This document shows positions 1 to 64,000 of a stretch of DNA of 64,000 nt, piece by piece. The notes under the pieces are model-generated. The model was not told where the DNA came from, made no database searches, and saw nothing but the letters and a program-made list of their open reading frames with translations. This stretch comes from Monocercomonoides exilis PA203 (Eukaryota; Protista; Preaxostyla). The position numbers and the translations under genes are program-made. The stretch spans positions 806,001 to 870,000 of the forward strand of contig LSRY02000035.1 of NCBI GenBank assembly GCA_001643675.2, written 5' to 3'. Numbering within the stretch: the stretch's first letter is position 1; every line of letters begins with the position of its first letter.

Positions 1-598
1 CCTGTGAACTTTTTTTTCAATTGATTCATTTATTTGAATGGTCAATTCTTTTTGAAATTCAGTGAAAAAAAATATAAATATATTGCAAACAAATAAAAGA
101 AAAACATAAATGAGAACGAAATTCATTGATTGTTCACCGCATGCAAGAGATATGTGATAAAGCTGAAAAATGTTTATTGTATTATAACACATTTTTTCAT
201 TTTTATTTTTTATTATCTAAATCAAATAATTGCAGAAGAAGGTTAACCAAAAATCAATAATGATTTCACAATTTCAAAAAATAGAGCTCATCATTTGTCA
301 TTTGTTGTTTTTGCTTTATTTTTCCTTCAACAAGATTCCATCTCATCAAAACATCAAGTATTTGACTTTTTCATTGTTAATAAACATTGTTCACAATCAA
401 AAATAAAAAAAGTTGGATAAAATAATCAAAATATTATTCCTCATTCACAAATTTTTAATTTTTGATGAACTCAAATGAGAAATTTATGTTTATTTATTCA
501 ATAAATAAAGTGAAAATGATCATAACCGTTAAAAATAATAATAAACAAAGTCAACAAATGATAAATGGTTATGATCTTTTCAAAAGAAAAAGAATCAT

Positions 599-2753
599 AT
601 GATGAGCATTTTGAGTTTGGGGAAAAATCGTAAGCTATCAAGGGATAAAACATTAAGTGAATTAGGCGTGCATGTTAGTGGAGTAAGCGAAGAAAAGAAA
701 GATGAGCTGTTTGAATTAATGAAAGAAACAGCTAATCTTCTCTGTGGAATTGTGCGTGGAACGATGAAAGAAGAAATCGAGGGTATTCTGAAGGAAGAAT
801 ATGGAATGAGCGAAGGAGACGCATCCACAATCGCTGAAGAAGTTATCGCTGAATATGGCTTGTTATCAAATTTTCAAAAACAATTTCAAATAATAAAATG
901 TCAAAATCTTTTATTGCTTTGTTGTTGTTGTTGTTATTTTTTAGCTTCAAGCGGTTTGCCAAAGAAAAAAGGTGGGGCAGCTTTTGCTTTTGGGAAGGCA
1001 AGAACATCGAGTCAAGCAAATGGGAAATTTTCTGTTCCATCAGCATTTTCTTCGAAAACAGCAAGCTCTTCAAGCACTGACAAAGCTGCTCCAAAGCCAT
1101 TCATGTCGTCATTACCACCAACGGAGAGTTCGGGGACTTTTGGTGGCCCTTCGAAGTTCCCGCCTTCGTTTGGAAGTGCGATGCAAGGGCCTGGGCCAAT
1201 GTTGTCAACTGGACTTTCCGCAGCTGGTCCTTTTTCCTCTGGAATCTCTTTAGCTTTACCAGTTTCTGACGAGCCTTCACTTTCTGTGCCAAGCATGGCT
1301 CCACCAGGATTTCCTGCGCCTGGATTTTCGTCTTCTTCATTTGGGGGTCATTTGTTGATTCCTCCATTTAATCCCTCTGATGAGTCGAGCCCTTTTATCG
1401 GAACATCAGCCAGGATGATTGAAGATGAAGAGAAATTGCAAAAAGAAGAAGATAAAAAAGGGAAAAAGAAAGAGAGAAAACAAGAAAAGAAAAGCAAGAG
1501 CGACAGCGACTCTGACAGTGACTCTGACAGCGATGAGGGATCAGATGACTCAGAGGCGTCTGAAGATGAAAGTGGCTCTGATGAAAGTGGTTCTGATGAA
1601 AGTGGCGCTGATTCATCATCATCGTCGTCGTCAGATGGAGGAAAAGGAAAAGAAGGATATAAAGAAAACAAAAAGCCAGTGAAGGGAAGTTTGCATTCTT
1701 TATTTAAATAAAAGATTTTGCTATTTTACGTATTATGTATTTTTTTATTCATTTATTCATTTATTTATTTATTTTGAAATATTTTGTTGTTCGTTATTCA
1801 TTGTAAGAAATGAGAGGGCCACTTCATTTTCTCCCTGAAGAGACAGCTGGGTATAATTCGTCGTTTGACGCAAATATTCAGTTGTTTCAGAAGGAGCGCC
1901 GTATTCGTGTGAATAGATCGTTTTCTGTACCTGTTTGTTTGGGCAATCCATTCAACAAAGGCATTTGGCGTGTGGATCTGCTTGTGGAAGAGGCCAATCC
2001 GTCGTACCGAGGTTTTGCCACACTTCAATTGCGCGAGAGCAACATGAAGAATGCCATCAAGAAGCGCGATTCTTCGCTGAAGCCAAAGAAGTCAAAAAGT
2101 GAGTCAACGAGTCATCAAGCTACAAACCCATTTTCCCCTTCTCCAGGCTGGGGCTCGACTTCGACTATTTCTACGTTTGGGTCGGCGCCGGCGTTCAAAA
2201 GTTCTCGAGGGCCTCCAATCGGAATTAATTCAGAAGGGCAAATATTGTGTCTCCGTGGCTTTGGCCAAACATCAACTTACGTTGACGCTTGGAATCGAGA
2301 TGGAGCACAAGTCGCTTGCGAAGTTAACACAAAGAAGAAAACTGCATCATTTTTTGTTAATCGGAAAAAGCAAGCTGTTGCTATAACAAAGCTGCCAAAA
2401 TGTGTGCAATTTCAGGTATGAAAAATAAAAGTTATAATTTTTGAAGACTGCTTTGTTTGCCAGTCACCAAATCCATTTGACTTGTTTGTATCATATTTCA
2501 ATAATTTTATTTTCATTTTATTTATTATTTTCTTTCTTTCTTTCTATTATATTTATTTTTCAATAACATTATCTTTGCATTTTATATTTTTTTATTAACT
2601 ATTTGATTTTCATATATATGTTGATCAAACTTCTTATTACAGATGACTTTGCATTCTGCAAGATTGTGTGTGAAAGTGCTCAGATTAGATAAAATTAAGA
2701 AACCGACTGGCCCCAAAAAGGTTTCGGGCACAAAAATTTACGAGTTCTCATAA
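599..2753 (+). CDS. Spliced gene: N-terminal low-complexity (Pro/Ser/acidic) region plus C-terminal SPRY/B30.2-like beta domain
   Basis: ORFs 599-1711 and 1810-2421 join in frame via intron 1689-1807 (A|gtttgc...taag|AA ATG). Intron 2416-2642 (CAG|gtatga...acag|ATG) leads to a last exon ending at TAA 2751-2753. The C-terminal pattern GIWRVDL...IGINSEGQI...VACEVNTKKKTASFFVN..KQAVAITKLP resembles SPRY. A probable further intron lies at 858-944. The start codon is uncertain. Confidence 0.6.
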
Positions 2754-3399
2754 AACAGGTTAAGCACCAAATATCATGGAATGAGGGGGAGATGCTTTTT
2801 GTTTGAAGTTAGTCGCTGTTTTGAAATTACAAATGAGTTATTTTCCTGCTTTTAATTTTCAAATATATCTCACCAAATTGATGCAAATCATTTCGTTCTT
2901 TCAATGCTTTTTCGTGGCAGCAAATATAAAATCAAACATATTCGATCAGAATTTAAAAAAAGCCACCTTTTTTTATTCTTATTTAGAGATTTTTTAACTT
3001 CTTCAGTGTAGAATTGTCTTCGAGAAAATACTTTTCTGTTAATGTTGTTCAAAAATGATTCAAAAATATAAAATAATGAAATTTTTTTCAGACAAGGAAT
3101 GTGTCAATTTGCAGAACAATAAGATGGCCATTAACATTTCACCTTATTTTTTGGGCTCATTTAATTTAGAAAAAAATTTGGCGATATCATATTATCTCTT
3201 ATATAATTCGTCACTCACGAAAATGAAAAAAAAATGGATACACTTTCTGTTTCTTCCTTGGTTACAAGGAGCAAATTGAAGAGGAAATAGCGCATTTTTC
3301 GATAGAAGTTGTATCGCTCAATCCCTATTCGAGAATTGGGGATAAACAACCCCAACTCAAAGAATCTGGAATAATGAACAAGCTGATAGCGATGTGTGC

Positions 3400-5860
3400 A
3401 ATGGCTGTCTCACTCTTATAGCCCAGAACAAAATTGTTGCCAACAATGGAACTGATGCTGACGCCTCTGGCAGACCACAACAGACCCCATGTTCCACCAT
3501 CGAATACGCTCTCAACGGTTTCATTTCCCTCCTCTAATACACTTCCCTCACACTCCTCACCTCCTCATTCTTTCTCACTCCAATAATAACCTTCTCACAT
3601 TTTGTGCAAAAATCACTAACTTTGTTACAACTGTTTCAACTTCATCATTCTTCAAGGTGATTGAAGTGTCTTTCTTTTGGAGGTCAGGGTGATGGAGTCG
3701 AAAACAACTGAAAATGTTGCAAAGAGCCAACATGCAATTCTTTAATTCAGAATGTGAACAACGAAATAAGAAAATTGTCATGACGAGAACCATCTCATCT
3801 TCTCATTTTCGTTTCAACTTTCAATCAGATATGAATACTCTTTTCTCCAAATTCTTTTCTTCTTCTTCATTGTTTTCATTCTTTGCCTTTCTCTTCATTC
3901 CTTTTGTTTCTTCTTTTTTTTTTTAAGAGAGCACTTGTTTCATCCATTTCATCTCAAAATGCAATTCTTCAATGCTCAATCAAATTCCATCTCTTTCTCT
4001 TCCTTTTTCTTTCTTTTTCTGTTTTTATCTGCATTTTCTTGTTGACTGAGGACGAGAAGATACTTCACTCACATTCTTTTCTCACAATATAATCCAAAAG
4101 TTCTGCTCCAATTGTATTTTCCCTTCATCTGCTTTGTTTCCACATAAATAAATATTTCTTCATTCATCAATCATTTTCTATCCTTATTCTCTTTCCTTAA
4201 CTGATCTCTCTCAATCTTCGCTCAAAATTATTCTTTTCCTTTCTCTCTTCTTTTCTTTTCCATTTTTCTTCAATTCATGAAATAGTCCAAAAATCTATTC
4301 TTCCAAACCCACCTTTTCTCTCAAGCCGAAAACAAATACAAAGCATTCATTCATATATTAAACTTTTTACTTTGGCTTGCTGAAAATGAATTGAAAAGAC
4401 TTAGCGAATGAATTCACAGCTTTGATGCAAATAGTTGATATGTTCAATGGAAAAGTCTTCCTTTGCCTTTTCTCTTCCATTCTCCAATAATTCTGTTTTC
4501 ATTATCATTCAAAATGAAGAAGAAGAAGAAGAAATTCTGTTTGAAACTCTCGTGCTTTTTTTGATGATGATAGAAGAATAAGAAGAACGAAGAAATATCA
4601 AATGTGAAGTGTTTCGTGTTAGTTGACAGTTTGTTGTGAAGATTTTTAAACAAAATGCGTTTTTGGAAAATGGTGTGAAGAAGAAGATGAACAATGATGA
4701 TTTTGTCCGAAAGAGATGAGCTGCATAAGAGAAGGACAATGAACAAGAAATCATCAGCAGAATTGGCAGATAGATGAAATCTTGAAGAATAAATCAGTGA
4801 GTGAGAGTATTGATTGAATTGCTTATGAAGAAGAAGAAGAAGATTCCAATGAAACAAATACCATTTGATATTCAATGTCTGCCTTCTGCTTCAAACATCC
4901 CACAAATTGAATTGCGAATAAAATAGTTGTTCTGTCAGAACATGATAATAATTCTCCAAAAATACACTCATTGAAAAGAAAGTGCCAAATCCATTTCTGT
5001 GAAAGTGACTTGTCTCTCTTTTCGGTTGGACTGACTTTCTTGTCTTCTCTTCGTAACTTTTTTATTCTTTTGCCATCTTCTCCTTGTTTCATTCATCTGT
5101 GTTGATGCGAAGGTCAGAAATGTTTTCCAATAAAAGAATCTCCAAAAGCGATGTCTTTTCGAGCAATGCTCAAAAGGAATGTAATTTGTGCAGATTATCT
5201 CAGTTTTCGCTCATTCCACATCCAGAAGAAGGAAGAAGATGATGACGAATCCAAAAAATAACTTAAAAATGTTGCTGAATCAAAAACATGAAGAAGAAGT
5301 TGAGCAAATATTGTGAATAAAATTCCTCTCTTTGTTGGAGTGACTTGTGGTGAAGTTGAGCCATATGAGAAGAAGTCAGCAGTATTTCCAGCAGAATGCT
5401 CGGCAAAACAAGCATCACCAAAATTGTCAGTATTGTCAGAAAAAATATTTTGTGTGTGTAGAATGAAACATTCATTGACCATTGAAACATTTCTGTTGCG
5501 ACTGGCGCACTATCAGATGGAATGATGCTGATGCATGTAAAATCTTCGAAAGATGAATTTTCACAACGTTTTCCTGTCGGTTCAGCTGAACATGCAATTC
5601 TTATTCGCTTTTTTCTCCCTTTGTCTTCTCAGCTGCTTTGGTGCTCCTTGGCATCAGCTGAAATTGTTGAGTTTCCTTTCTTTTTCCATTCAACAACAAT
5701 TATGCTGACTCTTTCTTTTCCTTCATAAAATATCTCCATTTCCACCATTTGCGTGGGCAATGATAAATGATATTCTCCAATCTGTTGCTTCACCTGACAA
5801 AATCGATGCTGCATCCCATTCGGATGAAGGCCGAGTGTGCCAACCATCCCACAAAGAGTG
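3400..5860. pseudogene. Decayed fragments, probably of a large surface/beta-helix-like protein family
   Basis: Short motif-like remnants broken by stops and frameshifts: NNGTDADASGRPQQTPCSTIEYAL (+, ~3440-3515); ENSSFEDFTCISI and GNTADFFSYGSTSPQV (-, ~5330-5570). No long ORF. Confidence 0.3.
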
Positions 5861-8369
5861 TCTCATTCCTTCTTCTCTTTTGCTCCCTTTCAGTTATTCT
5901 TCTCCAATAGCAAGTCTTCTTCTTTCTTTCTTTCTTTCTTCCAAAATTATCTTCAATCTTCTCAATCTCATTTCCATCCAGCATGAACCCTTGGTCAAGA
6001 ATATCTTTCTTTTTCTTTTTCTTATTTTTATTTATTATTTTTTCCTTTATCAAAATATTTCCTTGTTTCCATTTCATTTTGATCTTTATCTCTTGTGAAA
6101 ACGCAAAATATGAAGAAATTCAATCAGATGGCGTGAATGAAGAAGAAGAAGAAGAAGAAGAAGAAGAAATTGTGCGATATGAAATGATATCGATACATTG
6201 GAAGAAGAAGATGATGATGCATGAATTGCACGAGATGATTGGTTGTTGAAAAATGTGAAGGCGAATGTTAATAAACAAAAACAAAAATTTTCGCAGAATT
6301 AATCTTTTCCTTCTTTCTTCTTTAATTTTTGCATCTTTTTCTGCCAAATAAGATCCTCCAAATCCATCAAACATTCAGCTCAATCATCCCCCCTCCCCAA
6401 CAAAAAAATAAGAAATATTGAGTGATCCCTTTTTCATTCCATCTTTTCTCCTTTAACTTCCCCTCTTTCACTCAAATCTTCTTACCTCAAAAATAATTCT
6501 TTGTCAAAGCTCGATTCCAGGCATCTTCGAAATATCTCGCATTTCATCTGTCTGTATTTTTTCTTCTTCAAAGCCATCTCATCTTTCGTTCTTTCAGCAT
6601 TCTTAAAACAAAATAATAATAATTACTTCAAAATTAATAACAATATCAAACCTTCAGAACCAATGCTCAAGTCAATAACTATATTTTATTCAGTTGGTAT
6701 CTGTTTTCCTCCAATAAAAATTCATTATTTCTTCCGTTTTCAAGTGTTTCATCATCTGATTCGCAAATCATCCTTTCCATCAGTCATTTCTCCATCAAAT
6801 AAGTCGATTTCTTGCTCTTTTGAAAAATGTAATATTTACGTTTTCTGCTCAATTCCATTCTCATCATTGAAAAATATCCTTGTTTTTCGTCTGAAATTAT
6901 CATCTCCAATTTCCTTCCAAATTCCTTCGTCATGCACACTTTCCATATGAATTCGCTATCCCAACTTTATGATCACCTTACATAATGAGATATAAAGCTT
7001 TCATTCATTTTCATTCATTTCCACCTCCTGCCCTGAAAACAACGCAAAAACAATTAATAAGCAAATATTCATATAAAGAAAAACAAATAAAGGCCAAACT
7101 TCCCTTCGACTGCATTTTGCCAAACAGCCTCATTTCCACAGCCATCATCATTCCAAAAATAAATCAATCTCTTCATTTCTGTCTCAGAATGGAATACAGC
7201 ATGGAATGCATCTCCACAAAATACATAGTGTATCTTACAGAAGGGTCATCTCAGCCCGTACACATTGTGATGCCTGTCCAGAGGTGTTTTTTTTGTTTTT
7301 GGCATGATCATCTCCTTTAATAATATTCTCAACCACCAAAAGAAGAATAACTCGTTTATCTCATCAACACCAGGCACATGAGGGATATGGGGCAGAGAGG
7401 AGATGGAAGAATATTTTTTGTGGCAGGGGGTGGGAGTTGGATGCTTTTTTGAATGTTTATATTTCAAGAATGATTTTTGAATGGAAGAAATTCTGAGACA
7501 GAGGGATGGGGAAGAGTGTGTGGAAATTCGGAGGGGAAAATGTAGTAAATATATAGAGAAGTAACTGGTGATGATGAAGGAATGCTTATTGTTGATTGGA
7601 GAAATGGATTTGGAAAAAAGGAAAAGAGGGCAAAAGTGTGCAAGAAGAAGAATATTCTGAAGTGTTCAAATGGAAAAGGGTGTTTTTTTAGAAGAAAAGA
7701 TTTTTTGGCAGAGAATGGGGAAGATGAAGAAAAGGAGGGAATTAATATTTTCTGAGGTTTTTGTGAGCTGAATGGAAGAGGGGAATGGAAAGGAAAAGAA
7801 TAAGAGAAGAATCATCATTTTCTATTTTTGAGGGGAAAGGCAGAGCAATTACAAAAAGTTAGTGAATTGACTTTGGAAATATTCAGCTTTATTGATTTCC
7901 ACAATCTGTTCGTCTCAAATTTTGTGATTGAATTGTTCGAACAATCTGAAGTTTATTCATCAAGTGAGACGTTTTGGCCAATCAACGACATCAAACAAAG
8001 AGCCCTCATCATCTATTTCAGAAATGATAGTTGACTGATTTCACATTTCAGTCACCACAAATATTCGTTTTTTTCGACTTCTTCCTCTTCTTCCTTCTCC
8101 TCTCAACTTCTTCTGCTTCATCTGTGTTGCATTCCACACATTTCAAGTTGAATCAAAGAATAGACCAACAAATGTATTTTAATTATTCAATTCTACAGAG
8201 CTGCCGTGCGAGCCAAAAATTACATCGTTCGCTTTTCCTGCTCTTTACATCATCATCATTGTCGATGCCTTCTGTGGGATTGCTGAACGTGCATCTAAAC
8301 TACTTTCCTCTTCCATAACAGAGCATTCCGCTCTGCTACAGCACTTCGTGCGGCTTCCGCGCTCCGGCT

Positions 8370-9977
8370 GTGCTGAACAGCGTGAATGAGGCGAATGGGC
8401 ATCGAATGAGAAATGGCGGTGGAAGAGGGAAGGAGCTTCAAGGCACATTGCGTTCATCCGCTCGCTTTATGACACCGCCAAGAAGCGAAGAGAGAGAAGT
8501 TCAAGTTCAAATGGAAGAGGCAAAGAAGGTGGATTTCAGAAGCAAATTGAGTGCAGAGGAGAGGAAAGGAAGACAGCAGGAAGAGCCAAAAGCGAAGACG
8601 AAGACGAAACAGAAAGACGAGTTTTGCACATCGCAAATTGATGCTTTCGACACAAAACTTGCACAGGCAGCAACAGAAGGGAGGAGGGACAGAGGAAGAG
8701 AAATGAACATCATCAGAAAATTTTCTCGTTCTACAGCACACTCTCATCTGCCCAGCTGCACACTCAACGCATCATATCTTCCTCGACAATTGCAACCAAT
8801 CTTTTTTCCTTCCTTTCCACACTCCCAATTATATGCCCCTTCTATTTTTGTTGGATCCCCACCGAAGATTCTCAGACATTCATCTCCTTCAATTTCTTCT
8901 TCTTCTTCTATTTCTTCCTTCTCGCTTCCACCGCTTGTAACTGTGCCGATCCCTCGTGCGATTCTCTGGAAGAGCAGATTGGGCAATGCAGGTGTGTTTG
9001 CAAGCAGCAGCGTGTCAGCGACGAGGGATGTGTTTGAGCCACAGAGCATCCTTCTGAACTATGCAGCGTATGTGGCTAGCCAGGGGATTCGTGTGGGTGG
9101 GGAGAAGGAGGGGAAGGAAGGGAAGAAGGATGAGAAGAGGAGTGCAAATGAGTTTGTGTGTGATAAAGATGAAAAGGGATCGTTGTATCTGACAGATAAA
9201 TGCATAGATAATGAGAAAAATGAAGAAGAAGAGGAGGAAGAGGAAGAAGAAGATGGATTTGACAAAGACATTAGAAAGGCTCAGAAAGAAAGAGGAGCAA
9301 AAGAAAAGATGAAAACAACAAAAGAGAAGAATAGGCCTGTAACGATTCTAACCACGCTTTGCTCAGATTTTCTGCCTGAAATCAAAAATCGAAAAAGGAT
9401 TCAGCAGCAAATTATCGAAACACCATTCACTTTCTCAACATTTGCGTCTGCAAGTTCATCAACTTCATTCACTTCTTCTTCATTTCCCACTTCATCATCA
9501 TCATCAACTTCTTCTTCTCTTTCTTCTTCTTCATCTTCTTCTATTTCTTCCTTCTCTTCTCTGAACATTTCAAACAGTTCTTCATCTTCACCTTCCTCTA
9601 AATCATCTTCTGAAGCAAACACTTTCACATCCGTCTCTGTTATATCTCTTTCCTCTCCTTCCTCTCCTACCTCTCCTTTGAATTCCTCCACCACATCACA
9701 ACCTTCTTCTCACTTGCATTCTTCATCTTCCACACACGCAAATGATTCTCAGCTTTCTTCCTCAAACTCTATTTCAAATGCAATTTCTCTTTCTTCTCCT
9801 GCTTCTCCTTCCTCTTCTTCTTCTTCTTCTTCTTCTTCTTCTTCTTCTTCTTCTTCTTCTTCTTCGTCTTCTTCTTCTTCTTCAATTTGTTATTATTATT
9901 GTTGTTGTTGTTGTTGGTTTTTTTTTTTTTTAGTGACCGACAAGCAGGTAATGATTTGTCAGGTCAGACAGGTTTAA
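8370..9977 (+). CDS. Hypothetical low-complexity protein (acidic and poly-Ser tracts); possibly partial or a pseudogene
   Basis: 535-codon ORF with the same codon style as genuine genes in the window. It ends in a (TCT)n run that reads into AT-rich, intron-like sequence. No recognisable domain. Confidence 0.4.
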   Translation: MLNSVNEANGHRMRNGGGRGKELQGTLRSSARFMTPPRSEEREVQVQMEEAKKVDFRSKLSAEERKGRQQEEPKAKTKTKQKDEFCTSQIDAFDTKLAQAATEGRRDRGREMNIIRKFSRSTAHSHLPSCTLNASYLPRQLQPIFFPSFPHSQLYAPSIFVGSPPKILRHSSPSISSSSSISSFSLPPLVTVPIPRAILWKSRLGNAGVFASSSVSATRDVFEPQSILLNYAAYVASQGIRVGGEKEGKEGKKDEKRSANEFVCDKDEKGSLYLTDKCIDNEKNEEEEEEEEEEDGFDKDIRKAQKERGAKEKMKTTKEKNRPVTILTTLCSDFLPEIKNRKRIQQQIIETPFTFSTFASASSSTSFTSSSFPTSSSSSTSSSLSSSSSSSISSFSSLNISNSSSSSPSSKSSSEANTFTSVSVISLSSPSSPTSPLNSSTTSQPSSHLHSSSSTHANDSQLSSSNSISNAISLSSPASPSSSSSSSSSSSSSSSSSSSSSSSSSICYYYCCCCCWFFFFLVTDKQVMICQVRQV

Positions 9978-10130
9978 ACAAAAAAATAAATAAATAGGAA
10001 ATGTTCATACATCTCCCTCATATTTTGTCAATTCCGATTCCAGTATAAATAATACTTTGCGATCATAGAATCCATAACAACAATCTAAAAAATATTAAGC
10101 GTTATAAACCTTCATATTATTTAGTTAAAA

Positions 10131-11706
10131 ATGTCAATGCAGGAAAAAACAGTATTTACACATATTTTTCTATGGTCTTTTTCAGATTTTATTCAACATC
10201 CATTTCTTCTATCCAAACATATGCAAATTCGATATGAATGGCAAAATGACCTTGCTTTCTTCATTCGATTTTTAATAAAAAAATCTGTACATAGGAGACA
10301 GACAACACAAAAAAGTTCACAAGTATGCATTCATTGTTGCATTTGAATTCTGGCTTATTCTGATTAAACTATTTTCTAATAACAGAATTGTTTTTTGGGA
10401 TTGAAGTTTGCGATGAAATTGGACAGAAAGTTAGAATCCTTGAAATGAATGAAATTGTTGATAGAATGAACAAAGAAGAATTTGAATCCATTTTTAAGAC
10501 AGAACTGCTTGATAAAATACATCAAATGATTGAAAAAAAGAAAATGACAATGGAAAATGCATTATTATTGTTGAAGCATGTTGGATATTGCGAAGTGCTG
10601 AAAGGTGCGTGGGATCTAAAATTTGGAGAATCTTCGTTGAGGAAAAGATTTGAGAAGATGATTATTGATGAAGAAAAGAAGAAAGGAGAAACGAACAAAA
10701 TGCTTTTGTCTGATTTGTGTGAATGTTTCCTTTCTTTAAATTACAGATACTATAACCTTCCAGAAACAGTAACTGAAATTTGTGTATCTTGTATTCTGAA
10801 AGTTGCTTTGAAGAAAGAGGTAAGTGAGGGAGTTCAAAAAGAAGTGGAAGTGGCTCTGCTTGCGCTGAGCAATATTGGTGTATTTAATGTTTGAACATTT
10901 CTGCTTCATTTTTGATGATGTTGTTTTTCTTATTTTTTGATTAGAAAATAAAAAAAGAAATTTTCTTGAATGAAATTAAAGAGATTATGAAATATCATCA
11001 GAAACATCAGAATCTGACTCAACTTGCCAATCAGTCTGCTTGGGGTTTTTTGACTAACAGATTGTTTAACGATGAAATTTTGGAAGAAGTCATCGTGAAT
11101 GAATTGCATTTTGTGAGAGAGGCGAGAAGAGAAATGGAAGAGCTGGTGAAATGTGTGGATTGGAAGAAGAAAAAAGAAGAAGAAAGAAAAGATACGAAAG
11201 AAGAGCTTGTTATATTGAGATGGATACGAACCTTGGAGTTATATTTTCTCTATTGCAAAATGTGGAATGAAGGAAATGCTGGACTTGTCAACAGCATTGT
11301 GCAGGCATTTCGAGCAGCAAAGGATAATTACAGAGACATTGTCAGCCAGTGCATAAAATCATTAAGTTATACTGTGAATAGCAGAAATGTGAAAGTTGAA
11401 GACTTGCTGAAAGGAAGAGCTATTGATGCTGTTTTTGAGGAGATACAGAGGCCAACATTGAATGACGAAATTGCGTATGATGGCTTGCTGTTCTTAATGA
11501 ATGTTTCAGAGAAATTGAAAGAAGAGGAGGATTGCAAAATGGAAGAAACGAAAAGAAAGGCAACAAAAAGGAAAACATTTGAAAAGTTGGAAGAAGAAGG
11601 ATATGAAGATATCATCATTAGCTTTTATGAAAGATTTGATTTTCTCAACGACAATTCTTTTTATGAATTATCGTTGGATGTTGCAGACTATTTTGTAAAT
11701 GATTAA
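10131..11706 (+). CDS. Member of a lineage-expanded alpha-helical protein family (copy 1), spliced
   Basis: Small exon ~10295-10322 (ETDNTKKFT), intron to 10385, exon 10386-10888, intron 10889-10944 (AAT|gtttga...ttag|AAA), exon to TAA 11706. Clear paralogy with 12169-12930: YHQKHQNLTQLANQSAW vs YHQQHRNLTRLAHQSAW, a shared KCVDWKKKK, and KRKTFEKLEEEGYED vs NRKAFDILEERGFEE. The 5' exon is tentative. Confidence 0.75.
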
Positions 11707-12168
11707 TCAAATGAAAAGCTTTACTTTTTTCATCTCACCAACTTTCTTATTTTTCAACTTATCATATTTTCACAAATTTCTCTTTCAGTTGTGAGCAAAT
11801 TTTAATTGGAAATTCCTCTTTATCGATGAATTATTGTTTTCAAAAAGAAAGTTTTTTGTCTTGGTTCACAAATATGGCTTTTAAAAGGCTTTAAGTGTTT
11901 GAAGAAAAATTCAAAACTCCTCAACAAAAGATTTTGCACAGAACCCACAACAATTTGGTGAAGTGAAATGGCTTCAACAAGAAGCAAATGAATTATTCAA
12001 TTGGAAAGGAAAAATTAATTAAAAAAATAAAAACTAATTCTTTTCTCTCTCTCTCAACAAGAAGAGAACCTTCGCTAACAACAAAACAAAATTCAATACG
12101 CTTTGTTCTCAACAGTTCTGAAAAATAACAAAGCATTTCAAAACACAAAACAGAAAATGTCATTTCGC

Positions 12169-12930
12169 TCACAAAAACACAAAAAATTTTGATGTTTCCC
12201 CAGACATAATGTTCCAATGGATTCTGGTATAATACAAGTTTTCTATGAAGCTCGTTATGCATTCTTCGAATCCTCGTTCTTCCAATATGTCGAATGCTTT
12301 TCTATTAATAGCTTTTCTTTTCGCTTCAAGTGTCTCATAATCGCTTTTCTCTCTCAGTCCATCTGAAAGAGTCACAAAGAAATGCAAACAGCTTTCTGCC
12401 TCTTCTTTATCCAATGTTGACAGCAGAAGTGTCTCAAAAACTGCCTCAACTATTTCGCTTTTCAGCAAGAAATCAATGCTCGCATTTGTGCCTGTTGTTT
12501 TCAATTCAAAAAGTTTGATGCAATCTTTTGATATTTCTCTTTCATTCTTTCCTGCCAATTTGCAAGTTCTCGAAATCCAGCGATAAAGTTCGATATTTTC
12601 AACATTCCGCAATTCAAAGTCCAAAAACCCAAATTTGTCTTTGACTGTATTTATCCATCTCTTTATCATCCACGCTTCCTTCTGCGCTTCCCACTTTGCT
12701 TTTTTCTTCTTCCAGTCCACACATTTCGTCAGCTCTTCCTGTTCCATTGCAACTTCTCTCGCAATATGCAGCTCATTCATGCAAGTTCTTTCCAATATCC
12801 CGCCTGGTTCAAAATGATTAACCGGATAAATCCAAGCTGATTGGTGCGCCAGTCGAGTCAGATTTCGATGCTGTTGATGATATTTGATCACTTCCACCAT
12901 CTCATTCACACACAAATCTGTTATTGCATT
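12169..12930 (-). CDS. Second copy of the same helical family (3' exon only; apparently 5'-truncated, possible pseudogene)
   Basis: 248-aa ORF paralogous to 10945-11706. Acceptor tgacag at 12931-12936 sits at the same protein position as the copy-1 intron. No convincing upstream exon; microsatellite and retroelement remains lie upstream instead. Confidence 0.6.
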   Translation of the reverse strand, partial: NAITDLCVNEMVEVIKYHQQHRNLTRLAHQSAWIYPVNHFEPGGILERTCMNELHIAREVAMEQEELTKCVDWKKKKAKWEAQKEAWMIKRWINTVKDKFGFLDFELRNVENIELYRWISRTCKLAGKNEREISKDCIKLFELKTTGTNASIDFLLKSEIVEAVFETLLLSTLDKEEAESCLHFFVTLSDGLREKSDYETLEAKRKAINRKAFDILEERGFEECITSFIENLYYTRIHWNIMSGETSKFFVFL

Positions 12931-12971
12931 CTGTCAATGATGAAAATACCAAAAAAAAAAAAAAAAAAAGT

Positions 12972-13077
<106 letters not shown>

Positions 13078-13479
13078 AAGAAAAAGAAATGAAATGAAAT
13101 GAAATGAAAAGAAAGAAAAAAAGAAAAAGAAATGAAATGAAAAGAAAAGAAAAGAAAAGAAAGAAAGAAAGAAAAAGAAAAAAAGCGGAGAGAGAGGAGA
13201 AGAAAATGTGAGAAAAGATGAATTAAGAAAAGATAAGATAAGGTAAGAAAAGAAATGAAAATGATACTGTTAAAGAACAAAAATAAAAGAAAAACCTTTG
13301 ACAAACCACATGTGATTTAGGGGCTTGCAACTTTTTCAAGCAAAATTTTTGTCAAATGCTTAATAAATGTTTGACATTTTGTTTTATAACCAAAGCTATT
13401 CCAAAACAATTTTCGTTTGAGTTTGATGAACATTTAGACAGAACAAGCAAAACTGCAACAATCCTTGCAACCTGAGTGA

Positions 13480-16400
13480 TAATAGTTTGGAGCGAATTCA
13501 ACTCCACATGAAAGTGACTGACTTCGCTTGTTTGTGCTGTGCGAAATGTTGTGAGTTTCGCATGATTTCAAGAAAATATCGCATTGGTTCCTGCAGCATG
13601 GTCTTCAAGGTGTTTATCTATTATTTGTGAAGATGTCAAACTTGATCGGCGTTGAATGCATATTGACAAGTGGTTTTTGAGTTTCTCATGAGTAATTTGA
13701 CTACTGTGGGGAGCTCGATGAGAAGTTTAAGGGGGTGAAGGAAGGCTGTTGTGTGTATTGTGTAGGAGTTGTTTAAGGATGTTGTGGTGGAGCCAGCGGC
13801 ATTAAAGCCATGTTTGATTCCGTATTGAGACGGAAATAAGAGCGTGACTAAATGTGCACAGTTGGAGAAAGCATAGTTTATTTCTCAATGAGAACTTCTG
13901 GGACTCACTTGAGAGACGGAAAATACAGTTTCATGTTTAATTGTAAAAAGTCAGCAACTCTTGGAGATTTCCACATGTTTCATGTAAAGTATTGCAAGTT
14001 TTTAGTTTCCCGATGTTTTCACAGTGTTTGATAAGTTGTATTCAATAAGAAAGTAACTCTTGATTCATTGGTGGTTTTTATTCTTTTCAAGATGCACAAA
14101 TTCACTTTTGACAAACAATCCGAGGAGTCTTTTTGCTTCAAACATGGGACTGAAAGGTGATTCGGTGGAAGAGATTTTCATTCTTCCATGAAAACGGAAC
14201 GAATATTCTTTTAGGACTAACTGATTAACTGATATTTGTTCTTGTTCGTGGAAACTGTGTGCGCTGAATAATGCGCAGAGAAGAAAGCACTTTATCGTCC
14301 GGTCGAATAACGATAGATTGATGATGTCTTGAAGCAAGCTGATGTAGTTAACAATTAGTGCAAGTTTCCACATGAAAGTGAATGGTTCAGACAGAATGAG
14401 AGATCGATGGAACGAGAGAAACAGCGTCATTGAAATAGAAACCTTTCCGATGTCATCTCCATTCTCCATGTGAGAAATTAGAGAAATCACTGACCTCGAT
14501 GCGCATTGAAAGGAGAAAGTGAATCTCTTCTCTGTCAACTTCATGATAAATATTGCACATTTCTTGCACAATTCAACGAAGTTGTCAGAAAAATTTCCGA
14601 TGTTTTCCTTTATCTGGGCTTGAAGGAAATGAGCAAAGCAAAACAGATATATGATCATAGCAGAGGATGTCACGCTATTTTTCGACTCATCTTTAAAGTT
14701 TTGTGTGACATTGCACTTTTGGAATCTGCTTCTTTTCCATTGTTCTCCTCCATAAGTTCCCAGTCCAATCAGGTCATTAAGAACTCACCAGGTTAAAGAA
14801 TGGTTCATGTCCTTTTCGTCTTTGTTAATGTTTTCTGAATTTTTCGTTTATTGTTCCAATTCAAGCAGTGCGTGGCTATATTCCTGAGAAATTGAATCCA
14901 GGCCTGGTCCCTTCAGGCTGGTTGAAGAATCACCTTCATTTCGTTTTTCTTTCCGATCTTCATGCAACACAAAGAATCAGTCCACCTTATCTGCGTCAAA
15001 ATGATATATATATTGACTCATCCATTCGAAGATTGTCCCTGATAATTGTTAATTTGAGATTATTTATCTTCGAAATTTTTGGGTTTGCTTCATTTGCAAA
15101 TGTCTTCTGTTACAGTCTCAAAATCAATCCTCTCTCCAGTTTCAATGGTGATTTTCTGTGTTCTCGCTGATTCCTTCTCGAAAAAATGTTGAATGAAAAT
15201 CTGTTATTGAGTTCTTCCGTCAGGAATGCCAACTGCCTTAACATTGGCATTCCATTATTTGCCAATTCAATGAATCTCACTCATGGGTGATTAAGTGTTC
15301 TCTAACTTTGGCCTATGATTACTGTTGGAGAGGCATTGGATTATGGAATTAAAGAACGATATTTTTGATCTTGTGTTTCATAAAACGGATTTTGATATAT
15401 TTGATTGCAAGTGTGACCATCAACATTTCCTCAAAGTTGGAAGACTTCAAATGCAAACTTTGGCTGAGTCGAAGGAGAAGATGGACAAAGTGTTGCCTAT
15501 CAATAGAGCTGAAATATAGACTCAAAAATTAGCGTCTGTAGTGCAGATGGGTTTTATATTGCAAATGAGATTCAATGTTTCTTTTCTCAAATTCTCATTC
15601 TCACTTTTTGGGGAAAAAATTTGTTCATGGTTGTTAAGTTTAATATTATGTTGGGTTTGTTCCTCTGATATGAAGCATCTTTGTGGATGAACAGAGTCGT
15701 AACAATTGAGCTAATAAGCTTAATGAAATTTATCATTCCGGTGACAGCCAAATTATCTGTAAAGTTTATTGAATGTTTGGTATTCTTAAAAAAAGAAATG
15801 CAGTATTTTCTTTTAGCTTTGTGGAAATATATTTGTTTCTTCCATGTTTGTGTTTTTGCTGGAGATTGTTCATTTTTCTTTTGGCTTTGTTCTTTTGAAT
15901 ATTCTTGTTCAATCCTAGCTTGCAAACCCAATAATCTATTATTCACTAACACACCTGAAAGTTTTCAGGCTACTGAAGTTCTTTATCATCAAGTCAAAAT
16001 GTGGCATGCACCTATAGTGTCACATAGTTTCAATTATCTGATCTTCCTTTCTCGTGAGCCGCAAAGATTTTCTCTGTGAATACTTTAGGCCAAAATCGAA
16101 TCAATAGAATCTTAAGGTGCTCCGTCCGAACTTAAAAGACTGAAACATGATGAAGACAATGAAAACTTGTTATTGAAAGAATACAATGGAGTTGTCGTGT
16201 ATCATTCATAACCCTTCCTGTTGTTCGAGCTTTTCCAATTCTCTGTGGTCTTTTGCATTAAAGAAAATGTAGGATATTGCTTTGTTCAACAGGTGAATGT
16301 CAAGGATTTGATAGTACTTCCCACTCAAAGTTCTGGCGAAGAATAAGAATAATTGAAACTTGCATCTCCATCTTCAGTTCATCAAAAAATGTCTTTGACG

Positions 16401-17400
16401 ATACTGCATTCCATCATTTTCTCTCCATCTTCTTCTTCCTTATTCAAAGAGATGACTTATCTTTTTTGATTATCCTTCCAAACTTTACTGTTACAGACTC
16501 TTCGAACACCTGTTATTTTTTGATTTTTTATGTCACTTATTATCCATTTGACTTCATTTTTGAAAGAACTCAGTCCAACATTGTTTCAATTATTCAACAA
16601 TATCTAAGTTATCTCTTTATCTGTCTCTGTTGTGTTGATTACAATTTTGTTCCTTCTGGAGATGACTCGAAACATCGTTTTGATATTTGACAAAAGTTTC
16701 TTCTGAAAAATGGTCGGTTCTGTGAAGGTCGAAAACAAGCTGTCAAGCGTGGAAAAATAGGTCTTATCATCAAAATCATAACTTCTCAAACCACAGAGCC
16801 TTCTGTATCATCTTTCAACGCTTTTGCAAATGAAAATTACTGTTCAGATAAGATAATGGAAAACATTTCTTCCTGAAATGCGTCACAAAAAAGAATGATT
16901 GTTAAAATCAATTTTTGTGTTCTTTCAATCCATTTCAGAGTGTGATAATTGATGCTTTTGCTTTTGAGGGGAATATTGTTCTGCTTTCCATATGATCGAA
17001 ATGAGTGCGTATTAAATCCAGTTGAAGGGTCTCGGATATTCAAGTTGCTTTTTTGAGATGAACAAAGGAAGAGAAAAGCTTTTATAATAATACCGTTTCT
17101 GCTGAATGTGACGAGCTTGTCCATGTTCAAATATTGATTCAGTGTTTTCCGATAAGAAAAAGTTTGTGTTTTTGTATGAAGATCTTTCGTTGGTGTTGAT
17201 GAGTTGTTCTGTGAGTAAAAATTTTGTTGATTATCATGCCGGTTGCTGAGAAGAAGTACTGCATCAGTCAATAGTTAAATGTTCTCACTCCTCCTGTCGA
17301 TCCATTGAGAGCGAAAATGTGATCCAATCCTAACACAAGTCTTGTCAGTGGTTTCAATATCCGTTTCACTGTGTAATACTGAATTATTATTTGTGACTCG
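13480..17400 (-). mobile_element. Highly decayed DIRS-type (tyrosine recombinase) retrotransposon: RT - RNase H - YR order
   Basis: Minus-strand remnants in collinear order: RT-like DFGLKYS (~16080) and LAVTGMINFIK; RNase H-like ICTTDAN (~15530-15548) and HLKSSNFEEM (15424-15453); VILQPA*RDQAW (~14900) resembling the P-x-W-x-x-Q-x-W segment; YR-like MWKLALIVNYI...LSLFDRTIKCFLLCALFSAHSFHE (14065-14673 ORF) and AGTNAIFS*NHAKLT (~13550-13600). Many stops; boundaries approximate. Confidence 0.6.
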
Positions 17401-18637
17401 CACTCTCATAATTCGAGGCTTTGTCAGAAATGATTATTTTGGAGAATAAAGGAACTCTGAATTTTTATTGTCAGTTCATTTCTATTTGATTATTCAACTG
17501 CATAGATAAGAATATCAAAGGAAATTGATAAATCCGGTCTATCTGTGAACTCTCACTCTTTTTGAAAATTCGTATTTCTCAACGAGTTAGAAAAATAAAA
17601 GTGTAGTGATTCACACAGCAATGCATTCATGTTTAACGCATCTTTTTTTCCAAATTTAAATATGTTGAGTCGCATCAATAAAGAAATAATTTATTTTAAT
17701 TTAAGAAAAACCTATATTTAATTAATTCAAACATTTCAAAAATACGATTAAATTCATCTTTGGAACATAAGACTCATTTTTCCAATGTGAGTGATTCTTT
17801 TTTGATTTCACACTTTTTCCATCAAAATTTTCGCACAATAAAATTTGTCGCAAATATTATGATATCAATCAAATGTTTTTGAAAATAACATAAATGCACT
17901 TCTCTGTTTTTCTGCAACAACATGTGTTGAAAAGACAACAATTTGAAAGCATGTTACGTGTAATTGAAAAGGATTTTGCAAATTTCTGTAAACCAGAATA
18001 TAATTCTTTTACCGAAAAAATGTTTGAATTCAAAAATTATCACACATGAAATACACTACTATCGTTGTATTTTGCTTTTTCGGTAATTTGCTCTTGATGA
18101 CGAAATGGGAAACCATTATTTTTGAAAAGCCAACACCAATATAATAACTTCTAAATTTGTTTTTGAAAACTCAGGAACATGAAAGAAAATTGATCACATG
18201 CATAAAAAAATTAAATTGAAAAGAAAAACACCACAAAGTTATTTATTTTATTGATTAAACATTTATTTCATAAATCGATTTGCAACAGTGAGTGGATAAC
18301 CCGTGAAAATATGTTATTATGAAATATGATATTATCAAAAATAGAATCAACAAAATGTTCAATGTCAAGTGGAAAAATGAAAAACTTAATCGAAAGTGAA
18401 AACTCCTCACTCGGAGTTATCGATTTAGAGAATAATGTTGTTGGAAGAATAATTATCGACAATCGTTGTTGTTTCTCTAAAGTTTTTCATTTCAATTTAC
18501 GGATTTGGAGAATAAGTTCCGGAATTTCTAAAAGAAACTTCAAAAGTCGATGGAGTCGATGTTTCAGATAATGCTTTCTTTATTTCTTAATGTGATTATA
18601 TCTGGTTGAGACAGCATTACCGCGAACACAGTCTTTA

Positions 18638-18826
18638 TCAAATGCGTAAATTATTTTTTTTTATATTTGCATTAACATATTTATCTAATTGCTGGACGAT
18701 GTGTGAGGTGTGAGAAGGAGGAAATACAATATCGATCTTGTTTTTCTTTGCCTGTTTCAAATAATCTTTGTTCGTATGTGCAGTGGAGTCATCTATATGC
18801 AAGCATGCCAGAAAGTTAGATAACAC
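18638..18826 (-). mobile_element. Fragment of a pogo/Tigger-type DDE_1 transposase
   Basis: LHIDDSTAH...KNKIDIVFPPSHTSHIVQQLDKYVN matches the DDE_1 pattern L-x-x-D-x-x-x-x-H ... I-x-x-x-x-x-P-x-H-T-S-H-x-x-Q-P-L-D. No full ORF or TIRs seen. Confidence 0.7.
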
Positions 18827-21420
18827 AATAAGTACTTTTATTCCATCAATGGAATTTTCAAAAACAAAATTTTACCAGTTTGAAAAACAAAAATAAAACT
18901 ATTTTTTTTTCTTGTGAAAATCAAAAAGAAGTTATCGTTGTTGGCTTGTGCATATTTCTGAGTGTTAAATTCAGAAAGATTGATCGCAGAAAGTCTTTCA
19001 ATAATCTCCGTCAGCAGAAGAATGAAAAAGATAAAAAGATGAAGGAGAAATGTGTTTTTCATGAAATTGAACAGGGGTTGTCAGTTGAAAAAAAAAACTT
19101 TGTTAACAAGATTATTTTCCTTTTGATGAAAGTCTCATCAATATTTTTTATCTGTCATCGTTGACTGTTTCTCTTCTTTTTTTTCAATTCTCACAATTCT
19201 TTTAAATATGAATGAAAAACGAACAAAGCGATATGTTCAATTTTTTTGATGAGTATTCACATAAATCTTTTAAAGAAGACTCATAAATTGAAGAAATAAT
19301 AGAAAATCACTATTATTTATATACAGCCTTTAAAATTTCTGCGTTCATTTATTTTTGAAAAATTAAAAAAAACTGCCCTATTTGTCACAAAAAAAGAATT
19401 AAATATTTGTAACAAAAAAATACAAACAGCATTTGTGTGATGCATTTCCGTTGTTGCTTTGAAATTGTGTTAATCTTTTTTTCTTCAAAAAGATATTCCA
19501 TATAAGATGATATTTCTGGTTTTGTGAAAAAAAATATAGATTTGTTTCAAACTTTATCTGAAATTATATCATTAAAAGTCTTATATTCACATGTTAAAAA
19601 AATTAAGAAAATTGTTAAAATGAAGAAAAATAAAAGAAATCATTGAGTGGAACAATATTTATAAATCAAAAAATTTCGTCCCAAATGGGTAATTCTTTTT
19701 GAAAAGTCGCAAATGTTTAATTTTCAAATAAAAAAGAATTTTCATATTTTGCTCAAAATTTTGTTTGCATACACCAAACATCATTAATATGGAACTGATT
19801 TCTTAATAATGCTATTTCAAACATTCTAAAGAAGATTCGTGAGTGAAAACATAAATTTGAGTAAAATATGAACTTTTTGAGATATTTGAAAATTTAACAT
19901 TTGCAACTTTTCAAATAATTTTGACACATTGGAAATAAAAAAAAAGTCTGCTTTGAGAACTTTGAAAAAAATAAAAAACAAACAAAAAAAAAAAAAAATA
20001 AAATAAAATAAAATAAAATAAAATATTTTAAGTTATTTTTCAAAAATATAATCAAAAACATTTTTTTTTTCTGAAATAGCAAATTAAAAATTTTGAAGGT
20101 TTCTGCAAAATTGTTTTCTTTTTAAAAATTATTCTTTTTTGTTGGAATGTTTGGATTTTTAAAAAATAATGTGAGAGATAAATTATTGATCCACATTTGC
20201 TTTATTCAAACCAATGAAACAAAAATAAGCCTTTTTGTTGTTTTCTGTGTGTTTTTAAACATCAATAATAATAAAAAATCGAAAAACTCTAAAGTTAAGT
20301 CGAAAGTTCGAAAAACTTCATATTTTCAAAAAGAAAACAAAAATCAATTAATAACATTAAACATTTTTGTTGTTGATATTTCAATGATTTTTCTTCTCTT
20401 TTCGGATTAAAATTCTGTGCTTTCTAAAGTCCAATTACTAATTTTTTAAACATGAGAGGAATTCTGACATATTTTTTATCTTATGTCAATTGAAATCATA
20501 CTTCTTTACAGAAAATTTGCTAAAAAATTTTTTTTGTTTTTTTGTCCAGTTTCATGAAGAATGATAAATACCAGGGAAAGATGTAACATATTTGGTCCCT
20601 ATTTATGTCGTGAAATAATATGAATATATCACCAAATTTGATACCCTCTAATGAAAACATTCTTCGAATGTTGTTTAAAGTTTAGAAATAATATGTTTTT
20701 TTTGTTGAAAAGCCCTATCAAAACATTATTAAAAATCATAATCACTCAAATGGAAAGAAAGTTTTATTCATTATTTTTAGTGTGTTTTTAAAATAACACA
20801 ATAAAGATGATAAAATATCTTTTGATTATGTTCAAAACAACAATTAAACCAAAGGATTTTATAATTAAAGTTAAATAAAGAAAGAAATTGTTTGGAGAAT
20901 GAAGAAGAAAATTTATGTTCATGTCAATTTTTGAAAATTATGGTTCAATTTTTTGTGATATTACTGAAATTCACAACTAATATGTAAGTTTTTGAAACTC
21001 AACAACACATTTATTAATCGAATTATCAACAATAGAGTATTTTTAAGAAATAATTAATGATGTTTTCTGTAAAAATATTTCGGACCCAATAAGTTACACT
21101 TTACCAATACCAGTATTCACTTTCTTGTTTTGTGTTTCATTATTTCCAAATACTCATTTCTTGTTGAAGGAAACAAATGCTTTAAGTTTTGTTAAAGTTG
21201 ATTTTTGAGTTTTTTTTGATTCGAAATCAACAAAATTTGCAGAAAACAACATGAACATTACCGATCATATTCACAAAAACAAAAAAATAATGTTATTTTT
21301 CAATAGAATACTGTTTATCAAACATATGAAATTTTGAAAGTTTTTCGATTTTGATTGAATGTTTTTCGACTTTGAATAGTTTTTGGTGTATATTTTTGAG
21401 CATAAAACATAAAATTTTTG

Positions 21421-21454
<34 letters not shown>

Positions 21455-21777
21455 AAAAGCATTCTCAAATGCAAAAGTTCTATTGGTTCGATTGACAATG
21501 AGATCAAAACTTTTGTGAAATAATGTCATATTTACAAAATACATTGAAATTAAATATTTTTACTAAGTCCTTAGATAGTTAAAAAGAAATAAATATTAAA
21601 TGATTAAAAGGAGGAAATAGATAGGATGAACAGCTTTATAAAAATAAGCAAAATAATATAATCAATTCAACGCAGAGTAATTGTCTCTAAAAGTGGGGGA
21701 GGAAAAAAAAAAATACAAATGTTAACACACAATGAAATAAAAAGCGTTCCGAAAGAAACGAAATCTTTCGGAAAGCA

Positions 21778-24700
21778 TTATCGTTGAACTGTCGTTGAAG
21801 CAACGCCCACAAATGCGTGAGGATTCGGAGAGACAGTCGAATATGCAGAAATGACACCTTCTGTGGCTGACACAACAGTCACGCAGGTTCCTCCTCTCTG
21901 AGACACCTCCCAGTTCTTCACCTCTTTTTTAGCAGAAGGACACGAACGGCTAGTCGGATGCTTGTGTCTTTTGGCGGCTGAGTCGTGTTCTTCTGGCTGA
22001 AGAGGAAGTGGAACGTCTTCATCGACAACAGGAAGATGCGAGGGAAGAGTTGAAGAATGATCCGCATGTGATGGACTCAAAGAATTCGAAGAAGAAGAAG
22101 AAGAAGACTGTGAAGATGCAGATTCTCTCAAAGAACGCACAGAAGGATGGGGCTGCGCGTCTGCTGGACCAGCCAAAGAAGACAGTTCAGCATCAAATGA
22201 ACCGTCATCTTCGACTCTTTCCAGCTGCTGCAGGCCGCGGGAGAACTGCATCAGCTTCCCATTGATCACTGTTCTGACTGTCTCTTCTCTATCTCTCTTC
22301 CTCTGGCTGAGCAGCGCTGAGACACTAACGCCTTCGTTGGAAGAACAGTTTTCAGTCTCTTCGATGAAAATTGAATCCTCCAGTGTGATGTCGACAGAAG
22401 GCGTAGAGAGCGTCTGCCCGCCGAGAAGAGGTACCAGATAGACAGTGCTTCGGCGGGGGATACCATCTGCAGGCACGAAATAGGTGCCTACACGACAGCC
22501 AACGACGGCAAAGAGAAGCAGATCGACATGGATTGACACACGCACCTTGCCATATGGACACAGAAGAGATGGAGAGAGAGAAGAAGAAGAAGAAGAAGAA
22601 TGAGAAGAAGAAGATGATGATGATGAATGTGTCAATGAAGTTGGAGTGAGGGCGATTGTGACGTGAAATGGGAAAGGCTCGGCAGAAACAACAGTTTTTG
22701 GATGAGAGACAGAAGAGAAGATGCTCAAACGAGGATGATGGATGAGTACTTTTGGTATGGAAGATTGGAAGGAAGAAGTGGAGGTCAATGATGAAGATGA
22801 AGTCAAAGAAGAAGAGGAGGAGGAGGATGAAGAAACAGAAGAAAGGGAAGAAGGAGCTGTTGATGGGAAGATGGATGAAGCATCCTTTGTGTCAGGCTGT
22901 GATGTATTTGGTGGAGCAGTCGGGGTGACAGAAGAAGCAGAAGAAGGAGAAAAGACCAGCGGAGTGAGAGAAAGTGGTGATTTAACTTGGGAAGACGAGG
23001 CAGACGAAGCAGAAAGCGATGAAATGGTGCTGGTGCTACTGCTGTCACTGCTAAGATCCAATGCTCCTTGTTGACTGCTGGGCAGAGAGGAGGAAGGCTG
23101 AGAGAGAAGAGAAGGTGTGGAGGAAGAGGCAGGTGCGAGTGAGAATGAGAGATCAGAGGCGCCAATGGGGAGCGTCTCTGGTTTCAGAGAAGGAGAAGAG
23201 GAGGAGAAGGATGGATGAGGAAGTGGCTCATTCATTGGATGGATGCTGTCTGAGGAGTCTGGTGTTGTTGTTGCAGAAGCAGAAGAAGAAGAAGAAGAAG
23301 AAGAAGAAGAAGAAGGAAGAGAAGAAGCTGAATGTGAATGTGATTGATGTTGATGCTCTTTCTCTTCTTGTGCTGTTTGTGGTGTTGGCAGAGGTGTTGG
23401 AATGGGTAATTTGAATGCGACACGGTGTGTTACTCGAATCTTCCCTGTCTGTTCAACTGTGGCTGTCTGGAACCCGTTTTTGATGAGCGAAAGTTGTGGA
23501 ACATTGTCTTTGTGCTTGTTGGGCTGTATTTCATTAGAAAGTGTGGAATGCTCTTCTTTTTTGATAAGTTCATCAACATTTGAAGTAAGAGTAGAAGAAG
23601 AGGAAGAGGAGGAGGAAGAGGAAGAAGAAGATGATGATGATGATGGAATCAAAGAAGTGCACGGAAGCGGTGTGGGCTGATCAGCAGAGCTGTCATTCCC
23701 ATTCTGTTTAGACTGCCCAGCCAGCATTCTTCCATCGCCAATATCTCTTCCTTTGAGCGAGTGCAGCACACTTTCGTCGTCCATCGACAGCTCCTTCCTC
23801 TTCTCCCTTTCGATTGCTGCCTTCTCTTTCTCCTTCCGCTCCATCTCCTGCGCCTTCTCCAGCGGCGTCTGCAGTTGCGAGTGCACCCTCGTCTTCTTCG
23901 GCTCTGCTACAGCCGTTGAACGAGCAGAAGACGCCTTCAGAGCATCTCTGCTGAGCACAGCTGTTGCCCTGCCAAAGTTCGGAGGCAGTGGATAATCATC
24001 ATCGCCTTCGTCGTTCTTCCCTTTCTCCTTCGAAAGCATTGCCAGTGACGCCTTCTGCTCCTCTCTCTCTTTCTCCTTCTGCCTCTCTTTCTCCTTCTCT
24101 GCCTTCCTCCTCTCCACTTCCTCCACAGTTCTCAGAATCTCCTCCTTTCGCGTGTTTTCCTCTTCGTCCAGCATTTCACCATACAAAAACTGCACATTCA
24201 CCGCAAATACACTCCGCACAACTGCTGCCTCGCCTTTCCCATCAGCCACAATTCCTTTCTTTCTCAATGAAAGAGCTCTTTCCTTCGCCTCGTTCTCATC
24301 GTCTGCTTCTTCTTCATATACTCCACTTATCCCAAACACACCCCGTTTCCTCCTCAAAAGCCCCGCAATGCCTTTTTCTCCGCTTCTCTCTCTATCTCCT
24401 GATACCCCCAGATCTCCCTCCCTCTCTCCCCTCTCTCCATCTCCTCCTCCTCTCTCTCCTCCTCTCATTCCTCCTTCCTCTCTCGCTGCCTTCATCCGCT
24501 CTTTGTCCATTGCTGCCTTCGTGCTCTGCTTCAGCTTCGCCTGCAGAGACTGCAGATAGCTCGTCTTCAGTGTCTGCGCACCAGAACTGCCTCCAACAGA
24601 CAGAAGAGGGCCTGTTGAGAGACCCTTCCGAGTGAAAGGAGACTCGCCACGAAGAGTGCCACCGAGGAAGAAGGAAGAGGAAGTTGAAGATGAGGAAGAG

Positions 24701-27700
24701 GACGATGATGAAGTGGATGAATTGGCAGCAGGAGAGGAAGAAGAAGAAGAAGAAGAAGAAGAAAGAGGAGATGTCTTTGGAGAGCTCAATGCAGATGCAG
24801 CTGTTTGGGATGAGTTGATTGAGGCGTTTGAGCTGCCAGCTGATCCTGTGCTTGCATAGCTCTTCACACTTCCTGTGTCACTCACTTCTTTCTCTTCTTT
24901 CTCTTCTGCCGCTTTCTCTTCAGCTTCTGCACGTCTTCTTTCTTCTTCTTCTCTTTCTTCTTCTTCTTTCGCCTTCTCAATCATCTTCAAAAGCGCTGTT
25001 TCTTCCTTCTCGTCGCTGTATGCAACAGCCAAAAGAGCATTCTGATAGATTTTGTTGAGTGTCTTCTCAAAAGATGAATGAGATGGTTTTTCAATGGAAG
25101 AAGAAGAAGAAGATGATGATGATGCAATAGGTTCATCAATTGTTGTCTCACCTGTTGAAAGATCAGTGCTTGTTGAGGTAATTGAAGAAGAAGGAAGAGA
25201 AGAAGAGGAGGAAGAGGAGGAAGAAGAAGATGATGATGAAATTGATGAAGAATCTGTTTTGTGAGAGAGACGAGCGAATGAAGTGGAATGAAGAGCAGAA
25301 AATGGACAAGGGTCTGTTTGAACAAAGCGAAGGAGATAAAGAAAAGATGCACTTTGAGTGGGCATCAGGCTTAACTTACAAGCAGAAGAAGAAGAAGATG
25401 ATGATGATGATGATGAAACTGATGATGAAATCAGAGAGAAATAGAGAGAATATGATGAAGAAAGCGCACTTGGGATGGCGAGAGTGAGGAGCGGGTCAGT
25501 TACAATCACAGGGACAGACACCATCGACCGCACAAACACAGACAGATACATCAGCTGTGTGTGGGACGAATGGGGCGATGTTCTGACACTCGAAACAGCA
25601 TTCGAATGAGAAGAAGAAGAAGACGAGGCATATGGATTGCTTCTTACACGCCTGGGGACGGGGAAGCAGGAGAAAGAGACAGAAAGAGGAGAGGCAAAGC
25701 GGAGGGTGACCGCAGAAGTGACTGTGTAGTTCTCGTGCTGCTGTGTCTTGTATCGCAGTCCAACATTCATCCTCACTTCTTCCCCGTCTCCACTCAATGC
25801 CATCCTCCTCTGTGTCTCGAGTGTGTCTATGAATGAGCTCACAAGCTCTGCTTTCTTCTCATCCTCCACAAGCTGCCTCTGCTGCTGAATGAGCTGCTGC
25901 TGCTGGAGCTTCTGCTGCTGTGCAATAGAAGCACCGTCGGGTGTCTGTTCTCTTTCTCCGCGTGGCGAGAAGGCAGAGCCGGGCTTTGAGAAGGCAGACT
26001 TTGTGGGCGAAGAAAAGGGGATGGTGGAGAAAGCACGCTGGTGTGTCAGAGGAGGCTGTTTGGATGATGAAAGGAGGAAAGAGTTGGGAGAATTGGTAGT
26101 AAATGTGGAGTTGGCAGAAGGAGACAAGTGCGCAGGTGAATGGCGTGTGGAAGAGGAAGTGAACGGAGAAGAGGGGGAAGAAACAGAAGGCGACTGGCGG
26201 ATCTGAGAAGAAGAAGAAGGCGAAGGAGAGAGAGGCAACGGAAGAGGAAGAGGAAGAGGAGCAGAAAGAGGCAGAGGCTGAGGAAGAGAAAGAGAAGGAA
26301 GGAGCACACGGCGCACTGTCCAGATGGGAATGATCCATCGGACACGCGAATAAGGTGGGATGACAGGGAGGGTGATGACAGCTGGCAGAGCATCGCTGAA
26401 CTCCACAAAAAGCGGCGCATCTGAATGGAACGAGGAAGAAGACGGGAACAGAGTCAGACTGCGCCCGCGAGTGGAGCTGGGGCCTTTGTATTTGCTGAGC
26501 AAAAGACTGTTTGCCTTCGAAGCAGGATTCGCTTTCTTTCCATCTCCCTTTGCGAAATCTGCGTTTTCTTGAGCATCTTCTGATGTGCCCTGGAATAGTT
26601 TGTTGCGCAGGGCAGTTCTGTTTATCTGCTGCTGCTTCAGAAGTTCTGAACGTGGGTCGCTCAAAGTCAAAGTGCCGCTGACGATTCCTTCGCTTCCAGT
26701 GAAGACAGACACGACAAGTGGCTGCAAGGGATCTGTCTCTTTGTGCTTCAACACAACAGAAGAAGAAGATGATGATGATGATATATTTTGTTCATCAAAT
26801 TTATCAAGTTTTGAGCAGCTTCTGTTTAGTCTGGCTTGATCATCTGCATTCTCATTGCCATTCTTCACAGCAGCACAACTGCTTTTGATCGGTCTGTGCA
26901 ACACAGGAAACAGATGCCCCGGTGACGATATGACCACTTTTGCTTGTGGTGAGCACTTCTTCACCACAAACGACAGGTCCTGCCCTTGCAAGTGGCGTGG
27001 GGCTGTGTACAGTCTGAGGGCGCCGACGTGCAAGTTCAGCTGCTCCACACAGAACTCTCCGTCGGGCAGACCCCGCACGTGGAAGCTGAGTGTGTTGAGA
27101 CCTGGGCGCAGGCCGTGCGGGAGGACAAGCGTTGTCACCCACGACTTCTTCAGCTGGGAGGGGTCGAGGGTGTCGGTGGTGCCTGGCTGAGAGGGAGAAG
27201 AGAATGAATTTTGTTTGGAGGATGAAGAAGAAGCAGACTGGGCAGAGCGAATGGAGGAGGAGGCTGAAGATCCGATTGGAGAGAGCATTCTTTCGTTGAG
27301 GGAGATGGCATTCACAGAGATGCATGCACGCTCAAAGAGGAAGTCACAAGGGAAAGGTGACTCGATGTTGACTTTGATGACAGCTGTTCTGCCAAAGTGA
27401 AAAGTCTTGTCTGGCGGAAGCACAAAACGAGGGGTGAAGAGGCAGAACATTTCGTAGTTGGCTTCAGCTGTCAGCTTCTGCTTGGCAGTTGTGCAGAGTC
27501 CAGTGATGAAGGATGTGACGGTGTCTGCAAAGGAAGTGGAGAGAAGATTTGCTTCTGGTGCTGGCAATGCAGGGGAAGGAGAAGGAGAAGGAGAAGGGCA
27601 AGGGGATGGTGAGGGAGAAGGAGAAGGGAATGAAGAAGAAGTGAGACTTGGAGAGGCAGTTAATGAGAGTGTGGAAGCAGCAGTTGCGCCGCTTCCTCTC

Positions 27701-30218
27701 TTGTCGTCTTTAGCCTTCACAACAGTCATCTCCTTATCGACTGCTGTGTCTGCCCTTGCCTCGTTCTTCAGCTCTGCCAGGATGTCCAAGCAGAGCCTCA
27801 CGTATTCTGTGTAATGATGTAGTCTTCGCTGGCACTTCACCAGTCGCACACACGCAGACGTGTACAGCTCGGTCCAGTGTGCCTGCAGATACACTTTGGA
27901 CAGCACTTTGTAGAGCGACTCAGCTTCTTCATAGCGCTTTGTGTAATAATAGACATCAGCAGACTCTTCGTCAAGTGTGTTCAGCTGTCTGTCGCGGGGG
28001 ATGTTTGGCTGTTTGTCCTGCATGGCGCTCATCTGCTTCTCCCGCGGGATGTTCGACAGCTTCTTCACTGCCTCGCGGGTGAGCGACAGAAACTCGTCGA
28101 GGAAGTTCGGGAAGGAGGCGAGGGCGTCGATGAGGCGCGGGTTGGTGAGCACGTTGGCTGAGGAGGTGCTGGGGAGAGGGGAGGTGTGGAGGAAGGGGGA
28201 CATGGTCTGTAACAGATGGGGCACTTGAGAGGAAGGAGAGGATGATCTGGTGGTTGATGGAGAGAGAACACGAGAGGGAGGAGGAGTGGCTGCACGGAGT
28301 GAGGATGACACAGAAGAAGAAGACGGAGATGATGATGAGGAGGAGGAGGAAGGGGAAGAAGGGGAAGAAGGTGATGTGGAATGAGAAGGAGATAGCTGAG
28401 ATGATGAAACAGGAACAGTTGAAACAGAAGAAAACACAGAAGAAGAAGAAGAAGATGATGATGATGAAGGAGACAAAGTGAGTGAAGGTGAGAGTGTCTC
28501 CAGTTCCGTCTGTCTGTTTGGGTGTGGCTCAAACACCATTGCCATCTGCGTGGCACCTCTTTCACCGTTCTTTGCAGGAATGTCTGTGATCGTGTAGAGG
28601 TACCTCGGCACCGTCGACACAACTGCATGCGAAAGAGTGCGTGAATGGAGCAGCTTGCTCTTCAGGATGTCTTCAGCTGTCACTCCTTCTTCGTCATCGA
28701 GATCGGAGTCGTAACCGTCTTCATCATCTTCGTCTTCGTCTTCGTCTTCTTCATTGCCTGCCTCTTTCGTGTTTGTGCATGTGCTTTCTTTTTGATTGAT
28801 CTGGTTGTTTTCATTTGAGTTCTCTTTGTTTGAGTTGCTTTGTGTATCTTCTTCTTTTCCTTTTTCTTCTTTGTTGGTAACATCTTCTGTATCTTTACCC
28901 TTTCCATTCTCCGCCAAGCACTCTCTTCTCATTTTCCTTGCTTTTTTCCTCTTCTTCTCCTCCTCTTCCTCCAGCAGCGCCTTCTGCATGATGTCAGTGG
29001 GGTCTTCGTATCCCAGCAGCTTTCCCAGCTCCACCAGGTGCGAGCGCGCCATCAGGTACATGTCTCCAATGAGGATGATGATGCGCATCTGGTCTGCCAC
29101 ATCCATCGAGTCCAGCCCGTGCGTCAGAAAGACAGTCGCATCCAGCGCACACGAATAGCCCCAGCTGTGCACAAACACGGGGCCCCGCGAGCGCAGCACA
29201 CCCAGCAGCGACTCGATGTCCCGCCGCAGCGTCCGCGCGATGCTTTTGAACTGGCCCGTCAGCCACTGCAACTCATACTGCCTCCGCAGCAGATACACCC
29301 TCGAGTCAAACTTCGTGGAACTTGCTTGCTTGAAACTAAGCACTGTCCCTGGAACCCCGGCTGACGTGAAGGGATTCAGCATGTCGTTCAACTGCTGTGG
29401 GTCGAAGTCAGGGATCGGGTCGTTCATGGATTGCTTGTTCATTCCAACATATATCTCGCACGCCTTTTTGAAAAATGCATACTGTTGATAAAGATACCCC
29501 AGCTTATCCTGAAGAATTTTTTGTTCAATTCCAAACAAGTTCCCGCTTATGTTTTTTTCATCATTTTGAATTTTTTGTAGTCTGTTGTCAAAAACAGATC
29601 CAATACGTTTTGCAAGACGTTTTGTAAGTTCAGCAATGTCAGCTTCAATTTCTGAAGGAGAAGCAAATATATCGAGTTTGAATGCATGGTCCTTTATATC
29701 ACTTGTAAGCCTATTAAAAATTGATTTGGCTTTCTTTGGATTTTCTGCAGTTGCAGGATTTGTGAGTTGAATGGGGATGTATAAAACCATCCATTCCTGA
29801 TCATTTTTATCCATTTCTGAGATGGGAGCTTTTAAAAGACTTGTATAGAAATACTTATATTTACTTTCATCGTCGACAGTGAATAGATAAAGCACCAGAT
29901 GAGGAAGAAAATGAGACGGAAATCCATTTGATTGATGATCATAAATCATTGCAGGATGCAACAAAGAAATTTTTTCATTTATCGATGCAAGTTTGACGTT
30001 TCTCAATGAAAGAATGTCATTTTCATATCTCTGAATGTATGAACGAAGTTGGCAAAGATCTTGCACAGCTGTAAAAATAAAATAAATTTTGCAAAAATTG
30101 TTTCAACGATGTTTCCCCAACTAAAATCAAAAAGCGTCATACATATAACGATTTGTCCTTGAACGTTGACAATCTCTTCGAATGTGGATAACGATTTACG
30201 AGAATTTTGGCTGGTCAT
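21778..30218 (-). CDS. TRAPPC10: TRAPP II subunit TRAPPC10/Trs130 homologue, greatly enlarged by Ser-rich and acidic insertions (~2,790 aa)
   Basis: 2762-codon ORF plus a 5' exon 30143-30218 (intron 30069-30142, T|gtatga...acag|CT). Recognisable blocks: PHLVLYLFTVDD..YK, QEWMVLYI, KLGYLYQQYAFFKKACEIY, FDSRVYLLRRQ, GDMYLMARSHLVELG, LIDALAS...FLSLTREA, ADVYYYTKRYEEAESLY...HWTELY. Confidence 0.75.
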
Positions 30219-30296
30219 TCTGATCTGAATTCGCATAATTAAATTATTCACGTAAACTATATTCATCAAATATTTATGAATGAAGTGTTTGAATTT

Positions 30297-31676
30297 CTAA
30301 ACAAAAAAGGAAAAAGGAAAAATGTCATTAACTTCTGGAAGTGGAGGTGAAGTGAACCATTCGTCTTGAAGAAGAGATTCAGCAGACGGTCTTTGAGATG
30401 CAGAATAAACAAAAATTCGCTCCAAGAAACGAATTGCAAGAGAAGTTGAAGAGGGTGAAGCGCTTAACGAAGAGGAGCGAGTTGCAAAAGAAGGTGAAGT
30501 TGAAGAAGAAGTTGGTGTTGAGGAAGATGCAGATGATTGTGATGAGGAGGACGATTCAGGCTGATGAGTGCATGAAGCAGCAGAAGGGATGATTGAACTT
30601 AAAGGAAGGGGAAGCTCTTCAGCGTGGAATTCTATTTTTCCATAATCAGGAAAGCTTTTAAGTTCAGGCCATGTTTCAGGTTTTGGCATGCCAAAAGTGG
30701 AAATGACTTTCACAAGCTGGTCGATGTCTGATTCTCCTCGGAGAAATTCAAAGCCCAAAAACAGTTCTGCGCATATACAGCCAACTGACCAAATGTCTAT
30801 TGAGAATGTAGAAGACCGAGATCCAAACAAAAGAGAAGGTGAACGATAAAAACGTGAAGCGACTTTGTATGAAAGCAAGGGCTTTGAAACTGAAGATGAA
30901 GAAACAGAAGCAATTTTTGAAGAAGAACTTGAAGTGGATTGAACGTCAGTTTTTTTGGTATTCTGTTTTGTTGCTGAAGAAAGATATTCAGGAGGAACAA
31001 TGCGAGAATGGCCCTGTAAAACTCAAATTATAAAAATATCGATTTAACCAATAACAGCATACAAAATCTCCAATTTTGATGACTCCATCTTGGGAAATAA
31101 GTATATTGGACGGTTTGAGATCCTATGAAAAAGTATTGTAAATTTTTTGCATTTATTCATTTATTAAATCATTGCTAAAAAAACTAACCCTGTGAATAAC
31201 ATCTTTAGAGTGACAATGAGCGACCCCTCGCAAAATCATCAGAACTATTCCTTTTATTTTAGACTCGGGAAGCGGATAGGTCAATCTTAAAATTAACAAA
31301 TTAAAAAAAAATTATGTTGAGTAAAAAATTCAAAAAAAAATGGCGTTTCAAACTTTCGAAGTGCTTTCCAAAGATCCATCTTACAGTATTCAAACACAAA
31401 AACAAACTTTGTCTTATAACTGAAAAAGTCTAGTAATTTTATAATCTGCACAAGAAATGAAATCTTCATTTAACAATAACAAAAATATACATTATGGTGA
31501 TTGAGCCTCAAAAGGGAATCAAGCTCTCTTTTGTAGCATGTTGTTTGCTCTTCGGTTTTGGTGTTTTTTAATACTGTTTTCATGGCAACAAGTTGTCTCG
31601 TTCTAAGATCACGGGCCTTATACAATTCACCAAAGGCTCCATAGCCCAAGCGCGAAATAATTTGATATTTTTCCAT
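30297..31676 (-). CDS. CDK20/CCRK-like protein kinase (5 exons, divergent activation segment)
   Basis: GYGAFG, VAMK, RE, HR|DLKPSN and IKIGDF|G assembled across four GT-AG introns. The C-lobe GESDIDQL..V....GMP..ETWPELKSFPDYGKIEF resembles the CDK20 WPEL..LPDY.KI.F signature. Confidence 0.7.
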
Positions 31677-32058
31677 ATATCAAATATTTAAAATTTCTTT
31701 CAAAGTGTATAAATCAAAAAATCAATTTCTTTTCACAAATTTTTATTGAGAAGCAAATATGGGTTAAAATATAAAAAAAGAAAGAAGCAAGCAAGCAAAT
31801 GAAATTTTTGTCTTTAAGAATTTAGCTAAAAATAATGCTCTTTGGTGATTAACTTAATGAAATTTATCGCAAAATTCCATTTGTCTATGTTGAAAATAAA
31901 CAAGAAGATAAGATAAAAAGTAAATCCTTAATATCATGCATTTGTCGGTTAAATGCAGGGGCATATCACAAATTATAAATGAATTGCTCCATATTTTCCT
32001 TTGAAACTTGAATTAATATACTCCTTGCAAAAGGAGCCCTTTTATCGCTTTTCTTTTC

Positions 32059-32767
32059 TCAATCTGGGGAAAATAGTTTTTCAACAACTGTCTCTTTCAA
32101 ATTTTCCATTTTTTCATCAATTTCATCTTTCATCCTGATTTCCAACTTTTTCAGTTCGACCCCAAGAACATACTTCACTGTGTATAAAAAAAGAGAAATA
32201 ACAGAAAAATAATATTGAAAGTACATAAATTTCATTTGCAAATAACAAAAGAAATACTGCCTGCAAAAGAAATGACATATTTCAAAATACAAATAAATGC
32301 ACACAATCCGATGAATTCAGCTGATGTCCGCTCAGCAAGTAAGAATCGAGCATTTTTTTCCCAAAATACACCGAAAAGTGGCTAAGTTGACGATGGAAAG
32401 CTGCAGCATCTGATTCATTCAGAAATTGTAATCCGATGATCTCCCTCAGGTACGAGTGGATGATCAAGAATGTTGGAGTTTGCAAATAGTATACCAAAGA
32501 TGGAGTAATATCAATCACCATCCCAACTGGCTTCTCCCCGCAAATCACAACAAAGATAATACAGATATGAAGTATTTCAATGTGAAAAGGCAAGAGACAA
32601 CTTGTCTTGCAAACCTTAACAGCTCTTGCATCCACATAGTAAACGTCAGGAGATGACCTACCCTCGAGTATAACAATAGAAAGAATTCCCATGCATTGGC
32701 TCAGTGTTTTCCATTCGCCATCTTTTTGAAGAAACCCTCTAGAAGCACAAGAAAAATAAACTTTCAT
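32059..32767 (-). CDS. Small protein: EVH1/WH1-like (PH-fold) domain plus short C-terminal coiled coil
   Basis: GEWK...GILSIV...IDITPSLVYYLQTPTFLII...IIGLQFLNESDAAAF matches the EVH1 pattern (W; Y-x-x-x-T-P-T-F; G-L-x-F-x-x-E-x-[ED]-A-x-x-F). A last exon after acacag encodes KYVLGVELKKLEIRMKDEIDEKMENLKETVVEKLF. Exon junctions are partly inferred. Confidence 0.55.
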
Positions 32768-33078
32768 TGATGAAATTTTAAATGTGGGAGAACATTTCAG
32801 AATCACAGCGAAATATTTGCCATAAAAAAGTGCACGCAAAAGAAATAGATGATGCGTATTGATAAAAAGCACACCGAATAGCAAAAAATGGAAATAACAA
32901 TATTTCTTTTTTGAAGAAAAAATTCAATAAAACCCCAGTTTTCATTTTGCAGTCATAAAACAAACATTTATCGTAACAAAAAAACTGTTAAAAACACATT
33001 TGTTAATGAAATGCAAACGCTTCATTTTTCATTGCTTTTATATTTACTAATTTATTTATTAATTTATTTATTTGTTTG

Positions 33079-33080
<2 letters not shown>

Positions 33081-33115
<35 letters not shown>
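33081..33115. repeat. Poly-T homopolymer (~35 nt); a similar run lies at ~21423-21453
   Basis: Directly visible. Confidence 0.9.
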
Positions 33116-33116
<1 letters not shown>

Positions 33117-35124
33117 TCTGTTTGTTTGTATGTTTGTTCAATTGTGTGAACTCATTCAAAAAAGAAAAAATATGAACACTTTCAAAATTTTATTTTTCCA
33201 TTATTAATCATTGATAAAGAAACTTGAACAAATTCTGCAAGCTTGATAAAAAAATTGATTTCTGTGACTTGTTCTCATTTTTGTTTTTTATTCTAAAAAA
33301 TAGAATTTGTGAGAATAAAATACTTTATTTGAATCTTCTCGAAATTTGAAAAAATATTTAAATTGGTGGTTTTATCTTTTAAAAAAAAATTCATTTTAAT
33401 GAAATAATCAGGCTCACTAAAATGTGGAATTTTTGATTCGTTGCAGCATTTGTCAATTCATATAAAAAAATGTTTATTATTATTCAAAACAATTACTCTG
33501 TTTCTTTTTCCAATTTTGAGTGATTTTTGAGTTTTTTTCACAACATTCATATGTGGTGTCATCAAAAATTGATATGTCACTAACAATCAATTAAATGAAA
33601 AAAATAAGTTAATTGAAATACAAATCATCCATTTTTAATGAACAAAAGTTGGGGTATTTTGTTATAAATTCATTAAACATTCTGAAAGAGTGGTTATTAT
33701 TCAGAAACTTTTCAGAACGAATAACCCAGTTAACAAAAATATTTGCGTTTATCAAATATGCACATTCATTCACCCACTATTCAGTCTTTTATTGAGTATT
33801 TCAAAGATCTGATATTGAAGAAAATTCTTGTTGGATTCTTGAAATAAAGCACAAAAAGAAAGCAATTAAGAAGATTGTTTATTCAATATGTGGGATAATA
33901 CGAACTTTCAAGCTATTTTTGCACAAAGCACAGAAGAATGTTTCACTCATAACATTGGAAAACAAAATCAGATTTCGAAAAAATTGGATTTTCATATCTT
34001 TATTTAAACATTATTGATATTGGGTGATTATTTTTGAAATCAAATCTTTTTTCGGGGTGTTGATTTTTCAAAGATTGAAAATTTTACGAAAGAAATTTTT
34101 GTTACAAAAGAAAAGAAGCATTATAATTGAGATTAAATCAAGCGTTTTTATAAATAAAAGATTAAAATGTCTTCAAAAGCCTATTCACTTTTCAATTTTT
34201 TTAATTGATATTCAAGATATATAATTTCTCCGAAATTTTTGAATGAAAAAATTTGATTTCAAAAATAATCATCCATATAACTTTGACTTTTTGTCATTTT
34301 TGTTAACTTTGAGGAGGGAAAAATTAAAACTGGCATTAAATGAAAATAATTAAAGCAAACAAAAACGCGATAATTTAAAAAACGAAACGAAAAGAAAAGA
34401 AAAAAGAAAAATATTCATTCTCACAGTTTAATGCTTTCACACATAATAACTCATCTTGACTTGAATTGATTAGTTTTTTGTTAAAAAGTTGCAAATTTCT
34501 TAGCAATTATATGGGATTTTGAGAAAGTTTTTCCTTGTCTTCATCAAATAAATAAAATCTTTTCTTTTTAAATTAATGATAGCTATTCGCAATTTTTGAT
34601 GAAATTGCAAAATTGATTCAATCAAAAAATTTAAAAATAGTTCGAATATTGTTAAAAGTTAAAAAATGAATTACATAATCAATAATAAAACTGGAAAATA
34701 ATCGAATAATCTTTCAAAAAAAATCTTCAATTTATATGCCATAATAACCAAACTGGTAAACAACAATCAATTCGAGAAACATAACTTTCAAAAAAGTAGA
34801 ATATAAAATGAATAAATATAAAAAATCATTGAAGTTGTCAAAATTTTCATTGTTTGCTTTGATAAACTAAAAAATTAGTTAATAGCCATATAAAGAGACA
34901 AATGTTTGCAGTCGCAAAAAACAATTCAAAAAAAAGGAGGAAAAAAAGTCACATAAAATTCAACAATTGGAAGCCAAACTTGGATTTAAGAGCACATTCA
35001 AGTTCTGACAGCTACCATCAACCATCATTCATCAATCAACAACCAGCAACTCAACAGAATTAATGTAAAAATGTAACAACAACTGTATGCTATAAAAAGA
35101 TCAACCAACTCTGATTATGACTGT

Positions 35125-37710
35125 CTACCCAGTGATTGAAGTAGGCCCGAGGCTGCCCTTTCGGACAAAGCGATTCCGGTTGCGTCTCTTTCCAGTACTC
35201 GGCTCAAATGAAGGAGTAAAGTCATACCCAGCAGAGGGCAGGAATGAAGAAGAAGAAGAAGAAGAAGTTGTAGATGATGATGAAGTAGAAGAAGAAGGAG
35301 CAAGAGATGATGTGTTGGAACTGCCTGTTGAAGCAGATGATGATGATGACGACGAAGAGGATGAAGAAGACGATGAAGAAGAAGGAAAGATTGAAGGGAG
35401 ATAAGTGTTTGATGTGGACGAAGGGTAAGAGCCGAGTGAAGACTCCTGTGAAGATATGAGGGAGGATGTTCTGGGTGCTGGTAAAGAGGATGAGCGCCAT
35501 GGAATGGTCATTGAAGTGGATGAGGAGGAAGACGAGGGCTGAGCTAAAGATGGAAGATATGAAGAAGATGAAGAAGATGAAGATGGATTTTGTTGTTCTT
35601 CTTTCTTTTTGTCAAATCTTGTTTCTTTTCCAAATGAGAAGTTGGAAGAAGAAGAAGAAGAAGATGATGATGAATATGATGGTGAAGATGAAAATGATGT
35701 TGAATTGCTGCTTTGAAGAGGAGGCAAAGAAAACGACGTTGAATTTGTGTTTGAAGAAGAAGAAGAAGAAGAAGAAGAACTCGAAGAAGAAGATTGCTGA
35801 CTGCCCTTTCTCTCTCCCACTGCACCCATTCCCAATCTATTTGCAGGAGGGCGTGAAGAAGACGATGTGAATGAAGAATAAGAGGAAGGAAAAGCAGACG
35901 GTGAAGGAAGACGCTTCGGAGAGCCCATTCGACGGGCAAAGATGGCATTTGAGTTGGAAGTGACAGCATTTGAAGAGGAAGAGCTGGATGAAGAATTCGA
36001 AGATTGCTTGTCTGCATTTGAGGTTGCGTTGTCCTTCTGCTTCGCTCCCTTTCCTGGCTGGTTGAACATCTCCATCATCTTCTCAAACTCATCATCGAAG
36101 TCGTCAAATGACTGTTTGTCTTTCTTTCTTCCTGAAGATAACTGCTGCTGCTTCTGTTGCTGCTGCTGCTGTTGTTGTTGTGGAAGAGGTGGAAGCACAG
36201 ACGATGGCTGTTTGGCTTTTGACTTTGAATAACCAGATAATGAAGATGTGGATGAGGATGATGCAATGGAAGAAGAAGAGGAAGAGGAAGAAGAATTTGA
36301 AGTATTCTGATTCTGAGGAGGGCGTGTCTTTGGATAAGACAAACCAGAATAAGAGCCGAAGCCGAACAGATCGTCCTCTGCCTGCACACTCTTTCTCGGC
36401 AGCCTCGAAGGCGCCTGTGTATTTGCCTGTGATGGCGCTGAAGGCTTCGAAAGATCAGAGCCAAATGTCTGAAACTGCGGGGCGTATCCCTTTTTGCTGC
36501 CAAACTGGGCAGCTGATGAAGTTGGGTTAGACACAGAAGCAGCAGAAGCAGCAGCATTTGAAGAGAGCATGGCAGAGGTGGAGGTGGAGGAGCCATAGAC
36601 AGGAGTGAACCCGCGGAAGTAGGGGTGGTTGAGTGCCTCTGCAGCAGTCGGGCGGAGAGAAGGGTTGAAGCGGAGAAGGCGCATGAGAAGGTCGATGCCC
36701 TCAGGCGACGCTGAGGGGATGAGGGTGGAGAGAGGCACGCCTGTCACTGCAGGGAGGCGGATGTCCATCTTCCTCGCCTGCGCCACACCTTCTGCCCACT
36801 GCAAGTTGGACGATTGAGGACCTGTTGAAATGAAGAGGTAATGATGTGATGTTATCAAATTGATTATTTGTTAAAAATGATAATTCAAATATTGTAAATG
36901 AAGATATAAATTAGGAAAATTAAACCTCCTGCATCACATGGCGAACCCATAACAGAAAATATTTTAAACAACTGATCCATCTCAGATTTTCCAGGGAAGA
37001 GAGGAGTTTTCATATACAATTCGGCCATAATACAGCCGACTGCCCAAAGATCAATTGGCGAAGAGTAATGATGGCAGCGAAGAAGGACTTCAGGTGCTCG
37101 ATACCATCTTGTAGAAATATATTCAGTGTATGGTGGCATAGACCTGATTTCCCTTGCTTCACCAAAATCTGCAAGTTTAACCGTTGATCCTTTGAAAAGA
37201 AGATTTTCTGGTTTTATATCACGATGAAAAAATCCATTAGTATGCATATAATTCAATCCGGCAAGCGTTTGATATCTATTAAAAAATCATGACATTTGTT
37301 AGAATATATTTCAAAAGCAAAAGTATTATTTTCATACATGACATTTTTAATTCTTTCTTCAGTAAATGGATATTTTGGATCATTCATCTTTTGATAGAGA
37401 TCACCATCAAGAAACTCGAAAATGAAAAATAAATCTGTTCCTTCCCTAATTATTTCCTTCAATTTTTCTATATTAATATGATTAAGCTTTTTGAGTGACT
37501 ATTGTTGGTTGTTATATTGTAAAATGTATAAACGATGAAAGAAAAAGTCCAAACCTTTGCCTCTCGAAGATTTACGCATTCATTCCATGAGTGAAATGGT
37601 CGCTTTATTTTTTTAATTGCGACTATTTCGTTTGTTTGCGTGTTTAGTGCTTTATAGACAATACCATATGAACCGTTCCCAAGCTGCTTTAGAAATTTGA
37701 ACCTCTGCAT
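35125..37710 (-). CDS. MAK/ICK (RCK family) kinase with long Ser/Gln-rich C-terminal tail; 4 exons
   Basis: [29 protein letters not shown]|[53 protein letters not shown]. Three GT-AG introns restore the frame. Confidence 0.9.
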
Positions 37711-37886
37711 TTAAAATTGGCAGTGACGCACTTCATAACGCATATTACAAAAATACAACTCAATTTGAAATGAAAACAAATAAATAAATTGGAAAACCGG
37801 AAATACTCGGTCAATGCCAACAGTCGTCTATATATTATGGGTTAAAATATTTTTTTTCACAAAAAATAAAAATTTTCTTTCAATCA

Positions 37887-40800
37887 TCAGTTCTTTGAAG
37901 TAGCATTTTGATGAGTTTGCACAAAAGCAGGATCTAATGATTTTTTGCGTTTTAAAGCTTCTTCACTTACAAGTTGTTTTTGCAGTTTGACAATTAGCTG
38001 AGCTGCAGTTGAAGCACTCCCTCTCAGATCACTCAAAGAACGTGCAAGAAAACTGAGCAAATAGCAAACGCCCGTGATTGGATTGTGGCCCTGTTCAAAG
38101 GAGCCATCGCCAGATATCAGTCCCGCCAAAGAGGCAGTGCTTGCACACGAAGCGTCGAGTGAAGGAGAAAAAGCGACTGTAGAAGGGGTGGAAGGAGGGG
38201 TGGCGTTGAGTGTGGTGAGAGTCTGTTTGAAGCAGGAATACAGCCAATAGACAGAATTCTGCCCAGGAGAAGAGGAATTGAGGGAGGCGTAGCTGGCAGA
38301 AGAGGGGTGTGATGTGAGAGTCAGCGAATTATGGTTAGATTTTGTGGGTGTGAAAGCACTCATTGAATCAACAGATGATAATGTTGGCGTGGTGGAGCGT
38401 GAACTTGGGCGGGAGAATGAAAGAGAAGAAGAAGAAGAGAGAGAAGGGCTTTGTTCTTGCTCGGAGAGTGCAGAGTGAGAAAGAGAGGAATTGGAAGAGG
38501 AAGGAGAGGTGCTGTTTGAAGAAGAAGAAGATGATGATGAAGAAGGAAGAGTGGCAAATGAAACGTGTGCAGAAGAAGAAGAAGAAGAGCCGATGTGTCT
38601 GTCAGAAGGTGATGTTCTCATGGAGACTGCCACAACAGAGCGGAGGGAGTTTCTGATGGACATCACATCCGACGCCACGCAGATTGAAAGGAGAACGCTG
38701 TACAGATGAAGTGTTGCGATCAATTCTGATGCAGAAGGAAGATTAGATTCATCAGAAATGGATGAAGAAGAAGGAGAAGAGGGAGAGGAAGAGGAGGAAG
38801 AAGAAGTAAACGAAGAAGGAATTGCCAGTTCCAGTGAATCTTTATCGAACTCTGAATTTTCCTTTTGTTCACTCTCATCCTCTTTCAAATTCTCCGTCTC
38901 TTCTATTTCTCCGTTCTGGCAGCTGCGAAGGAGAACCAGCGAGTTCTGTGCGATGGAACGCAGCTTCTCGACAGTCGAGTCTTTCCTCTGTGAAACAGAA
39001 ACAGTGGAGAGCGAGCGGTGGAGAAGAGAAGGCGAAAAGGAAGAGTCAACAGGAAGAGTGGAGAATGAAGGAGAAGGTGAGGAAAGAAGAGGAGTGGTGA
39101 AGACGTTGGAGTTTGGAGAGAGGTCTGTCACTGGAGTGGCACTCCCAGGTGGAGCAGCAGCCTGGTTGTGTGCTTGTATCTGTGCTTGCAGCTCAGAGAA
39201 TGTGTTGAGCGAGGCATTTGAGGCAGAAGGAGAGAGAGAGATGCTGTTTGGCCGCGAAGCAGAAGGTGAGAGAGGGAAATGGTTCATGTTGGAAGAGGCA
39301 GAAGGCGAAGGGGCAAACAGCTTGCTGATCTGAGGCGGGACAGAAGGCGATTGAATGTGAGAGACGCAGTTGTTGACGACTGCTGTGTACATTCCACTGA
39401 ATGGCTGAATCATCTGCACTTCTTTCTCTTTCTTCAATTCGATCTGTTTGGACTCGATTTCTGCACTCAGCTCGTTCAGCTGCTTTTGAAGATCCATCTT
39501 CTTCTGTTCTTCTTGTTGCGCCTGCTCCTTTTGCTCTTTCTGCTCTTCAGTTATTCTGTTGCATTCTGCTTCCAGTTTGTTTTTCTCTTCTCTTGCTTCA
39601 GACAGCTCTGCTTCAACACTCTTCAATTCTTGTGATATCTTCTCTTCTTTCTCTTCCATTTCTTTTATCTTTTCTTCGAATTCGTTTTGTTTCTGTGCTA
39701 ATTTCTCCTTCACTTCGCCCAGTTCTTTCTCTGTTGCCTTTCGAGAACTGTCTGCTTCAGCACATTTCTCTTGCATTTCTCTCAACTTTTCATCTGAAGC
39801 CTCAATGCTCTTCTTTCTTTCATCCAACTCCTTTTGAGCTTTTTCAACAGAAATCGCACAATTTTCAATAGTTTTCTCGAATTCTTGCTTTTTCTCGTCC
39901 AAATTGTCGATTTCTGTGCTTAGCTTTGTTTTCGATTTCTTCATTGCCTCCAACTCTTTCTGGTAATTCTTCGTTTTCTCACGCAACGCTTTCACTTCTT
40001 CTTCCACTTTCTTCTTTTCTTCTTCAATTTCCTTTTTCCCTTCTTCAATTTTCGCTTTTTCTTCTTCTGTTTTCTTCTTCTCTTCTTCCATTTTCATTTT
40101 CTCTTCTTTCATCTCTTTCTCATTTTTCTCTAATTTCTCCAAATTAATCTCCAACTCTTTCGCATTTTCATCCACTTTCTGCTTTTCCTTCTTCAAATTC
40201 TCAATTTCTGTCTGAAGAGTCTCAATCTGCTTTCTCTTTTCTGCTATTTCTTGGCTGGCTTCACCTGATTCTGCCTGTATTCCTTCCAATTCCTTCTTCT
40301 TCTCATTCACTTCGTTTTCTGTTTCATTCAGCAATTCTTTCTGCTCTTCAATTTCTTTCTGAACGTCACCCAAAGATTTCTCTGTTTGCTGTTTTTGTGA
40401 TTTCACTTCTGTCTCCATCTCTTTCAATTCTTTTATCTCCTTCAAAACTGCCTCTTTCTGTCTCATCACATCTGACACTGCATTTTGTGCTTCTTCTTTT
40501 TCCCTTTCGATTTCATCGATTTCCGTTTGCTTTGCCTCAACCTCCTTTTGCAACGTTGCAAGCTTTTCTTCAGTGCTGTGGAGTTCGCTTGTAACGCTGT
40601 TCAATTCAGAAACCTGCTTTTCATATCCTTCTTTTCCTTCCTTCAAAATCTGCAGTTCTTTTTCTTCTTTCTCTTTTCTCTGCATCAGCCCCTCCACTTC
40701 GCTCTGAAGATTCGCAGCTGCCTTTCTCGTTTCTTCCTCTTCTTTCTTTGCACTCTCAACATTTTCCTTCATCTCATTCATTGTCTTCCTCAAATTCTCG

Positions 40801-43800
40801 CTTTCCTTCTGCAATGCCCCCATCTTCTCTGTCTGCTCCTCAATCTTCTGCTTCAAATCCTCGTTCTGTTTTTCTTTCTCTTTCATTCTGTCGTTCAGCT
40901 CATTCTCTTGTTTCTGCTTGCCCTTCAGCGCTTTCTCAATCTGCTTCATTTTCTTTTGAGTTTCTGCACAGTTCTTCTGCATTTCGCTGTGTTCTTTCGA
41001 ACATTTCTCTAATTTCTGCACTGTTTCTGCAAGTAGATTTCGTTCATTATCACATTTTGCTTTCGTCTCTTCCAAAATTTTGGATTCCTCTTCACATTCT
41101 TTCTGAATTGCTTCAAGTTGTTTTGTGACTTCTGCACATTTATTTTCTGCCTCTTCGCATTTTTTCTGTTCCTCAGAGTGTTTTTTCATCGTTTCTTCGT
41201 ATTCTCCCTGCATTTCGTTCAGTTTGTTGTTCATGTCTTTTCTTTTATGTGTCAATTCTTCCACTTTTTGCTCTGCTTTCATTCTGTTTTCATTCACTTC
41301 TTCGAATGATTTCTGTGCTTCTGCCACATTTTTCTCAATTTCTTCTTGTTTTTGCTTCAATTCTGTGACAATTCTTTGCCCATCTTCGCACTTCTTCATT
41401 GTTTCTATCTTTTCTTTCTCCAGTTTTTCAATGTCATTTTGCATTTCATCCTTCTGATTCTTTTTCTCTTCGCAATTTGCTTGCAGCTCTTTCAGCTTCG
41501 CTTCCAACTCTTCGCTCGTCTTCCTCGTTTTCTCTCTTTTCTTTTCTGCTTTTTCTATTTGTTTGTTGAGCGCTTCTTTCTTTTTCTGCTCTTCTTCGTT
41601 CTCCTTCTGCACTTTCACAAGCCTTTCTTCCTCATCTGCCTGCTTCTTTTGGATAACTTTCAGCTTTTCCTGTGCTTCCTCAATGGAAGATTGGATTTCT
41701 TTGTGTCTCTCTTCTGCTTCAGCGATATTCTGCTGGATGTGCTCGTGTTTATCTTCACTCTCCAAACAAGTCCTTTGCGCCCTTTCGAGTTGCTCTTCCT
41801 TTTCTCTTATCAATTCTTCCCTTTCTTTAATCATTTTTTCCTTTTCTTTTATCATTCTTTCCGTCTCTTCACACTTCGCTTGAGTCTCTCTCAGTGTTTC
41901 CTTTGCGCTGTCAACCAACTTTCGCATGTGTTCATGTTCTGAATGTGTTTTATCGGCTTCTTTCTGTTTCTCCTCCCTTTTCTGCTCTGCTTCTTCCTGC
42001 TTCATCAAAAGAACCTTCAGCTTTTCTTCTGCTTTCTCTGCATCTGCATTCAATTCTTGTATCTTTTCAGTCAAACCTTCAACTGTTTTCTCCTCATCGC
42101 TCTTCATTTTCAACGCTGCTGCACACTCATTCTGAATGTTTTTGAAGACTTCTTCTTCTTCTTTCTTCTTCTTCTCCAGTTCTTCGCAGCTGTGTTTCAA
42201 CTCCTCAAGGCGATTGTTGATGTCTGAACACAATTTCTCTGTTTCCTCGTTCTTTTCACTCGCATTTTCGCATTTGGCCTGCAGTTCATTGAGCAATTCC
42301 TCCTTTTCCTTGCAATTCTCTTTCAGCTCTTGCAATTTTCTTGTCTCTTTTTCCATTTCAGCTTTTCTTGTTTGTTCTTCTTTGACATATTCTTCTTGAA
42401 GTTGTGCGTTTTTCTCTTCCATCGACTTCACCTCAGCTTCGACTCTTTCTTTGGCTTTCTCCAATTCATCTAACCTGCTTTTTTGAGCTGAATTCTTCTT
42501 CTCCAACTGCTCACTCTCATTCACAAGTTCATTCAGTTCTGTTTGGCGTTCTTTGATTTCACACTCAATTTCATCATGCTGCTTTGTCAGTTCCTCGTTT
42601 TCCTTTCTCACTTTCTTCGATTCCTCTTTCGCTGCTTCTATTTCCTTTTCTAACCCCGTTTTTTCTTCCTCTTTTGTCTGTATTTCATTCGTTACTTCAA
42701 CCAGCTGTGCTTTTTTAGCTTTCACTTCTTCTTCGAGTTGCTTCAATTGTGTCGAAAAAATCGATTTTTCTTTTTCTTCCTCTTCTTTTCGTTGCTTCAT
42801 TTCTGTCTCAAGAAGTTTGCTTTCGCTTCTGAGCAATTTAACTTGTCTTGTCTCTTCCTCCACTTTAGATTCTTCTTCCTCTTTTTCTTTTTCTGCTGCT
42901 TTTGTTTCCACTTTCAGTGCTGCCAAAACCACTTCCAAGTCTTCGATTTCGCCTTGCAGCTGATCAACATGCTCTTTTTCTGCTTCTTTCTCTTCAGAAA
43001 TTCCATTCAAAATGGCTTCACTTTGTGCCTTTTCTTGCATCTGCTTCTTGATTTCAGTGAGGATTGCTTCTAATTCTGCATCTCTTTCCTTTTTCTCTTT
43101 CAAATACATCTCTTTTTCTCTCAAATACTCTTTTTCCTCTTCCTTTATTTTCTCCTCCAGCTGCTGCATTTCACTCATCATCTGATTTTTCCTCTGTGAC
43201 ATCTCTTTCATCTCGTTTTCTATGCTTAGCAACTCTTCTCGTTTGCTCCTTTCTTCTTCTTTGTTCTTCCTCTCATTTTCCTTGTTCTTGCTTTCCATCT
43301 CACACAGCTTCTGCTCCTTCTCTTCCAGTTCTGCTGCCATTGTTTTGAGTGTCTTCATCATGTCGATGCTTTGCTTCAGGATTGCCTCATTTTCCTCCTG
43401 CAGCGCAACATACTCCGCAACAAACCTGTCCTGCTGGAATGCTGCTGCCCCAGACACAAACGGTGAAGAGTGGGGAGAGGTCAGTTCATCAACTGAATTG
43501 AAAAGCCTCGAACGCGACTTCGAAGACGCGGGAGACATCGGACTTGAAAATGAGGAAGAAGCGCTTAGACTATCCTTTTGAGGAGTGGAAAGTGTTGTTT
43601 TTGATTCATCGAATTTTTCTAGTTGTTCCTCTTTTTCTTCCACCTGCGAAAATGTTGAATTCCTCAAAGAGGATCCTTCAAGAACTGCATTAATTCTGTT
43701 TTTCCTTTTGTTGTAAAGAGATTCTGGTGTCTTTTTTTGAGCAAAAGCATCTGATTTTTGGGTTGTCTCTTGATTTGAATGAACTGGCGAAGATTTTTCT

Positions 43801-44323
43801 GAAGGCAAATATACTTCTTTTGCTATAAGCAAGTTTTCAACTCTTGTCACATCACTTGAAGATAAGGATTGAGTTAAAAGGGGATTTTGTTTTATTAATT
43901 TAGCATCTGCAATCGATAAAAATCGCGAACTGCCATATTGAGATTTGCTACCTTGTTTGTTCAAACGTTGGAGTACTTGCTCAACAAAATCGATAAATGA
44001 TTTTGGATAATTTTCACTATTGTTTTGGAGATCACATCCAGGAACATTATCCGGTTCAGGAATCATAAAAAATGCGCTCAAAAATGAGACTTGGTCTTCC
44101 AACGATTGGAAAAGTTCATCATCACCATCATATATTTGCTGACATGTTTCCTTCAGGATCTGTCGGATTTTTGTTTTGTTTGCAATTGCCTACAGAAATT
44201 AAAAAAATATTATTAACCAAAAAATAAGAAAAATAGACAAACAAAAGATGCAGTTTTTGATTCATCCTGCTTTACATTAGCAATTAATTTGCTTAAAAGC
44301 GGATGTTTTTCTGAATCACACAT
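37887..44323 (-). CDS. Very large coiled-coil protein (~2,100 aa) with Ser-rich flanks
   Basis: 2071-codon E/K/Q-rich heptad ORF, extended 5' by exon 44243-44323 (ATG TGT GAT...) and intron 44190-44242. No motor or ATPase motif seen. Confidence 0.8.
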
Positions 44324-44631
44324 AAATAGCTTGAAACTCTTGGTCAAAGAATTTGAAGAAATTAAATAAATAATGGGCACTGTTCGAATTGGATGTGAAG
44401 CAATGAATGCATTTAAATGGAAGGAATGTTCCAAATGTATTAACATTATAAAATCTGATATTTTGGATTCATAATTGAAAGGTTGGAAATTATTAAACTT
44501 TTTAATCAAATGAAATGTTTATCAAATGAAAATACATAAACGTTACACATCACATCATTCAAAGAATTGAACTTAAACGCTAAATTAACAAACAAGCATA
44601 AATAATTTTCGATTTCAAAACAAAAATCGTC

Positions 44632-45693
44632 TTACTTTAATTTGAATTTGACTTCTTTCCATCCATCGAAATAATCTCCGGTATCTGCTCTCCCACCTGT
44701 TAAATATTGAGAGCCTCGCTTTTTCTCTGAATCGCTTTCATCATCGTCTTCCTCATCTTCGTCTCTATAACCTTTTCCTCTCTTTGCAGTAAGAGACACG
44801 CTCATTCCTCCTTTAGTATTCTCCACCTTGAGATCAACATCTCTTTCATCATCCACCCCCAACAATTCTCCGGCTGAAATTACACCGATTTTCATTAGCT
44901 CCAATTCAAATGTTTTTTTGCTCATGTGTTGCCCTCCAAATGGCTTTGCTGTCATCCAATTCTTAATAATTGTTCCTTGTCTATAAACGAGGACTGTTGG
45001 GCAATTTTCATCCGGATAATTGTGAATAGCTTCTGCTCCTCTAATCTTGACAAATTTTATTTGGGGATGAACCGATGCAACAACGTTGAAAATTTCTTCA
45101 AGCTGAGCAACTTCTCGGCTTCTGAACATTTCATCAAAAATATAAAGATTAAGAATTTTTAAATGTGCAAATAAAATGAACTAACCCAGAGCATGTGAGT
45201 AAAAGAACAACATCAACTTTTTTGCTCGCCTCCGTAACTTCACGTTTATAGTCTGGCTCCGTAATCGCAAAGACTCGACCATAGCAATTTGCACTTTGCT
45301 CCTGTTTTAACTCTTGCAGTCTTTTTTCGCTGGAGGAATAAATGAATCTTTAAAAAAATTTCAAGTTAGGCCAGCAGGCATACCGATATTTTTCTAAAAA
45401 CATTCGCTCTTCCTCTTCTTCTTCCTCCAATTCTTCTCGGGTAGGCTTTTCATCTTTTCCATCAGGGCTGAAATAAACACCTTTTGGACCTAATTCAGGA
45501 TCCTTTAATTCCGGACGAGCTAAATAAAAAAATTGAATAATTATTTTTCAGTGAAATGCAATCTTCTTCTGAAAAGGAATTTCAAACTATCATCGATAAC
45601 ATCTCTTTTAACAAGTTCATCGTGGAACTGTGTGGTGATAATTCCATCAGGTCTTATATTTGACCTTGTATCAACAAAAGGTACGAAAGACAT
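44632..45693 (-). CDS. Phosducin-like protein (PhLP2/PDCL3 type), thioredoxin-fold CCT co-chaperone
   Basis: Exons read TTQFHDELVKRDVI..., EERMFLEKYR|EKRLQELK...YGRVFAITEPDYKREVTEAS, then IKFVKIRGAEAIHNYPDENCPTVLVYRQG, followed by an acidic tail. Confidence 0.85.
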
Positions 45694-45996
45694 TTTAAAT
45701 AATTTTTTCGATCATTTTTTGTTTGGGATTTTCTTTAATTGGGTCATGAATGCTGATTAATGTTTCTAAATATTATAATAACAGCATACTCTTATTTTAT
45801 CAGATGAAACGAAAATTTGAAAGAACTCAAATTTTATCATTGTTAACTTTGTGTAAAGAAATTTTTTAAAAAATAAAAGAATTATAAAAATTAATGAAAC
45901 GGTGAAAGAAAAGCAAATAACTGCATAAAAATATAAGTGTTCGCTTAATTCGTAAAAAATATTCTTTTTAAAAACAAGAAAATATAAGGGGAGATG

Positions 45997-48900
45997 CTAC
46001 GTGTTAACGTGATTGCGTTGATAAGGCTGGAAAGATACGAGTAAAGAAGAAGAAGAAGAAGAAGAAGAAGAAGAAGAAGAAGAAGAGACAGATGAATTGT
46101 CAAATGGAACAGATTGCTGACTCGTTTGTGAAATGGGGACATTTGAAGGGAACACCTCTGATGACTGAAATGAAGATGATGAAGAAGGATAAGTTGAGTA
46201 AGATTGAGATGGTGATGTAGTGGAAGAAGTGAGAGGAGAGGAAAGAGAAGGTGAAGTAGAAGAAGAAGAAGAAGATGATGATGATGACAAAGATGATGAA
46301 CGAGCAAAAGACATCCTTTGCAGTGGATGGTAATGATCCATGCCGACAGAAGAAGGAATGCTGAATGTGTCTGATGAATCGATGGATGCTGTTGAAAAGG
46401 CATCTGAATGGTCTGGCTGAGAGAGGTCGATGCTGATAGACGACTGCGAAATGACTGAATTGGATGAGTCATCGTGGATGTGGTGAGGGTGGTACAATGG
46501 ATCTGATTGGGGAATAGAGGAAGAGGAGGAGGAGGAAGAAGAAGAAGAGGGGGAGGAGGAAGAGGAGGAGGAAGAAGAAGAAGAAGAAGAAGAGGAATAT
46601 AACCCAAAAGCAGAGGAAGGCTGGATTGTTTGCGAGTATGAACTGGATGGGGAAGAAGAGAGAAGTGAAGAAGAAGGAGAAAGAGAAGAAGGAGAAGGAG
46701 AAATGCTGTTGGAAGAAGGCAAAGTGGATGTTGTCGATATTGAAAGAGGCGTTTTCTTTCCAACAGGCGCAGAAATCAATTGATCTGTTGAAGCAAATGA
46801 AGGAGAAGAAGAATATGAAGAGGATGAAGTGGAACGTGTTGAGGTTGAAGCAGGTGTTCTGTTCAGAAGTAAGGGAGATGACTCGTCATAAGAGGCAGTT
46901 GTCTTCTCATTTGTGTTGACGCTGATGTTTGAGTTGCTTTCTCCAAGCAATCTTTCCAGTTCTTTTCTTTCCTTCTCGCTCTTCTTCCACGCCAGATACC
47001 TCTGCCTCGCCCGCTCCATCTTCAGCTTCCTCCTCTCTTCGGCCTTCTGCTTCATCACACTGAACTCTTTCTTCCTCACTTGCACCACATTCTCCTCCTG
47101 CACAACAAGAGGGGAGATGAATGAGTCCATCTTGTTGTTGTTCTGTTGAAGGAGAAAGAGAGAAAAAGAGAAGAATGAGGTTGGTCAATATGATGTGTAT
47201 AATTGTGAGTGGATTTGAATAAAAGTTGAAAAAGGTAAATGAAGAAAAACATAAAATGCATATGTGAGAAAATGAGTTATATTGTTCATGACGCATAATT
47301 CACAATTCAATCAAAAACGAAACAAAAAAAGAAGAAGATGACGATGACATAATCCAGTTGCATAAAATAGCAGACAATATCAACTTTATAAGAAAAAAAT
47401 TCACTTTCAATCATACTCTTTTGTAGTCAATCAATTTGATAGCACAGCAGACAGACAGAGCAATTGTGACGAGCATTTCGAAGAACATAAAGACAGAATT
47501 GTATCCTTGGCTCTCATTCAGCATCCCTACAATCATTGCTGATATGCCCATCATAAACATCTGATGACAAAAAAAGATGATTTGGCATTGTTTTTTTATA
47601 AATTGCGTTTATGTTGGAAAAAAAGAGAGGAAAAGAGAATAGAAAGAAGAAGAAAGAAGAAAAAGAAATGTTATGAAGAGCATCAATCAATATAGAGCAA
47701 TATGAGTCAAAGAAAAAACTCATGAAAAATATCAAAAAAACAGAAATCTTCAAACTTGAGTGGAGTTCATGAATGAGTTAGCTGTGCCAATGTCGTGTCG
47801 TCCAATCAGCAAAGAGATGGAAGACCAAATGACAGACGCCACCATTGCAAACGAGATTCCGCTCATCATCATGCCGAAAAGAGGATCCTGTTAATAAAAC
47901 AAGGGAAATTATGTGGGGTTAACAAAATATTGAAAAGTATTTTTTTTTGTAAATAAATGGAAGAATTGTTATGTTTTTGAGGACTATGTTTGACGTCACT
48001 GCATACAATTGCTTTGAATTCCATGAGGTAGTTGAATGCAACCATAATCAGGACAGAAATAAGAAGCACGCTGCATCGCTTTCCAAAACTGAGGAAGAGG
48101 AGGAGGAGGGGGGGGGGGGGGGGGGGGGGGAATATGAGAAGAAAAAATGGTTATTTTCGTGAAATATGAATGGAAATAAGATTGATGATGATTAATTTCA
48201 ATGAGATGATTCATTCAACACAGAAGAAAATGTAAGATAAACAAAAATAAATAAGAATAGTCTTCAATCAAAAACCATGCAAAAATACTTCATTCGCACA
48301 AACCGGTCAACAACCATTCCAACGATGACTGAAGCAGGAATAGATGCAATTATTGAGACAGCAGCAATCGCTCCCGCATGAAATGAGTTTTTGTCATACA
48401 CTTAAAAAAAAAACATTGTTATGATGGTTTTTAATTTTTGTAACAGACAAATATGAATGAAGAATAATAGAGAAGACGAAAATCATCTTTGAAAAGTATA
48501 ATGAATAATCGAACAAACCTGTCTTTACCAAATCGATTATCACAGAATTTAGCCTAAAATGACATGTTCAAAATGAAGTTGCTAAGAATCTCAATCAGAA
48601 AGGTTGTTGCATACGCAAAGTGGTTTGAATAAAATAGCCCGCAGACGATGCACAGAAGCCAAAATTGTATCTGATGTTAATCCAAATTGTTTAATAATCA
48701 TGTTAAATTTTTCGAATTTTCGAATTAGTTGATGAAAGAGATGAATGTGACAATAAGTCAGAAATATCAAAATCAGGAGGTGTAGTTTTCCAAATGTTGA
48801 TCAAAAAGAAAAGAAATTTCGAAAATATTCATAAAAAATATTAAAAAAATGCATACAGGCCAAGATTTGATGTGGTTGCATTTGAATAAGTAAACCCGTG

Positions 48901-50044
48901 TTCGTGCAGTGACAACCCATTTTTCTCTTTCTGCTTTTTTCTCCATGAAAATATATATTATGATGCAGCCAAGGGAGAATAAGCACATATACAATCCTAA
49001 TAGAGAAAGCAATTATGAATTGATTCAACAATGAAAAAAAGAAATATGGAAAAAAAAAACATCAGATTTCCAAATAAAAAATTAAGGAAAATAGAAAATG
49101 GCTCCAAATTTTTGTGTGCTATTTGCTTGTAATCAAATAAAAAAAGAAAAATAAATCCATTTTGTTGACAATACCGAAGTAAAGGACTTTAAGCCATCCA
49201 ATTTTATCAACAAGCGTAGGTGTCACGAAAAAATTAATAACTGATCCAATACGTGCAAGTGTAGTTGAAGTTCCTGCTGCAACTCCAAGTTCTAGCCCAC
49301 CAAAAAATACTAAATTACGGTATTTAATGAAAACTTCAATTTTTATATTCTTTTGTAAGACAAATCAAACAATTGACAACTGCATTTTTTACAATAGTTG
49401 CAGCTCCATATCCAATCCCAAAAACAGAACGTCCCTAAATGAAAGAAAATTTTTTATTGAATTATTTTTGAAATAAGCCAAACTGCTGCCATAAGCCAAT
49501 ACCAATGATTTTGAGCCCCTATAAGAAAAAGGCCATGACCCAGTACAATTATTAAATGAGTTACAATCATTCCAAGTCTGTTTGATGTTAGATCAACAAG
49601 TGGACCTGAAAAAAAACTCTTTTGAAATTTTTGAATAAAACAGTAAAAATAATGAGCGAAAAAAAAAATTACATAAAAAAGCGACAAACAAATATGCACC
49701 CTGACCAGTTGTAAAAAGAAAATAGCATTGAATATTGAGTAGCTAATTCATAATTTAATAATAAATTAAAAAAACGAATATTTAAGAATACGTGTTATTT
49801 CAAGCTCATCAGATAAATCAGATTGCATAGAAGGAAGAAGATCGACAACATATGTTCTTATTTGCAATCATTATTGGTAGTTTCAAAATAAAAATAAATA
49901 ATTATTTTTTCTTTATAAAAATTTAGAATACCCTCCAAAAAGTCCAAGAGATATGAGTACAAGCACTATCCAACGATAAAAACATGGCGAACCTTTTCCA
50001 GCCTCTTTTCCCGGAAGAGGAGGAGGTAAAATGCTTGTTTGCAT
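45997..50044 (-). CDS. Intron-rich MFS transporter, MFSD1-like, with long Ser-rich C-terminal extension
   Basis: Many short hydrophobic exons: YRWIVLVLISLGLFG, GPLVDLTSNRLG (MFS motif-A-like), GRSVFGIGYG, FFGGLELGVAAG...ARIGSVINF, SVIVGMVVDRFV. The last exon is a coiled stretch plus poly-Ser. Full exon chain not resolved. Confidence 0.75.
48108..48130 (+). repeat. G23 homopolymer (C23 on the coding strand) directly upstream of an intron acceptor of the MFS gene
   Basis: Visible run; the minus strand reads C23-(tcc)n-tcttcctcag|TTTTGGAAAGCG. Confidence 0.85.
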
Positions 50045-51495
50045 CTTCACCCATTGTTTTTTTATATTTTGATTATTCTTAAAAAAAATTCTTTTGAAAA
50101 AACATGAATAAAATATATTTTGAAAATCAAGATATGACATATTATGTTGAAAAATCTGTATTGTGATAGTAAATAATTTACAATTGCATTTAACAATGAA
50201 AGAAAATAAAAAAATATAATTAAGGGACTCGAATAACACTTTTTTCTTCACATTATCCTTTCAGGAAAGTTTGAACAAATAATTTTTTTATTTCAAACCA
50301 TTTCCTAAATTTTTCTGACTGATTCAATAAGGAAAAAAATTTTTTCAAAAATTTTTTCGAATTATTATGCACAATTCATAATTTTTATGTTCATTTCAAA
50401 TAAATTGAGATGATACGAATAATAATGAAAGTTGCATATTAATATGTTGTTCTTTTTGAAAAGAACCAAATGTGTAATTTGCAAAATAACAAAAAATTCA
50501 TTTTCTGATCAAATTTCAGTTCGTGCTCACAAATCCACTTTAAAATAAATTCAATGAAATTGTCAAGAAATGTCTACCATTTTGGTGATGTTTCGAAAGT
50601 GTGAACTAAATTTTGTTGCTGTTTGAATTTAACATTTGCGACTTTTCAAAAAGTTTAACACTTATATTGTTTTCGAAATTGTTATTATTATAGTTTTTTA
50701 TTTGATTCTTTTTTCAATACAAATAATGAATTATTTCCTGATTGAAAATTTCATTCTCTTTTCGTTTCCTTCACATCATTATTCACAAAGTTATGAAACG
50801 AAACATTTTCTTATTATCACTGTGCAATGGCATTTAGATGATCTTCTTTTTTTTTAACCCGAAAAGTATTTTCTTTCAGATATTTTAAATTTATTATCCA
50901 CGTGAAAGTTCAGTATTGATAATTGTTTCTGAAATAACAACTGATTTTCTTCCCGATCTTCAAAATTCTGTTATAATAATGTTTGAAAAGTAATGATATT
51001 CACAAGGATAATAATTTTTTATTTAATATTTCTTTTCATTTTTTTTATGTTTTTATCATTAATGTTTTCTTAACTTTTCATCAACGATCTTTATATCAAT
51101 AAGAAATTTTTTGATGAAAATCCATATCCTTAAAAATTTTGGATTTCATAAAAAAATTACAAATAAATATCACGAACATTAAAAACATTATTGTATTGAA
51201 AGAAAAGAATGGTCTTTTACTTATAATTTGGAAAAATCATGTAATCATTTGCTTGAATTTTTGTCGAAGTTAAATAACAGTAATTATTCAGCACAATCTT
51301 TCTGTGAAATTAACAATATTTATTACTCTTTTTATTCACATGAGTGCATTTTCCCCAAACTTTTCTTTCTTGTTCAAAGTTTGTTGTTCATCACTTAAAA
51401 CCATTCCTATTTAAAAAATAACTATTTAACACAAATTTGTCTCAAAAATTATTCTTGTTTTTGAAGTATTTTTAAAATCGATTACTGTTTGCGCA

Positions 51496-51832
51496 AAAAA
51501 TACTTAACAATATCGATTAGACAATAACCGCAAGAGGAATTGTTTTGTAAATTTTCATCTAAACACATCTCATCAATAGAAGCTCATTTGATAAACGAGA
51601 CTTTCAAAATCACTTCATTTGTGTTCAGAGAAAATTATTTTTAAAAATCTCGGAGAAACTCAAAATCTCATTTATCCAATATTTCAATAATAATTTTCTC
51701 TGAACACAAATGAAGTGATTTTGAAAGTCTCGTTTATCAAATGAGCTTCTATTGATGAGATGTGTTTAGATGAAAATTAACAAAACTATTCCTCTTGCGG
51801 TTATTGTTTAATCGATATTGTTAAGTATTTTT
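51496..51832. repeat. Long inverted repeat / foldback (144-bp arms, 49-bp spacer), MITE-like or hairpin-RNA locus
   Basis: Arm 51496-51639 is the reverse complement of 51689-51832 with 3 mismatches counted by eye (e.g. CACTTCATTTGTGTTCAGAGAAAATTATT / AATAATTTTCTCTGAACACAAATGAAGTG). Confidence 0.95.
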
Positions 51833-52183
51833 GGATCAAACTGTATTTTATTTGAGTGCAGAAGAAAAGAAAAAAAAAAAAAAGAAAAAAAAAAAAACTT
51901 TGATTATCATCTTTTCAGTTTTGTATTCAATTTCGATTTCCAACAACTTTTGAACAAAACAATGTGATACAAAAATTTTTAATTGTTGCAGTTTCCTTTT
52001 TTCTTCAAAATAAAATGAAAGATAATTTTTTTGAATAAAAGTTTTTCAATTTGAATCTTTGGAATATTGAATATTTTATTAAATTGAAGTTTTGATTGTT
52101 CCATTTTTATATTTTATATTACTATTCATTCGATTAATAATGTTGTGCACGTTATTGATAATTCAAATATTTGAGAACCATTA

Positions 52184-55100
52184 ATGCAGTCAAAGAAAGG
52201 AAAAGAAAGGAACTTTCGAGAAATAACAATCGGAAGTCATTACGACAAAGAGTTTCCATCCAACTATGTCAGCACAACAAAATATCATCCACTGACATTT
52301 ATTCCAAAGAATTTATTGGAACAATTTAGACGACTTGCGAATTTGTATTTTTTGATGATTGCCATTCTTCAATTGATTCCAAACTTGACAACACTAAATC
52401 CTGTCACTTCAATTTTACCGTTAATTTTTGTTGTTTTGGTAACGATGATTAAAGATCTTGTTGAAGACTTGAGAAGGCTGTCAAGTGATAGAATTGCAAA
52501 TAGTAAGCCTTCATTAGTTTGGAACGGTGGAGAATTTGTTAAAATTCCATGGAAAGATATTAAAGTTGGACACCTTGTGAAAGTTGAATGCGATGAGCTT
52601 GTTCCAGCTGATCTAGTAATCATTTACTCTCCATTGGAACTTGGAGTTTGTAATATTGAAACTTCAAATCTGGATGGAGAAACCAATTTGAAAACAAAAC
52701 AAGCAATCAAGCTTGAAGGACTTTATGCAGACTTTATAAATGATATCAATTGTTTGAAAGGAAAAATTCGATGCGACAATCCACATCCAAATTTACATGT
52801 TTTCAATGGGACTTATTCTCTTCTCGGATTGAGAGACAAACCAATCAATAACACAAACATGATTTTACGATCTTGCTCACTGAGAAACACTCCATACGTT
52901 ATTGGACTTGTTGTATATACTGGGCATGAAACAAAAATCATGATGAATACTGGCGTATCTCCTATGAAGAAAACGAAACTCGAAAAGCTGCTGAACATTT
53001 TTGTATTTATAGCATTTGCATTTCAGCTTCTATTTTGTGTGTTTTGTGCGGCTATGTCAGAAATCTTTATAATCCGGAACAAAGATCATTCATATTTGGG
53101 GATAGGGAATGATAGTCCTCTTTCTGTTGTTGTACGATCCTTTTTTTCGCATGTCATTCTCTTCAACACGCTCATCCCGATCTCTCTTTACGTCACACTT
53201 GAGGTGGTAAAGCTGGGGCAAGTGCTGTTCATCAACCAGGATCTGCAGATGTTCGATCCAAAGAGCGACACACGCGCAAATGCCCGAACATCCAACTTGA
53301 ACGAGTCGTTGGGAATGGTCGAGTACGTGTTCAGTGACAAGACAGGCACACTGACACAGAATGTGATGCAGTTTTTCAAGTGCTCAATCGGCGGGCGTGT
53401 GTTCGGGAAGGGCATTTCTGAGATAAAAGCATCAGAAATGCGGAGAAATGGAGACAAAGCAGCAAAGCCAACAGGACGTGGGTTTGAAGATGATGACCTT
53501 GCTGCACTTTTGATGGGCAGAGAAATTCAGGCAGAGTCATCTGACGAAAAAGAAGACGAGGAGGACTCAGAATACGAGAATGTTAAGATCATCAACGATC
53601 CGAATGATCTCGAAGAAAGCGAAGAAGAAGACGATGATGATGATTCATTGGTGGGCTCATTTCACGTTAGTACCGAAACACTTCGCCAATTCGCTTTTGA
53701 CTTCTTCACTGCACTTTCGCTGTGTCACACGTGCATAACAGAAGCAGACACAGAGAACAACATGACAAGCGGTTCGCTTTCGTTGCCTTATGATTCACCA
53801 CAACAGCACTCCCACTATTCAGAGCAGCATCAACTTTACTCTGCATCGCTTGGTCCACGCGGGTCTGACGATTTATCCTTCGATCTGTCTGATTCGAGTG
53901 TTGCACCATCAGAAATCTCCTTCTCGTCGTCGATGATGTCTTCTTCCTCCTCTTCTTTCCAGTCACATGGCAATTCTTATCTTTCTTCTGGTGACTCTCC
54001 CCAGACAGTTGCCCCCAGAATATACAAGGCATCCTCGCCTGATGAAGGCGCACTGGTCAAAGCTGCCTCCTCGTTGGGATTTGAGTTCCTGGATAAGGAA
54101 AGAAACGGCTACGTTGTGAGGATGCTTCCAGCAGCGGCTCTACATCTGAATCACTCCACTCCTCGTGCTTCTGTTTCAAATGCACACTCACCACATTCAT
54201 TTGCTCCATCTCATATGACTGTTTCTTCTACATCTTCTTCTTTATCATCGCCTATTTCATACAACAAGCAATCCTTTTCACTTCATAACACCTCATCTTC
54301 ATATTCATCTCTTACACCTTCTTATTCGTCCAACTCTCTTGATAGACAAAACCCTTCTTTTTCTCCTCAAACATCTTCCAGTGAAAGTGCGAATGAGCTG
54401 CAAAAAGCAGTCAAAGTGCCTGTGACGTTTGAAGTGCTGCATGTGCTCGAATTCAACTCCGACCGGAAGCGGAACTCAGTGATTGTGAAGCTACCCAACG
54501 ACCACATCCGAATGTATTCGAAGGGTGCTGATGCGACAATGGTGCCGCTGCTGTCAAAGACGAAGACAGATAAAGCATTACTACAGACGACACTGGCACA
54601 GATGGAGGAGTTTGCGGAGGAAGGTCTCAGGACACTTGTGGTGGCACAGAGAGACATCGAAGATGTGATGTGGTACAAGCAGTGGGAGAAGAGGTATTTG
54701 GCAGCTCAGAATGCGATGAATGACAGGCAGAAGAAGATTGATGCAGTTGCTGCAGAGATCGAAGTGGAAATGGAGCTGATTGGAGCAACAGCCATCGAAG
54801 ACAAGCTGCAGGAGGGTGTTCCAGAATGCATCGAAGTGCTGCGAAAGGCGGGGATAAAAGTGTGGGTGCTGACAGGAGACAAGCAGGAGACAGCAATCAA
54901 CATCGGCTTTGCATGCAATCTGCTAACGAGGGATATGCAGATGATCACGGTGTCTGGAGACAACGAAACATTGATCAGGAAGCAGATGAATGAACTGGCA
55001 CACATCTTTGCGACCATTCCTGCATCACACTTTATGAACTATGCTCTGGTGATTGAAGGGTCTGCACTTTCGTATTGCTTATCAGACACAATGCTCTCTG

Positions 55101-56383
55101 CCACACTGGCTGTCTGTATGAAGTGTGGGGTTGTTGTCTGCTGCAGAGTATCTCCCAAACAGAAGGCTGATGTTGTGGGCGCCATTCGCGACAACAGCGA
55201 TGCAACAACACTTTCCATTGGCGATGGAGCAAACGATGTGCCGATGATACAAAGGGCGCATGTTGGCGTGGGGATCAGCGGAAACGAAGGAATGCAGGCT
55301 GTAATGTCGTCGGATTATTCAATTGCGCAGTTCAGATTCCTGCAAAGATTGCTATTGGTGCACGGAAGGCTCAGCTACAAGCGCATTTCGCTGGTTGTGC
55401 TGTACTCGTTTTATAAGAACTTCTCGTTCACTCTGACGATGTTCTGGTTCGGCTGGTTCAACGGCTTTTCTGCTCAGTCAATGTATGAGTCATGGTTTAT
55501 TTCCCTGTTCAACTTGGTCTTCACAGTTGCTCCGATTGTGGTGTATGGTCTGGCAGATGCAGAAATCCCACCAGACACGCTTGCAGACATTCCAGCGTCA
55601 TATGCACTGGGAAGACTAGGCAGAGCAGCGACGCCTGCTTCGTTCATCAAATGGATAGCGGAGGGCATTTGGACGTCTTTTGCTTCCTTTTTCCTGGCGC
55701 TGTTTGTGTTCCAGACGAATGTGCAGTTAGATGGAAGAAGCGAAGACATCTGGTTCTTCGGGAATGCCATCTGCACAGCAGTCATCATCACAGTCACTCT
55801 CAGGCTGTTTATCGAGTGCAACCTTGTCACCTGGATACACTGGCTCATCTTTCTCCTCTCTGTAGTTGCGTGGTTCCTTGTAGCGATCATATTCAATCTT
55901 GGTCTACAGCCGAAGCTGACAGGCTCTTTCTGGAGGAACTGCCAATCGTCTGTGTTCTGGCTGTACATTTGTGTTACGCCTATCGTCTGCATTCTCCCTT
56001 CAGTTTTGATTCGGGGAATCAAACACGCATTCCATCCGACAATAGACAGAATCATAGCAGAGAATGAACACGTGCTGCGCCATCACTACACCAACCACCA
56101 CTGGCGCACACAGCATCCAGCAGATGTGGAGATGGAGGACTCTGATGTGGATGCCCTCGACAGCACAGCGTCCTCCTTGTCTGCCACACAGCCACTTATT
56201 GAGACATCTGACGATGCATCTGTCATCCCCTCTCTTTCTGATGGCCCCTTGTTGGATCACACCCCTCCACCCATCCCTCACTTCCTCCCGCAACACCGCA
56301 AGACACGCACTGGATATGCATTCACGTGGACTGAGGCCCTTCCAGACCCTGCACCTCCTACTGCTTCTTTTGCTTTCACTTGA
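52184..56383 (+). CDS. P4-type ATPase (phospholipid flippase), intronless
   Basis: NYVSTTKY, DGETNLK, PISLYVTLE, FSDKTGTLTQN (phospho-Asp), ASSPDEGALV, FNSDRKR, KGAD, TGDKQETAINIG, CCRVSPKQK, GDGANDV, LLLVHG, plus a C-terminal GYAF motif. Confidence 0.97.
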   Translation: MQSKKGKERNFREITIGSHYDKEFPSNYVSTTKYHPLTFIPKNLLEQFRRLANLYFLMIAILQLIPNLTTLNPVTSILPLIFVVLVTMIKDLVEDLRRLSSDRIANSKPSLVWNGGEFVKIPWKDIKVGHLVKVECDELVPADLVIIYSPLELGVCNIETSNLDGETNLKTKQAIKLEGLYADFINDINCLKGKIRCDNPHPNLHVFNGTYSLLGLRDKPINNTNMILRSCSLRNTPYVIGLVVYTGHETKIMMNTGVSPMKKTKLEKLLNIFVFIAFAFQLLFCVFCAAMSEIFIIRNKDHSYLGIGNDSPLSVVVRSFFSHVILFNTLIPISLYVTLEVVKLGQVLFINQDLQMFDPKSDTRANARTSNLNESLGMVEYVFSDKTGTLTQNVMQFFKCSIGGRVFGKGISEIKASEMRRNGDKAAKPTGRGFEDDDLAALLMGREIQAESSDEKEDEEDSEYENVKIINDPNDLEESEEEDDDDDSLVGSFHVSTETLRQFAFDFFTALSLCHTCITEADTENNMTSGSLSLPYDSPQQHSHYSEQHQLYSASLGPRGSDDLSFDLSDSSVAPSEISFSSSMMSSSSSSFQSHGNSYLSSGDSPQTVAPRIYKASSPDEGALVKAASSLGFEFLDKERNGYVVRMLPAAALHLNHSTPRASVSNAHSPHSFAPSHMTVSSTSSSLSSPISYNKQSFSLHNTSSSYSSLTPSYSSNSLDRQNPSFSPQTSSSESANELQKAVKVPVTFEVLHVLEFNSDRKRNSVIVKLPNDHIRMYSKGADATMVPLLSKTKTDKALLQTTLAQMEEFAEEGLRTLVVAQRDIEDVMWYKQWEKRYLAAQNAMNDRQKKIDAVAAEIEVEMELIGATAIEDKLQEGVPECIEVLRKAGIKVWVLTGDKQETAINIGFACNLLTRDMQMITVSGDNETLIRKQMNELAHIFATIPASHFMNYALVIEGSALSYCLSDTMLSATLAVCMKCGVVVCCRVSPKQKADVVGAIRDNSDATTLSIGDGANDVPMIQRAHVGVGISGNEGMQAVMSSDYSIAQFRFLQRLLLVHGRLSYKRISLVVLYSFYKNFSFTLTMFWFGWFNGFSAQSMYESWFISLFNLVFTVAPIVVYGLADAEIPPDTLADIPASYALGRLGRAATPASFIKWIAEGIWTSFASFFLALFVFQTNVQLDGRSEDIWFFGNAICTAVIITVTLRLFIECNLVTWIHWLIFLLSVVAWFLVAIIFNLGLQPKLTGSFWRNCQSSVFWLYICVTPIVCILPSVLIRGIKHAFHPTIDRIIAENEHVLRHHYTNHHWRTQHPADVEMEDSDVDALDSTASSLSATQPLIETSDDASVIPSLSDGPLLDHTPPPIPHFLPQHRKTRTGYAFTWTEALPDPAPPTASFAFT

Positions 56384-57537
56384 GCTTTCGAAGAATTGTC
56401 ACTCAATATTTTTTTCCTTTCTGATTGGCGATTATTAGTTTTGTGCTCAATCGCCTGCACATATCGGTTTCGTTCATAAATATTATTCAAATTACCTTTT
56501 TTTATTTTTTTTTTAAAAATTTATATCCATATGCATGATTTTCAGTAAATATTTTTAAACATTTTTGTATTTTGATCTTTTAATAGAAAGTAACAACAAT
56601 TGTATCTTCACAAATAGACTTTATTGTTAGACTTTGATTCATCACATAAGTTAAATCAAAAACCATGATTTATGAAAAAACATTTGACAAATGAATGAAA
56701 ACTATTAGGGAGTATAGCCTTTGAAGAAGAAATGGAAAGTGAAAATATGCGATCTTTTTTTGTTGAAGATATTGCTCTTTGGAAATATTAAAACAAACAT
56801 CGAAAAATAAAATGAAATTCACTAATACACTTTATAAGAGAACTCAATATGAAAATATTTTGGTTAATTCTGGAATAAAACATTTTGAAAATTGATCATA
56901 AAACCTCAATAAATTATTAAATTCAAAATTTAAAGTTTTGTTCTTGCAAACAGAAACTTTTTAAGGTTTCTATAACGAACCAGAAATTGCGTGATATATT
57001 TTAATATCGTTTGTTTCATTTTTAATTTGGATAAAATGATTTCGACCTTGGATAATCATTGTTATTCAGAATTTTATGGAACAGAAATTGATTAATGAAA
57101 AACATTTTGAAAATTCTCAAAAAATCTCGTTAAAAAATGAGAGTTTACTTATGCATTGCGCAAAATCTCCTTTGAAACAGGTTCTTTATTGAATTTTTCC
57201 AAAGGAAACGTTAATTTTTATTCGATAAATTATCACTTAGATTTCTAAACCTTCAGATTTTCAGCAATCACCATTTAATCTAGAATCTTCTTTTTCTTGT
57301 TTGTGCATTTTTATTTCTTGTTGTATATTTATTTAATAATTTCTTTATTTTATTAAAGCGAACAATCATCTTTCTTCAAGTTCATTCAAAAGCTCTTCGT
57401 CTTACGTTACGGCTTACCAAGAATTACTTGACAACAAAGAGCATCTGCGAAATCCAGACAACCAGTCGCAATTGGATCAAACATCTTTTTTTTCAACGAT
57501 TAGCGAAAAGAACAGTTTAAACTTTCAAAAAACAGAA

Positions 57538-60500
57538 ATGCAGACGAGGAATTTATCTTCAACAATGCAACAAAAACCTAAATTTTCTGTTCCAACAAGA
57601 ATTCCACCTCAAACATCTTTTTCAGACACTTCTCAAAATGAAACATGGAGAAGTGATCCTTTTTGTGTGACAGTACTTCAAGAGGAAAATCCTTCATTGA
57701 CACCACTTGAAGAGGAGAGGACAGGAAAGCTGACACACCATTTGAAACATGGAGCAAAAAACTGTCAGGCAGCTTATTTTGAAAATCAAGAAAGTTCAGA
57801 TGATGAGTTACCACCATCTCAAATGGGGTTGCGTTCACCAATTATCGAAGCTCGAAACATGTTTACGCCACCAAAGAAAGAGAAAAAGTCAAAAAAATCT
57901 GACAGTTTGCAAATTATTAAACCAAATAATATTTGATTTTTTTTTAAAAAAATTTGCTCAATTGATGTTTAATTGATGTAAACTGTGAAATGTCAAAACT
58001 CAATGGAAATTTTAGATAGCAAAGAAGCATACATTCATCGACGTTACAAAGGGAGCGCTGCTTTTAAAGCATATGATACAAGCGCAGCTGCAAATTCGCG
58101 TAAAGAAGACGATAGCCTTCCGTTGTACAGAGCCTATTTTGGTGTTGAAGAACTTCTAAGAGAAAAAGAAGAAGAGAGATTGAGGATGAACGATGCAATT
58201 TCAGAACAGGAAAGAATCGGACTAAGTAACATTGAAGAAGACGAAGACGGATTTATTGGAGAAACTTTGCCCACTACTCCAAAAATGAAGTCATCAATAT
58301 CAAAATCTCAAACGTTTTCTCCTTTCTTCTCTTCCACGACACCACAACATTCACCAATTCTTGTTGCTTCATCAGAAATATACTCAACTCCACCTCCGCC
58401 ATTGCCAAGTCCTCTTAAACAATACGATTCGCTTCTAACCTGCCAGCGAAATCTTCTGAGATACCCATCACGTCAATCGAGAAAGGAACGACACAGACGG
58501 AACAAAGCTGCAATTTATGGTTTGAAAAGTTCTTCTCCTACAAACCAAAAAGGAGAAGATAAAACGGGACTTACGCAAAACAAACCACTTTTTAGTCAGT
58601 CTCAACAAGAACAAATAAAACAAGAGCAAAAGCCAATTCACACATCTGCATATCCATTATCACCTCCACTTTATTCCAAGTCTCCTGAATCTCTTTCAAC
58701 TCCTCTCAAGGTTTCATTTCTTCATACACCAGTCACTTCATCTCCTTCAACTTCTTCGTCAGTCCTGACTGCGTCTTCCTCGTCACCTTTACCATCTTCA
58801 TCATCTTCTTCTATTTCTTCACCAGTACCCTCAACTACTGCTTCTTCATCAATTGCTACCTCTGTTACCTCAACTCAATCCGCCGAGTCTACACCGACCG
58901 AATCATTGACTGAAAACAACTCACCACAATCTGCCAAGTTAAATTCCTCATCTTCCACTTCTTCTCTTTCTTCATCCAGAAACTCTTCTCTGTCAATGTT
59001 GCCTGAGATGGAAGCCTTCCGACAGACTGTCATCGCATCTACACCAACAATCAAGCCGCCAGAGTGGATAAATGTTCTCTCTCCTTCTCCATTGTCGCGC
59101 CGACATCTTTCTTTTGACGAAGCGATTGTTGAAGTTGATGAAGAGGACACGGACATCCCCCCTCAATCGCATTCACAACCTCTTCCTTCTGCAACAGAGC
59201 CTTTGCAGGCAGAAGAAGCTCCTCTTTCAGATCCTTTTGCTGCTGTGCAGAAACTTCCTCATCTGAGTACAGATCCATCACCATTTACTCGTTCTTCTCT
59301 CACTGGAAGGACAGATCCTTCAGAAGTTAAACGCTCAGATCGCTCGCAATCATTAACAGTAACATTGACTCAACATCCAAATACAACCCAATCAACAAAC
59401 AACACATCAAAGCTTGCAATTGTGCTGAACGCAGAAGACGAAGGAAAATTAATAAATGAAAGCAAGCACCCAGAAACATGGCAGCAAAATGGAGCAGTAG
59501 ATTTAGCAGCAAGCCTTAATTCTTTTCAAAAGCTACCACAATCTCCTTCATCATTTCATCGTCGTTCTCTTTCGCAGAATTCTCCTTCTCGCGAACTTAC
59601 AGCATCATCTTTGGGTGCACAAGCCGCAGCAGGTGATCGTCGGCACACCATTGCATCTTTCTCTCCATCATCTCTTTCTGATGAGATGAGCTCAAGAATG
59701 AGTCCACCAGCAGACGAGGCAGAGGCAATGTGGAAAGAGCCATTATCTCCAAGAGCGCAGGAGAAAGAGAGGGAAAAAGTGAAAGGATTACATTCAGCAA
59801 TTTTGCGATCAGTTGGAATCTTAAAAGGATCGATCTACACAAAGAAGAAGAATGAAGCAAACGGAGTAGCAGCAAAGAGCAAGAGAAGTCTGTCCCCATA
59901 TACAAGCGAATCTGCAAATAGCACGCTTAGAAGAGGAAATCAAGACTTTTTGAACTCATCTTCAGTCTCGGGAAAATCAAATTCGTATTTCAGATCGTTA
60001 AACTCTTCTTATACAATGGCTTCAGCAAATGAGGATGAGTCGAGAAGAGGAGGTGATGTTGTACCCGACGAAGAGAATGTGCTATTAAACACATTCAAAG
60101 AGCTCACACTAAAGAACACTGCAATTCCTGAAATCATTTCTTCCTCATCCACTTCTACGTTTGATTTATGCAAAACATCGCAAAAGAATGAAATACATAC
60201 AGAAGCGAATACAACATTTGACAAAACAAAAACGAAGAAAGCTGCAAGCAAAGAGGTTTCTTTTCTCAAAGAAGATGGAGGATTCCAGCATCCACCAACA
60301 GCTGTTTCTTCTCTTGCTCGAGCAATTCTTACTGAATATGCAAAAGAAGAAGCAAAAATAAGAGAAAACAAAACACAAATAAAGGAGGATGACAAAGATG
60401 CTTTGTCAGTCTCCGGAGTGGAAGGAGAATACGGCGCAGCTTACGGAGCGAGCGATGCATTTGGACTTGAAGGGGCTGGAGAGAGCGGGAAATTGAAAGT

Positions 60501-61781
60501 TAAATCAGAGGCTTTGCCATCGGAAACAAACAAAATGAGATGGCTGAACGAAAACAGAGTACAAAAAATGATTTCACCAGCAGCTGTGAAGGTTCTTTTT
60601 TCAATGACGCAGCAACAAAAAATAACTAGTGAAGAAAGAAGTGAGAATGAAACAAAAATGAACAGTGCCGATGACCCAGAACATTCACAAATGCAACATA
60701 GCTCAACCGAATATAGTGAATTTGGAAAGCAAAGCGAAGAGGAGGAAGCAACGGAAGAGAAAATACCGGCACGAGACGAGAGCAAAACAAGCATAACAAT
60801 AATTATTGAAAAAGAGAAAAATAGCGAGAGCGAAGAAAAAGAATTAGAAAGCGATGATTCAAGTGAAACAGAATGGGAAAAGTCGCATGGAAATGAATGG
60901 GCTGAACAAATAAAGAAACGGTCGTTAAGGAAAAAGAGCAGCAAGAGAGAAGGAGAAGGAGAAGGAGAAGGAGAAGATGAAGATGAAAGCGATGAGGAAG
61001 AAGAAAACGATCAGCTCGAAGAAGATAAATGCGAAAGTGCTTCAAGCCTTCCATTTTCAAGCGACGAACACGAACAGCGCAAGTCAAACACAAAGACAAC
61101 ACATGAAAAACGGAAACATTTGACACAAACACAGCTGACATATGGCAAATCTTTCGATGAAGTGGCTCAGATGCCTCAACAAAACGCAAAAATTTCTGCA
61201 AATGAAGACACACGATTATCAGAAACACGGCAAAAGATGAAAGAAGAAAGAGAACAGAGAGAAGAAAGAATGAGAAGGAGAGAAATTGAAAAACAAAAGC
61301 GGCTGAAAGAAGTCCAACGAATTGCCAAGAAAGGAAAATGGGGACTCACTCTTAGAAATGCAAAACGTATGCTTTTTTCACCTTTTCGACATGTTTTTAT
61401 AAATTTAAACACTTTTATATTTTTGAAAAAAAATTTGTTTAAAATTCATTTTTAGCTGAACAACCATCAGCGCTGTCTCAAAAGATAAAAAAATTGAAAG
61501 AAAAAGAAGAGCGTCGGGAAGCGACTCAGATTCTTGCGGGTCAGATGCCAACTCGTGTATTAATGCTGATGACAAAACCAGACACGCGGGAATCTCTTGC
61601 ACTCCGCCCAGCCAGATTCGCGCCTCAGCGGATGTCTCGACATGAAAGCGTCGAAAAAGCGAGGCAGTTGCTTGCTGGACGGACCATTTCTATGCTTTCA
61701 ACAGAAGCAACTCCAGAAGATTTGGCCCTTCAAGAGTTTTCTGATCCAAACGGAACAAAGCTTGGTGGAAGTACATTGTAA
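57538..61781 (+). CDS. Hypothetical intrinsically disordered protein (Ser/Pro/acidic), 3 exons
   Basis: ORFs 57472-57936, 57985-61455 and 61494-61781 join in frame via introns 57905-58015 (A|gtttgc...ttag|AT) and ~61367-61455 (C|gtatgc...ttag|CT). No recognisable domain; start uncertain. Confidence 0.7.
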
Positions 61782-62464
61782 ATATCACACATTATTTCAT
61801 ATCATTTGAGATTTGTTAATTATTTTTCTGAAATTCTATTCATGCTTCTTCAAATAAACACTTTGAAGAATTCATTTTCTTTCACAAACACCACCCTTTC
61901 CAATTGACTAATTTATTTAAAGGAAATTTATTTTTCTTTTATTTTCATCCATTTATTCAAAAATCACATGAATGATAAAACCCTTTCTCTCTTTTTCAAT
62001 TCCATTTCATTTTTTTCATTAATTTTTCTTCAATCTCAAAACGATAAACAATCCAAGTTTAATCGTAGATATTTTCTTTCAAATAATGTTGTTTCAATAT
62101 TCACGACTCATTTTGAAGTTTGAAAGAATTAGAGTAAAATTCAGGATGTTATTAAATTTTCAATATTAAAAATAATAAATTAAACTTCCTAAAAACATAG
62201 TCATAACGTTGAACAACATAATGAATAAAAACAAAGATATTGCTCTTTTTGTGATTCTTTCACGACAAATTCATAAATAATAAATTATTATTATTAAATA
62301 AAAAATCTGATATTTCTCTTCATTCCGAAGCAATTTTGTTGTGTCCATATTTTTCATTTATAAATGTGTTTATAATTCACTGTCCTTTGTGAAAAAATAC
62401 GAAAAAGATCAGTTAATGGGCAGTAGTGTCGATAATAATATAAATTATGGCTTGTTTTTGGAAC

Positions 62465-64000
62465 ATGTCTTCCGACGAATTGCTTGGTCCACAGGACCCT
62501 GTCGCAGTTGTAGGGCTTGGAGCTCGTTTGCCCGGAGGTGCTAATTCACCTGAACAGTTTTGGAAATTACTTCTTGAAGGATATGATGGAATTTCTGACA
62601 TACCTAAAGAACGTTGGGACGGAGCGTATTTTCATGACCCAGAAAATCTTGGACTCGTTGGTAAATCTATTCAAAATAAAGGTGGTTTTTTGAAAGGATA
62701 TAACATTGATGAAATTGACTTGAAATTCTTTTATCTTTCACCAAGAGAAGCAAAGACTCTTGATCCCAATCAGAGACTTTTGTTGGAGGTTACATATGAA
62801 ACATTTGAAAATGCTGGTGTTCCCTTGGAGCATATCAGCGGTAGCAGGACTGGAGTTTTTGTGGGTATCTCTGCAACAGATTATTCACATTTACAATTTC
62901 CAGACATCAACACAATCGATGTGCACACACAAACAGGCGTTTCCACTTCAATCAACGCAAATAGATTGTCATATTTTTACAATTTAATCGGTCCTTCATT
63001 CATTGTTGATACAGCTTGCTCATCAACACTTGTTGCATTAAACTGTGCTTGTCAATCAATGAGAACCAGAGAATGCGACTCAGCTTTGTGCGGAGCCGTT
63101 AACCTTATGATGTATCCAGAAATCTCAATTGGATTTTCAAAACTTGGAGTTCTCTCGCCTGACGGTCATTGCAAAGCATTTGATGCAAAAGCAAATGGAT
63201 ACGTGAGATCTGAAGGTTGCGGAATGGTTCTTTTGAAACGTCTTTCCGATGCAGAAAGGGATGGTAATCGTATCTATGCAGTTATCAGAGGAACTCATGT
63301 TGGCTCTGATGGGCATTATCAACAACAAATGACTTCTCCATCAGAACAACAACAAGCCGTTGTTTTGAGAGAAATTTTGAAGAAGTCATCAATTCAATCG
63401 GCAGATGTTGGATATGTTGAGTCACATGGAACAGGTACATTCGTTGGAGATCCTATTGAATGCCGTTCTGTAAGCTCAGTGTTGAATATCGGACGAAAGG
63501 ATGATGAACATATTTTAATTGGCTCCGTGAAATCAAATGTGGGCCATTTAGAGCCTGCAGCTGGTATTGTATCAATTATTAAAGTTTCAATGTGCCTTAA
63601 GGAGAAGATGATTCCAGCAACAATCAGCGTAAAAAAACCAAATCCAAATATCGACATGCAGAAACTGAACTTGAAGATCGTAACATCACATATGAAATAT
63701 CCAGAAGGCAGAAACGGAATGCCAAGAACTGCAGTTATTTCCGCTTTTGGCTTTGGAGGAACAAACGGAGGATGCGTGATGCAGGAATACACCGGAAATA
63801 AAGGCTTGAAGGATGTTCCAAGCGGACTTAAGGAAATTGAAAGAGAAGAACTGTTTATTCTTTCAGCCCGATCTGTCGATGCTTTGAAAGGATACGCCAA
63901 AAAATTGGCAGAATTCATGTCTTCACATTCTTGCCCACCCATCCAGCACATCGCATACACACTTGGCTGCCACAGAACACAACACAAGCAATGCAGACTC
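62465..64000 (+). CDS. Type I polyketide synthase / type I fatty acid synthase, N-terminal part (complete ketosynthase + KS-AT linker); 3'-truncated by the window
   Basis: Uninterrupted 512-codon frame from ATG 62465 (alternative ATG 62447) to the window end: DPVAVVGLGARLPGG.NSPEQFWKLL, ERW, GGFL, SPREAKTLDPNQRLLLEV, TGVFVG, ANRLSYFYNLIGPS, DTACSS (Cys 63017-63019), DGHCKAFDAKANGYVRSEG, YVESHGTGT (His 63425-63427), IGSVKSNVGHLE (His 63545-63547), FGFGGTN, LFILSARSVDAL, IAYTL. Confidence 0.97.
   Translation, partial: MSSDELLGPQDPVAVVGLGARLPGGANSPEQFWKLLLEGYDGISDIPKERWDGAYFHDPENLGLVGKSIQNKGGFLKGYNIDEIDLKFFYLSPREAKTLDPNQRLLLEVTYETFENAGVPLEHISGSRTGVFVGISATDYSHLQFPDINTIDVHTQTGVSTSINANRLSYFYNLIGPSFIVDTACSSTLVALNCACQSMRTRECDSALCGAVNLMMYPEISIGFSKLGVLSPDGHCKAFDAKANGYVRSEGCGMVLLKRLSDAERDGNRIYAVIRGTHVGSDGHYQQQMTSPSEQQQAVVLREILKKSSIQSADVGYVESHGTGTFVGDPIECRSVSSVLNIGRKDDEHILIGSVKSNVGHLEPAAGIVSIIKVSMCLKEKMIPATISVKKPNPNIDMQKLNLKIVTSHMKYPEGRNGMPRTAVISAFGFGGTNGGCVMQEYTGNKGLKDVPSGLKEIEREELFILSARSVDALKGYAKKLAEFMSSHSCPPIQHIAYTLGCHRTQHKQCRL

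Follow-up and report, generated by a model that had tools for sequence, protein, structure and literature searches.

A Preaxostyla megasynthase joining a polyketide synthase-type module to a yeast-type malonyl/palmitoyl transferase in Monocercomonoides exilis

Animal fatty acid synthase (FAS) is a single iterative module (KS-MAT-DH-psiME-psiKR-ER-KR-ACP-TE) with a release domain after the acyl carrier protein (ACP); its thioesterase (TE) gives free palmitate and its psiME domain is inactive. In fungal-type FAS the malonyl/palmitoyl transferase (MPT) is part of the FAS barrel and, in Saccharomyces cerevisiae, is made up of the C-terminus of Fas1 and the N-terminus of Fas2. Fungal-type FAS is a single chain in early fungi and oomycetes, and we know of no MPT outside primary FAS other than the one described here. 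The modules of the fungal highly reducing polyketide synthases (HR-PKS) LovB and LovF and of cyanobacterial CurJ and CurL end in C, TE or ACP, or hand their chain over to the module that follows. Mycocerosic acid synthase (MAS) and the MAS-like iterative PKS of mycobacteria are iterative and fully reducing and make methyl-branched fatty acids; MAS has neither a methyltransferase (MT) nor a release domain and takes its branches from methylmalonyl-CoA. Dictyostelium discoideum Pks16, a PKS-type enzyme regarded as the probable primary FAS, sets a precedent for an HR-PKS-type FAS in a protist; its MT is said to be inactive, and the enzyme carries no fused domain for off-loading.

For Monocercomonoides exilis, the 2019 genome paper found no components of short-chain fatty acid synthesis and assumed lipid scavenging, and the 2023 Preaxostyla paper includes two M. 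exilis 'polyketide synthase' models, as table rows only. Whether the enzyme described here had already been reported, a point on which the initial annotation could not decide, has a divided answer: gene models are public under automatic PKS names, but the published genome account states that it found no components of short-chain fatty acid synthesis. No description of the KS-to-ACP plus MPT architecture was found in the literature searched on Monocercomonoides or Preaxostyla PKS and FAS and on MPT-PKS chimeras.

The window analysed is a 64,000-nucleotide stretch of contig C31 of the M. exilis PA203 assembly (101 contigs, 82.3 Mb), which was also the genome searched. On its forward strand, positions 62465-64000 hold the first 512 codons of a 3,526-codon open reading frame (ORF), which is absent from the window's ORF list because it runs off the window end. 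On genome DNA the frame continues past the window to a stop at C31:879043-879045 (window coordinate 73045), 10,578 nt in all without the stop, and its translation is identical to the public model P0001 (3526 aa). The frame is uninterrupted as far as C31:879045, so there is no downstream stop or frameshift. The stop-to-stop frame opens at 62444 (C31:868444) and reads IMACFWNMSSDE; a candidate alternative in-frame ATG 18 nt (6 codons) upstream would add 62447-62464 on the forward strand, and P0001 uses 62465. An AT-rich intergenic or 5' region (61456-62464) separates the start from the upstream neighbour, a 1,156-aa Ser-rich ORF (57985-61455) with no Pfam match. Codon usage of the synthase correlates with that of its neighbours at r = 0.70-0.72. 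The initial annotation had described an intact, stop-free ketosynthase (KS) in a possible oxymonad, encoded without introns and without the poly-Ser inserts of most neighbouring genes. The host is indeed an oxymonad, the 512 codons in the window are open with the catalytic triad present, and the gene has no introns over 10.6 kb. The protein contains 8.2% Ser and no homopolymer run of five or more, compared with 14-16% Ser and S5-S6 runs in the flanking ORFs.

Pfam gives the domain order KS-AT-DH-cMT-ER-KR-ACP in a single module, followed by a second, C-terminal acyltransferase, the MPT. The KS N-terminal domain (PF00109, E 1.4e-83; aa 11-263) lies at 62495-63253 on the forward strand, as do all features in the window given below, and the whole-genome scan placed it identically. 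It contains the codon of the active-site Cys185 (DTACSS, 63017-63019), which is invariant in six Preaxostyla orthologues. The KS C-terminal domain (PF02801, E 2.6e-35; aa 271-389; 63275-63631) carries the codons of His321 (HGTGT, 63425-63427) and His361 (NVGHLE, 63545-63547), completing the Cys-His-His triad. It is followed by the KS-AT linker (about aa 392-555, of which aa 392-512 at 63638-64000 precede the window end), matched by PF16197, PF22621 (CurL-like) and PF22336 (RhiE-like linker). The linker includes LSARS...IAYTL, and the atypical SAFGFGGTNGG lies just upstream of it. Each motif named in the initial annotation was recovered by in-frame translation, with Pfam matches far beyond chance, and its surmise of a multidomain cis-AT type I synthase rather than a stand-alone KS is borne out by the full-length protein, which includes the ACP it had asked for and one extra domain.

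Downstream of the window Pfam places AT (AT1) at aa 558-815, DH at 988-1290, MT at 1578-1680, ER at 2103-2399, KR at 2431-2611 and ACP at about 2848-2905, so that a cis AT, a full reducing loop (DH, ER, KR) and an ACP share one polypeptide. The six Preaxostyla orthologues retain the KS triad, GHSLGE and the carboxylate-binding Arg of AT1, HCLQGNIVVP in DH, LEVGAGTGG, AANVVHAT and LLEA in MT, the Ser, Tyr and Asn of KR, and GLDSL in ACP. The exception is the ER motif, HAATGGVG, which is intact in the C31 enzyme. AT1 also has GQGSQ, and its specificity motif, EPMH, is non-canonical. The C-methyltransferase (C-MT) has its best PDB match in the CurJ C-MT (E 4e-49) and, from its motifs, looks active rather than a pseudo-methyltransferase. 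There is one KS-to-ACP module per protein, versus several, or docking to partner modules, and one elongation by each module in bacterial modular cis-AT PKS, and this single module with its full reducing set would presumably be used iteratively to build a long chain. Thioesterase PF00975 was not found by Pfam in the synthase protein.

At the C-terminus there is no TE or reductase but a complete fungal-FAS MPT, directly behind the ACP and a disordered linker, where animal FAS has its thioesterase. In a phmmer search of the PDB the region matches fungal FAS beta residues 1686-2073 (E 2e-64) and the match runs on into residues 8-66 of the alpha subunit, with 30-36% identity to fungal MPT over about 520 residues. 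The domain retains the Ser-His dyad and the malonyl-binding Arg (GHSLGEY, S3146; IRGMVMQ; PFHS, H3322), which are kept in the six Preaxostyla orthologues. Over the MPT the AF2 model reaches pLDDT >90; its top Foldseek matches are fungal FAS, and against the isolated yeast MPT (9pqz_G) the TM score is 0.88. None of the Pfam families of the fungal FAS barrel body (AT, FMN-ER, MaoC-DH, the Fas1-AflB helical region, alpha-subunit KR/KS/PPT) was found in the synthase protein. PF08354 is absent from the whole M. exilis genome, in which no fungal FAS body was found, and neither the PDB nor the searched literature contained an MPT on a PKS-type enzyme.

The enzyme has the features of a type I PKS/FAS module and a fungal-FAS MPT, without the TE and pseudo-MT of animal FAS, the barrel body of fungal FAS or the multi-module layout of bacterial PKS. 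Its MPT resembles the fungal domain in sequence, motifs and fold and includes, in one chain, the segment found on the alpha subunit in yeast, but it stands at the end of a PKS-type module instead of within a barrel. Pks16 has the same KS-AT-DH-MT-ER-KR-ACP order (355 bits for KS; 626 bits for query aa 1-2900) and differs in its inactive MT and its lack of an off-loading domain; in the oxymonad enzyme the C-MT is intact and the chain ends in an MPT. These same two domains set it apart from MAS, its best overall PDB match (E 3.7e-236). Animal FAS shares the overall order, the single iterative module and a release domain after the ACP, but the oxymonad MT motifs are conserved, and its MPT is a transferase that would give acyl-CoA. 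Animal FAS is also much less similar in the KS (264 bits, versus 400 bits for CurL). LovB, LovF, CurJ and CurL have in common with the oxymonad enzyme a C-MT that has the His/Glu region, as well as the KS-AT linker families, and differ in how their modules end. By PDB bit scores, which rank similarity and are not a phylogeny, bacterial cis-AT PKS come closest to both KS and AT1.

M. exilis has three copies of the gene, the window copy and paralogues on C2 and C23, all with the same fusion, and orthologues of the same architecture occur in Blattamonas and Paratrimastix. In the MPT tree, whose bacterial outgroup includes one member matched to mycobacterial FAS-I in the PDB, the Preaxostyla form a clade (support 100/100) that mirrors the species tree and sits outside the fungal clade on a long stem branch (about 1.05). 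The KS tree likewise recovers a Preaxostyla clade (support 99) that follows the species tree; it contains only Preaxostyla and bacterial sequences, without eukaryotic PKS or FAS references, and is for that reason mute on lateral transfer versus ancient eukaryotic origin. KS and KS-AT homologue searches were dominated by multi-KS bacterial PKS, whose summed scores outrank those of single-module proteins. The architecture has been kept by vertical descent since the deep split between Paratrimastix and oxymonads, as have all motifs except that of the ER, which of all the catalytic domains is the least conserved. Paralogue C2 and the two Blattamonas copies have a degenerate ER NADPH motif, which makes it doubtful that the whole family uniformly serves as a housekeeping FAS.

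The window copy is transcribed, at least in part. Four metatranscriptome runs, all from one study, held 97-98% of the KS sequence words, and RNA contigs were identical to the genome over the KS part and showed no differences from it over the MT-to-KR stretch. Clean RNA contigs reach about aa 2582 and none covers the last 2.8 kb (end of KR, ACP and MPT), a gap that proves nothing in itself.

The genome also encodes partners for such a synthase. An Sfp/AASDHPPT-type phosphopantetheinyl transferase (PPTase), for which the initial annotation had proposed a search, is present at C51:186719-187765 (AASDHPPT_N, 5e-24, plus ACPS). Instead of the acetyl-CoA carboxylase (ACC) it had also proposed to look for, there is another malonyl-CoA source: no biotin carboxylase or classical ACC was found in the M. 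exilis genome, but there are three biotin transcarboxylase genes (Carboxyl_trans-ACCA-HMGL-PYC_OADA-biotinyl fusions). ELO elongases are present, and elongases need primers. A whole-genome scan found eight KS domains, all within six megasynthases, and no type II KS. The same genome has clearly PKS-like FAAL-primed synthases, whose genes were searched ORF piece by ORF piece, without joined spliced models.

An intact synthase joining a PKS-type module to a yeast-type MPT is confirmed. We read it, with a probability of about 0.5, as an iterative synthase that is fully reducing and possibly C-methylating, lets its product go as acyl-CoA by way of its MPT and serves as the de novo acyl source of M. 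exilis, contrary to the 2019 report, which found none. The Sfp-type PPTase would prime the ACP, and malonyl-CoA from the host biotin transcarboxylases would be loaded by AT1, possibly also by the MPT. The KS, KR, DH and ER set would build a saturated acyl chain by iteration and, as the C-MT looks active, the chain may be methylated in some cycles. The MPT would then move the finished chain from the ACP to free CoA, as in yeast FAS; both this direction and the product are predictions. The acyl-CoA could pass directly to ER elongases and glycerolipid acyltransferases, and the three paralogues would together be a de novo fatty-acyl source in an organism reported to have none. More tentatively, Preaxostyla as a whole may make acyl chains de novo in the cytosol with this lineage-specific hybrid of PKS/animal-FAS body and fungal MPT, the product possibly being methyl-branched acyl-CoA and not free acid.

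Several observations count against the fatty-acyl reading. Bona fide FASs, animal FAS and Pks16 among them, have either an inactive C-MT or none, and an active-looking one points towards a methylated polyketide-like lipid. Stand-alone thioesterase ORFs (C51:573708 and C18:417821) could release products in trans. The bacterial-PKS-like KS and AT1, the EPMH motif, the ER degeneracy and the lack of an RNA contig over the last 2.8 kb weigh in the same direction.

The main rival, which we hold possible though rather unlikely, is a highly reducing PKS of secondary metabolism that makes a C-methylated, reduced polyketide, for example a signalling or defence lipid, with the MPT-like domain passing the product to CoA or another acceptor. 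It would account for a conserved, intact C-MT closest to that of CurJ, for KS and AT nearest to bacterial modular PKS, for the divergence of the ER between paralogues and orthologues, a common trait of PKS families, and for a published reconstruction without short-chain FAS, and it has company in the FAAL-primed synthases. It fits less well with an architecture and motifs kept vertically across the Paratrimastix-oxymonad split, with a domain otherwise restricted to primary FAS, and with a genome that offers its elongases no other KS genes for de novo synthesis of primers. A less probable variant swaps the transferase roles: the MPT, retaining its ancestral loading half-reaction, would be the malonyl loader and AT1 the starter loader, with release by a trans-acting thioesterase or acyltransferase. 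The malonyl-binding Arg and Ser-His dyad of the MPT, the atypical EPMH of AT1 and the two stand-alone TE ORFs would suit this arrangement; yet AT1 also has the GQGSQ, GHSLGE and Arg that characterise malonyl-specific ATs, there would be no need for a second loader, and the MPT sits exactly at the usual release-domain position of type I synthases.

Cultures of M. exilis contain about 30 bacterial species and, with a bacterial-PKS-like KS and AT and an ACP-MPT end without an RNA contig, bacterial contamination, a PKS-FAS assembly chimera or a dead gene had to be considered; we give such an artefact hardly any weight and reject it. The gene is situated some 200 kb into a 1.07-Mb contig, adjoins the eukaryotic gene POP1 (Pfam) and stands between eukaryotic genes, which speaks against the chimeric bacterial join raised as a risk in the initial annotation. 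Its composition is GC 44.6% and GC3 39%, with no stop in 10.6 kb; the same fusion recurs in all three paralogues, each on its own contig, and in two further Preaxostyla genomes; and RNA contigs match the genome exactly over KS and MT-to-KR. With POP1 as neighbour, the GC3 value, the paralogues, the Preaxostyla orthologues and the trees, it is confirmed as a host nuclear gene and not a contaminant.

M. exilis serves as the reference organism for mitochondrion-free life, and the Preaxostyla include, to our knowledge, the only eukaryotes that lack them. The ACP-MPT fusion synthase is a shared character for this group. It shows that domains have been exchanged between the two type I FAS lineages, which are structurally unrelated, and is a natural experiment in swapping release chemistry, CoA transfer instead of hydrolysis; a PKS-type module with release by CoA transfer is something that FAS and PKS engineers had to build by hand. 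Three intact, conserved copies, a PPTase and malonyl-CoA-forming transcarboxylases make de novo acyl synthesis directly testable in M. exilis. If the Preaxostyla-wide reading is true, the hybrid would represent a third natural solution to the problem of type I fatty acid synthesis and would correct the lipid map published for M. exilis.

The synthase begins at the ATG at window position 62465 on the forward strand, and in-frame translation gives 512 stop-free codons up to the window end. The initial annotation had described a stop-free ketosynthase (KS) with a Cys-His-His triad, and translation and Pfam bear this out: DTACSS (Cys185), HGTGT (His321) and NVGHLE (His361) all lie within window 62465-64000, as do the unusual SAFGFGGTNGG and the LSARS...IAYTL KS-AT linker that it had also listed, and the region matches ketoacyl-synt (E 1.4e-83), Ketoacyl-synt_C (2.6e-35) and three KS-AT linker families. 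The gene is, as stated there, hidden from the window's ORF list, because its frame runs off the window end and such ORFs go unlisted. Directly upstream is a 1,156-aa open frame (window 57985-61455, +) with no Pfam match; it is rich in Ser (15.9%) and contains an S6 run. Window 22001-30000 and 54001-56000 are blocks of 47-52% GC against a window average of 37%, with flanks of 24-29% GC.

The window spans C31:806001-870000 (C31 is the host contig). Beyond it the frame continues without a stop or frameshift, reaching 3,526 codons in all before the stop codon at C31:879043-879045, and its translation is identical to the public gene model (P0001). The expected multidomain type I synthase was recovered by Pfam as KS (residues 11-389, inside the window), acyltransferase (AT; 558-815, C31:870136-870909), DH (988-1290, C31:871426-872334), methyltransferase (MT; 1578-1680, C31:873196-873504), ER (2103-2399, C31:874771-875661), KR (2431-2611, C31:875755-876297), ACP (about 2848-2905, C31:877006-877179) and a second Acyl_transf_1 domain (about 2976-3526, C31:877390-879042). 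All catalytic signatures were found by motif inspection and alignment. The first AT has GQGSQ, GHSLGE (Ser649) and an Arg further downstream, with a non-canonical specificity motif, EPMH; the DH has HCLQGNIVVP, the MT LEVGAGTGG, AANVVHAT and LLEA, the ER a canonical HAATGGVG, the KR its catalytic Ser, Tyr2582 and Asn, and the ACP GLDSL (Ser2862). The closest match of the MT is the CurJ C-methyltransferase (E 4e-49), to which the His and Glu region aligns, and the domain accordingly looks active.

The C-terminal domain is, by its sequence and predicted fold, the malonyl/palmitoyl transferase (MPT) of fungal fatty acid synthase (FAS). A phmmer search of all PDB sequences matched it to the MPT of FAS beta subunits (E 2e-64, beta residues 1686-2073), and its last 60 residues align onward to alpha-subunit residues 8-66, the part of the MPT carried by Fas2 in yeast; the MPT is therefore complete and continuous. 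Across a 30-sequence alignment that includes fungal and oomycete MPTs, three elements do not vary: GHSLGEY (Ser3146), the malonyl-binding Arg (IRGMVMQ) and PFHS (His3322). An AlphaFold2 model of residues 2835-3526 has pLDDT above 90 across the MPT, with the ACP at lower confidence and the ACP-MPT linker disordered. Foldseek ranks fungal FAS chains first for this model, and the isolated, palmitoylated yeast MPT domain gives a TM of 0.88. The remainder of fungal FAS is absent from the protein, and PF08354 had no match genome-wide while its positive control was detected.

The synthase is a real, intact host gene. A contaminant or a chimeric join, the latter named in the initial annotation as a possible refutation, is not tenable, because the gene is set about 200 kb deep in a 1.07-Mb contig, a eukaryotic POP1 (RNase P/MRP) homologue comes next downstream, and its GC (44.6%, GC3 39%) and codon usage (r = 0.70-0.72 with neighbours) are host-like. 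Downstream of POP1, 8 kb past the synthase, a 592-aa ORF (C31:887276-889051, -) carries a DDE_Tnp_4/DDE_Tnp_1 (PIF/Harbinger-like) transposase domain. The synthase is transcribed in part, over the KS and from the MT to mid-KR: four runs from a single 2024 metatranscriptome study contain 97-98% of the sampled words of window 62465-64000, and their contigs cover C31:873047-876211 with zero differences and no joints. No such contig lies on C31:876212-879045 (end of KR, ACP and MPT), where filtering of the records makes holes uninformative; the gap over this last 2.8 kb could reflect the filter, a contig-graph break or a real 3' end.

A whole-genome scan (82,301,135 bases, 101 contigs; ONT assembly, PMC8767320) found eight KS domains in six giant ORFs and none elsewhere. 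Three of these ORFs, on contigs C31, C2 and C23, have the order KS-AT-DH-MT-ER-KR-ACP-MPT at 68-72% mutual identity, the C23 and C2 paralogues carrying NCBI M. exilis protein names; the other three are FAAL-primed PKSs. Two near-identical giant ORFs on contig C28 (712396-728370, +, 5,325 aa; 1017376-1033086, +, 5,237 aa; stop to stop) encode a FAAL-primed bimodular PKS, AMP-binding-ACP-KS-AT-KR-ACP-KS-AT-DH-ER-KR-ACP-TE, and an upstream exon is likely for each, since each opens mid AMP-binding domain. A third synthase class (C5:1347969 down to about 1335003, -) has AMP-binding-ACP-KS-AT, then DH-KR and a C-terminal class I/II, alpha-oxoamine-synthase-like aminotransferase, in two neighbouring ORFs (2,393 and 1,919 aa); the roughly 30 nt between them may be an intron or contain a stop.

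Searches with the MPT part gave the same architecture in Blattamonas nauphoetae (two proteins, 50-51% full-length identity) and Paratrimastix pyriformis (37%), as well as metagenome fragments with MT-ER-KR-ACP-MPT or ACP-MPT, encoded on contigs from JGI metagenomes 3300042605 (L040) and 3300006387 (L041); ordinary fungal-type FAS rank below the PKS-MPT proteins, at 33-36% identity. In a maximum likelihood MPT tree rooted on mycobacterial-type FAS-I (outgroup identity checked), the PKS-MPT proteins form one clade (100/100), within which oxymonads are sister to Paratrimastix and the M. exilis trio is monophyletic (100/100). A long stem leads to this clade, which falls outside that of the fungi and joins an oomycete and other-protist group at 86/83. 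Of the two environmental fragments, one clusters with the oxymonads and one with Paratrimastix, and thus more uncultured Preaxostyla carry the hybrid. The KS tree has the same internal topology (99), and this agreement indicates that the fusion is older than the Paratrimastix-oxymonad split and has been vertically inherited since.

The ER is the least conserved catalytic domain (37-43% identity vs 57-88% for the others). C31, C23 and Paratrimastix retain its GGVG motif, which C2 and both Blattamonas proteins have lost: in alignment to residues 2218-2240 of the C31 protein, the position of HAATGGVG reads TGATGATG in C2 (P0003), and the NADPH-binding motif is HNAADAIG and HNATEAVG in Blattamonas (P0005 and P0006). 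The ER may thus be inactive or altered in part of the family.

Potential pathway partners are present. The Sfp-type PPTase that the initial annotation had proposed looking for is a 349-aa Sfp/AASDHPPT-type ORF on contig C51 (186719-187765, +; L035:2719-3765; AASDHPPT_N 5e-24 plus ACPS), the sole PF01648 match in the genome. Of the other enzyme that it named, acetyl-CoA carboxylase, the genome has no classical form. Three genes encode a 1,262-aa Carboxyl_trans-ACCA-HMGL-PYC_OADA-biotinyl fusion without biotin carboxylase (C6:1309840-1313625, +, L038:4840-8625; further copies near C6:1443000, -, and C5:1149000, -), and Biotin_carb_C has no match anywhere in the genome. In Entamoeba and Giardia a fused transcarboxylase makes malonyl-CoA from acetyl-CoA and oxaloacetate independently of ATP, and the M. 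exilis fusions match this kind; with no biotin carboxylase domain in the genome, malonyl-CoA is probably made this way. ELO elongases were also found. The thioesterase family (PF00975) is represented by stand-alone ORFs about 310 aa long (C51:573708-574325, +; C18:417821-418459, -), with weaker, intron-split matches on C58, C35 and C6; these could serve the megasynthases in trans, in release or editing.

By domain order the synthase belongs to the animal-FAS/HR-PKS architectural class, and mycocerosic acid synthase is its closest overall PDB match (E 3.7e-236). Lacking a TE and with an MT that looks live, where animal FAS has a pseudo-MT, it does not qualify as an animal-type FAS; nor is it a fungal-type FAS, with which it shares only the MPT. 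A modular PKS is rejected, there being a single module. The initial interpretation of a host type I PKS/FAS megasynthase is thus supported, and extended by the MPT identity and Preaxostyla-wide conservation. As to whether the enzyme had already been reported, the gene models are public under automatic names only ('putative polyketide synthase PksE', 'putative beta-ketoacyl synthase', 'Highly reducing polyketide synthase easB'), and a limited literature search turned up no account of a naturally occurring PKS-type module with an MPT at its end. Related published records are two table rows of a 2023 Preaxostyla supplement, a 2026 FAAL survey noting FAAL-PKS in Preaxostyla, and a 2025 consortium paper in which M. 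exilis can, by metabolic reconstruction, produce medium-chain fatty acids.

Alongside the observed architecture, intact motifs, conservation, accessory genes and partial transcription, we propose that the single module would be used iteratively, with a full reducing loop, to give saturated chains, the C-MT possibly adding methyl branches in some cycles. The MPT occupies the release-domain position and keeps the yeast MPT residues of both half-reactions; it would transfer the completed acyl chain from the ACP to CoA, giving the substrate form for ER elongases and acyltransferases. Dictyostelium Pks16, a PKS-type enzyme thought to be the primary FAS, is a precedent. We give this full reading about an even chance (about 0.5). 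Counting against it are the active-looking C-MT, the EPMH motif of the first AT, the stand-alone thioesterases, a KS and AT closest to bacterial cis-AT PKS (KS bits: CurL 400, Pks16 355, MAS 349, animal FAS 264), and the relaxed ER in part of the family, although the C31 copy itself has a canonical ER. If true, the proposed iterative synthesis with MPT release as acyl-CoA would close the lipid-synthesis gap stated by Karnkowska et al.
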